From: Escherichia coli
GTDB lineage: Bacteria; Pseudomonadota; Gammaproteobacteria; Enterobacterales; Enterobacteriaceae
Assembly (NCBI RefSeq): GCF_048403405.1
Contig: NZ_CP183129.1
DNA length: 64,000 nucleotides
Strand: one strand, 5' to 3'
How positions within the stretch are numbered: position 1 is the stretch's first letter; the number at the start of each line of letters is the position of its first letter. The notes under the pieces are model-generated. The model worked only from the letters and a program-made list of their open reading frames with translations, had not been told where the DNA came from and did no database searches. Of the stretch, positions 1 to 64,000 are shown piece by piece. A program made the position numbers and the translations under genes.

Positions 1-296
1 CTGGTGCGGTAATATTTGTTACCTCTGCTGTAGAGTATCCTGTTCGTCGTCGTGTACTCTTGTCGATACTCAGCTTTCTTTGTGGTCTTCTCTTTTACAA
101 ACCAACAACATCAATTCTTATCGGAATAGCCAGCATGATACCTACCATCACGCAGGACTCTTTCGAGAAAGGGATTGTTTTCTCTGCTGGCGCATTCGTG
201 TCAGCAATTGTCGCAGTGCGAATTGGTATATGGCTCTATCACCGCTCCGATAATCCACGCGACTTAATTCAGGGGAGAAAAGGCGATGGTAACTAA
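1..296 (+). CDS. 5'-truncated membrane protein in the phage lysis region (holin/antiholin-like); reading frame open from the window edge
   Basis: Frame 3 is open from nt 3 to TAA at 294-296 (track ORF 60..296 is its TTG-initiated tail). Hydrophobic segments LLSILSFLCGLLFY and IVFSAGAFVSAIVAVRIGIWLY. Overlaps the next gene start by 11 nt. Confidence 0.4.
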   Translation, partial: GAVIFVTSAVEYPVRRRVLLSILSFLCGLLFYKPTTSILIGIASMIPTITQDSFEKGIVFSAGAFVSAIVAVRIGIWLYHRSDNPRDLIQGRKGDGN

Positions 297-594
297 TGAG
301 CTTGTTTTGCTTATCACCAATGCAATTATTTGTACTGGCATAGCAATTCGCGTTGTCACATTCCGGCGTAACGGCTCTCAACATCGAAGATGGGGAGGGT
401 GGCTTGCTTATTTCCTTATTGTTGCTGCGGCCAGTATTCCTGTTCGAGTCGCCTATGCAATCTGGTTACGTACGCCAATGGCTGTGGATTTATCTGAGGT
501 CATTATCAACGCTGTCATGCTTGCCGCGGTTATTAAAACACGCGGTAACGTTGTTCAGATTTTCAAAACATCGAGGTCTAAACATGGAGATTAA
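286..594 (+). CDS. putative phage holin (102 aa, about three predicted TM helices)
   Basis: ATG at 286 with GGAG about 10 nt upstream. Hydrophobic helices ([43 protein letters not shown]) and a charged C-terminus. Sits immediately upstream of and overlapping the endolysin. Confidence 0.45.
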
Positions 595-1213
595 ACAATT
601 CCAGCGAGCTGCTGGTATTAGCGAGGCTCTGGCCGCACGCTGGTTCTCGCATATAACTTCTGCGATGAAAGAGTTTGGTATCAGAAAACCCGAAGATCAG
701 GCAATGTTTATTGCTCAAGTCGGGCATGAGTCTGGGGGCTTCACTAGGTTGCAGGAGAATTTCAACTACAGCGTCACAGGACTGGCTAACTTTGTTCGGG
801 CAGGACGTCTCACTCAGGGACAGGCCAACGCATTGGGGCGACGCGCAGGCGAACCACCATTGCCACTTGAGCGCCAGAGAGCGATTGCCAATCTGGTGTA
901 CAGCAAACGCATGGGGAACAATGCCCCCGGCGATGGCTGGAATTACCGTGGCCGCGGACTTATCCAGATTACCGGTTTGAATAACTATCGTGATTGCGGA
1001 AACGGCCTGAAAGTGGACCTGCTGGAGAATCCTGAACTGTTGGCGCAGGACGAATACGCGGCTCGTAGCGCGGCGTGGTTCTTCTCCAGCAAAGGTTGCA
1101 TGAAGTATACCGGCGATATTGCACGTGTAACTCTGATTATCAATGGTGGCAGGAATGGCATCGACGACCGGCGCGCGCGGTACGTCACTGCCAGTAAGGT
1201 GCTGGCTGTATGA
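584..1213 (+). CDS. phage endolysin, glycoside hydrolase family 19 (chitinase-like lysozyme)
   Basis: Track ORF 353..1213 trimmed to the internal ATG at 584 (codon 78), which is preceded by GAGG. Motifs QVGHESGGF and [15 protein letters not shown] resemble GH19 signatures. No N-terminal TM segment, so a holin-dependent endolysin. Confidence 0.8.
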
Positions 1214-1692
1214 TCTGGTCATTCGTAAAAGCATACCGTAAACAGTTGATTATCATGGCGGTGCTTGCTGTTCTGGTCATATCAGGAGTTGTTGCCTGGA
1301 ATGTGCACGGCAGTCGTCAGTACGACGCTGGGTATGCACAGGCGAAAGAAGACCGCAAAACCGAAGATGAGAGAGTTCGTCAGCACTACGAACAGGAGAA
1401 ATCGATCAATGAACGTGAAGCGCAGCAGAGGATCGACCAGGCGCGCAATGATGCTCTTGATGCTGCCGCTCGCGCTGGCCGGTTGCAGCAACAGCTCGTT
1501 GCCATCCGTGAGCAGCTCAGGCACTATAACGCCATTGTCGGCGCTGGGTCGTCAGCCGCAGACACCGGAGTTTTGCTTGCCGACGTGTTCAGCAAATCTC
1601 TCGAGAGAAATAGACAACTGGCAGAGTATGCTGACCGGGCAGCCGAAGCCGGAAGAGTCTGCGAAAAACAGTACGACACCCTGACCAGATAG
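1210..1692 (+). CDS. Rz-like inner-membrane spanin (i-spanin)
   Basis: ATG at 1210 overlaps the endolysin stop (ATGA). N-terminal TM ([18 protein letters not shown]) followed by a charged, Q/R/E-rich coiled-coil-like region. Position is right after the endolysin. Confidence 0.65.
1409..1684 (+). CDS. Rz1-like outer-membrane spanin lipoprotein, embedded in the +1 frame of Rz
   Basis: Internal ATG at 1409 in track ORF 1265..1684, with AGGAG 11 nt upstream. Signal peptide [25 protein letters not shown] followed by Cys (lipobox LAGC). Pro/Ser-rich mature part. Fully nested inside Rz. Confidence 0.5.
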   Translation: MNVKRSRGSTRRAMMLLMLPLALAGCSNSSLPSVSSSGTITPLSALGRQPQTPEFCLPTCSANLSREIDNWQSMLTGQPKPEESAKNSTTP

Positions 1693-1844
1693 CATGGCAT
1701 TTTTCATGGTACTGATTTCCGGTGACGGTATATAAAACGGTACGAGAAAAATTTATCTTTGGAAAAATGTTATCACTCAATTGGTTATGTGTGTCGTAAA
1801 TAATTGAGTGGGAATGATTTTGATCCCTGCACTATGAATGAACA

Positions 1845-1873
1845 AAACCCTCTGTTACTACAGAGGGTTTTTT
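1845..1873. terminator. bidirectional rho-independent terminator (downstream of yfgI on the minus strand, also closes plus-strand transcription)
   Basis: CCCTCTG-ttacta-CAGAGGG stem-loop, followed by T6 on the plus strand and T4G on the minus strand. A second hairpin CTTCAAG-n9-CTTGAAG lies at about 1876-1898. Confidence 0.55.
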
Positions 1874-1911
1874 ATCTTCAAGAATTATAGGCTTGAAGTT
1901 ACTTACATCGA

Positions 1912-2451
1912 TTAATTAAACCAGCTGTCCGATTTGTTCTCTTCTGCTTTGCCCACGCTTTTCATCAGATCTCGACCGCCCTCAGTCATATTCCTGTTTG
2001 CGTCAGCTTCAGATTGCACCACATCGGTTTGCGCAGCTTTGTGCTTCAGTTCCTGATCGATAAATTCGTTTTCTCGCTTAACGCGGGCTTCTTCTTTCGC
2101 CAGCGCCAGTTTTTGTTTCTGAATCTCTAAGCTGCGTAGCTCATCTTGATAACTTTGATCGCGTTTTTTGTCCGCAGAGGCTTCGGCGTCCAGTTTATCC
2201 TGACGAGCTTTCTTATTTGCCGCTGCCGTTGCCGCTCTTTTGTTAGCGGCGGCCTGGGCGTTTGCGCGACGTTGCTTCTCTTGCTGGATTTCCCTGTTGC
2301 GCTCCGCGACCCATTCGTCATGCTGCCTTTGCTCTTCATTTTTACCTTGCTGTTCCGCTTCTGCGACAGCAGAGAGTTGATCCTGCAATGATGAGGCGAT
2401 AGCCGGATAGCTTAAGGAGGCTAAGATGGCGCAAAGAAAAACTTTCTTCAT
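1912..2451 (-). CDS. yfgI: uncharacterized protein YfgI
   Basis: 179-aa track ORF recognised as E. coli YfgI (signal peptide, K/E/A-rich coiled-coil-like body). Conserved position next to yfgH. Confidence 0.9.
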   Translation of the reverse strand: MKKVFLCAILASLSYPAIASSLQDQLSAVAEAEQQGKNEEQRQHDEWVAERNREIQQEKQRRANAQAAANKRAATAAANKKARQDKLDAEASADKKRDQSYQDELRSLEIQKQKLALAKEEARVKRENEFIDQELKHKAAQTDVVQSEADANRNMTEGGRDLMKSVGKAEENKSDSWFN

Positions 2452-2466
2452 GACTCCTCCTGATCA

Positions 2467-2985
2467 TTAGCTCTTTTCAGGACATTTGGTATTTGGCTGA
2501 ATACGCGTTTCGTTATACGTCGTGGTAATAACAACGGCTAAACCTGTCGTAAACTGGCACTCTTTACCCACCTGGGTGGAGGTATACACTTTGGTGCCTT
2601 CCTTATACGTTAGAGAAACACCTTCCACTAAGGTTTTATCATTCACCATAGAACCCGCTGCCGCGCCAACAGCTCCGCCGCCAACTGCACCTGCCGTCGT
2701 TCCGGAATTGCTGCCAGACCCGACGTTGTGGCCAATAACACCGCCAGCGACTGCACCAATAAGCGCGCCGAAGGCTTGTGCGTTTCGTTTATTTTGGGAG
2801 TTGTCTACGGCAACTTTTGCGGGAAGAATGGAAATAATATTAACGGTTTTAGTTTCTTGTTTGGTATTCAGTTGAACGGTTTGATAAACATCGGCGGCAT
2901 GATCATCAGCATTTGACTGGCATCCTGCCAGAGTGAATGACGCTAACATTACCACAGGCAGAAGACATTTTTTAAATTTCATCAC
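2467..2985 (-). CDS. yfgH: outer-membrane lipoprotein YfgH (glycine-zipper)
   Basis: 172-aa track ORF. Lipoprotein signal ending in LAGC. Gly-rich zipper GALIGAVAGGVIGHNVGSGS. Synteny. Confidence 0.9.
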   Translation of the reverse strand: MMKFKKCLLPVVMLASFTLAGCQSNADDHAADVYQTVQLNTKQETKTVNIISILPAKVAVDNSQNKRNAQAFGALIGAVAGGVIGHNVGSGSNSGTTAGAVGGGAVGAAAGSMVNDKTLVEGVSLTYKEGTKVYTSTQVGKECQFTTGLAVVITTTYNETRIQPNTKCPEKS

Positions 2986-3295
2986 TATTCCTTGTTATAC
3001 ACATTACGAAAAATAAGACATTTAAGATCATCAAAAAAGGAAAGTAAATGTATTGCGTATTAAGGAATAGATTAAATTTATTAAAATTCATGTGGAAAAT
3101 AATTTATAAAAATACATCATTAAAACATATGTATTAATTTTATATTTATTTCGCAGCCAAACAGGATAAACATCAGTCAGGACAAAGACGTAAAATTTAA
3201 GATGAAAGAATATCTGCCGCTTTGATAATCCCAAAGAGCAAAAGCATCCGACAGCGAGGTGCCGTTATGTTCTGTGAAAGTGGAGAAGGTAACCG

Positions 3296-3487
3296 CTAAC
3301 GTTGTACCGGTGATTCGACGGAGAGTGTGGATTGCTGAGCTTCTTTTTTGCTCTGATGGTGCTGCCATGCACCGACGGACGAGTAGATAAAACGGCCAAA
3401 GAAGAAGATAAAGCTGATGAGCAGTACGATACGGGTCATGCGACTGTTAAATCGGTGTCGTTTTCGCATACTGGTTGCCTGACTCAC
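3296..3487 (-). CDS. yfgG: small membrane protein YfgG
   Basis: 63-aa track ORF matching E. coli YfgG with a single TM (IVLLISFIFFFGRFIY). Synteny. Confidence 0.85.
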   Translation of the reverse strand: MSQATSMRKRHRFNSRMTRIVLLISFIFFFGRFIYSSVGAWQHHQSKKEAQQSTLSVESPVQR

Positions 3488-3697
3488 AAAAGGTTCCTTG
3501 AAGTATGTCCCACGCTGTGGACGGTACTTACATTAAGGCACAACAGGACAAAATGGTCAATTCTTCGTTATGTAAAAAAGCGTCAGTGGATACATATTTT
3601 AATGTTATGGAAGTTAATTTAATTATTTACAATGATGATGTAATAATGATGAATTAACATGATAAACGTAATAATTCATTAATCAGGGTTATTTTGT

Positions 3698-3711
3698 TTG
3701 ATATATATCAA
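3698..3711 (+). promoter_or_regulatory. FNR-type binding site (TTGAT-N4-ATCAA) of the pdeF promoter
   Basis: Perfect palindrome TTGATatatATCAA, about 134 bp upstream of the pdeF ATG. A TAGAAT -10-like hexamer at about 3733-3738 places the site near -41.5 (class II geometry). Confidence 0.6.
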
Positions 3712-3838
3712 TTGGAACTTTCATATGACACTTAGAATCAATGCTCTCTATAGTGATGAATAATCATCATTCGAAGTCAGGTGGGATGCCTGTCTGAATA
3801 CACCTCCTTCAGGATGTGGGGGATTCTGCTGAGCATCT

Positions 3839-6082
3839 ATGAAACTGAATGCAACTTATATAAAAATACGTGATAAATGGTGGGGGCTTCCGCTGTTCCT
3901 GCCTTCTTTAATCTTGCCCATTTTCGCCCACATTAATACTTTCGCGCATATTTCTTCCGGTGAGGTTTTTCTCTTTTATCTGCCTCTGGCTCTGATGATC
4001 AGCATGATGATGTTTTTCAGCTGGGCGGCATTGCCAGGGATCGCCTTAGGGATTTTTGTCCGCAAATATGCAGAGCTGGGTTTTTACGAAACGCTCTCAT
4101 TAACGGCTAATTTTATTATCATTATCATTCTCTGTTGGGGCGGTTACAGGGTCTTTACTCCCCGGCGTAACAACGTTTCACATGGTGATACCCGTTTAAT
4201 TTCCCAGCGTATATTCTGGCAGATTGTGTTTCCTGCAACGCTGTTTCTGATACTTTTCCAGTTTGCTGCGTTTGTAGGATTACTGGCGAGCAGAGAAAAT
4301 CTGGTCGGCGTCATGCCTTTTAATCTCGGGACCTTAATCAATTATCAGGCCTTACTGGTGGGCAATCTGATTGGTGTCCCGCTGTGCTACTTCATCATTC
4401 GTGTAGTGCGAAATCCGTTTTATTTACGTAGTTATTATTCGCAATTAAAACAGCAGGTTGATGTCAAAGTCACCAAAAAAGAGTTCGCACTCTGGCTACT
4501 GGCATTAGGTGCTTTACTGCTGCTGTTATGCATGCCGTTAAATGAAAAAAGCACAATTTTTAGCACCAACTATACCTTGTCATTATTGCTGCCCCTGATG
4601 ATGTGGGGAGCGATGCGCTATGGTTATAAGCTGATTTCGCTGCTCTGGGCGGTCGTGTTGATGATCAGCATCCACAGCTATCAAAATTACATTCCCATTT
4701 ATCCTGGCTATACCACGCAGCTGACCATAACCTCCTCCAGTTATCTGGTATTCTCTTTTATTGTCAATTATATGGCTGTACTGGCAACCCGTCAGAGAGC
4801 GGTTGTCAGACGCATTCAGCGGCTTGCGTATGTGGACCCGGTAGTTCATCTGCCAAATGTTCGCGCCCTGAATCGCGCGTTGCGTGATGCCCCCTGGTCT
4901 GCGCTTTGTTATTTACGCATCCCTGGCATGGAAATGCTGGTTAAGAACTATGGCATCATGCTGCGGATTCAATACAAGCAAAAACTTTCTCACTGGCTGT
5001 CACCCTTGCTGGAACCGGGTGAGGATGTTTATCAGCTTTCGGGTAACGATCTCGCGCTGCGACTGAATACAGAATCGCACCAGGAGCGCATTACCGAACT
5101 GGATAGCCATCTCAAGCAATTTCGTTTCTTTTGGGATGGAATGCCGATGCAACCGCAGATTGGCGTCAGTTACTGCTATGTGCGCTCGCCAGTGAATCAT
5201 ATCTACCTGCTGCTGGGAGAGCTAAATACGGTCGCCGAACTTTCCATCGTGACCAACGCCCCGGAAAATATGCAGCGTCGCGGGGCAATGTATTTGCAAC
5301 GCGAATTGAAAGATAAAGTCGCGATGATGAATCGACTACAGCAGGCGCTGGAACACAACCATTTTTTCCTGATGGCCCAGCCGATTACCGGTATGCGTGG
5401 CGATGTCTACCATGAAATTCTTCTGCGCATGAAAGGTGAGAATGATGAACTGATCAGCCCCGACAGCTTCTTGCCGGTCGCGCACGAATTTGGTTTATCG
5501 TCGAGTATCGACATGTGGGTCATTGAGCATGCGCTGCAATTTATGGCTGAAAACAGAGCGAAGATGCCCGCTCACCGTTTTGCCATTAATCTGTCGCCAA
5601 CCTCGGTATGTCAGGCTCGTTTTCCCGTTGAAGTCAGTCAGCTGCTGGCTAAATATCAAATTGAAGCGTGGCAACTTATTTTTGAAGTCACCGAAAGTAA
5701 TGCTCTGACAAATGTTAAGCAGGCGCAAATCACCTTGCAGCATCTTCAGGAATTAGGCTGCCAGATTGCGATTGATGATTTCGGCACCGGCTACGCCAGC
5801 TATGCGCGGCTTAAAAATGTGAATGCCGATCTGCTTAAAATTGACGGCAGTTTTATCCGCAATATTGTGTCAAATAGTCTGGATTATCAGATAGTGGCGT
5901 CGATTTGCCACCTGGCGCGAATGAAGAAAATGCGGGTAGTGGCAGAGTACGTTGAAAACGAAGAGATCCGCGAGGCGGTGCTCTCTTTGGGGATCGATTA
6001 TATGCAGGGTTATCTTATTGGTAAGCCGCAACCGTTAATTGATACGCTGAATGAAATCGAACCCATTCGCGAAAGTGCCTGA
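3839..6082 (+). CDS. pdeF: cyclic-di-GMP phosphodiesterase PdeF (membrane N-terminal domain, degenerate GGDEF, EAL)
   Basis: 747-aa track ORF recognised as YfgF/PdeF. Multi-TM N-terminus. EAL-domain motifs (DDFGTGYASYARLKNVNADLLKIDGSF). Confidence 0.93.
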   Translation: MKLNATYIKIRDKWWGLPLFLPSLILPIFAHINTFAHISSGEVFLFYLPLALMISMMMFFSWAALPGIALGIFVRKYAELGFYETLSLTANFIIIIILCWGGYRVFTPRRNNVSHGDTRLISQRIFWQIVFPATLFLILFQFAAFVGLLASRENLVGVMPFNLGTLINYQALLVGNLIGVPLCYFIIRVVRNPFYLRSYYSQLKQQVDVKVTKKEFALWLLALGALLLLLCMPLNEKSTIFSTNYTLSLLLPLMMWGAMRYGYKLISLLWAVVLMISIHSYQNYIPIYPGYTTQLTITSSSYLVFSFIVNYMAVLATRQRAVVRRIQRLAYVDPVVHLPNVRALNRALRDAPWSALCYLRIPGMEMLVKNYGIMLRIQYKQKLSHWLSPLLEPGEDVYQLSGNDLALRLNTESHQERITELDSHLKQFRFFWDGMPMQPQIGVSYCYVRSPVNHIYLLLGELNTVAELSIVTNAPENMQRRGAMYLQRELKDKVAMMNRLQQALEHNHFFLMAQPITGMRGDVYHEILLRMKGENDELISPDSFLPVAHEFGLSSSIDMWVIEHALQFMAENRAKMPAHRFAINLSPTSVCQARFPVEVSQLLAKYQIEAWQLIFEVTESNALTNVKQAQITLQHLQELGCQIAIDDFGTGYASYARLKNVNADLLKIDGSFIRNIVSNSLDYQIVASICHLARMKKMRVVAEYVENEEIREAVLSLGIDYMQGYLIGKPQPLIDTLNEIEPIRESA

Positions 6083-6120
6083 ATAATGCGGGCCGACATT
6101 TCTTGTCGGCCCGCAAAGCA

Positions 6121-9733
<3,613 letters not shown>

Positions 9734-9904
9734 TACCACTTTTACTCCGTTTTATTCACGGGACACTGCCTGGATATTATGGCGAGCAATATTGGCAGAT
9801 GTCCAACTATGCCAGAAAAGGGGGAAAAAAACTGCTGGAGCTTGCGATTTACAGGTGAATTGAAAAACGCCAGCGGCAGAGCTGGCGCTTTAACTACGGG
9901 GGCA

Positions 9905-10542
9905 TTACTCGTCGGCAGCGTAGCCCTGCGGCGGCAGACGTTGACCATCCAGCCACGCGGCGTTTTCGTGCATTTTCAGACGACCATCGGCAAACCAGCT
10001 AATCACCAGTGGATAAATAGCGTGTTCCTGGGTTTGCACGCGGGCGGTGATGTCATCTTCCGTATCACCAGCAAATACCGGGACTTTCGCCTGTAAAATA
10101 ACCGGGCCACCGTCCAGTTCATCGGTGACGAAATGCACCGATGTACCGTGCTCTTCATCGCCATTTTCCAGCGCCTGACGATGGGTGTGTAATCCGGGAT
10201 ATTTCGGCAGCAGAGAAGGGTGAATGTTCAGCAAACGCCCGGCATAGTGGGAGACAATCGCCGGGCTGAGAATGCGCATAAAACCAGCCAGCACGACCAC
10301 ATCGGGTGCGTACATGTCGATTTCATGAATCAACTCCCGGTCATAGGCTTCACGACTGTCAAACGCGCTGGCGATGAGCGTATGCGTTGCAATACCCGCC
10401 TGGCGGGCGCGTTCAAGGCCGAACGCGTCGGCCTTATTGCTGAAAACTGCCCGTACGGTGCCTTTAATTTTATTGGTTTTGCAGGCGTCAATAATTGCCT
10501 GCAAATTACTTCCGTTGCCGGAAATAAGCACCACAATATTCA

Positions 10543-10543
<1 letters not shown>
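9905..10543 (-). CDS. purN: phosphoribosylglycinamide formyltransferase
   Basis: 212-aa track ORF (MNIVVLISGNGSNLQAIIDAC). Directly downstream of purM. Confidence 0.95.
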
Positions 10544-11598
<1,055 letters not shown>

Positions 11599-11643
11599 TT
11601 ACTTGCGGTAGAAAAATAAAATTCGGCGCAATTCTAACAGGGA

Positions 11644-11659
11644 AAGCAAACGTTTGCGA
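11644..11659. promoter_or_regulatory. PurR operator of purMN
   Basis: aAGCAAACGTTTGCGa palindrome (reverse complement TCGCAAACGTTTGCTT), about 65 bp upstream of the purM start. Matches the PurR box consensus. Confidence 0.6.
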
Positions 11660-11856
11660 GACTGCTTTACACAACCTTTTTGCACGTCTTTTCCCCAGGC
11701 GCGCGGCGAAAGAATACTTGTACCAGGGCAAAGGATCGTTTTCGGATGGAATAATCTTCTTCCATAACCATTTGAATACAAAATAACTTTATCTCAAACC
11801 GTTATCATTTTGACTAAAGTCAACGAAAATAATATTGCCGCCTTGAAGAAAGGAGG

Positions 11857-11878
11857 TATAATCCGTCGATTTTTTTTG
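11857..11878 (+). promoter_or_regulatory. upp promoter -10 (TATAAT) and initially transcribed GATTTTTTTTG tract (UTP-sensitive reiterative transcription)
   Basis: TATAAT at 11857-11862, then CCGTCG, then G-A-T8-G at 11868-11878, about 27 nt upstream of the upp ATG. Confidence 0.6.
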
Positions 11879-11904
11879 TGGCTGCCCCTCAAAGGAGAAA
11901 GAGT

Positions 11905-12531
11905 ATGAAGATCGTGGAAGTCAAACACCCACTCGTCAAACACAAGCTGGGACTGATGCGTGAGCAAGATATCAGCACCAAGCGCTTTCGCGAACTCGCT
12001 TCCGAAGTGGGTAGCCTGCTGACTTACGAAGCGACCGCCGACCTCGAAACGGAAAAAGTAACTATCGAAGGCTGGAACGGCCCGGTAGAAATCGACCAGA
12101 TCAAAGGTAAGAAAATTACCGTTGTGCCAATTCTGCGTGCGGGTCTGGGGATGATGGACGGTGTGTTGGAAAACGTTCCGAGCGCGCGCATCAGCGTCGT
12201 CGGTATGTACCGTAATGAAGAAACGCTGGAGCCGGTACCGTACTTCCAGAAACTGGTTTCTAACATCGATGAGCGTATGGCGCTGATCGTTGACCCAATG
12301 CTGGCAACCGGTGGTTCCGTTATCGCGACCATCGACCTGCTGAAAAAAGCGGGCTGCAGCAGCATCAAAGTTCTGGTGCTGGTCGCTGCGCCAGAAGGTA
12401 TCGCTGCGCTGGAAAAAGCGCACCCGGACGTCGAACTGTATACTGCATCGATTGACCAGGGACTGAACGAGCACGGATACATTATTCCGGGCCTCGGCGA
12501 TGCCGGTGACAAAATCTTTGGTACGAAATAA
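11905..12531 (+). CDS. upp: uracil phosphoribosyltransferase
   Basis: Track ORF 11878..12531 trimmed to the ATG at codon 10 ([16 protein letters not shown], 208 aa). RBS AAGGAG. Confidence 0.95.
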
Positions 12532-12549
12532 AGAATAAAAATAATTAAA

Positions 12550-12577
12550 GCCGACTTTAAGAGTCGGCTTTTTTTTG
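12550..12577 (+). terminator. intrinsic terminator/attenuator between upp and uraA
   Basis: GCCGACT-ttaag-AGTCGGC hairpin followed by T8. Confidence 0.6.
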
Positions 12578-12616
12578 AGTAAAGCGCCTATAACACATAA
12601 TACAGAGGATAATACT

Positions 12617-13906
12617 ATGACGCGCCGTGCTATCGGGGTGAGTGAAAGACCGCCACTTTTACAGACAATCCCGCTTAGTTTGCAACATTTGTTCGCCATG
12701 TTTGGTGCAACCGTCCTGGTGCCCGTCTTATTTCATATTAACCCGGCGACTGTACTGTTATTTAACGGTATAGGAACGCTGCTGTATCTCTTCATCTGTA
12801 AAGGGAAAATCCCGGCTTATCTTGGTTCCAGCTTTGCCTTTATTTCACCGGTATTGTTACTGTTGCCGTTAGGGTATGAAGTCGCGCTGGGCGGCTTTAT
12901 TATGTGCGGCGTGCTGTTCTGCCTGGTTTCTTTTATCGTGAAGAAAGCGGGGACCGGCTGGCTGGACGTGCTGTTTCCACCTGCGGCAATGGGCGCAATC
13001 GTTGCCGTCATCGGTCTGGAGCTGGCGGGCGTAGCTGCCGGTATGGCAGGTTTACTCCCGGCTGAAGGGCAAACGCCAGACTCCAAAACCATCATCATCT
13101 CCATTACCACCCTGGCAGTCACGGTTTTAGGTTCCGTGCTGTTTCGTGGTTTCCTGGCAATTATCCCGATTTTAATTGGCGTGCTGGTGGGTTACGCGCT
13201 CTCTTTCGCAATGGGAATTGTCGATACCACGCCGATTATTAATGCTCACTGGTTTGCGCTGCCAACCCTCTATACGCCGCGCTTCGAGTGGTTTGCCATT
13301 CTGACTATTCTGCCAGCGGCGTTAGTGGTTATTGCCGAACACGTAGGGCACCTGGTGGTAACGGCTAATATCGTCAAAAAAGATCTGCTGCGCGATCCAG
13401 GTCTGCACCGTTCGATGTTTGCTAACGGCTTGTCGACCGTGATCTCCGGCTTCTTTGGCTCCACGCCAAACACCACCTACGGGGAAAACATTGGCGTGAT
13501 GGCGATCACCCGTGTTTACAGTACCTGGGTTATCGGCGGGGCGGCGATTTTCGCTATCCTGCTTTCCTGCGTCGGTAAACTGGCTGCTGCTATCCAGATG
13601 ATCCCATTGCCGGTGATGGGCGGCGTTTCGCTGCTGCTTTATGGTGTCATCGGTGCTTCCGGTATTCGTGTTTTGATCGAATCGAAAGTGGATTACAACA
13701 AAGCACAGAACCTGATCCTGACTTCCGTGATTTTGATCATCGGTGTCAGTGGCGCGAAGGTAAACATCGGCGCGGCGGAGCTGAAAGGTATGGCGCTGGC
13801 GACCATCGTCGGTATCGGCTTAAGTTTGATCTTCAAAATGATTAGTGTGCTGCGCCCTGAAGAAGTGGTGCTGGACGCAGAAGACGCGGATATAACAGAC
13901 AAATAA
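12617..13906 (+). CDS. uraA: uracil permease (NCS2 family)
   Basis: Track ORF 12575..13906 trimmed to the ATG at codon 15 ([20 protein letters not shown], 429 aa). Polytopic membrane protein. Confidence 0.95.
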
Positions 13907-14000
13907 TGTACCGACCGGGCAGTGTTGCTGCCCGGTTCAAACATCATGGGATTCTGTGGTAAACTTCTCGCGATTTTGTGAAATCCTGGTTGAGGTATCT

Positions 14001-14702
14001 CTGAACACACCGGCACAGCTCTCTTTGCCACTTTATCTTCCTGACGACGAAACCTTTGCAAGTTTCTGGCCGGGGGATAACTCCTCTTTACTGGCCGCGC
14101 TGCAAAACGTGCTGCGTCAGGAACATAGCGGTTACATCTATCTCTGGGCACGCGAAGGCGCGGGGCGCAGCCATCTGCTGCACGCGGCTTGCGCGGAATT
14201 GTCGCAGCGTGGCGATGCGGTGGGCTATGTCCCGCTGGATAAACGCACCTGGTTTGTTCCGGAAGTGCTCGACGGTATGGAGCATTTGTCGCTGGTCTGT
14301 ATCGACAACATTGAGTGTATTGCAGGCGATGAGTTGTGGGAGATGGCGATTTTCGATCTCTACAATCGAATTCTGGAATCGGGCAAAACACGGTTGTTAA
14401 TCACCGGCGATCGTCCACCGCGGCAGTTGAATCTTGGATTACCGGATCTCGCGTCGCGTCTCGACTGGGGGCAGATCTACAAATTGCAGCCACTTTCTGA
14501 TGAAGATAAGTTGCAGGCGCTACAGTTACGCGCGCGTTTGCGTGGTTTTGAACTGCCGGAAGATGTGGGGCGTTTCTTGCTGAAGCGGCTCGACAGAGAA
14601 ATGCGCACGTTATTTATGACGTTGGATCAGTTGGATCGTGCGTCGATTACCGCGCAACGTAAGCTGACCATTCCGTTTGTGAAAGAAATTCTGAAACTGT
14701 AG
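14001..14702 (+). CDS. hda: DnaA-inactivating protein Hda (regulatory inactivation of DnaA)
   Basis: Track ORF 13956..14702 (GTG-initiated, 248 aa). Start placed at the in-frame CTG at 14001 (codon 16), which gives the 233-aa form; the longer GTG start is not excluded. Confidence 0.85.
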
Positions 14703-14740
14703 ACAAGACGTTTATTGTCGGAAATGCACCCATAGTATTC

Positions 14741-14780
14741 GTCGGCCGGATAAGACGCGGCAAGCGTCGCATCCGGCAAT
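14741..14780. repeat. REP (repetitive extragenic palindrome) element
   Basis: GCCGGATAAGACGCGGCAAGCGTCGCATCCGGC palindrome between the convergent hda and yfgD ends. Confidence 0.6.
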
Positions 14781-14807
14781 GTGCTTCAACTAGCGATGGA
14801 GCACTTC

Positions 14808-15167
14808 TTAACCCACGATTTCCAGTACCTGCTCCGGTGGACGACCAATCCGCGCTTTGCCATTCGCGACCACAATCGGGCGCTCCATTAGCTTTGGATT
14901 ATCCACCATTGCCTGAATCAGCGCCTCTTCGCTAAGCGAACTGTCAGCCAGGTTCAGTTCTTTATAAAGATCCTCTTTCTGGCGCATCAATTCACGAGCG
15001 CTATTCATCCCCAGCATTTTCAGCAAATCACGCAGCGTTGCCGCATCGGCGGGTGTCTCAAGGTAGAGCACCACTTCTGGCTCCACGCCGTTTTCTTTCA
15101 GCAGGTTTAGCGTTTCCCGGCTCTTTGAACAGCGTGGGTTATGGTAGATTTTTACCTGTTTGGTCAT
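14808..15167 (-). CDS. yfgD: ArsC-family protein YfgD (arsenate reductase-like)
   Basis: 119-aa track ORF (MTKQVKIYHNPRCSKSRETLNLL) with the ArsC/Spx fold CxxS motif. Synteny with bepA. Confidence 0.9.
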   Translation of the reverse strand: MTKQVKIYHNPRCSKSRETLNLLKENGVEPEVVLYLETPADAATLRDLLKMLGMNSARELMRQKEDLYKELNLADSSLSEEALIQAMVDNPKLMERPIVVANGKARIGRPPEQVLEIVG

Positions 15168-15187
15168 TGTTCTTCCTTTAATGCGAA

Positions 15188-16651
15188 TTACATCTTGGTA
15201 TAAGGCTTAAAGCGTTCCTGCAGTTGGCGCAACTGGTCGATGCGCGCATCGTAACGCGCTTGTTGCAGGCTGCCTAATTTCACCTGAGAACTGGCGCTAC
15301 TCAACAAGGAAATGGCCTGATCGAGTCGCCCGGCGAGCGCATAACCTTCTGCTCGCGCAGCCAGTTCCTGATCGCGGTTATTTAGCGCGGCCTCCGCCTG
15401 TGCCAGTAAATCCCAGCCATTGCTGTCATCTTTATTATTAAATGTGTAGCGATTCAGAATATTGGCCGCTTCTTGTGGTTGGCCGCCTTGCAGATAAGCG
15501 TTCGCCAGGTTGAGCTGCAACACCGGATTGGTGCGCAAATCACGGGCATTTTTCAGGCGATTGATAGCGTCATTGGCTTTGTTTTGCCCAAGATCGATAT
15601 CGGTAGCCAGATCGAGATACCATGCGTTGCCAGGTTCTGCCGCCAGTAACGGTTGCAGCGTTTTACGCGCCTCGTCGTATTTATTGGCTTCCATCGCCTG
15701 TAAAGCACGACCATATTGTGCTGCTCGTTCCTGACGAACGTTTCCTTTCGCCCATTCATCCAGCAAATCACTGGTGAGCTGGTTACGTCCGGAATTATAC
15801 ATCCCCAGTGTGCGCGCTTTCGCCAGATAGAAATCTTCCGACGACTGCACCACCATCGGGCGCATCTGATTAGCACGGTTGCGGGCATCTGCCAGACGAC
15901 TTTCCGGCAATGGGTGAGTCAATAAAATTTCCGGCGGACGCGAGGAGTAACGCGCCTGATCGAGCAATTTTTCGAGGAAGGTCGGCATCGCCTGCGGATC
16001 GAATCCCGAGCGTTGCAGCACCTGAATACCAATGCGGTCCGCTTCCTGTTCATTTTGCTGGGTGAAACTGATCATCCCCTGGCGCGTTCCCGCCAGTGTA
16101 CCGGTCAGCGCCGCCATCCCCGCCTGCGGACTGGCCATCGCCAGTAAAATAGAACCTAACGCGCCGACCCAGGTCAGCGGCGCGCTGCGTTGTTGATCTT
16201 CCATCGCTCGCGCCAGGTGACGTTGGGTGACGTGGGAGATTTCGTGCGCCATAACTGAAGCCAGTTGACTTTCGTTATCGGAATAACGGAACAGGGCAGA
16301 GTGCAGCACCACGTTGCCGCCAAAGAAAGCAAAGGCGTTAATTTCGTCGTTGTTGATCAGAAAAAAATGAAACGGTGTCTTAACCGAATTGGCATGCGAA
16401 ACCAGACGCATCCCCAGCGAATTAATATATTGCGTTAACAGCGGGTCATTAATTAACGGCGCGCTGCCGCGTAGCTGGCGGACATAATAGTCGCCCATCT
16501 GCATTTCCTGACCAATGGAAAGCGTGCTTCCTGCGGAGGTTCCCATATCCGGCAAGGTGTCTGCGCTGTCGGCAAACGCCGGGGCTACCTGACCAATGGT
16601 CATGGCAGCAATGAGGGTTGCAACCAGGTTTTTTTTCAACTGCCTGAACAT
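15188..16651 (-). CDS. bepA: periplasmic beta-barrel assembly-enhancing protease BepA (M48 metalloprotease plus TPR)
   Basis: 487-aa track ORF. Signal peptide and HEISH zinc motif ([16 protein letters not shown]). Confidence 0.93.
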
Positions 16652-16863
16652 AACCTCTATCCTGTATTTCTGGAGATAGTCATTTGACCGATACTGTGAA
16701 ATATCGTTCCCACCGCGCCGCCTTTGAGTGTAACGGCGAAGATTAGCCCACTCAAATGACTTTTCAGTTTCCTGAATCCGTCATAAAAAGCGAAGTCTTT
16801 TTTGTGACATTTCGATACAATTGCGGATCGCAATCCCGCTCTTGAGGTTCAGGGAAGGTCTTT

Positions 16864-17925
16864 ATGCTCGAAATGTTGATGCAATGGTATCGCCGCCGTT
16901 TTAGCGACCCGGAAGCGATTGCCTTGCTGGTTATTTTAGTTGCCGGATTTGGCATTATCTTTTTCTTTAGTGGCCTGCTTGCTCCGTTGCTGGTGGCTAT
17001 TGTGCTGGCCTATTTGCTGGAATGGCCAACCGTGCGCCTGCAATCTATTGGCTGCTCCCGCCGCTGGGCGACGTCGATTGTATTGGTGGTTTTCGTCGGT
17101 ATATTGCTACTGATGGCGTTCGTGGTACTGCCTATCGCCTGGCAGCAGGGCATCTACTTAATCCGCGATATGCCGGGGATGCTCAATAAGCTTTCTGACT
17201 TTGCCGCCACGTTGCCGCGCCGCTATCCGGCGTTGATGGATGCGGGCATTATTGATGCAATGGCAGAAAATATGCGTAGTCGGATGCTGACCATGGGCGA
17301 TTCGGTGGTGAAAATTTCCCTCGCCTCGCTGGTCGGTTTGCTGACCATAGCCGTCTATCTGGTGCTGGTGCCATTGATGGTCTTCTTCCTGCTGAAAGAC
17401 AAAGAGCAGATGCTGAACGCCGTTCGTCGGGTGCTACCGCGTAACCGCGGACTGGCAGGACAGGTGTGGAAGGAGATGAATCAACAAATCACCAACTATA
17501 TCCGCGGCAAAGTGCTGGAGATGATCGTGGTGGGGATCGCCACCTGGCTGGGATTCTTACTCTTCGGGCTGAACTATTCGCTGCTGCTGGCTGTGCTGGT
17601 CGGTTTCTCGGTTCTTATTCCGTACATTGGCGCATTTGTGGTGACCATTCCGGTGGTTGGCGTGGCGCTATTCCAGTTTGGTGCTGGCACGGAATTCTGG
17701 AGCTGCTTCGCGGTGTATCTGATCATTCAGGCGCTGGACGGCAACCTGTTAGTACCTGTGTTGTTCTCCGAAGCGGTTAATCTGCATCCGCTGGTCATTA
17801 TTTTATCAGTAGTGATCTTCGGTGGTTTGTGGGGATTCTGGGGCGTATTCTTCGCCATTCCATTGGCGACGCTGATCAAAGCCGTGATTCACGCCTGGCC
17901 CGATGGGCAAATCGCGCAAGAATAA
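16864..17925 (+). CDS. perM: putative permease PerM (AI-2E transporter family)
   Basis: 353-aa polytopic membrane protein recognised as YfgO/PerM. Confidence 0.9.
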   Translation: MLEMLMQWYRRRFSDPEAIALLVILVAGFGIIFFFSGLLAPLLVAIVLAYLLEWPTVRLQSIGCSRRWATSIVLVVFVGILLLMAFVVLPIAWQQGIYLIRDMPGMLNKLSDFAATLPRRYPALMDAGIIDAMAENMRSRMLTMGDSVVKISLASLVGLLTIAVYLVLVPLMVFFLLKDKEQMLNAVRRVLPRNRGLAGQVWKEMNQQITNYIRGKVLEMIVVGIATWLGFLLFGLNYSLLLAVLVGFSVLIPYIGAFVVTIPVVGVALFQFGAGTEFWSCFAVYLIIQALDGNLLVPVLFSEAVNLHPLVIILSVVIFGGLWGFWGVFFAIPLATLIKAVIHAWPDGQIAQE

Positions 17926-17930
17926 TCTTC

Positions 17931-17963
17931 AGCCCGACGAACTGTTTCGCCGGGCTGATTTTT
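17931..17963. terminator. bidirectional terminator between perM and focB
   Basis: AGCCCG-n14-CGGGCT hairpin followed by GATTTTT. Overlaps the focB stop. Confidence 0.5.
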
Positions 17964-18810
17964 AGGGTTCCTGACGTAAATAAATAGCCCGATAACAAAT
18001 ACTCACCAGCACTGCACCGCCGATAATATTACCCAGCATCACCGGGAGCAGATTGGCGGTAATAAAATGGCTGACCGTCAGTACCGGAAAATTGTCTGCG
18101 CTACTGTGCGCCAGTTGCCAGAAGGAGGTAGGGGCGAAATGGCGAATGGCAATGGCGAACGGAATCACAAACAAATTGGCGATACAGTGCTCAAAACCAC
18201 TGGCGACAAACAGGGTGATGGGCAAAATCATGGCGACGATTTTGTCGCATAACGAACGTCCGCAATAACTCATCCATAGCGCCAGACAAACCATCAGATT
18301 GCACATAATGCCGAGGCTGACTGATTCAGTAAATGTATGATGCATTTTGCCCTCGGCGCAGTGTAAAACCGCGACTCCCCACATCGCGTTTTCACTCATC
18401 ACCAGCCCGGAAAACCAGATTAACAAACTGAAACAGGCAATACCTGCCAGATTACCGCAGGCCACCAGAAGTGCATTAATCAGCCATGTTCGCCAGCTAA
18501 TAACGCCCCGACTTTTTGCCATCACCGTCATTACCGACGAGGTGAACAGGCTGGTGCCGCAAACCGCTAGCAAAATAAAGCCGAGTGTAAAGCAAAAACC
18601 GCCCACCAGATGGGTTAATGCCTGTGAAGACGGGGCATCGGCGATAACGGTAAGGTAAAAAGTAAATCCGATCGCCATAAACACGCCTGCGGACATCGCC
18701 ATTAAAAAGACCGACACTTTGCTGCGGGCAATTTTATGGGCGGCAATCCGTTCAGCGATTGCCGCTTTTCTGGCGCTCAACTGCAAGTCGAAAGAGAGTT
18801 TGTTTCTCAT
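17962..18810 (-). CDS. focB: formate channel FocB (FNT family)
   Basis: 282-aa track ORF. Polytopic membrane protein. Position immediately downstream of hyfR. Confidence 0.9.
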   Translation of the reverse strand: MRNKLSFDLQLSARKAAIAERIAAHKIARSKVSVFLMAMSAGVFMAIGFTFYLTVIADAPSSQALTHLVGGFCFTLGFILLAVCGTSLFTSSVMTVMAKSRGVISWRTWLINALLVACGNLAGIACFSLLIWFSGLVMSENAMWGVAVLHCAEGKMHHTFTESVSLGIMCNLMVCLALWMSYCGRSLCDKIVAMILPITLFVASGFEHCIANLFVIPFAIAIRHFAPTSFWQLAHSSADNFPVLTVSHFITANLLPVMLGNIIGGAVLVSICYRAIYLRQEP

Positions 18811-18831
18811 GAATACTCCTGCAAAAGCAGA

Positions 18832-20844
18832 TTACAACACCTCGCGAACCGAGATCCCCAGACGCTGCATTCGTGACAGCAGCGTGGTGCGCTTCATCCC
18901 TAATCGTGTCGCCGCGCCACGGGGCCCGGCAACAATGCCATTGGTTTCTCGCAATACCTGAACAATGCGCTGACGTTCTTCTTCGTCATTCTCTGGCGTC
19001 ATCGGGTGCAGCAACTGCGCCATTGAACTGCGAAGCGCTGAATCTTCATTTAGCGTCGGCAGTAAACGGCTTTGTCGGACATTAAGATGTAAATTCAGAC
19101 TGTTACCACGAGTCAACAGTACCGCCCGCTCAATCACGTTTTCCAGCTCGCGCACGTTGCCCGGCCAGTCCCACGACATCAACTGGCGTAGTGCCTCGGT
19201 CGGGATGGCGTCAATTGCGCGATTCATATGGCGCGCCATTTTTTGCGTGAAATGCTTTGCTAAAAGAGGGATATCTTCCGGACGGTCGCGCAGTGGCGGC
19301 AGTTCCAGTGGGAAGACATTCAGGCGATAAAAGAGATCGCTGCGAAACTGGCGATCTTCAACCATTTGCCACAAATCACGGTTGGTGGCGGCAATGACTC
19401 TGACATTTACCGGGATCGTTCTACTCCCGCCGAGACGCTCAATCTCCCGTTCCTGCAATACGCGCAGCAGTTTAGGCTGAAGTTCTAACGGCAGATCGCC
19501 AATTTCATCGAGAAACAACGTGCCGCCATCGGCAATTTCAAAACGACCACGATGGGTATTAATCGCACCAGTAAATGCCCCTTTGTCATGACCGAATAAC
19601 TCACTTTCCAGAAGACTGGCGGGGATGGCAGCGCAGTTGATTTTGACCAGTGGCTTGTCGCGTCGTGGGCTAAGTTGATGGATCGCTCTGGCGATCACCT
19701 CTTTGCCGGTTCCGGTTTCACCACAAATCAACACCGTACTGTCGCTCTTCGCCACAATATCTACCTGCTGGAGCAAATCTTCCATTGCCTGGCTTTGATA
19801 GATAATGTCACCGACGCCCAGATTCGAAAGGAGCTGCTCGCTAAGCTGGTGGTTTTCTTGCTGCAAGCTTTCCTGCAAATCGGTCATGCTGCGCCAGGCA
19901 TCGGCATTGCCAACGGCAATAGCGATGCGATCGGCAATATGTTGTAGTAGCTGGCAGTTTTCCTCACTAAAGAGAGTGGAAGAGGTATGCGCCAGCAACA
20001 ATGCGCCCGGTGTATGGTTGCCAAAGGTGAGCGGTATAAGGAGCGCAGATTCGCAGCCGTTAGATGCAAGTAAGTGTAATAACGGGTCGCGTTGCCAGAG
20101 AAACAGATCGTCTGCACGGTGCGTCAAGGTCGGTTGTCGGGTTTGTAGCGTTTGTGTCAGCAATACACTTTCGCCAGGCATACAGCGTGGCAGACACGCA
20201 CAATGTGAGGCAGAAAGATCGCTGCACCACAGGCTGAACTTCTCGTTCTTTCGATGATCGCCCAGTACCATACTGACTGAAGCCAGACCGAAAAAATGAT
20301 GGATCTCACGAGCGACGTCTGCGATCAGATCGTCGAGATCAAGATGTGACAACACTGCATTAGTGATATCCACCAGTACCCGATGATGATCGCGATCTTT
20401 CTCCAGCAAACGCAGCGCCACCTGCTGTTCTTCATCATTGAGCCATGATTGCAGAACCGGAGTGATTATGTGTGCCAGCCAGTTAAACAGTGTGCAATCC
20501 TGGGGAGTAAAACGACTGCCGTGGGTGCGAATAAAGCGTAGCTCCGCCATTCCACTACTGCCGAGAAGGACGGCGTGGCGCGAATAATCGACCATCTCAC
20601 CCTGATACTCTGTTGTTGCCGTCACATCGCTGCCATCATCATGGTAGCGGTAATAGAAGTTGCTTTTGAGAACATGCAGTTCAATAAGTTGTACCGGGCT
20701 GAACGGCGGCGGCAGCGGGATGAAGGCGCGTAATAAAGACGCCTTGCCGTGTTTCTGCGCTAACCGCTCCGCGAGCATTCCGTTTACCGCTTCAATTGTT
20801 ATTCCTTGCGGCGGGGCAAACATCGCCTCGTCTGACATAGCCAT
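18832..20844 (-). CDS. hyfR: sigma54-dependent transcriptional activator HyfR (FhlA-like)
   Basis: Track ORF 18832..20847 trimmed to the second Met (670 aa). AAA+ sigma54-interaction motifs GETGTGKE and GAFTGA, C-terminal HTH. Confidence 0.93.
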
Positions 20845-20873
20845 CAACAGTCCTTATTAATGAGAAATCCTTC

Positions 20874-21287
20874 TCACGCAATTTTTCTGGCCATCAGATA
20901 GATGGCCGGTTCCTGCACAATTTCATCCAACAGATGAATGAATTGAATGCTACGCGCCTGCCACGCCGACTTCGCGTCATCTGCCAGTGGCGCGAATGCC
21001 TGGGTCAACAGGGCGGTGTGGCTGGCGTCAATAACAATCTCACCAAAGGTCATCACCCCCAGCATCTTACGTCGGGCTTGCTCCTCTTCGACCTGTGCAA
21101 GCCAATCTTCGTATTCCGTCTGTGGGCAGCGGAAGGCGACATTCAAACAATCAATCACGCCAACGTGATGACCGATAGCCAACGAGTAATACATTACCTG
21201 GGAGCTGTGTTCCGGCATCTCGTCGCTACTGGCGATAAATTTTTTTCGCAGCGTCCAGAAAACAATTTCCCCGCACGCCTCAGCCAT
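20874..21287 (-). CDS. hyfJ: hydrogenase-4 maturation/accessory component HyfJ
   Basis: 137-aa track ORF. Position in the hyf operon. Confidence 0.9.
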
Positions 21288-22038
21288 GTAACCCCCGGAG
21301 AACGCGAAAGAGTTGCTGAACGATACTATTGAGACGCGGATCGTCAGCTTCGCGCAACCAGGTGTTAACCCGATTTCCTGTAGGATCGTCGCTTAAATGG
21401 CGCAGGAGCCGATCGCAAATTTCTCGCCCCTGACGATAGCCCGCCAGCCGCCTCGCTTCTCGCTCAATGGCGATACGCTGTGATGGCGGGATTTGCGGCC
21501 ACAGCGGTTGCATGGTCACTCCGGTGGGATCGCGATAATCCACCGCGTGAATCTTCTGTTGCAGCAAACCGAGCGCCACGGCGAAACCGTGAATGGTGGC
21601 GGCCGGTGTTGGCGGGCAGCCGGGGATCCAAACATCAATGGGGACAATGGTGTCGCTGCCGCCCCAGACGCTGTAGAGATCGTGGAAAATACCGCCGCCG
21701 ACACCGCACGCGCCGTAGGAAACACAGATTTTATGATCGGGGGCAGACTCATACGCCCGAAGTGCAGGCATACGCATCGCCCGGGTGACTGCGCCAGTAA
21801 ATAACAAAATATCGGCGTGACGCGGTGATGAAACAACCTTAATGCCAAAACGTTCTGCGTCGAATACTGGTGTGATGGCGGCAAAAATTTCGATTTCGCA
21901 GGCGTTGCAGCCGCCGCAATCGACGCGATAAACGTAGGCCGAGCGACGGATATCCTGTAACAAATGCTGCTTCATCTTTTGCGTTTGCTCGTCCAGCGTG
22001 ATGGGCTGGCTGACATGTTGCGTAAGCACTGGACTCAT
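21280..22038 (-). CDS. hyfI: hydrogenase-4 small subunit HyfI (NuoB-like)
   Basis: 252-aa track ORF with Cys-containing NuoB-like segments ([16 protein letters not shown]). Confidence 0.93.
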
Positions 22039-22580
22039 AGCTGCTCCTTAGCCACCAGCGGTTCATCTGTGTCGTCGTTGATCAGCGTCGCGCGTTGTTT
22101 GCATTCCGGGCAGACGCTCGCTTGCGCCCGTAACATTTCGCGGTTTTGTGGCGCATTTTGTTGCTGTGCCAACAGTTCTGCAGCCAGTGCGACGGTTTTT
22201 TGCGGGGCAAACGGGCGTTCGCAACGGCTGCAACGTTGTAGATGGAACGTCGCGCGGGTATAGAGATCGGCTTTATTGGTGACGGTCAGTTCAAAGTTAT
22301 TGGTAAGCTGAATGGCTCTGGTCGGGCACACTTCTTCACAACGTCCGCAGTAAATACAACGCCCCAGATAGAGCTGCCAGGTGCGCGAATTTTGCTGGTC
22401 GTCGGTCTGGATAGTCAGCGCATTTGCCGGACAAGCACAGGCGCAGGCACCGCAGGCAATACATTGGCTGGGCATCAGGTCCGGTTTCCCGCGAAAGCCT
22501 GGGCTGACTTCCAGTGGTGCGAAGGGATATTTCACCGTCGCGGTTCCGGCGCGCATAATAGTTTTCAGTAACTTCAGCAT
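22035..22580 (-). CDS. hyfH: hydrogenase-4 4Fe-4S ferredoxin-type subunit HyfH
   Basis: 181-aa track ORF with two CxxCxxCxxxCP ferredoxin motifs. Confidence 0.93.
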
Positions 22581-22589
22581 CTTCTGTCC

Positions 22590-24305
22590 TTACTTCAGCG
22601 GCGAACGGTTACGATCAATGCCGTAGCGTTCGATCTCTTTATACGGCACGGTTTTTGACTGGCGCTTGCGCACATCAACCAGCGTCACACGGTCGGTACA
22701 GGAGTAGCAGGGATCAAGGCTACCGATAATCAGCGGTGCGTCAGAAACGGTATTGCCGCGCAGCATGTAACGCAGCACTGGCCAGTTGGCGTAGGTGGCG
22801 GCACGACAGCGCCAGCGGAACAATTTTTGGTTATCACCGAGCATGCTCCAGTGCACGTCTTCACCGCGTGGCGCTTCAACAAAGCCCAGCGCGAATGCGT
22901 GAGGTTTATAGCTAAAGCCTTCGGTCAGCAGTGGGGTATCCGGCATGTTGTCGAGGGCAAATTCCAGCATTGCCAGCGAATCAAACGTCTCTTTGACACG
23001 GACCATCACGCGGGAGAAGACATCGCCGCCGGTAAAGGTAAACAGCGTTTTTGGAATATTGCCGTAGTCGGCGTAGGGGTGATCAAAGCGCAAATCACGG
23101 GCAAAGCCACTGCCGCGGATCAGCGGCCCTACGGGGCTATAATCACGGGCGATTTGTCGGTCGAGAATGCCAATGCCCTGAGTGCGTTGTTCCATATTTG
23201 GCGTGGCAAGCAGCATCTCTACCAGCTCCGACACGTCGGCGCGCATCTCACGCACCAGTTTCAGCGTTTGCAGACGTTGCTCTTTGAGAATATCGCGGCG
23301 AACACCACCAATCAGATTCAGACCGTAGGTTTTACGCGACCCGGTCAGCAGTTCCGCCATCGTCATCGACTTTTCCCGCACGCGGAAAAATTGCATAAAG
23401 CCGGTATCAAAACCAACAAAATGGCAGGAGAGGCCAAGGTTGAGCAAATGACTATGCAGCCGTTCGACTTCCAGCAGAATCGAGCGAATAGTATGCGCTC
23501 GTTGCGGCACCTCAATCCCCAGTGCATTTTCAACCGAGTTGGTATAGGCCACACTGTGGGCAAAACCGCAAATCCCACACACGCGGTCGGATAAGAAGGT
23601 CACTTCGTTGTAGCCCATCCGCGTTTCTGCCAGTTTCTCCATGCCGCGATGGACATAAAACAGGCGGTAATCAGCATCGACAATTTGCTCGCCATCCACA
23701 AACAAGCGGAAGTGACCTGGTTCATCGGAGGTGATATGCAGCGGGCCGACAGGGATCACCCGCGCGTCGCTGTTGCCCTCGTTGATAAACGGATACGTTT
23801 CGGTATCAGTCGTCGGTTCAGGGCGCAGTCGATAATCCATCGCATCTTTGCGCAGCGGATGCATATCTTCCGGCCAGTCATCGGGCAACACCAGGCGACG
23901 CTGATCCGGCAGGCCAACCGGAATCAGCCCGTACATATCGCGAATTTCTCGCTCGCCCCAGACCGCGGCAGGGACGCGCGGTGTGACTGACGGAAACTCC
24001 CGACTGTCGGCATCGACCAGTGCCTTCACCACGATCCAGCATTTTTCAGCCCCTTCCATTGAAAGGGCATAATAAACCGCGTAATGACCGTTAAGTGTCC
24101 GCTCGTCGTTGCCAAACAGGACCGGAAGCCAGCCATCATGTTGATAATAAAGATAATGTACAACGTCAGGCAGCAGATTGATTTTCACCGTAATGGTGAC
24201 CTGTTCAGGCGTTTGTCGCTCTTCATCCAGCACCGCGCCGGGGAACTGCGTTTTCAGGGCGGCGAGAATCGCTTCGCCACGATTTGACGATGAATTAACG
24301 TTCAC
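22590..24305 (-). CDS. hyfG: hydrogenase-4 catalytic large subunit HyfG (NiFe, HycE-like)
   Basis: Track ORF 22590..24350 with HycE-like sequence and a C-terminal DPCYSC NiFe ligand motif. Start set at the in-frame GTG at codon 16 ((M)[11 protein letters not shown]); the exact start is uncertain. Confidence 0.88.
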
Positions 24306-25875
24306 TGTGTTTCTCCGAAACAGATGCGGTGCCTGAAGGCAAAAAATCATGCCAGGTGCTACGTTGTGCAGGCAGGTCGTGCGTCCCTGAGAGGACTATA
24401 GTGGAAGCGCCCGCCAGGATCCTGATGACAGGTTGTGGAATATGCGTTCCCATCGCCAGCATCATGACCAGCAGAATCACCATTGGCGAGGTGGTCAACC
24501 AGCCAAGTTCACCCCGGTTAACGGCCTGCGGCGGTTTCGCCATTAACACCCGCGCAGCCATCCGTACCAGGCCCGCCAGCACCAGCGTTAACAGCAATAA
24601 CAGCAGGACGATAATCAGCAGGTGATTACGTGCCAGTCCGGCGGTAACGGTCATAAATTCGCTAAGAAAAATGTTGAAGGGCGGCATCCCTGCCAACGCC
24701 AGCGCACCGCCGCCAAACAGCACGGCGGTAAATGGCATGATTTTAAGCATTCCGCAGACGACGTTGAGATCGCGCGTGCCGTACTTGAGCAGTACATTGC
24801 CGGAACCGCAGAACAGCAGCGTTTTTGCCAGACTGTGGTTTAAGGTGTGCAGCAGCGCAGCAAAAATTCCCAGCGGCCCGCCAATGCCTAGCGCCACCGC
24901 GACCAGTCCCATGTTCTCCACGCTGGAGTACGCCAGCAGACGCTTAATGTCCCGCTGTACCAGAATGAAAAATGCCGCCACGGCAACCGACAACATGCCG
25001 AAGATGAGCAACAACCGGTTGGGGAAATCGCTGCCGATGGCCTGGCAGATAATGATGTAATAGCGAATCAGCACCAACAGCGCGCAGTTCAGCAATACGG
25101 CGGAGAGCAGGGCGCTGACCGGACTCGGCGCTTCACTGTGAGCATCCGGCAGCCAGGCGTGCATGGGAAATAGCCCGGTTTTGGTGCCAAAGCCAATTAG
25201 CACAAACACAAAGGCCAACAGCATTAATGTTGGGTCAAGCAAGGACGATTGCTTAAGAACCTCGCTCCAGAATATCGCCATTTCTGCCTGCGGCATAACG
25301 CTGGCGGCGTTGGCGTATACCAGCACGGTACCGAACAGACCAAAAGCGACACCAACAGTACAAATAATGATGTACTTCCATGCAGCTTCCAGCGATGAAC
25401 GCTGACCGTAAATGCCTACCAGAAACGCCGAGCTTAAGGTGGTGGCTTCGATCGCCGCCCACATCACAATCAGGTTATTGCTGGTAACAACCAGCAGCAT
25501 GGTGAACAAAAACAGATGGAAGAAACCGTAGTAATCGCACAGCGTAACGGGTGAAAGCTCGCCGTGCTCCACTTCATGACGCATGTAGCCAATCGAGTAA
25601 ACACCGGTGAGAAAGCCAATCACACCAAGAATGGCGAGGAACAAACCGCCCAGACCATCAATATGAAGCCACAGTCCCGCAGCGAATATTTCTCCCGCAT
25701 CAGCGGCAGTTTGGACCACCCACAGTGCCAGAATCAGCAGCAGTGTGATCCCTAAGCTATGTAGTACTGTCACCGTGCGAGTCGCAGAGTGCCCCTGTTT
25801 CCGGCAGGCAAAACAGAGCAGTGAAAAAAGCAGCGGCGTGAGCAGGAGTAAAGCGAACATCACAGAATAACTCAT
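24295..25875 (-). CDS. hyfF: hydrogenase-4 membrane subunit HyfF (antiporter-like, NuoL/M/N family)
   Basis: 526-aa polytopic track ORF. Position in the operon. Confidence 0.93.
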
Positions 25876-25879
25876 CTCA

Positions 25880-26530
25880 TTATCCCTTCAGCGCGGTCAA
25901 GTTGTTCACGTCCAGCGTGCCGTGGGTACGCCATATTTTTCTTGCCAGTAACACCATTACAATGACGGCGAAGATGGCGTCGGTAGCGATACCAATTTCC
26001 ACCAGTTCCGGTGCACGCCAGGCAAGAAGCGCCAGCACCAGATGGGAGCCGTTTTCCATCAGGCAGTAACCAAAAATTTGCCGCAGGATATTGCGCTGGC
26101 TGACAATGCACAGCAGGCCAAGCAGAAAATGACCTAACGCCACCGCCAGCGCCGGTTTCAGCCCGGTAGCCATCGGTAGCTTCACGGGCTGAACGACAAA
26201 TGCGCAAAGCAGGACAATTAATGCCGCGAGCAATGCCATCATTGCCGGACCGAATAACGCTTTTTCCGGGATGTTCTGGGGAATATTTCGTGCAGCGTAA
26301 ATCATGATTAACGGTACCAGCAGCACTTTGGTGATAAAGGCGCTGGCGGACCAGATCAGCAGTTGCTCTGCGACGAACAGGCACGAGAGGGTGGCGAAAA
26401 TAGACACCAGCACCAGCGACTGGCAGGCGTAAAATCCGCATGACAGGCGATAGCTTTTGACACTAATCACAAACAGCGATGTCAGCATCATCAGTCCCGC
26501 CAGATTATTTACGATCATAGAACCGGTCAT
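25880..26530 (-). CDS. hyfE: hydrogenase-4 membrane subunit HyfE
   Basis: 216-aa polytopic track ORF. Position in the operon. Confidence 0.9.
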
Positions 26531-26541
26531 TCATCATCTCC

Positions 26542-27981
26542 TTACTGCAACCAGGTCGCGGCGATTACGCTGGAAATCAGCGACATCACAATCAGTACAA
26601 TCAACACCAGGCGCATTGACCCTGGCAGCGGTGCGGCATCGGCGACGGCCTCGCTCGGTTTGCCAGGCACAACGCGACCAAACCAGCGAATAAACCAGGC
26701 GAAACTGGCGACCGATTCAATCATCAGCAGAATCATGGCGGGCAGCAGGATCCAGTACTCCACTGACAACGCAAAACCGGCAGCAAACAGCGGGAATTTA
26801 CTGAAGAAGCCGTTGAATGGCGGCACGCCGGTAATTGCCAGCGCTGCCACGCAGAAACCCACGCCAGGCAACGGCAGGGTGTGCAATACGCCACGCAGAC
26901 GCGGCAACAAGCGCGTGCCGCAGCTGTAACTCAGCGCACCTGCTACAAGGAAAAATAGGCTTTTAGCGAACGCGTGGTTGACGATGTAGGCGATGCTGCC
27001 CTCCAGTGCCAGCCGCGAGCCGAAGATGGAGAGCGACAAGCCGAAGAACATCCAGCCAAGTTGAGTGATGGTCGACCAGGCCAGCAACCGCTTCATATCC
27101 TGCTGTGGCAAATACATCAGGAAGCCGTAAAGAATGGTGACCAGTGCCATGACCATGCCAACGCCGCCAATCACATGCGGGATATTGCCGCCGTCGATAA
27201 TGGCGCGGGCAAAAATGTAAACGCCCACTTTCACCATCGATGCGGCGTGGAGATAGGCGCTGATCGGTGTTGGCGCTTCCATTGCATCCGGTAGCCACGC
27301 TTGCATCGGTAGCTGGGCCGATTTCCCCCACGCGGCAAACAGGATGCCGCCATAAACCAGATAACGTGCATCGCCGTGTAACTCGTTCATCGCGCTAAGC
27401 GCAAACGTTCCGGTCTGCAAAAACAGCGTGGCGGCGGCAAGATACAACCCCAACGAACCGATATGGGTAATAAGCAACGCTTTTAGTGCCGAACGCTGCG
27501 CTTTATCGCTCTGGTAATAACTGATCAACGCCCAGGAGCAGCCGCCCGTAATTTCAAAAAACAACAACTGACCGAGCAGCGTCGAAGAGAGTACCAGTCC
27601 CGCCATCGCGCCGATAAACAGCAGCAAAAATGCGTAATAACGATTCGTGCCGTTATGCGGGTGTTCGCGATTTTTATCCGTCAGATAACCCGTGGAGTAG
27701 ATCGTGACCAGCAAACCGAGAAACACCACCACAAACAGAATCAGCGTACTCACGCGATCAATGACCAGGCCAAACAACGCCACATCCCCCACGTTGACCA
27801 ACGTCAACGTGACGGCAACTTTATCGGCCTGATAAAACGCGGAGATCAGCGACAACATGCACAGCGTGGTCAGCGCGGCGAACAAAATCCCCCATTCGGC
27901 GGCCCGACGTTGTGGCGAAAACGAAACGACCAGTGCGCCGATAAAAGGCAGCAATAACGTCGTCAGAGCAAGATTTTCCAT
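26542..27981 (-). CDS. hyfD: hydrogenase-4 membrane subunit HyfD (antiporter-like)
   Basis: 479-aa polytopic track ORF. Position in the operon. Confidence 0.93.
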   Translation of the reverse strand: MENLALTTLLLPFIGALVVSFSPQRRAAEWGILFAALTTLCMLSLISAFYQADKVAVTLTLVNVGDVALFGLVIDRVSTLILFVVVFLGLLVTIYSTGYLTDKNREHPHNGTNRYYAFLLLFIGAMAGLVLSSTLLGQLLFFEITGGCSWALISYYQSDKAQRSALKALLITHIGSLGLYLAAATLFLQTGTFALSAMNELHGDARYLVYGGILFAAWGKSAQLPMQAWLPDAMEAPTPISAYLHAASMVKVGVYIFARAIIDGGNIPHVIGGVGMVMALVTILYGFLMYLPQQDMKRLLAWSTITQLGWMFFGLSLSIFGSRLALEGSIAYIVNHAFAKSLFFLVAGALSYSCGTRLLPRLRGVLHTLPLPGVGFCVAALAITGVPPFNGFFSKFPLFAAGFALSVEYWILLPAMILLMIESVASFAWFIRWFGRVVPGKPSEAVADAAPLPGSMRLVLIVLIVMSLISSVIAATWLQ

Positions 27982-27997
27982 ATTTCGTCAGTGCTCC

Positions 27998-28945
27998 TTA
28001 CAGACCGGTTAACCAGAAGACCCATGCAAGCGCAGCAAGGCTGAAGCCAAGCCAGGTCACATGGTGAATGAGTAAAAAACGCCCGCGTGCCAGCGTGTTT
28101 TCTGCGATTGAGGCCAGTACAAAAATCAGCAAAACCTTGAGCAGCGTAACGACAAGTGAAGTCAGCAGGCAGGCGAGAGAAAGTTCTTGCGCGCGCCCAA
28201 AGGGCAGAAACAGGGCCACAAACAGTGCTGCCATCACGACCTGTTTCAGCCCCAGCCCCAACTTCGCCAACGCCAGCCCGGCACCGGAATATTCGGTCAG
28301 CGGGCCTTCCTGTAATTCCTGTTCTGCTTCAGCAACATCAAAGGGAATTTTTCCCATCTCAATGAAGCAGGCAAAACCACAGGCCAGTAACGCCAGTACG
28401 GTGGTTAGCGGCGAGTTCCAGCCCGTCGCCAGCGTCTTGCTGATCATCTCGATATGCGTGGAATCCGCTATCAGCGCCAATACCAGCAGTGAGAGAAGGA
28501 GCATGGGTTCGACCAGAATGCCGAGCGTCAACTCGCGACTGGCACCGACTCCCGCAAAGGGGCTTCCGGTATCCAGCCCGGAAAGAGCAAAGAAAAAACG
28601 AAACAGGGCAAGAAGATAGATAAGGGTGATCAGATCGCCGCCGCCCGCAAAAGGGGAAACGGTAATAAATAGTGGCAGGGCCATCGCCAGCACCAGCATG
28701 CTGCTGATTAATACCCACGGCATCAGGCGGAACATCAGACCTGAAGATGTCGGCGCAACTTCCTGGCGTTTAAACAGTTTGTGGATATCGCGATAATCCT
28801 GCCAGATCCCCGGTCCGCGACGGGAGTGCATTCGCGCGCGTATCTGCCGGGAAATCCCCGTAAAAAGCGGGGTTAGCACCAGCAGAGTCACGGCCTGTGC
28901 TAACGCAAAAATGATCAGATATCCGTCGCAAAGAGTTTGTCTCAT
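27998..28945 (-). CDS. hyfC: hydrogenase-4 membrane subunit HyfC (NuoH-like)
   Basis: Track ORF 27998..28966 trimmed to Met 8 (MRQTLCDGY, 315 aa). Confidence 0.9.
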   Translation of the reverse strand: MRQTLCDGYLIIFALAQAVTLLVLTPLFTGISRQIRARMHSRRGPGIWQDYRDIHKLFKRQEVAPTSSGLMFRLMPWVLISSMLVLAMALPLFITVSPFAGGGDLITLIYLLALFRFFFALSGLDTGSPFAGVGASRELTLGILVEPMLLLSLLVLALIADSTHIEMISKTLATGWNSPLTTVLALLACGFACFIEMGKIPFDVAEAEQELQEGPLTEYSGAGLALAKLGLGLKQVVMAALFVALFLPFGRAQELSLACLLTSLVVTLLKVLLIFVLASIAENTLARGRFLLIHHVTWLGFSLAALAWVFWLTGL

Positions 28946-28955
28946 GGTGATTTCC

Positions 28956-30974
28956 TTAGACGGCAATAGCGATTAGCAGCACAACCAGTGCGGCGACCAC
29001 ATACAGGCAATAGAGACGAAAGTCGCCGCTTTGCAGATGCTGTATTTCTTTGGCCAGCCGTTGGGTGGCGCTCACGATGGGGCGGATCACCCGCTCATCC
29101 CAGAAGGGTTCTGTGCTCTGAGCCCTGGCGGTGACATGCGCAAGACCTTTGTTCAGCCTCAGCGTAGGGTCGAGCTGTTGTCGTAGACGAAATAGCGCAC
29201 AAAAGACCACACGCAGCGGTTGCATCACGCCATTGCCTGACGGGGCCATCGCATTATCCCAGCCGTAGCCGCATGCCCAGGCATCTCCTGTGCGACGAAA
29301 CGCTGCGCGGCGCGAACGACACCACAGCCAGTAAAGGCCAGGCAGCAAAGGCATCGCCAGTAGTAACAGCAACAGTAATGAGGGAGTGACCCGTGTATGA
29401 AACGTGCCTGGTACAAGTGCTATTCCGCTGGCGACAGTGACGGGAGGGGTATTGGTAAACGCATGGGCAATGTGCATTATCTTCGGTGCCAGCCAACTGG
29501 CACTAAGCGCAATGAATATGCAGAGTGCCGCGAGCAGTAGCATGGCGACGATCATCGTATTCGGCACTTCCTGTGCCTCTTCAGCGTGTGTACTGCGCGG
29601 CGCTCCACAGAAAGTAATACCGTACATTTTGACGAAGCACATTACTGCCAGCCCACCAGTGACTGCCAGCATCACCATAGCAATAGGACCCGCAAGTTGT
29701 AGCGCTACGGCTTCCACACGACTTAGTGAGAACAGCGACTGCCAGGTGTACCATTCGCTGATAAAACCATTCAGCGGAGGAATGGCTGATATCGCGAGGC
29801 AACCAATCAGGCATGCTGCGGCTGTCCACGGCATCCGTTTTGCCAGTGCCCCCATTTTTTCCATGTCGTGGGTATGCAAACGCGAAATAATCGCACCCGC
29901 GCCGAGAAACAGCAGCCCTTTGAACAGCGCATGGTTGAGCAGATGAAACAGCGCGCCGAGCAGTCCAACAACGGTGAGCAGCGGGTCGTGCAGTGACAGA
30001 CCGACCATCGCCACACCGACCGCCAGCAAAATAATGCCGACGTTTTCGACGGTACTCCAGGCCAGCAGCCGTTTGATATCCTGTTCCGCCAGCGCATACA
30101 GCACGCCCAGGAGCGCGGAGATTGCGCCGATCGCCATCACCAGAATGCCCCACCACAGCGGCAAACCCGTTTGCGCCAGCAGGTCCATCGCTACTTTCAG
30201 GATGCCGAAAATACCGATTTTGACCATTACGCCAGACATCAACGCCGAAGCGTGCGATGGTGCGGCAGGGTGAGCGCGTGGCAACCAGCTGTGCAACGGC
30301 ATCATCCCGGCTTTCGCGCCAAAACCAAAGAAGGCCATCAGGAACACCGCCGACGCCAGCCCCGGAGAAAGTGAAAGCGTGCGGAAACTGGCAAAATCGA
30401 GGCTGCCGCTTTCGCGCCCCATCAGCAAGAAGGCGATCATAATCAGTACCGATCCGGCGTGGGCGATAAAAAAGTAGAGCATGCCAGCGTTGATTGACGT
30501 TTTATCCTGCCTGGCAATGACCAGAAACCAGGAAGACAGCGACATCATTTCAAACAGCACGATGAACCAAAAAGCGTTGTCCATCACCAGCAGGGCAACC
30601 ATCGATGCGATGAAAAGATTCATAAAGAAGCCCATCGCCGCCGCGCCTTTGCCCTCGTATTCGCGCATATAAGTCAATGAATAGAGCGAACAAACCACCA
30701 CCAGCAAGGAGATAACCAGCACCATAAATGCCGAGAGGCTATCCATTCGCAGGGTTAAATCGGCAAAGTCAAAAGGCGTGGCAAAACGGGCGACTAAAAT
30801 TACGCCTGCATGTAATTGCGTAATTCCGCTGATGATGCCAATCACGCCACCCACCAGCGATGTGATGCCGGAAAGCTTAATAGCCAGTCTGTCCAGACCG
30901 AGTAAAAACAGCGAAGCCAGACTGGCAAACAGATAGAGGATCAGCGACCAGGTTAATAATTGCAGGGCATCCAT
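28956..30974 (-). CDS. hyfB: hydrogenase-4 membrane subunit HyfB (antiporter-like)
   Basis: 672-aa polytopic track ORF. Position in the operon. Confidence 0.93.
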   Translation of the reverse strand: MDALQLLTWSLILYLFASLASLFLLGLDRLAIKLSGITSLVGGVIGIISGITQLHAGVILVARFATPFDFADLTLRMDSLSAFMVLVISLLVVVCSLYSLTYMREYEGKGAAAMGFFMNLFIASMVALLVMDNAFWFIVLFEMMSLSSWFLVIARQDKTSINAGMLYFFIAHAGSVLIMIAFLLMGRESGSLDFASFRTLSLSPGLASAVFLMAFFGFGAKAGMMPLHSWLPRAHPAAPSHASALMSGVMVKIGIFGILKVAMDLLAQTGLPLWWGILVMAIGAISALLGVLYALAEQDIKRLLAWSTVENVGIILLAVGVAMVGLSLHDPLLTVVGLLGALFHLLNHALFKGLLFLGAGAIISRLHTHDMEKMGALAKRMPWTAAACLIGCLAISAIPPLNGFISEWYTWQSLFSLSRVEAVALQLAGPIAMVMLAVTGGLAVMCFVKMYGITFCGAPRSTHAEEAQEVPNTMIVAMLLLAALCIFIALSASWLAPKIMHIAHAFTNTPPVTVASGIALVPGTFHTRVTPSLLLLLLLAMPLLPGLYWLWCRSRRAAFRRTGDAWACGYGWDNAMAPSGNGVMQPLRVVFCALFRLRQQLDPTLRLNKGLAHVTARAQSTEPFWDERVIRPIVSATQRLAKEIQHLQSGDFRLYCLYVVAALVVLLIAIAV

Positions 30975-31591
30975 TAGCGTTGCTCCTGAGTGAGGGAAAG
31001 GGGATCCTCCCCGCCATTGGCAAACCAGCTTGCGGCAAGGCGCTGTTTTTCTTTCATCTGACGTTGCAGGCTATCGTCGGTGATCAGCCGTAACGCCTGA
31101 TTCGGGCAAGCGCGAACGCAGGCCGGACCTTCTGGCAAGAAATCACACAGGTCGCATTTCACCGCGACGGTCTGGACACCCGGTTCCCAGCGCAGCAAAG
31201 CATGTTGGGTCGGCGCGTTTTCTTCGCCGTCTTTGAGTGAGCCGTCAGCCTGAAAAACATATTGCGCAGGGGCATTCACCGGACGGCTTCCTGAAGCGCT
31301 GATTGCGCCAAATGGGCAGACCACGGCGCAAAGCTTGCAACCAATACAAAGGCTTTCGTTGAGTTGGATCGCATCATCCCTCTGGGAAATGGCATTGACC
31401 AGGCAGACCTGCAGGCAAGGGGCTTCCTCACAGTGATGACACACGACAGGGGCAGTGAGTGTTGACGTCTTCGCCAGGGCCAGGCGCGGGTGTTGCTGTA
31501 AACCTTGCGTTTTATGCACGTCCGAACAGGCAGCGAGACAGGTATTACATCCTGTACACCACAGTGGTTCGGCCACCACAAAGCGGTTCAT
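30974..31591 (-). CDS. hyfA: hydrogenase-4 iron-sulfur subunit HyfA (HycB-like ferredoxin)
   Basis: Track ORF 30974..31630 trimmed to Met 14 (MNRFVVAEPLWCTGCNTC, 205 aa), which is preceded by AAGGAG. Multiple CxxCxxC motifs. Confidence 0.9.
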   Translation of the reverse strand: MNRFVVAEPLWCTGCNTCLAACSDVHKTQGLQQHPRLALAKTSTLTAPVVCHHCEEAPCLQVCLVNAISQRDDAIQLNESLCIGCKLCAVVCPFGAISASGSRPVNAPAQYVFQADGSLKDGEENAPTQHALLRWEPGVQTVAVKCDLCDFLPEGPACVRACPNQALRLITDDSLQRQMKEKQRLAASWFANGGEDPLSLTQEQR

Positions 31592-31629
31592 GTCGGCTCC
31601 TTGAAAATGATATGAAACATTGCATTTCA

Positions 31630-31649
31630 TATTGCATAAAGGATGCCAG
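31630..31649 (-). promoter_or_regulatory. candidate sigma54 (-24/-12) promoter of the hyf operon
   Basis: The minus strand reads CTGGCAT-CCTTT-ATGCA, with GG and GC at consensus spacing, about 40-55 bp upstream of the hyfA ATG. Coordinates uncertain by 1-2 nt. Confidence 0.5.
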
Positions 31650-31843
31650 TCTTATTAATTTAATATATTCAATAAGTTATGAATTAACTGGATTCTGAAC
31701 GGTACAAAAATGATGGTCATTAACGTTCAGCAAAAAATGGATTCGACACCCGTGTCGCAGGGGAACGCGAGAATGTGATCTTGATCACGAGAAGTGAGGT
31801 GTGCTGGCCGCAAGCGCAGCCAGCACGGAATGGAGCAAAGTAA

Positions 31844-32314
31844 TCAGGCGTGTTCTTTCAGCCAGTTCAGCACAACGTCGTGGTGATTGCTGGTTTTAAA
31901 ATCGTCAAAGACATGTTCGATTTTGCCATCAGCGTCAATCAGGAAGCTGATGCGATGAATACCATCGTAGGTTTTGCCCATGAAGGACTTTTCACCCCAG
32001 ACGCCGAATTGTTCGCACACCTGGTGGTCCTCATCAGACAGGAGCGTAAAGTTAAGCAGCTCTTTTTCCGCAAAACGGGAGAGTTTTTCAGGTTTATCGG
32101 TGCTGATACCCAGCACATCAACGCCCGCTTTTTTCAACTCATCCATGTTATCGCGTAAGCCGCAGGCCTGTACGGTACAGCCGGGGGTCATGGCTTTCGG
32201 GTAGAAATAAACCAGAACACGCTGTCCCTGGAAGTCGGTCAAATTAACTTGTTCTCCGTCTTGATCCGGCAAGCTAAATTTCGGTGCGATATCACCGGCT
32301 TTCAGTGGATTCAT
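31844..32314 (-). CDS. bcp: thiol peroxidase Bcp (bacterioferritin comigratory protein, peroxiredoxin)
   Basis: 156-aa track ORF (MNPLKAGDIAPKFSLPDQDGE) with peroxiredoxin motif PGCT. Confidence 0.95.
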   Translation of the reverse strand: MNPLKAGDIAPKFSLPDQDGEQVNLTDFQGQRVLVYFYPKAMTPGCTVQACGLRDNMDELKKAGVDVLGISTDKPEKLSRFAEKELLNFTLLSDEDHQVCEQFGVWGEKSFMGKTYDGIHRISFLIDADGKIEHVFDDFKTSNHHDVVLNWLKEHA

Positions 32315-32886
32315 TACTTAACTCCATCCTGTTCATCATGTTGGGAATAATTGACGACGTTAATACTGCCTTGTGCATTGAGTTCTGTACATAGGGCTTT
32401 GAACGCTTGCTCAATATTTGCTGCGTCCGCAGATGCGGGGCTGTGGGCGGTTATCTGAATATGCAACTGCGCAGCCCGTTCATTTTCAGCAGGTTGCGTG
32501 CGCGACACCAGCTCCGCAATGTTCATATGATGCGCGTCGAAAAGTGCTGTGAAGCGTTCAATTAAATGCGGGGAGTCTGCCACATCGACCTGAACCCAGA
32601 CAGATGCTGGCATTGGCGGACGCGGACGCGCCGTCGTGCGCTTCATCACGATTAAAAGATCCAGTTCTGCACCTTTCAACGGTAACGTTGATTCAATCAG
32701 AGTAATGGCATTCCATGAACCGGAAAGCAGCATGATAAACGTGAACTCTTCTCCCAGCATCGCCAGGCGACTGTCTTCAATATTACAGCCGCAACTACTG
32801 ACATGACGGGTGATGGTGTTCACAATTCCAGGGCGATCGGCACCCAACGCAGTGATCACCAGATAATGTTGCGATGACAGTGTCAA
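32314..32886 (-). CDS. gcvR: glycine cleavage system transcriptional repressor GcvR
   Basis: Track ORF 32314..32952 trimmed to the in-frame TTG at codon 23, giving (M)TLSSQHYLVITALGADRPG (190 aa, ACT domains). The stop overlaps the bcp start. Confidence 0.88.
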   Translation of the reverse strand: MTLSSQHYLVITALGADRPGIVNTITRHVSSCGCNIEDSRLAMLGEEFTFIMLLSGSWNAITLIESTLPLKGAELDLLIVMKRTTARPRPPMPASVWVQVDVADSPHLIERFTALFDAHHMNIAELVSRTQPAENERAAQLHIQITAHSPASADAANIEQAFKALCTELNAQGSINVVNYSQHDEQDGVK

Positions 32887-33031
32887 ACTGGTTATTCCTT
32901 TAAGGGGTGAGTTGTTCTTAAGGAAAGCATAAAAAAAACATGCATACAACAATCAGAACGGTTCTGTCTGCTTGCTTTTAATGCCATACCAAACGTACCA
33001 TTGAGACACTTGTTTGCACAGAGGATGGCCC

Positions 33032-33910
33032 ATGTTCACGGGAAGTATTGTCGCGATTGTTACTCCGATGGATGAAAAAGGTAATGTCTGTCGGGCTAGC
33101 TTGAAAAAACTGATTGATTATCATGTCGCCAGCGGTACTTCGGCGATCGTTTCTGTTGGCACCACTGGCGAGTCCGCTACCTTAAATCATGACGAACATG
33201 CTGATGTGGTGATGATGACGCTGGAGCTGGCTGACGGGCGCATTCCGGTGATTGCCGGAACCGGCGCTAACGCTACTGCGGAAGCCATTAGCCTGACGCA
33301 GCGCTTCAATGACAGTGGTATCGTCGGCTGCCTGACGGTAACCCCTTACTACAATCGTCCGTCGCAAGAAGGTTTGTATCAGCATTTCAAAGCCATCGCT
33401 GAGCATACTGACCTGCCGCAAATTCTGTATAATGTGCCGTCCCGTACTGGCTGCGATCTGCTCCCGGAAACGGTGGGCCGTCTGGCGAAAGTAAAAAATA
33501 TTATCGGAATCAAAGAGGCAACAGGGAACTTAACGCGTGTAAACCAGATCAAAGAGCTGGTTTCAGATGATTTTGTTCTGCTGAGCGGCGATGATGCGAG
33601 CGCGCTGGACTTCATGCAATTAGGCGGTCATGGGGTTATTTCCGTTACGGCTAACGTCGCAGCGCGTGATATGGCCCAGATGTGCAAACTGGCAGCAGAA
33701 GGGCATTTTGCCGAGGCACGCGTTATTAATCAGCGTCTGATGCCATTACACAACAAACTATTTGTCGAACCCAATCCAATCCCGGTGAAATGGGCATGTA
33801 AGGAACTGGGTCTTGTGGCGACCGATACGCTGCGCCTGCCAATGACACCAATCACCGACAGTGGTCGTGAGACGGTCAGAGCGGCGCTTAAGCATGCCGG
33901 TTTGCTGTAA
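33032..33910 (+). CDS. dapA: 4-hydroxy-tetrahydrodipicolinate synthase
   Basis: Track ORF 33014..33910 trimmed to Met 7 ([17 protein letters not shown], 292 aa). Confidence 0.95.
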
Positions 33911-33926
33911 AGTTTAGGGAGATTTG

Positions 33927-34961
33927 ATGGCTTACTCTGTTCAAAAGTCGCGCCTGGCAAAGGTTGCGGGTGTTTCGCTTGTTTTATTACTCGCTGCCTG
34001 TAGTTCTGACTCACGCTATAAGCGTCAGGTCAGTGGTGATGAAGCCTACCTGGAAGCGGCACCGCTTGCGGAGCTTCATGCCCCGGCTGGAATGATTTTG
34101 CCGGTGACCTCCGGTGATTATGCAATCCCGGTGACCAACGGTAGTGGTGCTGTCGGTAAGGCGCTGGACATTCGTCCACCAGCCCAGCCGCTGGCACTGG
34201 TTTCTGGCGCGCGTACCCAGTTCACGGGCGATACCGCTTCATTGCTGGTGGAAAATGGTCGTGGCAATACTCTGTGGCCGCAGGTGGTTAGCGTGCTGCA
34301 GGCGAAAAACTACACCATCACCCAACGTGATGATGCTGGTCAGACACTGACCACCGATTGGGTACAATGGAACCGTCTGGACGAAGACGAGCAGTATCGT
34401 GGTCGTTATCAAATCTCTGTTAAGCCGCAGGGTTATCAGCAGGCGGTTACGGTTAAACTGCTGAACCTGGAACAGGCGGGCAAACTGGTTGCAGACGCGG
34501 CTTCCATGCAGCGTTACAGCACGGAGATGATGAACGTTATTTCCGCCGGTCTGGATAAATCTGCCACTGACGCCGCGAACGCTGCGCAAAATCGAGCCTC
34601 CACCACTATGGACGTACAAAGTGCAGCTGATGACACCGGTTTACCAATGCTGGTCGTACGCGGGCCGTTCAATGTGGTTTGGCAACGTCTGCCAGCGGCG
34701 CTGGAAAAAGTGGGCATGAAAGTGACCGACAGCACCCGTTCGCAGGGCAACATGGCCGTAACTTACAAGCCGCTGTCTGACAGCGACTGGCAGGAACTGG
34801 GCGCGAGCGATCCAGGCCTGGCATCCGGTGACTATAAACTGCAGGTTGGCGATTTAGATAACCGCAGCAGCCTACAGTTCATCGATCCGAAAGGTCATAC
34901 TCTGACTCAGAGTCAGAACGACGCGCTGGTAGCTGTCTTCCAGGCTGCGTTTAGCAAGTAA
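33927..34961 (+). CDS. bamC: outer-membrane protein assembly factor BamC (lipoprotein)
   Basis: Track ORF 33924..34961 trimmed to the second Met. Lipoprotein signal ending in LAAC. Confidence 0.95.
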
Positions 34962-34968
34962 AAATACA

Positions 34969-34994
34969 GGGCTGGAGTCATCCGGCCCTTTTTT
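34969..34994 (+). terminator. rho-independent terminator after bamC
   Basis: GGGCTGG-agtcat-CCGGCCC hairpin followed by T6. Confidence 0.55.
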
Positions 34995-35004
34995 CTGATA
35001 TGAT

Positions 35005-35020
35005 ACGCAAACGTGTGCGT
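35005..35020. promoter_or_regulatory. PurR operator of purC
   Basis: ACGCAAACGTGTGCGT, a near-consensus PurR box, about 150 bp upstream of the purC ATG. Confidence 0.6.
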
Positions 35021-35073
35021 CGGCAGAAAAATGCGATTTTAGCGGTAATTCGCACAAAATTTGTTTGTCGGAC

Positions 35074-35121
35074 GTAGGTCGGATAAGGCGTTCTTGCCGC
35101 ATCTGACAAAACATCCGGCAC
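35074..35121. repeat. REP-like palindromic element (partly degenerate)
   Basis: GTAGGTCGGATAAGGCGTTCTTGCCGCATCTGAC followed by ...CATCCGGCA. Resembles the REP consensus. Confidence 0.5.
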
Positions 35122-35173
35122 ACCAGACAGCAAAAGATTTTAAAACGTTAATTCACACCCAGGAGTGATAAAG

Positions 35174-35887
35174 ATGCAAAAGCAAGCTGAGTTGTATCGT
35201 GGTAAAGCGAAAACCGTATACAGCACGGAAAACCCGGACCTGTTGGTGCTCGAATTCCGCAATGATACGTCAGCAGGGGATGGCGCGCGCATTGAGCAGT
35301 TTGATCGCAAAGGTATGGTGAACAACAAGTTCAACTACTTCATTATGAGCAAACTGGCTGAAGCGGGTATCCCGACTCAAATGGAGCGTCTGCTCTCCGA
35401 TACCGAATGTCTGGTCAAAAAGCTGGATATGGTGCCGGTTGAGTGTGTCGTGCGTAACCGTGCTGCTGGCTCTCTGGTGAAACGTCTTGGAATCGAAGAA
35501 GGTATTGAGCTGAACCCGCCGCTGTTCGATCTGTTCCTGAAAAACGACGCCATGCACGATCCGATGGTCAACGAATCTTACTGCGAAACCTTTGGCTGGG
35601 TGAGCAAAGAGAACCTGGCGCGTATGAAAGAGCTGACCTACAAAGCGAACGACGTGCTGAAAAAACTGTTCGATGATGCTGGTCTGATTTTGGTCGACTT
35701 TAAACTGGAGTTTGGCCTGTACAAAGGTGAAGTGGTACTGGGCGATGAGTTCTCCCCGGACGGCAGCCGCCTGTGGGACAAAGAAACGCTGGAGAAAATG
35801 GACAAAGACCGTTTCCGCCAGAGCCTCGGTGGCCTGATCGAGGCCTATGAAGCCGTCGCCCGCCGCCTGGGTGTACAGCTGGACTGA
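35174..35887 (+). CDS. purC: phosphoribosylaminoimidazole-succinocarboxamide synthase (SAICAR synthetase)
   Basis: Track ORF 35165..35887 trimmed to the ATG at codon 4 ([20 protein letters not shown], 237 aa). Confidence 0.95.
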
Positions 35888-36054
35888 TTTTTCTGCTCAT
35901 CATCTTGCCGTGCAGCTGGCACGGCAAGACAACCGCTCTCGGAAGATGTGCATTGAACGCTCATTCCTCCGCCATTTCATCCCGCTTTCCTGTGGTAATC
36001 TTCCTCTGAACCACCTACGATCATTTCTATAATGAATATATTGTTGAGGTATCT

Positions 36055-36918
36055 ATGCGTTGGCAAGGGCGACGTGAAAGTGACAATGTTGAAGACAGGC
36101 GCAACAGCTCTGGTGGTCCGTCAATGGGCGGTCCAGGTTTTCGCCTGCCAAGCGGTAAAGGCGGGCTGATTTTACTGATAGTCGTGCTGGTTGCAGGTTA
36201 CTATGGCGTTGATTTAACCGGGTTGATGACCGGACAGCCGGTTTCCCAACAGCAATCAACACGGTCAATTAGTCCTAATGAAGACGAAGCCGCAAAATTC
36301 ACTTCGGTGATTCTGGCAACCACGGAAGACACCTGGGGACAGCAATTCGAGAAGATGGGTAAAACCTATCAGCAACCGAAGCTGGTCATGTACCGTGGAA
36401 TGACGCGCACCGGCTGCGGGGCGGGCCAGTCCATTATGGGACCGTTCTATTGCCCGGCGGATGGCACGGTTTATATCGATCTCTCCTTCTATGATGACAT
36501 GAAAGACAAACTTGGCGCGGATGGCGATTTTGCCCAGGGGTACGTTATCGCCCATGAAGTCGGTCATCATGTGCAGAAACTGTTAGGCATCGAGCCGAAA
36601 GTTCGTCAACTGCAACAAAACGCGACGCAGGCGGAAGTGAACCGCTTATCTGTGCGTATGGAACTCCAGGCCGACTGTTTTGCTGGTGTCTGGGGGCATA
36701 GTATGCAGCAGCAAGGCGTTCTGGAAACCGGCGATCTGGAAGAGGCGCTGAACGCGGCGCAGGCCATCGGCGATGACCGTTTACAACAGCAAAGTCAGGG
36801 GCGAGTAGTACCAGACAGTTTCACTCATGGCACTTCTCAGCAACGCTACAGCTGGTTTAAACGTGGTTTCGACAGCGGCGATCCGGCACAATGCAATACT
36901 TTTGGTAAAAGCATTTAA
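36055..36918 (+). CDS. ypfJ: putative zinc metallopeptidase-like protein YpfJ
   Basis: 287-aa track ORF. N-terminal TM. HExxH motif (AHEVGHHVQ). Confidence 0.9.
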
Positions 36919-36932
36919 CTTCCGGGGCAGGG

Positions 36933-38948
36933 ATGGCTGAACTAACTGCGCTTCACACATTAACAGCGCAAATGAAACGTGAAGGGATCCGCCGCTTGCT
37001 GGTGTTGAGCGGGGAAGAGGGTTGGTGTTTTGATCATGCGCTTAAGTTGCGTGATGCCTTACCTGGCGACTGGCTGTGGATTTCGCCGCAGCCAGATGCT
37101 GAAAACCACTGTTCACCCTCGGCGCTACAAACTTTACTTGGGCGCGAGTTCCGGCATGCGGTATTCGACGCCCGCCACGGCTTTGATGCCGCTGCCTTTG
37201 CGGCACTTAGCGGAACGTTGAAAGCGGGAAGTTGGCTGGTTTTGTTACTCCCTGTATGGGAAGAGTGGGAAAACCAACCTGATGCCGACTCGCTGCGCTG
37301 GAGTGATTGCCCTGACCCTATTGCGACGCCGCATTTTGTCCAGCATCTCAAACGCGTACTTACGGCGGATAACGACGCTATTCTCTGGCGGCAAAACCAG
37401 CCGTTCTCGTTGGCGCATTTTACTCCCCGTACTGACTGGCACCCCGCGACCGGCGCACCACAACCAGAACAACAGCAACTCTTACAGCAGCTACTGACCA
37501 TGCCGCCGGGCGTGGCAGCGGTAACTGCTGCGCGTGGGCGCGGTAAATCGGCGTTGGCAGGGCAACTCATTTCTCGTATTGCGGGCAGTGCGATTGTCAC
37601 CGCGCCCGCAAAAGCGGCAACGGATGTACTGGCACAATTTGCGGGCGAGAAGTTTCGCTTTATTGCGCCGGATGCCTTGTTAGCCAGCGATGAGCAAGCC
37701 GACTGGCTGGTGGTCGATGAAGCCGCAGCTATACCTGCGCCGTTGTTGCATCAACTGGTATCGCGTTTTCCTCGAACGTTGTTAACCACTACGGTGCAGG
37801 GCTACGAAGGCACCGGACGTGGTTTTTTGCTGAAATTTTGCGCTCGCTTTCCGCATTTACACCGTTTTGAACTACAACAGCCGATCCGCTGGGCGCAGGG
37901 ATGCCCGCTGGAAAAAATGGTTAGTGAGGCACTGGTGTTTGACGATGAAAACTTCACCCATACACCACAAGGCAATATCGTCATTGCCGCATTTGAACAG
38001 ACGTTATGGCGAAGTGAGCCAGAAACGCCGTTAAAGGTTTATCAGCTATTGTCTGGTGCGCACTACCGGACCTCGCCGCTGGATTTACGCCGCATGATGG
38101 ATGCACCAGGGCAACATTTTTTACAGGCGGCTGGCGACAACGAGATTGCCGGGGCGCTGTGGCTGGTGGATGAGGGGGGATTATCTCAACAACTCAGTCA
38201 GGCGGTATGGGCGGGTTTTCGTCGCCCGCGGGGTAATCTGGTGGCTCAGTCGCTGGCGGCGCACGGCAGCAATCCTCTGGCGGCGACATTGCGCGGACGG
38301 CGGGTCAGCCGGATAGCAGTTCATCCGGCTCGTCAGCGGGAAGGCACAGGGCGGCAACTTATTGCTGGTGCTTTGCAATATACGCGTGACCTCGACTATC
38401 TTTCGGTGAGTTTTGGTTACACCGGGGAGTTATGGCGTTTCTGGCAACGCTGCGGTTTTGTGCTGGTGCGAATGGGTAATCATCGTGAAGCCAGCAGCGG
38501 TTGCTATACGGCGATGGCGTTGTTACCGATGAGTGATGCGGGTAAACAGCTGGCTGAACGTGAGCATTACCGTTTACGTCGCGATGCGCAAGCTCTCGCG
38601 CAGTGGAATGGCGAAACGCTCCCTGTTGATCCACTAAACGATGCCGTCCTTTCTGACGACGACTGGCTTGAACTGGCCGGTTTTGCTTTCGCTCATCGTC
38701 CGCTATTAACGTCGTTAGGTTGCTTAATGCGTCTGTTACAAACCAGCGAACTGGCATTACCGGCGCTGCGTGGGCGTTTACAGAAAAACGCCAGTGACGC
38801 GCAGTTATGTACCACACTTAAACTTTCAGGCCGTAAGCTGTTACTGGTCCGTCAACGCGAAGAAGCCGCGCAGGCGCTGTTCGCACTTAATTATGTTCGC
38901 ACTGAGCGTCTGCGCGATCGCATAACGCAATGGCAATTTTTTCACTGA
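36933..38948 (+). CDS. tmcA: tRNA(Met) cytidine acetyltransferase TmcA
   Basis: 671-aa track ORF with helicase-like P-loop (GRGKS) and GNAT acetyltransferase segments. Confidence 0.93.
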   Translation: MAELTALHTLTAQMKREGIRRLLVLSGEEGWCFDHALKLRDALPGDWLWISPQPDAENHCSPSALQTLLGREFRHAVFDARHGFDAAAFAALSGTLKAGSWLVLLLPVWEEWENQPDADSLRWSDCPDPIATPHFVQHLKRVLTADNDAILWRQNQPFSLAHFTPRTDWHPATGAPQPEQQQLLQQLLTMPPGVAAVTAARGRGKSALAGQLISRIAGSAIVTAPAKAATDVLAQFAGEKFRFIAPDALLASDEQADWLVVDEAAAIPAPLLHQLVSRFPRTLLTTTVQGYEGTGRGFLLKFCARFPHLHRFELQQPIRWAQGCPLEKMVSEALVFDDENFTHTPQGNIVIAAFEQTLWRSEPETPLKVYQLLSGAHYRTSPLDLRRMMDAPGQHFLQAAGDNEIAGALWLVDEGGLSQQLSQAVWAGFRRPRGNLVAQSLAAHGSNPLAATLRGRRVSRIAVHPARQREGTGRQLIAGALQYTRDLDYLSVSFGYTGELWRFWQRCGFVLVRMGNHREASSGCYTAMALLPMSDAGKQLAEREHYRLRRDAQALAQWNGETLPVDPLNDAVLSDDDWLELAGFAFAHRPLLTSLGCLMRLLQTSELALPALRGRLQKNASDAQLCTTLKLSGRKLLLVRQREEAAQALFALNYVRTERLRDRITQWQFFH

Positions 38949-39021
38949 CTCCTTCAATTTTCTCCCATGGTCATTGTGAGTCAGCGGCGTAAAATTAATG
39001 ACATCAGTTAAGGAGTTCGCC

Positions 39022-39720
39022 ATGAAACATGACCATTTTGTTGTTCAAAGCCCGGATAAACCTGCGCAACAGTTGTTACTGCTTTTCCACGGTGTCGGGG
39101 ATAACCCGGTGGCAATGGGGGAAATAGGTAGCTGGTTTGCACCGCTGTTTCCTGATGCGCTGGTGGTGAGTGTCGGTGGCGTGGAGCCGAGCGGTAATCC
39201 GGCGGGGCGTCAGTGGTTTTCGGTGCAGGGTATTACGGAAGATAATCGCCAGGCACGTGTGGATGCCATCATGCCGACGTTTATTGAAACGGTGCGCTAC
39301 TGGCAGAAACAGAGCGGAGTAGGGGCTAACGCCACGGCGCTAATCGGTTTCTCACAAGGCGCGATTATGGCGCTGGAGAGCATTAAAGCCGAACCGGGCC
39401 TTGCTTCGCGCGTCATTGCCTTCAACGGACGCTACGCGAGCCTGCCGGAAACCGCGTCTACAGCCACGACAATTCACCTGATTCATGGCGGTGAAGATCC
39501 TGTTATCGATCTGGCGCATGCGGTTGCGGCGCAGGAAGCGTTAATCAGTGCCGGTGGTGATGTGACGCTGGATATCGTGGAGGATTTAGGCCATGCGATC
39601 GACAATCGCAGTATGCAATTTGCCCTGGATCACTTGCGTTATACCATTCCGAAACATTATTTCGACGAAGCGCTAAGTGGCGGTAAGCCTGGCGATGATG
39701 ATGTGATTGAAATGATGTAA
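39022..39720 (+). CDS. ypfH: esterase YpfH (alpha/beta hydrolase)
   Basis: Track ORF 38998..39720 trimmed to Met 9 (MKHDHFVVQSPDKPAQQ). GFSQG nucleophile-elbow motif. Confidence 0.9.
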   Translation: MKHDHFVVQSPDKPAQQLLLLFHGVGDNPVAMGEIGSWFAPLFPDALVVSVGGVEPSGNPAGRQWFSVQGITEDNRQARVDAIMPTFIETVRYWQKQSGVGANATALIGFSQGAIMALESIKAEPGLASRVIAFNGRYASLPETASTATTIHLIHGGEDPVIDLAHAVAAQEALISAGGDVTLDIVEDLGHAIDNRSMQFALDHLRYTIPKHYFDEALSGGKPGDDDVIEMM

Positions 39721-39725
39721 TAATA

Positions 39726-39793
39726 GCCGGGTAGGCCTGATAAGACCGTATCAGGCATCATGGCCGGATGCGGCGTTAACGCCTTATCCGGCC
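39726..39793. repeat. pair of REP elements (BIME-like) between ypfH and ypfN
   Basis: GGCCTGATAAGACCGTATCAGGC and GGCCGGATGCGGCGTTAACGCCTTATCCGGCC palindromes. Confidence 0.6.
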
Positions 39794-39800
39794 ACTCAGC

Positions 39801-40001
39801 TTACTTCTTCGGTTGATCCTTTTTCGGCCAGTCGTCGTCATCGTCCCACTTATCGTTGAAATCACGATGCGGGGGAAGCTCCGGCTTGTTGGCGAGAAAT
39901 TTCTTATGGTCGACGCGCTTGAGATCTTTAATCACGTTCAGCAGGACGCCTACCAAAAAGACAATCACCAGAATCCACCAATATTTAGCCAGCCAGTCCA
40001 T
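39801..40001 (-). CDS. ypfN: small membrane protein YpfN (UPF0370)
   Basis: Track ORF 39801..40025 trimmed to Met 9 ([21 protein letters not shown], 66 aa). Confidence 0.85.
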
Positions 40002-40028
40002 GCTTATTTCCTCTTGCAGAACCACTCA

Positions 40029-41156
40029 TCAGGCGACGAGCTGTTCCATGATACGTTGATACATACGGGCAAGTAGCTGCAGGTCGGCAGCGTTCACACA
40101 TTCATTAATTTTATGAATAGTGGCATTGACCGGCCCGAGTTCCACCACCTGCGCCCCCATGCGGGCAATAAAGCGCCCGTCGGACGTTCCGCCTGTGGTC
40201 AGTAGCTGCGGTTTAATTTCATTATAGTGCTCAACCGCGTTAACGACCGCATCCACCAGTTTACCGCGCGCGGTCAAAAATGGCTGCCCGGAAAGCCACC
40301 ATTCCACCGTATAACGCAGTTGATGTTTTTCAAGCAGGGCAAGTACCTGCGCTTTGATCATCTCATCAGTCAGTTCGGTGCTGAAGCGGAAGTTAAACTG
40401 CACAAACAGTTCACCCGGAATAACGTTGTTACTGCCCGTTCCCGCCTGAATATTGGCAATCTGCATACTGGTCGCCGGGAAGAATTCATTGCCCTGATCC
40501 CACTCAATAGCCACTAATTCATTAAGGAAAGGTGCTGCGCGATGTACCGGATTGTCAGCCAGATGTGGGTAGGCAACATGCCCCTGCACGCCATGAATGG
40601 TGAGGTTGCAGGTTAACGATCCGCGACGACCATTTTTCACCACATCACCTACCACTTCGATACTCGACGGTTCGCCAACCAGGCAGTAATCGAGACGCTC
40701 ATTACGTGCCATCAACGCTTCGACGACTTTTACCGTACCGTTATGGGCACTGGCTTCTTCATCAGAAGTGATCAGAAATGCCAGTCGACCTGCATGGTTG
40801 GGATGTTGTGCGACAAAGCGTTCTGCCGCTACCACCATCGCTGCCAGCGAGCCTTTCATATCTGCCGCACCGCGCCCGAATAACATGCCATCACGAATGG
40901 TGGGTTCAAACGGCGGATTGATCCAACGATCGGCGTCGCCAGGCGGCACCACGTCGGTATGCCCGGCAAAGGCCAACGTTTCACCTTGCCCACGCCATGC
41001 CCAAAAATTCTGCGTATCGGCAAAATCCATGCGTTCAACGGTAAAACCGATCGCCTGCAAACGTTCAATCAACAAAGCCTGACATCCTGCGTCATCAGGA
41101 CTCAGGGAAGGGCGGCGAATAAGCTGTTGTGTCAGCTCAATAACCGGGCACGACAT
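40029..41156 (-). CDS. dapE: succinyl-diaminopimelate desuccinylase
   Basis: 375-aa track ORF ([26 protein letters not shown]). M20 peptidase family. Confidence 0.95.
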
Positions 41157-41159
41157 AGA

Positions 41160-41534
<375 letters not shown>

Positions 41535-41897
41535 TTATGAGAATAAATACTCATTTAAGGGTGAAAACATTTTGCCTGCAAATGATTATCAGGAAATATA
41601 ACATTATCGAAGTATTCAAATTAACAACTATTAAATAATATTAAACATTTTTAACGTAAACATTAAGAATATTCATCTTGTTATCTGTCTGTATTTTAAC
41701 CAGAATTAAATCAGTATTAGATGCCGTATGAATATCTCGAAATGTTGCTGTGTATCACATACAAATCATCACCGCAGGACCATAGTATTTACATAAGATT
41801 TGTCCCCCCGGAGGTAGTCATCGCAGCAATCGAGTAAATTAGCTTCACCACGGTATATTGTTTCCGTAGAATACCCATAATTATAAGAGAGGTTGTT

Positions 41898-41957
41898 ATG
41901 ATTGAACGTGAACTGGGGAACTGGAAAGACTTTATCGAAGTTATGCTTCGTAAGTAA
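41898..41957 (+). CDS. ypfM: small protein YpfM (19 aa)
   Basis: ATG at 41898 preceded by GAGAGG. Translation MIERELGNWKDFIEVMLRK matches the small protein YpfM as I recall it. Too short for the ORF track. Confidence 0.65.
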   Translation: MIERELGNWKDFIEVMLRK

Positions 41958-42016
41958 TTCCTGAGACAAAGTACAAAAAGCAAGAACCTGCTGAGCAAGT
42001 TCTTAATCGGAAAGTT

Positions 42017-42050
42017 GAAAAAGGCGACACATTGGCATGTCGCCTTTTTT
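42017..42050. terminator. bidirectional rho-independent terminator between ypfM and acrD
   Basis: GGCGACA-cattggca-TGTCGCC hairpin flanked by A5 upstream and T6 downstream. Abuts the acrD stop. Confidence 0.6.
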
Positions 42051-42055
42051 ATTGC

Positions 42056-45000
42056 TTATTCCGGGCGCGGCTTCAGCGGGAAGCGGCGGCGCACCAGCAC
42101 AAAGAACAGCGGCACGAAGTAAATAGCCAGAATAGTGGCCGAAATCATCCCGCCCATTACGCCAGTACCCACCGCATGCTGACCACCGGAACCGGCACCC
42201 GTGCTGGTTGCCATTGGCAATACGCCGAAGATAAATGCCAGCGAGGTCATCAGAATCGGGCGTAAACGCTGACGGCAGGCGTGGAGCGTCGCTTCAAACA
42301 GGTCGTGGCCTTTTTGGTTCATCTCGTTAGCAAACTCGACGATCAGGATGGCGTTTTTCGCCGATAAACCAATGACCGTTAACAGGCCCACCTGGAAGTA
42401 AACGTCGTTTTCCAGCCCGCGCATCCAGGTTGCCAGCAGCGCGCCGATAACCCCCAGCGGCACGACCAGCATTACCGAGAACGGCACCGACCAGCTTTCA
42501 TACAGCGCCGCCAGACACAGGAATACCACCAGCAAGGAAATGGCGTACAGCGCCGGAGCCTGCGCGCCGGAAAGCCGCTCCTGATACGACATCTCCGTCC
42601 ACTCCAGACCAAAGCCGTTTGGCAGCTGCTTCACTAACGATTCCATAATATCCATCGCCGTACCAGTACTGACCCCCGGTGCGGCTTCCCCGACAATCTC
42701 TACCGCAGAATAACCGTTATAGCGTTCCAGACGCGGCGAGCCTGTTTCCCAGCGTGAGGTCGCGAAAGCAGAGAAGGGCACCATGCCGCCATCTTTATTT
42801 CGGACATACCAGAGATTAATGTCATCTGGCAGCATGCGATACGGCGCAGCTGCCTGCACATAGACTTTCTTCACGCGACCGCGATCCATAAAGTCATTCA
42901 CATAGCTCGAACCCCAGGCGGTTTGCAGTGTGTCGTTAATATCGTCGATAGCAACGCCCAGCGCCTGAGCTTTACGCTGGTCGATATCAATCTGCAACTG
43001 CGGACTGTCGTCGAGGCCGTTATGGCGCACACGGGTTAGCTCCGGGTTTTCCGCCGCCAGCGCCAGCAACTGGTTACGTGCTGCCATCAGCGCATCGTGA
43101 CCTGCTCCAGCGTGGTCCTGCAACTCCATATCAAAACCCGCAGAACTGCCAAGACCGCTAATTGCTGGCGGGCTGCTGGCGATAACGCGAGCTTCTTTAA
43201 TCTTGTTAAACGCCTTCGTTGCACGCTCGATAATGGCAAACGAGGTGCCGGTCTTACTGTCGCGTTCGCTCCAGTCTTTCAGGCGGATAAACATTCGCGC
43301 CACGTTTTGCCCGTTACCCCCAGGGCCAGAACCAACAGTGGCAAACACCGACATGATGTTGTCTTTTTCATGGGTGAAGTAATATTTCTCGATTTGCTCA
43401 ACGACTTTCAGGGTCTGTTGTTGGGTTGAACCGCTGGGCAATTGTACCGAGGTAGTAAACATGCCACGGTCTTCCAGCGGTAAGAACGACGTCGGCAAAC
43501 GCAGGAACAGGAACACCATGCCGCCAAGCAGCAGGACATAAATCACAATCCAGCGCAGGCTGCGGTGGAGAATTTTCGCCACCCCTTTTTCGTAGCGTTC
43601 GGCGTTGCGGTTAAACATCTGGTTAAACCAGGCAAAAAAGCCTTTTTGCCCGTGATGCTCACCCTTTTTCAGTGGCTTAAGTAGCGTGGCACACAGAGCC
43701 GGAGTGAGGATCATCGCTACCAGTACTGACAGCACCATCGCCGCAACAATGGTAATAGAGAACTGGCGATAGATGGCACCGGTGGTGCCGCCGAAGAAGG
43801 CCATTGGTACAAATACCGCCGAAAGCACCATCGCAATCCCGACCAGTGCCCCCTGGATCTGCCCCATCGATTTACGTGTGGCTTCGCGAGGAGTGAGTCC
43901 TTCCTCACTCATAATACGTTCGACGTTTTCCACCACCACGATGGCGTCATCCACCAGCAGACCGATCGCCAGTACCATTGCGAACATGGTTAAGGTGTTG
44001 ACGCTGTAACCGAAGGCGTAAAGTACGGAGAAGGTTCCCATCAACACCACCGGCACGGCGATAGTGGGTATCAGCGTGGCGCGGAAGTTTTGCAGGAACA
44101 GATACATAACGAGGAAAACCAGAGCGATAGCTTCCAGCAGCGTTTTCACCACGTCTTCAATGGAGGCTTTAACAAACGAGGTGGTTTCATACGCCACCTT
44201 GTATTCCAGTCCGTGCGGGAAATACTGCGCCAGCTCGTCGAGACGATTGAGCACCAGCTCCGCTGTCGCCATTTCGTTCGCGCCGGAGGCCAGTTTTACC
44301 CCCAACCCGGAGGCTGGCTTACCATTGAAGCGGCTAAGATAATCGTATTTCTCCGCCCCCATTTCGACGGTGGCGACATCGCCCAGCCTTACCTCTGAGC
44401 CGTCCTGATTCACCCGCAAGGTGATATCGCGGAACTGTTCTGGTGTTTGCAGCAGTGACTGGGCGTTAATGGTGGCGTTGAGCGCCTGCTTATCGACGGA
44501 AGGCGTACCACCAAGTTGCCCAACCGCAATCTGCGCGTTCTGTGACTCAATGGCATCAGTGACATCTTTAGCCGTCATCTGGAAACTGTTGAGTTTCGCC
44601 GGGTCCAGCCAGATACGCATGGAATATTGCGAACCATAGGCATCGATATCCCCAACGCCATTCACGCGGCTTAACGGATCCTGAATATTACTGGCAACGT
44701 AATCGGCAATATCCTGTTTATCCATCGAACCATCGGTAGAGACGAAGGCAATGGTCAGAATGTTGGTATCGCCGGTTTTACGCACCGTCACGCCCTGATT
44801 TTGCACTGCCTGCGGTAACTTTCGCATGGCAGATTGCAGCTGGTTTTGTACTTGCTGCACGGCTTCGTCCGGATCGGTGCCTGCTTTAAAACTTAAAGTG
44901 ACAGATGCCTGACCGGTGCCGCTGCTCTGAGATGACATATACATCAGATTATCGAGACCGGTCATATTTTGCTCGATAACCTGGGTCACGGTGTTTTCCA

Positions 45001-45169
45001 GCGTCTGGGCCGATGCGCCGGGATAGTTAGCGGTCACTCGCACATTCGGTGGCGCGAGATCGGGGTATTGTTCAACGGGCAATGAAAAAATCGCCAGGGT
45101 CCCTGTCAGACACAACAGGATTGCCAGCACCCAGGCAAAAATGGGGCGATCAATAAAGAAATTCGCCAT
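42056..45169 (-). CDS. acrD: RND-family multidrug efflux pump AcrD (aminoglycoside efflux)
   Basis: 1037-aa track ORF ([23 protein letters not shown]). AcrB-like architecture. Confidence 0.95.
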
Positions 45170-45332
45170 TAAAAGAGGACCTCGTGTTTCTGCGTATCGT
45201 TGTAGGCTTGACTTGCTTCACTGTAGCGGCAAGGTACGAGCCAATCGTGGAGAAAAAAAGGAGTTAATGTAAATTATCATGCCCTTTTATACTGAACCTT
45301 AAGTGCCAGTATTCTTTGGTCAGTCGGAGGCA

Positions 45333-47033
45333 TTACATCAGCTGGCTTTCCTCACCCTCCGCGGAGCGAAAGCTAATACTCACTAACGTGCCGCCGCCGG
45401 AAGGTTGCGAAAAAGTCAGCGTCCCACTCAATCTTTCCGCGCGTTCACGCATGATATTCAGACCATAATGGCCTTCGGGTTCTTTCGGTTCACCGATGCC
45501 AATCCCGTTGTCGCGAATATAGACTGTGTGATTGCCATCCGGCGCGGTGACGCAGCTAACGGCGATTTCGCTGGCGTTGGCGTGCTTCATCGCATTCAGC
45601 ACCGCTTCGCGAATAATTTGCAACAAATGCACCTGCATTTGCGCATCCAGCGCCAGGGTTGGCAGACGGCAGTCGAGGGTCAGTTTGGCGCTGGTTTGAT
45701 TTTGTAACGTATCCAGCATTTCCCTCAACGCGGAGGGGAGATCCGCCTGCTGCAGCGTCAGGCGGAAAGTAGTTAACAGCTCGCGTAACTGCCGATAAGC
45801 ATCATTCAACGCCTGGGAAAAATCGGCCATGATACTTTGTGCGGTGGCATTATCTTCCGGTATCGAACGCTTCAGTAACGTCAACTGGATACGTAAGTAA
45901 GAAAGTACCTGAGCCAGCGAGTCGTGCAATTCGCGGGCGATGGTCGCACGTTCTTCCATCAACAATAACTGCTGAAAATGCTTCTGCGCCTGATTAAAGT
46001 ACAAACCGCGTCCCAGCATCGACGAAACGCTATTAAGCAGCGGTTCTGATGATGAAACGTGACTATTTTGCCAGTGCAGTTCGCCGTAAACCGTCTCTTG
46101 CATTGTCACCGGTAAAATCTGCATCGGCAATTCCGGGTTTGGTTGCCCTTCGCTAATCCGCCAGTTTTCACCGACATTTAACTCCAGATATTCAGCCGCT
46201 TCATTGTCGCGAACAATCTGCAAAATATGGCGGAAACAATGCACATCAATCTGGCTGGTGTTCAGCGCCTGCGAACACTGATACAACACCTCCAGACGAC
46301 GCTTGGCCTCGTGGAGATCGCGGGTCTTTTCTTCTACTGACGCCTCCAGCGAACGGTACAATTTATGTAGCTCGCTCGACATCTGGTTAAAGGTTTTTGC
46401 AAGCAGGCCAAGCTCATTCGGCAGGCTGGTATCCAGCGGCGGCGAGTCGAACTGCCCGTGTTCAATACGCTGACTGGCGGTAACCAGCTGATTCAGCGGG
46501 GCAACCACCTGATGGCGTATGCGGCGCAAAGTAAAAAAGACCAGCGTGAAAATACCGATGCCGCCAGCCAGGGAAATTGCCACCACCAGCAGCATTTTGC
46601 GTTCAGCGTAGTGCTGTAAAGCCAGCACGAACAGGTCTATCTGATTAACATAATTATTAATATTGGCCTGATACCACGGCAAGTCGCCCTTGCTGAGCCG
46701 ATTATTCATCTCCAGCCAGTTGGCATTCAGATGCGCATAGCGGGTTTTTACTGCTTCTGGCACATACCAGACGTTGAGATTGGTTAATACCGGTGAATGC
46801 AGTGCCTGCTGAAATAACTGGCGATGTGCATTGAGTTGTGGACTGCCACTTTGCAAGTCGTAGCCCAGGCGGTAACTCTGCATACGCAGCGATCCGGCAA
46901 TATTGATAGCCTCAGCGTCGCGCAAACTGCTCGCCAGAGTTAGCAGAGCGATACCCGTGGAAAGAATCGACAGCAGCACAATGTAAAAAAAGGCCCGGGC
47001 CAGACTGGCCGAGACGGGTCGTTTAACAATCAC
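45333..47033 (-). CDS. narQ: nitrate/nitrite sensor histidine kinase NarQ
   Basis: Track ORF 45333..47048 trimmed to the GTG at codon 6, giving (M)IVKRPVSASLARAFFYIVLL (566 aa). HAMP and HisKA_3 (ELHDSLAQ) motifs. Confidence 0.92.
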   Translation of the reverse strand: MIVKRPVSASLARAFFYIVLLSILSTGIALLTLASSLRDAEAINIAGSLRMQSYRLGYDLQSGSPQLNAHRQLFQQALHSPVLTNLNVWYVPEAVKTRYAHLNANWLEMNNRLSKGDLPWYQANINNYVNQIDLFVLALQHYAERKMLLVVAISLAGGIGIFTLVFFTLRRIRHQVVAPLNQLVTASQRIEHGQFDSPPLDTSLPNELGLLAKTFNQMSSELHKLYRSLEASVEEKTRDLHEAKRRLEVLYQCSQALNTSQIDVHCFRHILQIVRDNEAAEYLELNVGENWRISEGQPNPELPMQILPVTMQETVYGELHWQNSHVSSSEPLLNSVSSMLGRGLYFNQAQKHFQQLLLMEERATIARELHDSLAQVLSYLRIQLTLLKRSIPEDNATAQSIMADFSQALNDAYRQLRELLTTFRLTLQQADLPSALREMLDTLQNQTSAKLTLDCRLPTLALDAQMQVHLLQIIREAVLNAMKHANASEIAVSCVTAPDGNHTVYIRDNGIGIGEPKEPEGHYGLNIMRERAERLSGTLTFSQPSGGGTLVSISFRSAEGEESQLM

Positions 47034-47238
47034 ACGCGTCTTCTCCACAAAAAATCATTAATGTTCCAGTTCGCTGAAACACAATTTAGTCAGTGATGGG
47101 ATTATTTGATCTGCCACAGTTTATAGCGAAATAGTTACTTATTCTGGGCACATGAACATTGCCGATTCCCCTGTAAGTCGGGTAATAACAACACTCATAT
47201 AAAGAATAAGGTTTTTACAACCAAAAAAGAAGGTCGTT

Positions 47239-49218
47239 ATGAATCGTTTTATTATGGCCAACAGTCAGCAATGTCTGGGGTGTCATGCTTGTGAAATCGC
47301 CTGTGTCATGGCTCACAATGATGAACAACATGTCTTGAGCCAACACCATTTTCATCCCCGAATTACGGTTATCAAACATCAGCAGCAACGTAGTGCAGTG
47401 ACCTGTCACCATTGCGAAGATGCGCCCTGCGCCCGTAGCTGCCCTAATGGCGCAATCAGCCACGTTGATGACAGCATTCAGGTCAATCAGCAAAAGTGTA
47501 TTGGCTGTAAATCCTGCGTGGTGGCCTGTCCATTTGGTACGATGCAAATCGTCCTTACCCCCGTCGCGGCAGGAAAAGTAAAAGCCACGGCGCATAAATG
47601 CGACCTTTGTGCAGGGCGCGAAAACGGTCCTGCCTGTGTCGAGAATTGCCCGGCAGACGCGCTGCAACTGGTCACTGATGCCGCACTCTCCGGCATGGCG
47701 AAATCCCGCCGCTTGCGTACCGCACGTCAGGAACATCAACCGTGGCATGCCAGTACCGCGGCTCAAGAAATGCCGGTAATGAGTAAAGTCGAGCAAATGC
47801 AGGCAACGCCCGCGCGTGGCGAGCCGGACAAACTGGCGATTGAAGCGCGTAAAACCGGTTTTGATGAAATTTATCTGCCATTCCGTGCCGATCAGGCACA
47901 ACGGGAAGCCTCGCGCTGCCTTAAGTGCGGCGAGCACAGCGTTTGTGAATGGACCTGCCCGCTGCATAACCATATTCCGCAGTGGATTGAACTGGTGAAA
48001 GCCGGAAACATCGACGCCGCCGTCGAGCTTTCTCACCAGACCAACACTCTGCCGGAAATTACCGGACGCGTTTGTCCGCAAGACCGTTTGTGTGAAGGAG
48101 CCTGTACTATTCGCGATGAGCACGGTGCAGTAACTATCGGCAACATTGAACGCTACATTTCAGATCAGGCGTTGGCGAAAGGTTGGCGTCCTGACTTAAG
48201 CCATGTCACCAAAGTGGACAAGCGGGTGGCGATTATCGGTGCGGGTCCGGCAGGGCTGGCCTGTGCGGATGTTCTGACCCGCAATGGCGTGGCGGTGACG
48301 GTGTACGATCGCCATCCAGAAATTGGTGGCTTGCTCACTTTCGGCATTCCTTCTTTCAAACTGGATAAATCCCTGCTGGCACGCCGTCGGGAAATCTTCA
48401 GCGCGATGGGGATTCACTTCGAACTCAATTGTGAAGTGGGTAAAGATGTCTCTTTGGATTCGCTTTTGGAACAATACGACGCGGTCTTCGTTGGCGTAGG
48501 CACTTACCGTTCCATGAAAGCGGGTTTACCCAATGAAGATGCGCCAGGCGTTTATGACGCGCTGCCGTTCCTCATCGCCAACACTAAACAGGTGATGGGA
48601 CTCGAAGAGCTACCGGAAGAGCCGTTTATCAATACCGCCGGACTCAACGTCGTGGTACTGGGCGGCGGCGACACCGCGATGGACTGTGTGCGTACCGCGC
48701 TGCGCCACGGCGCGAGTAACGTCACCTGCGCTTATCGTCGTGATGAAGCTAACATGCCAGGCTCGAAGAAAGAGGTGAAGAACGCCCGCGAAGAGGGGGC
48801 CAACTTTGAATTTAACGTCCAGCCGGTGGCGCTTGAGCTGAATGAGCAAGGTCACGTTTGCGGAATTCGTTTCCTGCGCACGCGTCTTGGCGAGCCGGAT
48901 GCCCAGGGGCGTCGGCGTCCAGTGCCGGTGGAAGGCAGTGAATTTGTCATGCCAGCCGACGCGGTGATTATGGCGTTTGGCTTCAATCCACACGGGATGC
49001 CGTGGCTGGAATCGCACGGTGTAACGGTAGACAAATGGGGCCGCATCATCGCGGATGTGGAAAGCCAGTACCGTTATCAGACCACGAATCCGAAAATCTT
49101 CGCCGGTGGTGACGCCGTGCGTGGTGCGGATCTGGTGGTTACCGCAATGGCAGAAGGACGTCATGCGGCACAGGGGATTATTGACTGGCTGGGGGTAAAA
49201 TCAGTCAAATCTCACTGA
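47239..49218 (+). CDS. aegA: putative oxidoreductase AegA (Fe-S clusters plus GltD-like FAD/NAD(P) domain)
   Basis: 659-aa track ORF. N-terminal 4Fe-4S ferredoxin Cys motifs, then a glutamate-synthase small-subunit-like domain. Confidence 0.93.
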   Translation: MNRFIMANSQQCLGCHACEIACVMAHNDEQHVLSQHHFHPRITVIKHQQQRSAVTCHHCEDAPCARSCPNGAISHVDDSIQVNQQKCIGCKSCVVACPFGTMQIVLTPVAAGKVKATAHKCDLCAGRENGPACVENCPADALQLVTDAALSGMAKSRRLRTARQEHQPWHASTAAQEMPVMSKVEQMQATPARGEPDKLAIEARKTGFDEIYLPFRADQAQREASRCLKCGEHSVCEWTCPLHNHIPQWIELVKAGNIDAAVELSHQTNTLPEITGRVCPQDRLCEGACTIRDEHGAVTIGNIERYISDQALAKGWRPDLSHVTKVDKRVAIIGAGPAGLACADVLTRNGVAVTVYDRHPEIGGLLTFGIPSFKLDKSLLARRREIFSAMGIHFELNCEVGKDVSLDSLLEQYDAVFVGVGTYRSMKAGLPNEDAPGVYDALPFLIANTKQVMGLEELPEEPFINTAGLNVVVLGGGDTAMDCVRTALRHGASNVTCAYRRDEANMPGSKKEVKNAREEGANFEFNVQPVALELNEQGHVCGIRFLRTRLGEPDAQGRRRPVPVEGSEFVMPADAVIMAFGFNPHGMPWLESHGVTVDKWGRIIADVESQYRYQTTNPKIFAGGDAVRGADLVVTAMAEGRHAAQGIIDWLGVKSVKSH

Positions 49219-49285
49219 TAGCCTGCGCAGACAAACCCGGCTTCACAGCGTAAGATAATTGTTCATTTCGCGCTGTGGAGTCGGT

Positions 49286-49861
49286 ATGACGCAACAAATC
49301 ACCCTCATTAAAGACAAAATTCTCTCCGATAACTATTTCACCCTGCACAACATTACTTACGATCTCACGCGCAAAGATGGCGAAGTTATCCGTCATAAAC
49401 GTGAAGTTTACGATCGCGGTAATGGTGCGACGATCCTCCTGTACAACGCGAAGAAAAAGACCGTGGTTCTGATTCGTCAGTTCCGCGTCGCTACCTGGGT
49501 TAATGGCAATGAAAGCGGGCAGCTGATTGAAACCTGCGCCGGGCTGCTGGATAACGACGAACCGGAAGTGTGTATACGTAAAGAAGCAATTGAAGAGACG
49601 GGTTATGAAGTTGGCGAAGTGCGCAAATTATTTGAACTGTATATGTCGCCAGGCGGTGTGACTGAGCTAATCCACTTCTTTATCGCCGAATACAGTGACA
49701 GCCAGCGCGCTAACGCGGGCGGTGGTGTCGAAGATGAAGATATTGAAGTGCTCGAGCTGCCGTTCAGCCAGGCGCTGGAGATGATCAAAACCGGCGAGAT
49801 ACGTGACGGTAAGACGGTGTTATTGCTTAACTATTTGCAAATGTCACATTTAATGGACTGA
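49286..49861 (+). CDS. nudK: GDP-mannose pyrophosphatase NudK (Nudix hydrolase)
   Basis: Track ORF 49259..49861 trimmed to Met 10 ([18 protein letters not shown], 191 aa). Nudix box ([13 protein letters not shown]). Confidence 0.9.
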
Positions 49862-49986
49862 AAAATAACAATAATATTTCGTTGTTTATTATTGGCTCAA
49901 TCCGACAAATCCGATTGAGCCGCGCTACCTGCGCAACGAAGATACGACTTGTGCTGTTTGTTTGAACTTCTGGGGTCGTACCGTCC

Positions 49987-51030
49987 ATGCGCTATCGCAT
50001 TTTCCTTCTCTTTTTTTTCGCTTTGTTGCCGACGTCTTTGGTGTGGGCGGCACCAGCGCAACGGGCGTTTTCCGACTGGCAGGTCACCTGTAATAACCAA
50101 AACTTCTGCGTGGCGCGTAATACGGGCGATCATAACGGACTGGTGATGACCCTGAGCCGCAGCGCCGGGGCGCATACCGATGCCGTTTTACGTATTGAGC
50201 GCGGCGGGTTGAAGTCGCCGGATGCGTCTGAAGGGGAGATAGCGCCACGGCTGCTGTTAGATGGTGAGCCGTTGGCGTTAAGTGGTGACAAGTGGCGGAT
50301 TTCACCATGGTTATTAGTAACCGATGATACGGCAACCATCACCGCGTTTTTGCAGCTGATTCAGGAAGGGAAGGCAATCACCTTACGCGATGGCAATCAG
50401 ACCATTTCTCTGAATGGCTTAAAAGCGGCGTTGTTGTTTATTGATGCTCAGCAAAAGCGCGTTGGCAGTGAAACCGCGTGGATAAAGAAAGGGGACGAAC
50501 CGCCGCTCAGCGTACCGCCCGCGCCTGCGCTGAAAGAGGTCGCGGTGGTTAACCCAACGCCGACGCCACTCTCACTCGAAGAACGCAACGATTTGCTGGA
50601 TTATGGAAACTGGCGGATGAATGGTCTGCGCTGCTCGCTTGATCCATTGCGTCGAGAGGTAAATGTCACTGCGCTGACCGATGATAAAGCGCTGATGATG
50701 ATTAGCTGTGAGGCAGGGGCCTATAACACCATTGATTTGGCCTGGATTGTGTCGCGTAAAAAGCCACTGGCCTCGCGCCCGGTTCGGTTACGTTTGCCGT
50801 TCAACAACGGTCAGGAGACGAATGAACTGGAACTGATGAACGCAACATTTGATGAGAAATCGCGTGAACTGGTGACCTTAGCGAAAGGGCGCGGATTAAG
50901 CGATTGTGGCATTCAGGCGCGCTGGCGCTTTGACGGTCAGCGTTTTCGCCTGGTGCGTTACGCCGCAGAACCCACCTGCGATAACTGGCATGGGCCAGAC
51001 GCCTGGCCCACGTTGTGGATCACCCGTTAA
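49987..51030 (+). CDS. ypfG: DUF1176-family periplasmic protein YpfG
   Basis: 347-aa track ORF with signal peptide (MRYRIFLLFFFALLPTSLVWA). Confidence 0.9.
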   Translation: MRYRIFLLFFFALLPTSLVWAAPAQRAFSDWQVTCNNQNFCVARNTGDHNGLVMTLSRSAGAHTDAVLRIERGGLKSPDASEGEIAPRLLLDGEPLALSGDKWRISPWLLVTDDTATITAFLQLIQEGKAITLRDGNQTISLNGLKAALLFIDAQQKRVGSETAWIKKGDEPPLSVPPAPALKEVAVVNPTPTPLSLEERNDLLDYGNWRMNGLRCSLDPLRREVNVTALTDDKALMMISCEAGAYNTIDLAWIVSRKKPLASRPVRLRLPFNNGQETNELELMNATFDEKSRELVTLAKGRGLSDCGIQARWRFDGQRFRLVRYAAEPTCDNWHGPDAWPTLWITR

Positions 51031-51070
51031 ACAAAATCCCAGATGCGCCCCTATAAAGCGCACGGACCGT

Positions 51071-51108
51071 CCCCTCGCCCCTCTGGGGAGAGGGTTAGGG
51101 TGAGGGGA
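51071..51108. repeat. GC-rich imperfect palindromic intergenic element (unclassified)
   Basis: CCCCTCGCCCCTCTGGGGAGAGGGTTAGGGTGAGGGG between the convergent ypfG and tktB 3' ends. Confidence 0.35.
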
Positions 51109-51132
51109 ACATACAGCATCCGGCGATCACCA

Positions 51133-53136
51133 TCAGGCACCTTTCACTCCCAGCACGTTATGCGCTTTTGCCACAATATTCTCGGCGGTAAAGCCAAAGA
51201 ACGGGAACAGCTTATCCGCCGGAGCAGATTCCCCATAGCCGGTCATCCCGACAATTGCCCCTTTCAGACCAACATATTTGTACCAGTAATCGGCGATGCC
51301 TGCTTCCACCGCCACGCGAGCCGCAACGTTAGAAGGCAACACCGACTCCCGATATTCCTCATCCTGGGCGTCGAAAATATCGGTCGAGGGCAGGGAAACT
51401 ACGCGTACATTGCGACCTTCTCCCGCTAATTTCTCTGCCGCTTGCAGGGTGATTTCCATCTCTGAACCGGTGGCAATCAAAATAATATCTGGCTTACCAC
51501 CGCTGTCTTTCAGTACATAACCGCCACGAGCAATCTCTTTAACCTGATCCGGCGTACGTTCCACCTGGGCCAGATTCTGCCTTGAGAGGATCAGTGCCGT
51601 CGGTCCGTTGTGGCGCTCAACGGCCAGCTTCCAGCCCACCGCTGCTTCCACCTGATCGCACGGTCGCCAGGTGCTGAAATTTGGCGTTAAGCGCAGACTG
51701 GCCAGTTGCTCAACAGCCTGGTGCGTAGGACCATCTTCGCCCAGACCAATTGAGTCGTGGGTATAAACCATAATCTGCCGCGCTTTCATTAGTGCCGCCA
51801 TCCGCGCGGCGTTACGGGCGTATTCAACAAACATCAGGAACGTCGCGGTATACGGCACAAAGCCGCCGTGGTGCGCAATGCCGTTGGCGATAGCGGTCAT
51901 GCCAAATTCACGCACCCCGTAGTGAATGTAGTTGCCCGCCGGATCTTCCTTCAGCGACACAGAACCTTTCCAGATGGTCAGGTTGCTGGGAGCCAGATCC
52001 GCCGAACCGCCGAGCAGCTCCGGTAGCAAGGGGCCATAAGCGTTAAGCGTATTTTGCGAAGCCTTACGGGTGGCGATTTTCGCCGGATTCGCCTGTAATT
52101 CATTGATATATTTCTGAGTCGTTTTCTCCCAGTCCTTCGGTAAACCACCGCTCATCCGACGGGTAAACTCTTCTGCCAGTTGCGGATGAGCCTTTTTATA
52201 GGCGGCAAACTTCTCATTCCAGCTCTGCTGCGCTTTTTCGCCTTTTTCGCGGGCATCCCAGGCGTGATAAATCTCTTTAGGGATCTCAAATGGCGGATGG
52301 TGCCAGCCCAGTTTTTGCCGTGCCAGCGCCACTTCTTCTTCCCCCAGTGGTGCGCCGTGCGCCTCTTCCTTACCTGCTTTATTCGGCGATCCAAAGCCAA
52401 TCACCGTACGGCAGATAATCAGCGACGGCTTATCTTTCACGCTTTGCGCTTCAAGGATCGCTTCCTTCACCGCCTGCGGATCGTGACCGTCGATCTCGTG
52501 GATCACATGCCAGTGATAGGCTTCAAAACGTTTTGCTGTATCGTCGGTAAACCAGCCTTCGGTTTCACCGTCGATGGAAATACCGTTGTGATCGTAAAAA
52601 CCAATCAGCTTGCCCAGTCCCAGCGTGCCCGCCAGCGAACAGACTTCGTGGGAAATACCTTCCATCAGGCAACCGTCGCCCATAAACACATAGGTGAAGT
52701 GATCGACAATTTCATGATCCGGCTGGTTAAACTGCGCCGCCAGTGTACGCTCTGCTATCGCCAGCCCGACGGCGTTCGCCAAACCTTGTCCAAGTGGACC
52801 GGTGGTGGTTTCAACACCTGGCGTATAACCAATCTCCGGGTGACCTGGGGTTTTTGAATGCAACTGACGGAAGTTCTTCAGTTCTTCCAGCGGCAGGTCG
52901 TAACCGGTCAGATGTAGCAAACTGTAGAGCAGCATCGACGCGTGGCCGTTGGAAAGAATAAAGCGGTCGCGATCATACCAGGTTGGGTCGGTGGGGTTAT
53001 GTTTAAGAAAATCGTTCCACAGCACTTCGGCAATATCAGCCATGCCCATCGGCGCGCCGGGATGACCAGAATTGGCTTTTTGTACCGCATCCATACTGAG
53101 TGCGCGAATCGCATTGGCAAGGTCTTTTCGGGACAT
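51133..53136 (-). CDS. tktB: transketolase 2
   Basis: Track ORF 51133..53199 trimmed to Met 22 ([27 protein letters not shown], 667 aa). Confidence 0.95.
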
Positions 53137-53155
53137 ATAACACTCCGTGGCTGGT

Positions 53156-54106
53156 TTATAGTTTGGCGGCAAGAAGATCTTCCAGTTTGCGTTGATCAAC
53201 GGCGAACAGACGAATGCCTTCAGACAGTTTTTCTACCGCCATTGCATCCTGATTGTGCTCCCAACGGAACTCCGCTTCGCTCATGGGAGCTGGGCGTGGG
53301 AACGTCTGAGAAGGTGGGATTAATTTACGTACCACTGGCGAAACTTTTTCCTGCAGCTCCTTCAGCAAATTCGGTGCGATAGTCAGTCGATCGCAGCCGG
53401 TTAAGGCGAGGATTTGTTCGGTGCGACGGAAGCTCGCGCCCATCACAATGGTTTCATAGTGGTGTTGCTTATAGTAGTCGTAGATATTGCGTACTGATTT
53501 AACGCCTGGATCTTCTTCCACCACATACGGGTCCATCGGCTTGCGTGCCTGATACCAGTCATAAATACGCCCGACAAACGGCGAAATCAGAAAAACGCCC
53601 GCTTCTGCACAGGCCCGCGCCTGTGCAAAAGAAAACAGCAGCGTCAGGTTGCAGTTAATACCTTCTTTTTCCAGCTCTTCTGCCGCGCGAATTCCTTCCC
53701 AGGTTGAAGCCAACTTGATCAAAATGCGTGATTTCTCAACGCCTTGTTGCTGATACAAGTCCACCAGATGGCGCGCCTTCTCAATACTCTTTTCTTTATC
53801 AAAAGAGAGGCGTGCATCAACTTCTGTTGACACGCGACCGGGTACGATTTTGAGAATTTCAGCACCGAAATTGACCGCCAGTTTGTCACACGCTGCGACC
53901 ACCTGTTGTTCCTGGGTTTTGCCATTTTTTCTACCCCAGGCGATAGCATCGTCTATTAAATGCTCATATTGTGATAATCCGGCAGCCTTGAGTAACAGCG
54001 AAGGATTGGTGGTGGCATCCTGGGGATGATAATGGCGAATGGACTCAATATCGCCGCTGTCTGCCACGACAGTGGTGAACTGTTTGATGCCGTCTAACTC
54101 GTTCAT
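53156..54106 (-). CDS. talA: transaldolase A
   Basis: 316-aa track ORF ([22 protein letters not shown]). Directly upstream of tktB. Confidence 0.95.
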
Positions 54107-54394
54107 AGGAAATACTCCTTGAAAAGTAAAGTGTTAGATGAGTGCGTTAATTCACACTTCTGAGAAATTTCGCTAAACGCATCAAAAAAGCATAGCAGAC
54201 AGGCATGGTATTGCTGGATTAAGCAGGTAACATCAGTGTTATAGGATTATTACCAAAACATTATATTAATGGTGAGAGTTTGGACTTGCTCAAAGTCTGT
54301 AGACTCCGGCAAGGTAATAATGTGCGCCACGTTGTGGGCAGGGGCTGTTGCCCACACACTTTATTTGTGAACGTTACGTGAAAGGAACAACCAA

Positions 54395-56674
54395 ATGGAT
54401 GACCAGTTAAAACAAAGTGCACTTGATTTCCATGAATTTCCAGTTCCAGGGAAAATCCAGGTTTCTCCAACCAAGCCTCTGGCAACGCAGCGCGATCTGG
54501 CGCTGGCCTACTCACCAGGCGTTGCCGCACCTTGTCTTGAAATCGAAAAAGACCCGTTAAAAGCCTACAAATATACCGCGCGCGGTAACCTGGTGGCGGT
54601 GATCTCTAACGGTACGGCGGTGCTGGGGTTAGGCAACATTGGCGCGCTGGCAGGCAAACCGGTGATGGAAGGCAAGGGCGTTCTGTTTAAGAAATTCGCC
54701 GGGATTGATGTATTTGACATTGAAGTTGATGAACTCGACCCGGACAAATTTATTGAAGTCGTCGCCGCGCTTGAACCGACCTTCGGCGGCATCAACCTCG
54801 AAGACATTAAAGCGCCAGAATGTTTCTATATTGAACAGAAACTGCGCGAGCGGATGAATATTCCGGTATTCCACGACGATCAGCACGGCACGGCAATCAT
54901 CAGCACTGCCGCCATCCTCAACGGTTTGCGCGTGGTGGAGAAAAACATCTCTGACGTGCGGATGGTGGTTTCCGGCGCGGGTGCCGCAGCAATCGCCTGT
55001 ATGAACCTGCTGGTAGCGCTGGGTCTGCAAAAACATAACATCGTGGTTTGCGACTCAAAAGGCGTTATCTATCAGGGCCGTGAGCCAAACATGGCGGAAA
55101 CCAAAGCCGCATATGCGGTGGTGGATGACGGCAAACGTACCCTCGATGATGTGATTGAAGGCGCGGATATTTTCCTCGGCTGTTCCGGCCCGAAAGTGCT
55201 GACCCAGGAAATGGTGAAGAAAATGGCTCGAGCGCCAATGATCCTGGCGCTGGCGAACCCGGAACCGGAAATTCTGCCGCCGCTGGCGAAAGAAGTGCGT
55301 CCGGATGCCATCATCTGCACCGGTCGTTCCGACTACCCGAACCAGGTGAACAACGTTCTTTGCTTCCCGTTCATCTTCCGTGGCGCGCTGGACGTTGGCG
55401 CAACGGCTATCAATGAAGAGATGAAACTGGCGGCAGTACGCGCGATTGCAGAACTGGCCCATGCGGAACAGAGTGAAGTGGTGGCTTCAGCTTATGGCGA
55501 TCAGGATCTGAGCTTTGGTCCGGAATACATCATTCCAAAACCGTTTGATCCGCGCTTGATCGTTAAGATCGCTCCTGCGGTCGCTAAAGCCGCGATGGAG
55601 TCGGGCGTGGCGACGCGTCCGATTGCTGATTTCGACGTCTACATCGACAAGCTGACGGAGTTCGTTTACAAAACCAACCTGTTTATGAAGCCGATTTTTT
55701 CCCAGGCTCGCAAAGCGCCGAAGCGCGTCGTTCTGCCGGAAGGGGAAGAGGCGCGCGTTCTGCATGCCACTCAGGAACTGGTAACGCTGGGGCTGGCGAA
55801 ACCGATCCTTATCGGTCGTCCGAACGTGATCGAAATGCGCATTCAGAAACTGGGCTTGCAGATCAAAGCGGGTGTTGATTTTGAGATCGTCAATAACGAA
55901 TCCGATCCGCGCTTTAAAGAGTACTGGACTGAATACTTCCAGATCATGAAGCGTCGCGGTGTCACTCAGGAACAGGCTCAGCGTGCGCTGATCAGTAATC
56001 CGACAGTGATCGGCGCAATCATGGTTCAGCGTGGCGAAGCCGATGCAATGATCTGCGGTACGGTGGGCGATTATCATGAACATTTTAGCGTGGTAAAAAA
56101 TGTCTTTGGTTATCGCGATGGCGTTCACACCGCAGGTGCCATGAACGCGCTGCTGCTGCCGAGTGGTAACACCTTTATTGCCGATACCTACGTCAATGAC
56201 GAACCAGACGCAGAAGAGCTGGCGGAGATCACCTTGATGGCGGCAGAAACTGTTCGTCGTTTTGGCATTGAGCCGCGTGTGGCTCTGTTGTCGCACTCCA
56301 ACTTTGGTTCTTCTGACTGCCCGTCGTCGAGCAAAATGCGTCAGGCGCTGGAACTGGTCAGGGAACGTGCACCAGAACTGATGATTGATGGTGAAATGCA
56401 CGGCGATGCAGCGCTGGTGGAAGCGATTCGCAGCGACCGTATGCCGGACAGCCCTTTGAAAGGTTCCGCTAATATTCTGGTGATGCCGAACATGGAAGCT
56501 GCCCGCATTAGTTACAACTTATTGCGCGTTTCCAGCTCGGAAGGTGTGACTGTCGGCCCGGTGCTGATGGGCGTGGCGAAACCGGTTCACGTGTTAACGC
56601 CGATCGCATCGGTACGTCGTATCGTCAACATGGTGGCGCTAGCCGTGGTTGAAGCACAAACCCAACCGCTGTAA
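54395..56674 (+). CDS. maeB: NADP-dependent malic enzyme
   Basis: 759-aa track ORF ([23 protein letters not shown]). Malic-enzyme domain plus C-terminal PTA-like domain. Confidence 0.95.
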
Positions 56675-56691
56675 TTCATTCTTAACTCTCA

Positions 56692-56724
56692 CGCTTACCC
56701 TGAATATTCAGGGTAAGCGGTTTT
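56692..56724 (+). terminator. rho-independent terminator after maeB
   Basis: Perfect 28-nt palindrome CGCTTACCCTGAATATTCAGGGTAAGCG followed by GTTTT. Confidence 0.6.
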
Positions 56725-56966
56725 CCTGAAATATATTAGCAAAGCTTATTACTGAGTTTGCGAATAATAAAAAAAGCAGTATATAAAATATCTCGATATT
56801 ATTTTATTTATATTCATGCCTCGCATATGAAAGTTTATTCATAACAGTAAATATCTCTCCATTCTTAGTGATCTACCTCACCTTTTAAACGCGCTTGCCG
56901 AATTTTGTTATTTACTCTGACGAAAAATTGTCACGATACACGAAAGTTTTTCACAGGCGGCGACTC

Positions 56967-57302
56967 ATGGATAAAGAACGCATCATTCAGGAATTTGTGC
57001 CCGGCAAACAGGTCACACTGGCGCATCTCATCGCGCATCCCGGCGAGGAACTGGAGAAGAAAATCGGCGTTCCTGATGCGGGCGCAATCGGCATTATGAC
57101 GCTAACTCCCGGCGAAACGGCGATGATCGCCGGTGATTTAGCACTAAAAGCCGCCGATGTGCATATCGGTTTTCTCGACCGTTTTAGCGGCGCGTTGGTG
57201 ATTTATGGCTCGGTGGGTGCAGTAGAAGAAGCGTTATCACAAACCGTCAGCGGTTTAGGGCGTTTATTAAATTATACGCTTTGTGAAATGACCAAAAGTT
57301 AA
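56967..57302 (+). CDS. eutS: ethanolamine-utilisation microcompartment shell protein EutS
   Basis: Track ORF 56895..57302 trimmed to Met 25 ([16 protein letters not shown], 111 aa). BMC-domain protein. Confidence 0.9.
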
Positions 57303-57314
57303 TACGAGGCATTC

Positions 57315-57794
57315 ATGAAACGAATTGCGTTTGTGGGTACCGTCGGGGCAGGAAAAACAACGTTATTTAATGCGTTGCAGGGAGATTATACCCTCGCCAG
57401 AAAAACGCAGGCCGTAGAATTTAATGATAAGGGCGATATTGATACGCCGGGTGAATATTTTAGCCATCCCCGCTGGTATCACGCCTTAATTACCACGCTA
57501 CAGGATGTGGACATGCTGATCTATGTCCATGGCGCGAATGACCCGGAAAGTCGGTTGCCTGCCGGGTTGCTGGATATTGGCGTCAGCAAACGGCAAATCG
57601 CCGTCATCAGTAAAACGGACATGCCAGATGCTGACGTCGCCGCAACGCGAAAGTTATTGCTTGAGACGGGCTTCGAAGAGCCGATTTTCGAGCTAAACAG
57701 CCACGACCCGCAAAGCGTGCAGCAACTGGTGGATTATCTGGCATCTCTCACCAAACAGGAGGAAGCAGGTGAAAAAACTCATCACAGCGAATGA
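57315..57794 (+). CDS. eutP: ethanolamine-utilisation acetate kinase/GTPase-like protein EutP
   Basis: 159-aa track ORF with P-loop GTVGAGKTT. Confidence 0.93.
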   Translation: MKRIAFVGTVGAGKTTLFNALQGDYTLARKTQAVEFNDKGDIDTPGEYFSHPRWYHALITTLQDVDMLIYVHGANDPESRLPAGLLDIGVSKRQIAVISKTDMPDADVAATRKLLLETGFEEPIFELNSHDPQSVQQLVDYLASLTKQEEAGEKTHHSE

Positions 57795-58470
57795 TATTCG
57801 TGAAGCACACGCGCGCGGCGAACAGGCAATGTCCGTGGTTCTGCGCGCCAGCATTATTACCCCGGAAGCCCGTGAAGTGGCAGATCTACTGGGTTTTACC
57901 ATCACTGAATGTGATGAATCGACCCCGGTAACGGCGTCCGTTCCCGCCTGCGTGCCAGCCGATAAAACCGAAAGCCAGCGTATCCGCGAAACCATCATCG
58001 CCCAGCTACCGGAAGGCCAGTTTACCGAAAGCCTGGTCGCGCAGCTGATGGAAAAAGTGATGAAGGAAAAACAGTCACTGGAGCAGGGTGCAATGCAGCC
58101 GAGTTTCAAATCGGTGACCGGCAAAGGCGGCATCAAAGTTATTGATGGCAGCAGCGTCAAGTTTGGTCGTTTCGACGGCGCAGAGCCGCATTGCGTGGGC
58201 TTGACTGATCTTGTGACCGGAGACGACGGCAGCAGCATGGCCGCCGGTTTTATGCAGTGGGAGAACGCATTCTTCCCGTGGACCCTGAACTACGACGAAA
58301 TCGACATGGTGCTGGAAGGGGAGCTGCATGTTCGCCACGAAGGCGAAACCATGATCGCCAAAGCAGGCGACGTAATGTTTATCCCGAAAGGCTCCAGCAT
58401 CGAATTTGGTACGACATCCAGCGTGAAATTCCTGTATGTCGCCTGGCCGGCTAACTGGCAATCCCTATGA
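57769..58470 (+). CDS. eutQ: ethanolamine-utilisation protein EutQ (cupin-fold acetate kinase)
   Basis: 233-aa track ORF. Overlaps the eutP 3' end by 26 nt. Confidence 0.93.
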   Translation: MKKLITANDIREAHARGEQAMSVVLRASIITPEAREVADLLGFTITECDESTPVTASVPACVPADKTESQRIRETIIAQLPEGQFTESLVAQLMEKVMKEKQSLEQGAMQPSFKSVTGKGGIKVIDGSSVKFGRFDGAEPHCVGLTDLVTGDDGSSMAAGFMQWENAFFPWTLNYDEIDMVLEGELHVRHEGETMIAKAGDVMFIPKGSSIEFGTTSSVKFLYVAWPANWQSL

Positions 58471-59270
58471 AAGATTTCATCACCGAAGCATGGCTAAGAG
58501 CGAATCATACGCTTAGCGAAGGCGCAGAGATCCATCTCCCTGCGGACAGTCGCCTGACGCCCTCTGCCCGGGAGTTGCTGGAAAGCCGCCATCTGCGCAT
58601 CAAGTTTATTGACGAGCAGGGCCGCCTGTTTGTTGACGATGAACAGCAGCAGCCGCAGCCCGTTCACGGGCTGACCAGTAGTGATGAACATCGGCAGGCG
58701 TGCTGCGAACTGTGCCGCCAGCCGGTGGCGAAAAAGCCGGACACGCTGACTCACCTGTCGGCGGAAAAAATGGTCGCCAAAAGCGATCCGCGTCTGGGTT
58801 TTCGCGCGGTTCTCGACAGCACCATTGCGCTGGCAGTGTGGCTGCAAATTGAACTGGCGGAACCGTGGCAGCCGTGGCTGGCGGACATCCGCTCGCGTCT
58901 TGGCAACATTATGCGCGCCGATGCGCTGGGGGAACCGCTGGCCTGCCAAGCGATTGTCGGGCTTTCTGACGAAGATCTGCATCGGCTTTCTCATCAGCCG
59001 CTGCGCTATCTTGGTCACGATCATCTGGTGCCGGAAGCCAGCCACGGGCGCGATGCGGCGTTACTCAATCTGCTACGCACCAAAGTGCGGGAAACCGAAA
59101 CCGTAGCGGCGCAGGTGTTTATAACCCGCAGTTTTGAAGTATTACGCCCGGACATCTTGCAGGCGCTGAACCGCCTTTCGAGCACGGTCTACGTGATGAT
59201 GATCCTGAGCGTAACGAAGCAGCCGCTAACGGTGAAGCAGATCCAACAACGACTGGGGGAAACGCAATGA
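58467..59270 (+). CDS. eutT: ethanolamine-utilisation cobalamin adenosyltransferase EutT
   Basis: 267-aa track ORF. Start overlaps the eutQ stop. Confidence 0.93.
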
Positions 59271-60283
59271 TTATTGAACGTTGTCGTGAACTGGCGTTGC
59301 GAGCGCCCGCCAGAGTGGTTTTTCCGGATGCGTTAGATCAACGTGTGCTGAAAGCCGCGCAATATTTACATCAACAAGGTCTGGCAACGCCCATTCTGGT
59401 CGCCAATCCGTTTGAACTTCGTCAGTTTGCGCTCAGTCACGGCGTGGCGATGGACGGGCTACAGGTGATAGATCCGCATGGCAACCTCGCAATGCGGGAA
59501 GAATTTGCTCTCCGCTGGCTGGCCCGTGCGGGCGAAAAAACGCCGCCGGATGCGTTGGAAAAACTCACCGATCCGCTGATGTTCGCTGCCGCAATGGTCA
59601 GCGCCGGGACAGCGGATGTCTGTATCGCGGGCAATCTCTCTTCCACGGCGAATGTGCTGCGTGCCGGATTACGCATTATTGGCTTACAGCCAGGCTGTAA
59701 AACGCTCTCCTCCATTTTCCTGATGCTGCCACAGTACAGTGGCCCCGCATTGGGCTTTGCCGATTGCAGCGTAGTGCCACAGCCGACGGCGGCGCAGCTG
59801 GCGGATATCGCGCTTGCCAGCGCCGAAACCTGGCGCGCCATCACCGGAGAAGAGCCGCGCGTGGCGATGCTGTCGTTTTCCAGCAACGGTAGTGCCCGTC
59901 ACCCCTGCGTTGCCAACGTCCAGCAGGCGACAGAAATCGTCCGTGAGCGCGCACCGAAGCTGGTGGTGGATGGCGAGTTGCAGTTTGACGCCGCCTTCGT
60001 GCCGGAAGTGGCGGCGCAAAAAGCGCCTGCCAGCCCGCTACAAGGCAAGGCCAATGTGATGGTTTTTCCGTCGCTGGAAGCCGGAAATATTGGCTACAAA
60101 ATCGCACAACGACTCGGCGGATATCGTGCCGTCGGGCCATTGATACAAGGGCTTGCCGCGCCGATGCACGATCTCTCTCGTGGTTGTAGCGTGCAGGAAA
60201 TTATCGAGCTGGCGCTGGTGGCAGCTGTGCCGCGTCAGACAGAAGTGAACCGCGAAAGCAGTTTACAAACACTGGTTGAATGA
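59267..60283 (+). CDS. eutD: phosphotransacetylase EutD
   Basis: 338-aa track ORF ([31 protein letters not shown]). Pta-like. Confidence 0.93.
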
Positions 60284-60321
60284 ACGGTCCCGTTCTGGAC
60301 CCTGATAAAGAGGAAAGCACA

Positions 60322-60615
60322 ATGGAAGCATTAGGAATGATCGAAACCCGGGGCCTGGTTGCACTGATTGAGGCTTCTGACGCGATGGTGAAAGCTGCGC
60401 GCGTCAAGCTGGTTGGTGTTAAGCAGATTGGCGGCGGCCTGTGTACTGCCATGGTTCGTGGTGATGTTGCAGCCTGTAAAGCCGCGACCGACGCAGGTGC
60501 TGCAGCGGCACAGCGTATCGGCGAGCTGGTATCTGTACACGTTATCCCGCGTCCGCACGGCGACCTGGAAGAAGTCTTCCCGATCGGCCTGAAAGGCGAT
60601 AGCAGCAACCTGTAA
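60322..60615 (+). CDS. eutM: microcompartment shell protein EutM (BMC-H)
   Basis: Track ORF 60280..60615 trimmed to Met 15 ([26 protein letters not shown], 97 aa). Confidence 0.93.
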
Positions 60616-60721
60616 TCACCCTGTGTGACGTCGATTCGGGCGTCACGCTCTCTCCTTTTTCAGTTTTCCTTCCGCGGAGGGTAGGGGGAGCTTTTACCTG
60701 AAATACGCCACGGAGGCGGGT

Positions 60722-61009
60722 ATGAAACTGGCAGTCGTCACTGGACAAATTGTTTGTACCGTACGCCATCACGGACTGGCGCATGACAAATTGCTGATGG
60801 TGGAAATGATTGATCCACAAGGTAATCCTGACGGGCAATGCGCCGTCGCCATCGACAATATTGGCGCGGGAACCGGGGAGTGGGTGTTGCTGGTGAGTGG
60901 CAGTTCTGCCCGCCAGGCGCATAAAAGCGAAACATCACCGGTCGATCTGTGCGTGATTGGCATCGTCGATGAGGTGGTGTCTGGCGGTCAGGTAATTTTC
61001 CACAAATAA
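60722..61009 (+). CDS. eutN: microcompartment vertex protein EutN (BMV)
   Basis: 95-aa track ORF (MKLAVVTGQIVCTVRHHGLAHDKLL). Confidence 0.93.
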   Translation: MKLAVVTGQIVCTVRHHGLAHDKLLMVEMIDPQGNPDGQCAVAIDNIGAGTGEWVLLVSGSSARQAHKSETSPVDLCVIGIVDEVVSGGQVIFHK

Positions 61010-61020
61010 GGCAGAACATC

Positions 61021-62424
61021 ATGAATCAACAGGATATTGAACAGGTGGTGAAAGCGGTACTGCTGAAAATGCAAAGCAGTGACACGCCGCCCGCCGCCGT
61101 TCATGAGATGGGCGTTTTCGCGTCCCTGGATGACGCCGTTGCGGCAGCCAAAATTGCCCAGCAAGGGTTAAAGAGCGTGGCAATGCGCCAGTTAGCCATT
61201 GCTGCCATTCGTGAAGCAGGCGAAAAACACGCCAGAGATTTAGCGGAACTTGCCGTCAGTGAAACCGGCATGGGCCGCGTCGAAGATAAATTTGCCAAAA
61301 ACGTCGCTCAGGCGCGCGGCACACCAGGCGTTGAGTGCCTCTCACCACAGGTGCTGACCGGTGACAACGGCCTGACCCTGATTGAAAACGCACCCTGGGG
61401 CGTGGTGGCTTCGGTGACGCCTTCCACTAACCCGGCGGCAACCGTAATTAACAACGCCATCAGCCTGATTGCCGCGGGCAACAGCGTCATTTTTGCCCCG
61501 CATCCGGCGGCGAAAAAAGTCTCCCAGCGGGCGATTACGCTGCTCAACCAGGCGATTGTTGCCGCAGGCGGGCCGGAAAACTTACTGGTTACTGTGGCCA
61601 ATCCGGATATCGAAACCGCACAACGCTTGTTCAAGTTTCCCGGCATCGGCCTGCTGGTGGTGACCGGCGGCGAAGCGGTAGTAGAAGCGGCGCGTAAACA
61701 CACCAATAAACGTCTGATTGCCGCAGGCGCTGGCAACCCGCCGGTAGTGGTGGATGAAACCGCTGACCTCGCCCGTGCTGCTCAGTCCATCGTCAAAGGC
61801 GCGTCTTTCGATAACAACATCATTTGTGCCGACGAAAAGGTACTGATTGTTGTTGATAGCGTAGCCGATGAACTGATGCGTCTGATGGAAGGCCAGCACG
61901 CGGTGAAACTGACCGCAGAGCAGGCGCAGCAGCTGCAACCGGTGTTGCTGAAAAATATCGACGAGCGCGGAAAAGGCACCGTCAGCCGTGACTGGGTTGG
62001 TCGCGATGCGGCGAAAATCGCGGCGGCAATCGGCTTTGAAGTTCCGGAACAAACGCGACTGCTGTTTGTAGAAACCACCGCAGAACATCCGTTTGCTGTG
62101 ACTGAACTGATGATGCCGGTGCTGCCCGTCGTGCGCGTCGCCAACGTGGCGGATGCCATTGCGCTGGCGGTGAAACTGGAAGGCGGTTGCCATCACACGG
62201 CGGCAATGCACTCGCGCAACATCGAGAACATGAACCAGATGGCGAACGCCATTGATACCAGCATTTTCGTTAAGAACGGACCGTGCATTGCCGGGCTGGG
62301 GCTGGGCGGGGAAGGCTGGACCACCATGACCATCACCACGCCAACCGGTGAAGGGGTAACCAGCGCGCGTACGTTTGTCCGTCTGCGTCGCTGTGTATTA
62401 GTTGATGCGTTTCGCATTGTTTAA
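61021..62424 (+). CDS. eutE: acetaldehyde dehydrogenase (CoA-acylating) EutE
   Basis: 467-aa track ORF. Aldehyde dehydrogenase family. Confidence 0.93.
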   Translation: MNQQDIEQVVKAVLLKMQSSDTPPAAVHEMGVFASLDDAVAAAKIAQQGLKSVAMRQLAIAAIREAGEKHARDLAELAVSETGMGRVEDKFAKNVAQARGTPGVECLSPQVLTGDNGLTLIENAPWGVVASVTPSTNPAATVINNAISLIAAGNSVIFAPHPAAKKVSQRAITLLNQAIVAAGGPENLLVTVANPDIETAQRLFKFPGIGLLVVTGGEAVVEAARKHTNKRLIAAGAGNPPVVVDETADLARAAQSIVKGASFDNNIICADEKVLIVVDSVADELMRLMEGQHAVKLTAEQAQQLQPVLLKNIDERGKGTVSRDWVGRDAAKIAAAIGFEVPEQTRLLFVETTAEHPFAVTELMMPVLPVVRVANVADAIALAVKLEGGCHHTAAMHSRNIENMNQMANAIDTSIFVKNGPCIAGLGLGGEGWTTMTITTPTGEGVTSARTFVRLRRCVLVDAFRIV

Positions 62425-62434
62425 GGAGTAACCG

Positions 62435-63271
62435 ATGGCGCACGACGAACAATGGCTCACCCCACGTCTGCAAACGGCGGCAACGCTGTGTAACCAGACG
62501 CCCGCCACGACGGAGTCTCCGCTGTGGCTGGGGGTAGATCTGGGCACCTGCGATGTGGTGTCGATGGTTGTCGACCGCGACGGTCAGCCGGTGGCGGTAT
62601 GCCTCGACTGGGCTGATGTGGTCCGCGACGGCATCGTCTGGGATTTCTTCGGTGCGGTCACCATTGTTCGTCGCCATCTCGACACTCTTGAGCAGCAATT
62701 CGGTCGCCGTTTTAGCCATGCGGCGACCTCATTTCCTCCTGGTACGGACCCGCGTATTTCCATCAACGTGCTGGAGTCTGCCGGACTGGAAGTGAGCCAT
62801 GTGCTGGATGAGCCAACCGCAGTTGCGGATCTGCTGCAACTGGACAACGCCGGTGTAGTGGATATCGGCGGTGGCACCACCGGCATTGCCATCGTGAAAA
62901 AGGGCAAGGTGACTTACTCGGCAGATGAAGCCACCGGCGGACATCATATCTCTCTGACTCTCGCCGGAAATCGCCGTATTTCGCTGGAAGAGGCGGAGCA
63001 GTACAAGCGCGGTCACGGTGACGAGATTTGGCCTGCGGTGAAACCGGTGTACGAAAAAATGGCGGACATTGTCGCCCGGCATATTGAAGGGCAGGGCATT
63101 ACTGATTTATGGCTGGCGGGCGGCTCTTGTATGCAACCGGGCGTGGCGGAACTGTTTCGCAAACAATTCCCGGCGTTACAGGTGCATCTACCGCAGCACA
63201 GTTTGTTTATGACCCCGCTGGCGATCGCCAGTAGCGGGCGAGAGAAAGCGGAGGGGATCTATGCAAAATGA
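62435..63271 (+). CDS. eutJ: ethanolamine-utilisation chaperone-like protein EutJ (actin/Hsp70 fold)
   Basis: 278-aa track ORF with the DLGTCDV ATPase motif. Confidence 0.93.
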   Translation: MAHDEQWLTPRLQTAATLCNQTPATTESPLWLGVDLGTCDVVSMVVDRDGQPVAVCLDWADVVRDGIVWDFFGAVTIVRRHLDTLEQQFGRRFSHAATSFPPGTDPRISINVLESAGLEVSHVLDEPTAVADLLQLDNAGVVDIGGGTTGIAIVKKGKVTYSADEATGGHHISLTLAGNRRISLEEAEQYKRGHGDEIWPAVKPVYEKMADIVARHIEGQGITDLWLAGGSCMQPGVAELFRKQFPALQVHLPQHSLFMTPLAIASSGREKAEGIYAK

Positions 63272-64000
63272 ATTGCAGGCCGCGCTCTTTCAGGCGTTCG
63301 ATACCCTGAATCTGCAACGGGTAAAAACATTTAGCGTTCCACCGGTGACGCTTTGCGGTCCGGGCGCGGTGAGCAGTTGTGGGCAGCAAGCGCAAACGCG
63401 TGGGCTGAAACATCTGTTCGTGATGGCAGACAGCTTTTTGCATCAGGCAGGGATGACCGCCGGGCTGACGCGTAGCCTGGCCGTTAAAGGTATCGCCATG
63501 ACGCTCTGGCCATGTCCGGTGGGCGAACCATGCATCACCGACATGTGTGCAGCCGTGGCGCAGTTGCGTGAATCAGGCTGTGACGGGGTGATTGCGTTTG
63601 GCGGCGGCTCGGTGCTGGATGCAGCAAAAGCCGTGGCGTTGCTGGTGACGAACCCGGATAGCACGCTGGCAGAGATGTCAGAAACCAGCGTTCTGCAACC
63701 GCGCCTGCCGTTGATTGCCATTCCAACTACCGCCGGAACCGGTTCTGAAACCACCAACGTAACGGTGATTATCGACGCGGTGAGCGGGCGCAAGCAGGTG
63801 TTAGCCCACGCCTCGCTGATGCCGGATGTGGCGATTCTCGACGCTGCGCTGACCGAAGGCGTGCCGTCGCATGTCACGGCGATGACCGGTATCGACGCGT
63901 TAACCCATGCTATTGAAGCGTACAGCGCGCTGAACGCTACACCGTTTACCGACAGCCTGGCGATTGGCGCAATCGCGATGATTGGTAAATCACTGCCGAA
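63261..64000 (+). CDS. eutG: alcohol dehydrogenase EutG (iron-containing ADH family), 3'-truncated by the window end
   Basis: ATG at 63261 overlaps the eutJ end. Translation MQNELQAALFQAFDTLNLQRVKTF..., with GGGS and TTAGTGSE motifs. Absent from the ORF track because no stop lies within the window. Confidence 0.85.
   Translation, partial: MQNELQAALFQAFDTLNLQRVKTFSVPPVTLCGPGAVSSCGQQAQTRGLKHLFVMADSFLHQAGMTAGLTRSLAVKGIAMTLWPCPVGEPCITDMCAAVAQLRESGCDGVIAFGGGSVLDAAKAVALLVTNPDSTLAEMSETSVLQPRLPLIAIPTTAGTGSETTNVTVIIDAVSGRKQVLAHASLMPDVAILDAALTEGVPSHVTAMTGIDALTHAIEAYSALNATPFTDSLAIGAIAMIGKSLP

Follow-up and report, generated by a model that had tools for sequence, protein, structure and literature searches.

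What is the purpose, if any, of a perfect inverted repeat in the spacer between the divergent genes talA and maeB of Escherichia coli? A preliminary description had noted the 8-bp repeat about 40 bp upstream of the maeB start and proposed that it could be either the operator of a dimeric regulator or a hairpin in the 5' UTR that affects translation. The product of maeB is a central anaplerotic enzyme that generates NADPH, and its expression is already known to be controlled at several points: ArcA acts at the promoter, CsrA at the ribosome-binding site and, reportedly, Spot 42 also takes part. The main questions then are whether the repeat belongs to the promoter or to the leader of the message, and whether it would work as DNA, as RNA or not at all. 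We addressed these questions computationally in a window of 64,000 nucleotides of E. coli DNA (all positions below are counted from its first letter), in other E. coli genomes and in the corresponding spacers of other Enterobacteriaceae.

Results and Discussion

Location of the repeat in the maeB leader

Read directly from the sequence, the repeat consists of TGTGGGCA, an 8-nt spacer GGGGCTGT and TGCCCACA, with coordinates and arms as first described and its 3' edge 38 nt before the maeB ATG (Table 1). The arms are complementary at 8 of 8 positions and the stem has no outward extension, T54332 and C54357 being unable to pair; in plus-strand RNA G54341 and U54348 form a ninth pair, and the loop is then 6 nt. 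The flanking genes are annotated as talA and maeB by RefSeq in 5424 of 5426 complete E. coli genomes, and the spacer between their start codons measures 288 bp. A repeat finder returned no other inverted repeat of at least 8 nt in this spacer. For perfect 8-nt arms separated by 3–12 nt, the window as a whole holds 51 registers (about 24 loci), as against 12.5 ± 4.1 in first-order Markov simulations of the window, and the chance expectation is about 0.06 such repeats per 288-bp spacer. The repeat is thus unremarkable genome-wide and mildly unusual within the spacer.

Table 1. Features of the talA–maeB region (window coordinates)
Feature	Position	Strand	Basis
talA (ATG at 54106)	53156–54106	minus	Open reading frame and RefSeq annotation
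ArcA-P box (repressor site, -49 to -7)	54225–54267	plus	PMC3798270, Tables S4 and S6
-10 hexamer TATATT	54262–54267	plus	7 nt upstream of the mapped TSS
Mapped maeB TSS	54274	plus	Kim et al. 2012, supplement of PMC3415461, NC_000913 (U00096.2) 2576520
5' arm of repeat, TGTGGGCA	54333–54340	plus	Sequence, repeat finder
Spacer/loop, GGGGCTGT	54341–54348	plus	Sequence, hairpin scan, RNA fold
3' arm of repeat, TGCCCACA	54349–54356	plus	Sequence; aligns with Citrobacter ...GTTACCCGCGCCAC
T-rich tail 3' of stem, CACTTTATTTG	54357–54367	plus	Terminator-like scan call, alignments
Invariant block, ACGTTACGTGAAAGGAAC	54371–54388	plus	Alignment invariants
maeB coding sequence (NADP-dependent malic enzyme, 759 aa)	54395–56674	plus	Open reading frame and RefSeq annotation

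A sole transcription start site (TSS) for maeB was reported by Kim et al. (2012, PMC3415461) at U00096.2 2576520 on the minus strand, with 611 reads and a 121-nt 5' UTR. Its position was converted as 2630794 minus the U00096.2 coordinate, and the conversion was checked against the sequence of the ArcA box. The repeat occupies +60 to +83 of the maeB mRNA, the stem starting 59 nt past the TSS. Because transcription starts at 54274, the repeat lies in the 5' UTR and not in the promoter, which answers the question that the preliminary description had left to TSS mapping; this placement rests on one TSS study plus the fit of the ArcA box.

The ArcA-P site, AGGTAACATC...ATTATATT, was placed at -49 to -7 of the maeB TSS (Park et al. 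2013, PMC3798270), and the arcA mutant showed a 4.9-fold increase of maeB (PMC3798270). Since the box fits these positions and is conserved across genera, we take the promoter at 54274 to be the working one; its operator is the ArcA box, not the inverted repeat. The TATATT -10 hexamer is weakly conserved in relatives and missing in Salmonella. A consensus scan found no sigma-70-like site on either strand, and the promoter calls therefore rest on the published TSS and on conservation. Entries for maeB and talA are absent from the sigma-network supplements of Cho 2014, and no talA TSS was found in the table of Kim et al. A match in a SELEX sigma-factor paper was set aside, as it refers to the eutS/maeB spacer and not to that between talA and maeB.

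Two further observations concern the promoter region. RMDEC465 carries A54265G within the mapped -10 hexamer, changing TATATT to TATGTT. At 54237–54254, in the ArcA-box region, relatives have a perfect palindrome, TGTTAT-N6-ATAACA, which is degenerate in E. coli (TGTTAT-AGGATT-ATTACC). Judged by its sequence, the palindrome could be the site of a second regulator, or the ArcA repeats read on both strands.

A predicted stem-loop followed by a T-rich tract

The preliminary description had missed the T-rich tail that gives the repeat its terminator-like character. A terminator scan, which required at least 5 T in 8 nt starting no more than 2 nt from the stem, flagged the plus strand as terminator-like with 9 pairs (5 of them G-C), a 6-nt loop and the tail CACTTTATTT; the sequence after the stem is CACUUUAUUU. 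The tail passes this rule, but it opens with the three bases CAC, and an A breaks its T-run (TTTATTT). In relatives the tail is CAC followed by T5-6, and CACTTTATTTG is the E. coli counterpart of the CAC-TTTTT(T)-G run conserved in Salmonella, Citrobacter and Enterobacter. The predicted fold has an energy of -16.5 kcal/mol, with z = -1.3 against dinucleotide shuffles; fold z-scores are weak overall (-0.4 to -1.3). Within the full leader the hairpin has a predicted pairing probability of 0.97.

E. coli shares the arrangement of a hairpin and a T-tract between -62 and -35 with two Salmonella lineages, five Citrobacter, one Enterobacter and Mangrovibacter; the background rate of such terminator-like elements is 0.05 per 90 nt. 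E. cloacae and Leclercia carry GGGTG(A)...(T)CACCC, then T4-5. As the T-run is inherited, it was held fixed while the 45 nt upstream of it were shuffled, and an abutting stem of at least 5 pairs was found in 7 of 13 species where 2.2 were expected. The stems are unlike between lineages (UGUGGGCA/UGCCCACA, GUGCGGC/GCCGCGU and GGGUGAC/GUCACCC); the GTGCGG arm is common to Salmonella and Citrobacter, leaving about three independent stems, so that shared ancestry inflates the cross-species enrichment. In E. fergusonii the stem and the T-run have both been lost. Taken together, the comparison suggests that a hairpin before the U-run is favoured.

RNAalifold found no covarying helix in the leader alignment. 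An Rfam cmscan of 53500–55000 with E up to 10 gave two chance-level matches elsewhere and none that is relevant. The Term-seq tables of Adams et al. (2021, PMC7815308) are uninformative for this element, since they are empty from 2560305 to 2581778, maeB's own terminator included.

Two other terminator-like sequences were seen in the window. On the plus strand at 54051–54078, a hairpin of 11 pairs with the tail ACTGTTTGAT lies in the talA coding region, antisense to talA, and is probably fortuitous. On the minus strand at 50991–51010, the inverted repeat TGGGCCAG-n4-CTGGCCCA corresponds to the Term-seq 3' end at NC_000913.3 2581778 (+). This end, annotated as antisense to ypfG, is the tktB terminator, and the match confirmed the mapping of coordinates.

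Ribosome-binding site and neighbouring regulatory sites

Does the hairpin control access to the ribosome-binding site? The 156-nt transcript from the mapped TSS was folded as wild type, with G54338A, with either arm complemented, with both complemented and with the hairpin deleted, and the predicted mean unpaired probability from the Shine-Dalgarno sequence to AUG+5 stayed at 0.60–0.62 in all hairpin variants. Occlusion of the ribosome-binding site was rejected, as its predicted accessibility is unchanged whether the hairpin is intact, mutated or deleted. According to these predictions the hairpin is a self-contained module on which the accessibility of the ribosome-binding site does not depend. 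Of the roles first suggested for the repeat, that of a leader hairpin stands as a predicted structure, whereas an operator and an effect on translation find no such backing.

Downstream of the hairpin, the invariant block at 54371–54388 holds the Shine-Dalgarno sequence AAGGAA (54382–54387) together with GGA motifs that CsrA could recognise and, at 54371–54383, a candidate site for Spot 42. CsrA represses a maeB-GFP reporter that extends from -100 to +100 and includes the repeat, and its predicted site is in the Shine-Dalgarno sequence. maeB is a reported target of Spot 42, for which PMC8534726 cites a physical interaction from RIL-seq. The candidate site, ACGUUACGUGAAA, is predicted to pair with nucleotides 43–56 of K-12 spf at -13.2 kcal/mol. 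At this site ACGUGAAA is the best Spot 42 partner in most of the Escherichia/Salmonella/Citrobacter/Enterobacter group, with the pairing in each species only marginally above shuffles (fractions 0.04–0.18 in the better cases). Unconstrained prediction of Spot 42 duplexes was discarded, as it returned meaningless full-length duplexes or matches to Spot 42's own terminator. A hairpin and U-rich tract immediately upstream of an sRNA site could be a contact for Hfq. An EttA paper reported no change for maeB.

Conservation across genera

The spacer was aligned with those of 7, and later 13, other Enterobacteriaceae. It is strongly conserved in blocks, and the repeat occupies the sole segment that varies in both length and sequence. 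The conserved blocks comprise AAAAAGCATAGCAGA; GGTAACAT..TGTTATAA.TTGATAACAA in the ArcA region; GAGAGTTTGG-N6-TTCAAAGTTTG; a GATAAT/GATACT hexamer; and TTTTTGA.CGAAACGTGAAAGGAAC, directly 5' of the maeB ATG. The repeat was not found in the aligned spacers of E. fergusonii, Salmonella, six Citrobacter, four Enterobacter-like species, Leclercia and Superficieibacter, and in distant Enterobacterales the leader is short and has nothing that corresponds to the repeat segment. The Citrobacter sequence GTTACCCGCGCCAC aligns with the E. coli 3' arm, so the 3' side is ancestral and the 5' arm new. The sampled TalA cluster members yielded no E. albertii or cryptic Escherichia clades, and on this sample the repeat is dated only to some time after the split from E. 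fergusonii.

The invariant leader and promoter blocks around the repeat are more intriguing than the repeat itself. At 54185–54199, about 80–95 bp upstream of the talA start codon, AAAAAGCATAGCAGA did not vary among the 8 species aligned first. At 54274–54299 the block GAGAGTTTGGACTTGCTCAAAGTCTG (GAGAGTTTGG-N6-TTCAAAGTTTG in relatives) starts exactly at the maeB TSS and is nucleotide-invariant in 14 Enterobacteriaceae; no coding signature, covarying helix or FliA ChIP site was found for it. On the minus strand the same positions resemble a sigma-E-type promoter (AGACTT-N16-TCTCA) that would face talA. A sigma-28 reading of CAAAGTTT-N14-G(C/T)GATAA was rejected, the spacer being 3 nt too long and the locus not being in the FliA ChIP paper.

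Variation within E. coli

The repeat is also polymorphic within the species. Eight E. coli alleles of the spacer differ at 11 positions, of which 5 lie within 54338–54359. Over the 60 nt that surround the repeat, 4253 records match the window exactly and 1172 do not; 78% of genomes have the exact sequence and 22% differ. G54338A is carried by 558 E. coli genomes (about 10%), including CFT073, Nissle 1917 and the type strain ATCC 11775. It creates an A.C mismatch with C54351, which is unchanged, so that there is no compensation, and it halves the predicted pairing probability of the hairpin (to about 0.5). In RMDEC465 the 3' arm has C54352T, for which a G.U pair is kept in the plus-strand RNA only, and the spacer/loop has a 1-nt deletion and G54342A. 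C54359A is polymorphic in the T-rich tail. Such a pattern, as far as the alleles tell, would be unexpected for a sequence-specific operator and expected for a structure under weak or no selection. Anyone building maeB reporters or 5'-UTR constructs, the CsrA reporter from -100 to +100 being an example, should note that the leader has a terminator-like hairpin and that it differs between K-12 and B2-type strains (CFT073, Nissle).

Interpretation of the repeat and its alternatives

The explanation that we favour, tentatively and with a little less than even confidence, is that the repeat is an E. coli-specific, weakly constrained, terminator-like cis element of the leader, a hairpin with a U-tract that may serve as a weak terminator or pause site or as a structural or docking element. 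Transcribed within the 121-nt maeB leader, it would act, if at all, as a stem-loop of the plus-strand RNA, with eight Watson-Crick pairs, one G.U pair and a 6-nt loop, and with UUUAUUU following after three bases. It would be the version, recently remodelled in E. coli, of a GC-rich hairpin/T-run module located 35–60 nt before the maeB start codon, of which Salmonella, Citrobacter and some Enterobacter have forms with different stem sequences and a common T-run. We infer termination, pausing or factor docking at the hairpin, and its likeliest effect would be that of a weak, constitutive intrinsic-terminator or pause signal trimming promoter read-through into maeB. It may have a second role as a structured, U-rich docking point beside the conserved block for CsrA, Spot 42 and the ribosome. 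The perfect 8-bp symmetry would then be incidental, and the constraint on it weak.

The main rival to this explanation is a fully neutral origin. The repeat would be functionless, a product of turnover in a GC-rich part of the leader that is free of constraint, lies between two conserved blocks and happened to become self-complementary in the E. coli lineage. In its favour are the location in the only spacer segment that varies in length and sequence, the absence from E. fergusonii, the clustering of SNP positions among the eight alleles at 54338–54359, the differences in 22% of genomes with a stem broken in 10%, the roughly 12.5 such repeats expected by chance in 64 kb, the fold z of only -1.3 and the predicted indifference of the ribosome-binding site to the hairpin. 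Against it stand the excess of stems abutting the conserved T-run in sister genera (7 as against 2.2 in shuffles), the length of the E. coli stem, whose 9 pairs are far over the 5-pair threshold, and the keeping of the exact allele in 78% of E. coli genomes. On balance we consider a neutral by-product somewhat unlikely.

Could the hairpin instead work as an attenuator under regulation, or mark the 3' end of a short leader RNA? [quoted passage not shown] In one form of this proposal the U-tract would be a checkpoint, at which ArcA-controlled transcripts end about 90–95 nt downstream with read-through set by Hfq/Spot 42 and CsrA; there would possibly be a short leader RNA with the invariant 5' block GAGAGUUUGG-N6-UCAAAGU, and E. 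coli would have rebuilt the stem that E. fergusonii lost. We regard both the general proposal and this form of it as improbable. A terminator-like module 3' of a strongly conserved 50-nt 5' leader domain does recall such an arrangement, as does the reported regulation of maeB by CsrA and Spot 42, and a 16-codon ORF (54320–54370), with AAGG six bases upstream, spans the hairpin. However, pairing between the upstream segment 54297–54314 and the segment after the hexamer, as expected for an anti-terminator, was no better than in shuffles, with a median fraction of 0.29 (0.81 in E. coli), and matched the reversed-sequence control; the apparent complementarity lay between the 15-nt variable segment and the hairpin's 5' arm. 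Nor is the upstream ORF conserved in length or sequence: from the ATG at 54320 it has 16 codons in the window (MCATLWAGAVAHTLYL), ending at 54370, 24 nt before the maeB ATG, while it has 4 codons in C. werkmanii and 10 in Salmonella; in C. sedlakii it forms a fusion with maeB, and Leclercia lacks its ATG. A longer frame from the ATG at 54269 is open in 14 of 14 species (0 stops, as against 40 and 6 in the other frames), but its variable columns number 11, 11 and 13 by codon position, with no third-position excess, and it starts 5 nt upstream of the TSS; the constraint is at the nucleotide level and not that of a protein. Neither the Rfam search nor the covariation analysis lends the proposal a structure, and no short RNA is annotated here in K-12.

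A separate observation concerns the sequence just 5' of the upstream ORF's ATG, where the window has A and K-12 has G at 54312 (AAGG/AGGG).

We judge it highly improbable that the hairpin is a 5'-terminal stabilising stem-loop. A second promoter, with AATAAT (54316–54321) as its -10 element, would fire at about 54328–54329 and place the hairpin 4–5 nt from the mRNA 5' end, where it could block 5'-end-dependent decay. The hexamer is kept as GATAAT, GATACT or TATACT out to Pectobacterium, Photorhabdus and Providencia, about 48–72 nt before the ATG, whereas Salmonella has not kept the -10 of the mapped promoter; and in the hypothetical short transcript, deletion of the hairpin lowers the predicted accessibility of the ribosome-binding site from 0.62 to 0.52. 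Yet one dataset (Kim et al. 2012) has no TSS at about 54328–54329, and in Salmonella and Citrobacter the equivalent TSS would fall within the 5' arm itself, which would prevent the hairpin from forming. The consensus scan likewise gave no promoter-like site, and the ArcA box fits the upstream promoter instead. From its sequence AATAAT looks like an ancestral -10, and a second, condition-specific promoter may exist.

An operator, at which a dimeric transcription factor would block elongation or act from downstream of the promoter, is scarcely credible: it has in its favour a perfect 8-bp dyad with an 8-bp spacer, the only such repeat in the spacer, and against it a position at +60 to +83 that neither overlaps nor adjoins the promoter, no adjoining regulator gene, no second copy in the 64-kb window beyond a 3-mismatch match (0.39 matches expected; the observed total of 2 was reached in 9 of 100 shuffles) and, unlike the protein-binding blocks, no conservation in other genera or E. 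fergusonii. It is the hypervariability of the segment, its absence in relatives and the asymmetric, uncompensated SNP that breaks the stem in 558 genomes (about 10% of E. coli, the type strain among them) that make this reading so unlikely.

By itself the repeat matters little. The value of the analysis is mostly one of clarification: the repeat belongs to the UTR, it is no operator, and the predictions give it no gating role at the ribosome-binding site.

Comparison with known systems

The gene shares its name with the MAEB RNA motif, the "metabolism-associated element in Burkholderia" (Weinberg et al. 2007, PMC1950547). That motif is a tandem-repeated Burkholderia hairpin unrelated to the maeB gene, and apart from being a hairpin in the 5' regions of metabolic genes it has only the name in common with the element described here.

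Operators of the LacI/GalR and CRP types have dyad symmetry, as does the repeat with its two 8-bp half-sites. A CRP site spans 16 bp, whereas TGTG...CACA at maeB spans 24 bp. The repeat further differs from operators in lying at +60 to +83, in not being conserved and in having asymmetric natural variants, and the documented repressor site, the ArcA direct repeats, is 65–130 bp upstream of it.

With the ompA-type 5' hairpin the maeB hairpin shares a stable leader structure that is clear of the ribosome-binding site. To act as a stabiliser, a hairpin has to begin no more than a few nucleotides (about 4) from the mRNA 5' end, and in contrast the maeB hairpin starts at +60 of the mapped transcript; only a transcript from an active second promoter, starting at about 54329, would bring it close enough. 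The ompA 5' hairpin is reportedly such a 5'-UTR stabilising stem-loop (Emory, Bouvet and Belasco 1992).

The closest likeness is to intrinsic terminators in 5' leaders. The maeB tract differs from that of a typical intrinsic terminator in starting after CAC and in being interrupted (UUUAUUU), and, unlike leader terminators, it has a broken stem in 10% of strains and has disappeared from E. fergusonii. It also differs from leader attenuators, as the search of the maeB leader found no anti-terminator or conserved leader peptide. What it has in common with the terminators of 5' leaders is a GC-rich stem of 8–9 pairs, a short loop, a T-rich tract on the sense strand and a location downstream of the promoter and upstream of the ribosome-binding site. 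Its 9 pairs and 6-nt loop agree with the GC-rich stem of 5 or more pairs and the loop of 3–8 nt by which intrinsic terminators are recognised. As with many terminators, the structure of the maeB module is conserved across genera and the sequence of its stem is not, and the repeat is in this respect another instance of a familiar type of element.

Follow-up and report, generated by a model that had tools for sequence, protein, structure and literature searches.

Is the translation of eutQ in Escherichia coli tied to that of eutP by the overlap between the two genes, or is the overlap a by-product at the end of eutP that leaves eutQ to initiate on its own? The question is raised by the right end of a 64,000-nt stretch of E. 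coli DNA, referred to here as the window, for which an original prediction had proposed tight translational coupling across the ethanolamine (eut) operon, including a 26-nt overlap of eutP and eutQ. The prediction also held that this is expected for an ethanolamine microcompartment operon and of low interest, and with that we agree.

The eut operon and its junctions

At the right end of the window lie the first ten eut operon genes, all on the + strand, in the order eutS-P-Q-T-D-M-N-E-J-G and downstream of maeB (54395-56674). The first gene, eutS (56967-57302), encodes a BMC shell protein of 111 aa (Pfam BMC domain, 6e-12), with PGAP and the K-12 annotation in agreement, and is followed by eutP (57315-57794), whose 159-aa product is a PduV-EutP GTPase-like protein annotated as acetate kinase, and by eutQ (57769-58470), 233 aa from a GTG start. 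Next come eutT (58467-59270), a cobalamin adenosyltransferase of 267 aa that aligns with NF011595 over 1-267 of 267, and eutD, or pta (59267-60283), a phosphotransacetylase of 338 aa (Pfam PTA_PTB over 1-320; NF007233 from residue 3). The shell genes eutM (60322-60615; BMC shell protein, 97 aa, Pfam BMC 3.5e-29) and eutN (60722-61009; pentameric vertex shell protein, 95 aa, Pfam EutN_CcmL 2e-30) precede eutE (61021-62424), an acetaldehyde dehydrogenase of 467 aa (Pfam Aldedh; annotated in the relative described below and in K-12), eutJ (62435-63271), an actin/Hsp70-fold protein of 278 aa (NF011660, residues 2-271), and eutG (63261-64000), an Fe-alcohol dehydrogenase (Pfam Fe-ADH). Each product belongs to its expected family in Pfam and NCBIfam, and for the products of eutT, eutD and eutG the match to the NCBIfam model starts at residue 1 to 3. 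The gene order and the shell domains (BMC, PF00936; EutN/CcmL, PF03319) are those of the enterobacterial EUT1 operon, and the shell genes eutS, eutM and eutN are indeed interleaved with enzyme genes. The operon is, as had been said, cut by the window edge: eutG is truncated at base 64000 with 246 of its 395 codons inside, while in strain 4621 the complete gene is 1188 nt long and its protein matches NF011998 over 1-395 of 395.

Frame analysis gives distances of +12 nt for eutS/eutP, -26 for eutP/eutQ, -4 for both eutQ/eutT and eutT/eutD, +38 for eutD/eutM, +106 for eutM/eutN, +11 for eutN/eutE, +10 for eutE/eutJ and -11 for eutJ/eutG. The overlap of eutP and eutQ (57769-57794, GTGAAAAAACTCATCACAGCGAATGA) is thus exactly 26 nt, as in the PGAP and K-12 MG1655 annotations, and the other three overlaps, given as 4-11 nt, measure 4, 4 and 11 nt. 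At 58467-58470 the eutQ stop and the eutT start share an ATGA, and a second ATGA at 59267-59270 joins eutT to eutD, with GGGGGAAA just upstream; the eutJ/eutG overlap (63261-63271) has a GGAGG 6 nt before the eutG ATG. The last 7 residues of EutJ, the overlap included, lie outside the part aligned with NF011660. We rejected a eutM start at the in-frame ATG 60280, which would create one more ATGA overlap with eutD: it has no Shine-Dalgarno site, it would put the beginning of the BMC domain as far in as residue 17, and the annotations do not use it. Just past the eutM stop, in the gap of 106 nt that precedes eutN, lies a G+C-rich hairpin of 10 bp (60623-60648), followed by a T-rich tail, and this hairpin is kept in the Klebsiella, Citrobacter and L005 loci. 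A search of the whole window against Rfam gave no family at the gathering threshold.

Strain 4621, annotated by PGAP, is 100% identical to the window over 56700-64000, with the same eut starts, stops and overlaps, and 99.997% identical over 1803-64000; positions 1-1802 are the end of a prophage that this close relative lacks. The curated record of K-12 MG1655 (b2461/b2460) has the same eut coordinates, the 26-nt overlap included. A 121-nt segment spanning the eutP/eutQ junction was found in 5,408 of 5,426 complete E. coli genomes; 5,233 of the 5,409 matching records, among them K-12 MG1655 and O157:H7, have it with 99% identity or more, and in an MG1655 assembly it is 100% identical. The prophage that interrupts the K-12 operon further downstream, as the original prediction mentioned, is the cryptic prophage CPZ-55, located between eutB and eutA in MG1655. 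K-12 MG1655 thus shares the overlap with the window but carries CPZ-55 in its eut operon, whereas the operon of strain 4621, the closest relative of the window, is intact. The proposed extension to the right, to eutH, eutA and eutB, was followed in this closest complete genome, where the operon runs unbroken through eutH, eutA, eutB, eutC, eutL, eutK and eutR, with 11 nt between eutA and eutB and no prophage. The signature enzyme of the EUT1 operon, ethanolamine ammonia-lyase EutBC, and the regulator EutR, whose genes lie past the window edge, are thus encoded in this relative. The CPZ-55 junction occurs in only 288 of the 5,426 genomes, and many of those listed are K-12 laboratory strains.

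The overlap is an already known and ordinary feature, since it stands in the curated K-12 annotation and the corresponding overlap in Salmonella was noted in 2025 in a study of how Eut microcompartments assemble (PMC12487888). The Salmonella junction described there involves the same two genes, with the same GTG start, GGAGGAA Shine-Dalgarno site and frame relation as in E. coli, but in the sampled S. enterica arizonae and diarizonae the overlap is 23 nt and eutP ends at a TAA, compared with 26 nt in E. coli, where GCT has become GCG. Neither are the eut overlaps statistically remarkable, because -4 is the commonest spacing of co-directional gene pairs in E. coli, because spacings of +9 to +12 form a second peak, specific to E. 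coli, with the Shine-Dalgarno site in the gap (PMC10666635), and because a run-on of eight codons to the next stop, after one has been bypassed, lies well inside the expected range. The gaps of +10 to +12 nt at eutS/eutP, eutN/eutE and eutE/eutJ belong to this second peak.

The start of eutQ

When genes overlap by more than about 20 nt, the cause is often a miscalled start. If that were the case here, the overlap would be an annotation artefact, with the real start of eutQ at the ATG 57829 (codon 21) and the genes not overlapping at all. Apart from the length of the overlap, this reading could point to the GTG start codon and to the Pfam EutQ model (PF06249), which begins only at residue 85 and covers 85-232; the structure PDB 2PYT covers 102-232. 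The ATG 57829, however, has no Shine-Dalgarno site, and its duplex with the anti-Shine-Dalgarno sequence (-2.6 kcal/mol) is at background level. No in-frame ATG, GTG or TTG stands between a stop at 57694 in the same frame and the GTG 57769, and 6 nt before this GTG lies an AGGAGG (57757-57762, + strand), inside eutP, where it also codes for part of the Q-E-E of EutP. The duplex at this site, -10.3 kcal/mol, is stronger than at any other eut start and ranks in the top 0.2% of positions in the region, and GGAGGAA is kept in those Enterobacteriaceae that have the long overlap.

The protein itself speaks for the same start. The NCBIfam equivalog NF012001 aligns with EutQ from residue 1, over 1-233 of 233 (501.8 bits against a cutoff of 193), so the match is full-length and takes in both the N-terminal region, a shell/cargo-linker of residues 1 to about 99, and the C-terminal cupin domain of residues about 100-233. 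In a library search, full-length homologues with identities down to about 30% align from their residue 1-3 to residue 1-2 of the query, residues 1-20 being conserved down to 27% identity. When 18 of these homologues are aligned, conservation is 90% or more at M1, K2 and L4, and T31 and A34 do not vary. Residues 1-46 are moreover homologous to residues 1-46 of EutT, from residue 1 on (BLASTP, E 1e-4; hhalign profile-profile comparison, 95.5% probability, E 1.4e-8). Distant relatives begin the same N-terminus with ATG in layouts where the genes do not overlap, and in Salmonella EutQ residues 1-99 work in targeting while deletion of 9-41 gives a phenotype (PMC12487888). The start at GTG 57769 is secure. 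A miscalled start is refuted to the extent that computation allows and hardly deserves further belief, and the concern that wrong start calls might have produced the overlaps can be laid aside in view of the Shine-Dalgarno strengths, the NCBIfam alignments and the N-termini of the homologues.

The N-terminus of EutQ also matches the EutA model NF007991 of NCBIfam (E 4e-9). We do not regard it as EutA-like, as a comparison with E. coli EutA itself gave no similarity (E 63) and the match probably reflects the model's own members.

Coupled or independent initiation

If the genes were tightly coupled, ribosomes ending eutP at 57794 would back up about 23-26 nt and reinitiate at the GTG 57769, and the output of EutQ would follow that of EutP. 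The two genes share one transcript and overlap, eutP contains the Shine-Dalgarno site of eutQ, and Escherichia, Salmonella, Klebsiella and Citrobacter have all kept the layout; this is what such a coupling could look like. Efficient termination-reinitiation is however tied to spacings of -8 to +6, which make up 24% of the co-directional pairs in E. coli, and it drops steeply with distance: in native E. coli pairs with the stop upstream of the start, a gap of +14 nt costs 40-80% of it and one of +38 nt costs 80-100% (PMC10666635). Long overlaps arise by loss or bypass of a stop codon, typically without such coupling (PMC10666635). Both eutP/eutQ (-26) and eutJ/eutG (-11) fall outside the range of coupled pairs. 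A coupled downstream gene should also have a weak or masked Shine-Dalgarno site, which holds for eutT (-1.7 kcal/mol) but not for eutQ, the owner of the best site in the operon. Nor did we find significant RNA structure masking the eutQ ribosome-binding site, the fold of 57700-57830 having an energy of -34.6 kcal/mol and a z-score of -0.62; the RNA fold was therefore rejected as a coupling switch, the CUCUC/GGAGG pairing within it also being small and not conserved in Citrobacter.

Protein abundances point the same way. When E. coli K-12 W3110 grows on ethanolamine and B12, EutQ ranks first in abundance among the Eut proteins and is set at 100, and EutP reaches 7 +/- 1 (PMC11334477). With EutQ about 14 times as abundant as EutP, ribosomes handed over from eutP cannot be the main source of EutQ, with the qualification that these iBAQ values are steady-state abundances and not rates of synthesis, and that EutQ may be stabilised by encapsulation. 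The strain is K-12 W3110 and not that of the window, but the eutP/eutQ junction is identical in K-12. Nature has in addition separated the two genes: in Intestinirhabdus alba and Citrobacter amalonaticus S646, eutP is followed by extra DNA and only then by an unchanged GGAGGAAGGGGCAG-GTG, and it stops 15 or 54 nt before eutQ. The eutQ initiation module therefore persists with or without an overlapping eutP.

It could also be imagined that the overlap is a selected device, in which ribosomes translating the tail of eutP cover the ribosome-binding site of eutQ, tune its initiation and thereby set the ratio of EutP to EutQ. With the Shine-Dalgarno site and the GTG inside translated eutP the geometry permits this, and the overlap is persistent across several genera. 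Yet eutP seems to be weakly translated, with a modest Shine-Dalgarno duplex of its own (-5.9 kcal/mol) and an abundance of 7, so occlusion would be rare; the length of the overlap and the sequence of the tail drift, the junction is interrupted in some species, and the outgroups do with +12 or -4. We find such a device improbable. Tight coupling, too, is an unlikely reading of this junction. The 26-nt overlap is most likely not a sign of tight coupling, and we infer that eutQ is translated mainly by ribosomes initiating independently at AGGAGG-6 nt-GTG; some reinitiation by ribosomes terminating 23-26 nt downstream of the eutQ start is possible.

The idea of coupling, which had been drawn from geometry alone, thus fits worst at the very junction singled out for it, and is plausible at the ATGA junctions, above all eutQ/eutT. 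[quoted passage not shown] In contrast to those pairs the eut pairs are known from their geometry only, and eutP/eutQ and eutJ/eutG combine a spacing outside the range with strong Shine-Dalgarno sites. As eutT has an ATGA and no Shine-Dalgarno site (its duplex is the -1.7 kcal/mol mentioned above), eutQ/eutT is plausibly the best candidate for genuine coupling, and termination-reinitiation would be likely only at the ATGA junctions. For eutT/eutD, where a duplex of -8.4 kcal/mol accompanies the ATGA and GGGGGAAA, and for eutJ/eutG, with -10.0 kcal/mol at its 11-nt overlap and GGAGG, either mode of initiation could apply.

Origin of the overlap and the frame under selection

Junctions were gathered from contigs encoding EutQ homologues, and also from one genome per species scanned with the back-translated N-terminus of EutQ, which gave 47 loci; the frequencies of the classes in this pattern survey are biased. 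A distance of -26 nt was found in four Escherichia species and in Citrobacter sedlakii, and -23 nt in 24 genomes of Citrobacter, Klebsiella, Salmonella, Pluralibacter and Pseudocitrobacter. Two Buttiauxella and two Pseudomonas have -4 nt (ATGA), one relative with 69% identity has -1 nt (TGATG), nine genomes, of Serratia, Morganella and P. gergoviae, have gaps of +11 or +12 nt, and relatives at 46% and 37% identity have +35 and +38 nt. Three loci have irregular junctions, in two of which the upstream gene is not eutP. The eutQ start is GTG in all genomes with the long overlap. It is ATG, the three irregular loci excepted, in those sampled relatives where the upstream gene is eutP and either overlaps eutQ by a few nt or ends before it.

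In a DNA alignment, a spacer of 8 nt separates GGAGGAA from the eutQ start in Buttiauxella, whose eutP ends on the ATGA. The clade with -23 has a spacer of 7 nt, and its eutP is read in a different frame, up to a TAA located 23 nt into eutQ. Escherichia has GCG in place of GCT as the seventh codon of eutQ, which leaves the EutQ residue as it was but abolishes the TAA, and eutP ends 3 nt later at a TGA; the spacer is here 3 nt shorter, so that EutP stays at 159 aa. The most parsimonious reading, based on a handful of outgroups, is that the long overlap derives from a short one through an indel of 1 nt. The outgroups have the eutP stop 11-12 nt ahead of the ATG of eutQ, or right at it (ATGA, TGATG). 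On the lineage to Citrobacter, Klebsiella, Salmonella and Escherichia, a deletion of 1 nt, the likeliest event, would then have shortened the spacer and shifted the frame of eutP, which would have been read past the start of eutQ to the TAA 23 nt inside. In Escherichia the change from GCT to GCG probably abolished this TAA, so that the stop shifted by another 3 nt to the TGA that gives 26 nt. An origin by an indel agrees with the route to long overlaps discussed in PMC10666635. Other long unidirectional overlaps that arose by loss or bypass of a stop (PMC10666635, PMC3887535) also extend to the next in-frame stop and have an unconstrained tail, but in the eut case we infer that the bypass came from a change of 1 nt in the spacer and not from a point mutation in the stop. 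That the overlap has been kept across several genera could on the other hand also mean that it is useful.

Which of the two frames is under selection can be judged from the tail of EutP. The frame of eutQ is +1 relative to that of eutP, and the third codon positions of eutQ are the first codon positions of eutP, which is why a synonymous change in eutQ almost always alters EutP. Of eutP, the final 8 sense codons and the stop lie inside eutQ. The family-wide domain of EutP ends at about residue 143-144 (Pfam PF10662, 1-143; TIGR02528, 2-144), and the overlapped tail is beyond the coverage of both models. Among the genomes with the long overlap the tails include AGEKTHHSE, AGEKTYHS, AGEETNHS and PGEETHYR, and they differ between species (K/E, H/Y/N, H/Y, S/R, stop/E) exactly at the third positions of eutQ. 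The search pattern had fixed the N-terminal peptide of EutQ, which leaves the EutP frame as the only one whose variation is informative in this survey; we rejected the survey as proof of constraint on eutQ, the conservation of which was drawn from independent protein searches. The best explanation of these tails is that they simply track the silent sites of eutQ, and that selection would act on the eutQ frame, whose first residues begin the shell-binding helix of EutQ. In EutQ, helices H1 and H2 bind the shell and H3 and H4 the cargo (PMC12487888).

The frame relation brings up one more alternative, in which programmed +1 frameshifting, or slippage of the transcript, on the run of six A's (G GTG AAA AAA C) would yield a fusion of EutP and EutQ. 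The run lies within the overlap and the frame of eutQ is the required one; databases also hold fusion ORFs of 384-396 aa, and a cluster of 184 members with 243 aa reads ...AGEK-LITAN, as though one A were missing. Six A's are however not known to suffice for efficient slippage. The fusion ORFs change frame at no fewer than four different places, as expected from sporadic mutations or sequencing errors, and were for this reason dismissed as a programmed event. A programmed frameshift site consists of a conserved slippery sequence and a stimulatory element, and the junction offers neither of them: the run of A's is broken in Klebsiella and others (GTGAAGAAAC), the Klebsiella sequence being GAAGAAAC, and the fold z-score of -0.62 and the Rfam search give no stimulatory structure. 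Programmed frameshifting is in our opinion extremely unlikely. That the overlap of 23-26 nt is functional in either way, setting the EutP:EutQ ratio by occlusion or giving a low level of fusion protein through +1 slippage, seems very doubtful; if it were true, a fusion would tether the cytosolic GTPase-like EutP to the shell-binding N-terminus of EutQ.

The long overlap is real and fixed, and we consider it likely that it is a neutral by-product at the 3' end of eutP and that eutQ initiates independently. What this adds to a known feature is that the overlap is probably neutral and derived, through bypass of a stop, that tight coupling is unlikely at this overlap of 26 nt and plausible only at the ATGA junctions, and that the start call is secure. 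For engineering of the eut operon it means that a deletion or a tag at the 3' end of eutP, or in codons 1-9 of eutQ, alters both genes, and that the Shine-Dalgarno site of eutQ sits in eutP while the expression of eutQ is probably independent of it. The eutP/eutQ junction is also a worked example of how the change of a single base can turn a short junction of the coupling type into a long overlap.

Variants at the eutP/eutQ and eutQ/eutT junctions

Short insertions separate eutP from eutQ in Intestinirhabdus alba (locus L051) and C. amalonaticus S646 (L032), and eutQ from eutT in C. enshiensis (L004, positions 3203-3358). The three share a motif, GGCTGCAACAATTACGCCTGATG and GGCGGCAACAATCACGCCTGTTG, and are probably a small repeat element; they abolish the gene overlaps and leave the start sites downstream undisturbed. 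The eut locus of Citrobacter koseri NCTC10786 (L055) carries an apparent frameshift in the middle of eutP and one additional G in the Shine-Dalgarno region (CAGGGAGGAAGG); either the gene is a pseudogene or the assembly contains an error here. Public assemblies also hold EutP-EutQ fusion ORFs, which arise from frameshifts of 1 nt at several different positions in eutP and whose products fall into the protein clusters P0003 (184 members), P0014 (180 members), P0005-P0008 and P0109. With about 180 sequences in each of two of these clusters, at least some of the fusions may be real lineage variants and not sequencing errors.

A module shared by EutQ and EutT

The first 46 or so residues of EutQ (residues 1-46, window 57769-57906) and of EutT (residues 1-46, window 58467-58604) are homologous modules (BLASTP E 1e-4; hhalign 95.5% probability, E 1.4e-8), with the consensus MKKLITaxDIR...IITPeARdlA...gI. 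No Pfam model spans this module. The EutQ N-terminus matches positions 2-88 of the NCBIfam model for EutA, NF007991, at E 4e-9, and also TIGR02536, but despite the former match no similarity was found between it and E. coli EutA itself. EutQ has been reported to bind the shell through H1/H2, the region that matches the module, in a study that does not discuss EutT (PMC12487888). As EutT has the homologous module, we suggest by analogy that it may dock on the shell in the same way.

A hairpin between eutM and eutN

The gap between eutM and eutN (60616-60721) contains a G+C-rich hairpin with a 10-bp stem (GTGTGACGTC...GGCGTCACGC), which sits 8 nt past the eutM stop and is followed by a T-rich tail (60623-60648). 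It is kept in the Klebsiella and Citrobacter loci and in the 69%-identical eut locus; S. arizonae has a REP-like element in its place. EutM and EutN have been measured at an abundance ratio of 96:1 (PMC11334477), and the hairpin could account for this ratio, either by acting as a partial terminator or by stabilising the mRNA.

The prophage end and the hyf operon

Window 1-1802 is the end of a prophage, with genes for a holin (286-594), a GH19 endolysin (about 590-1213) and a DUF2514 protein (1210-1692), and adjoins yfgI (1912-2451, minus strand). Strain 4621, almost identical to the window elsewhere, carries guaB/guaA in place of the prophage end. At least 80% of window 1-2400 is covered in 529 of 5,426 E. 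coli genomes, with a best identity of 97.4%. The hyf operon lies on the minus strand at about 20874-31591 and focB downstream of it on the same strand (about 17962-18810); in strain 4621, focB is annotated as a pseudogene because of an internal stop. The pair hyfH-hyfI is one of three native E. coli gene pairs in an experimental model of termination-reinitiation coupling (PMC10666635), and is thus a measured case of coupling that shares the window with the eut junctions.
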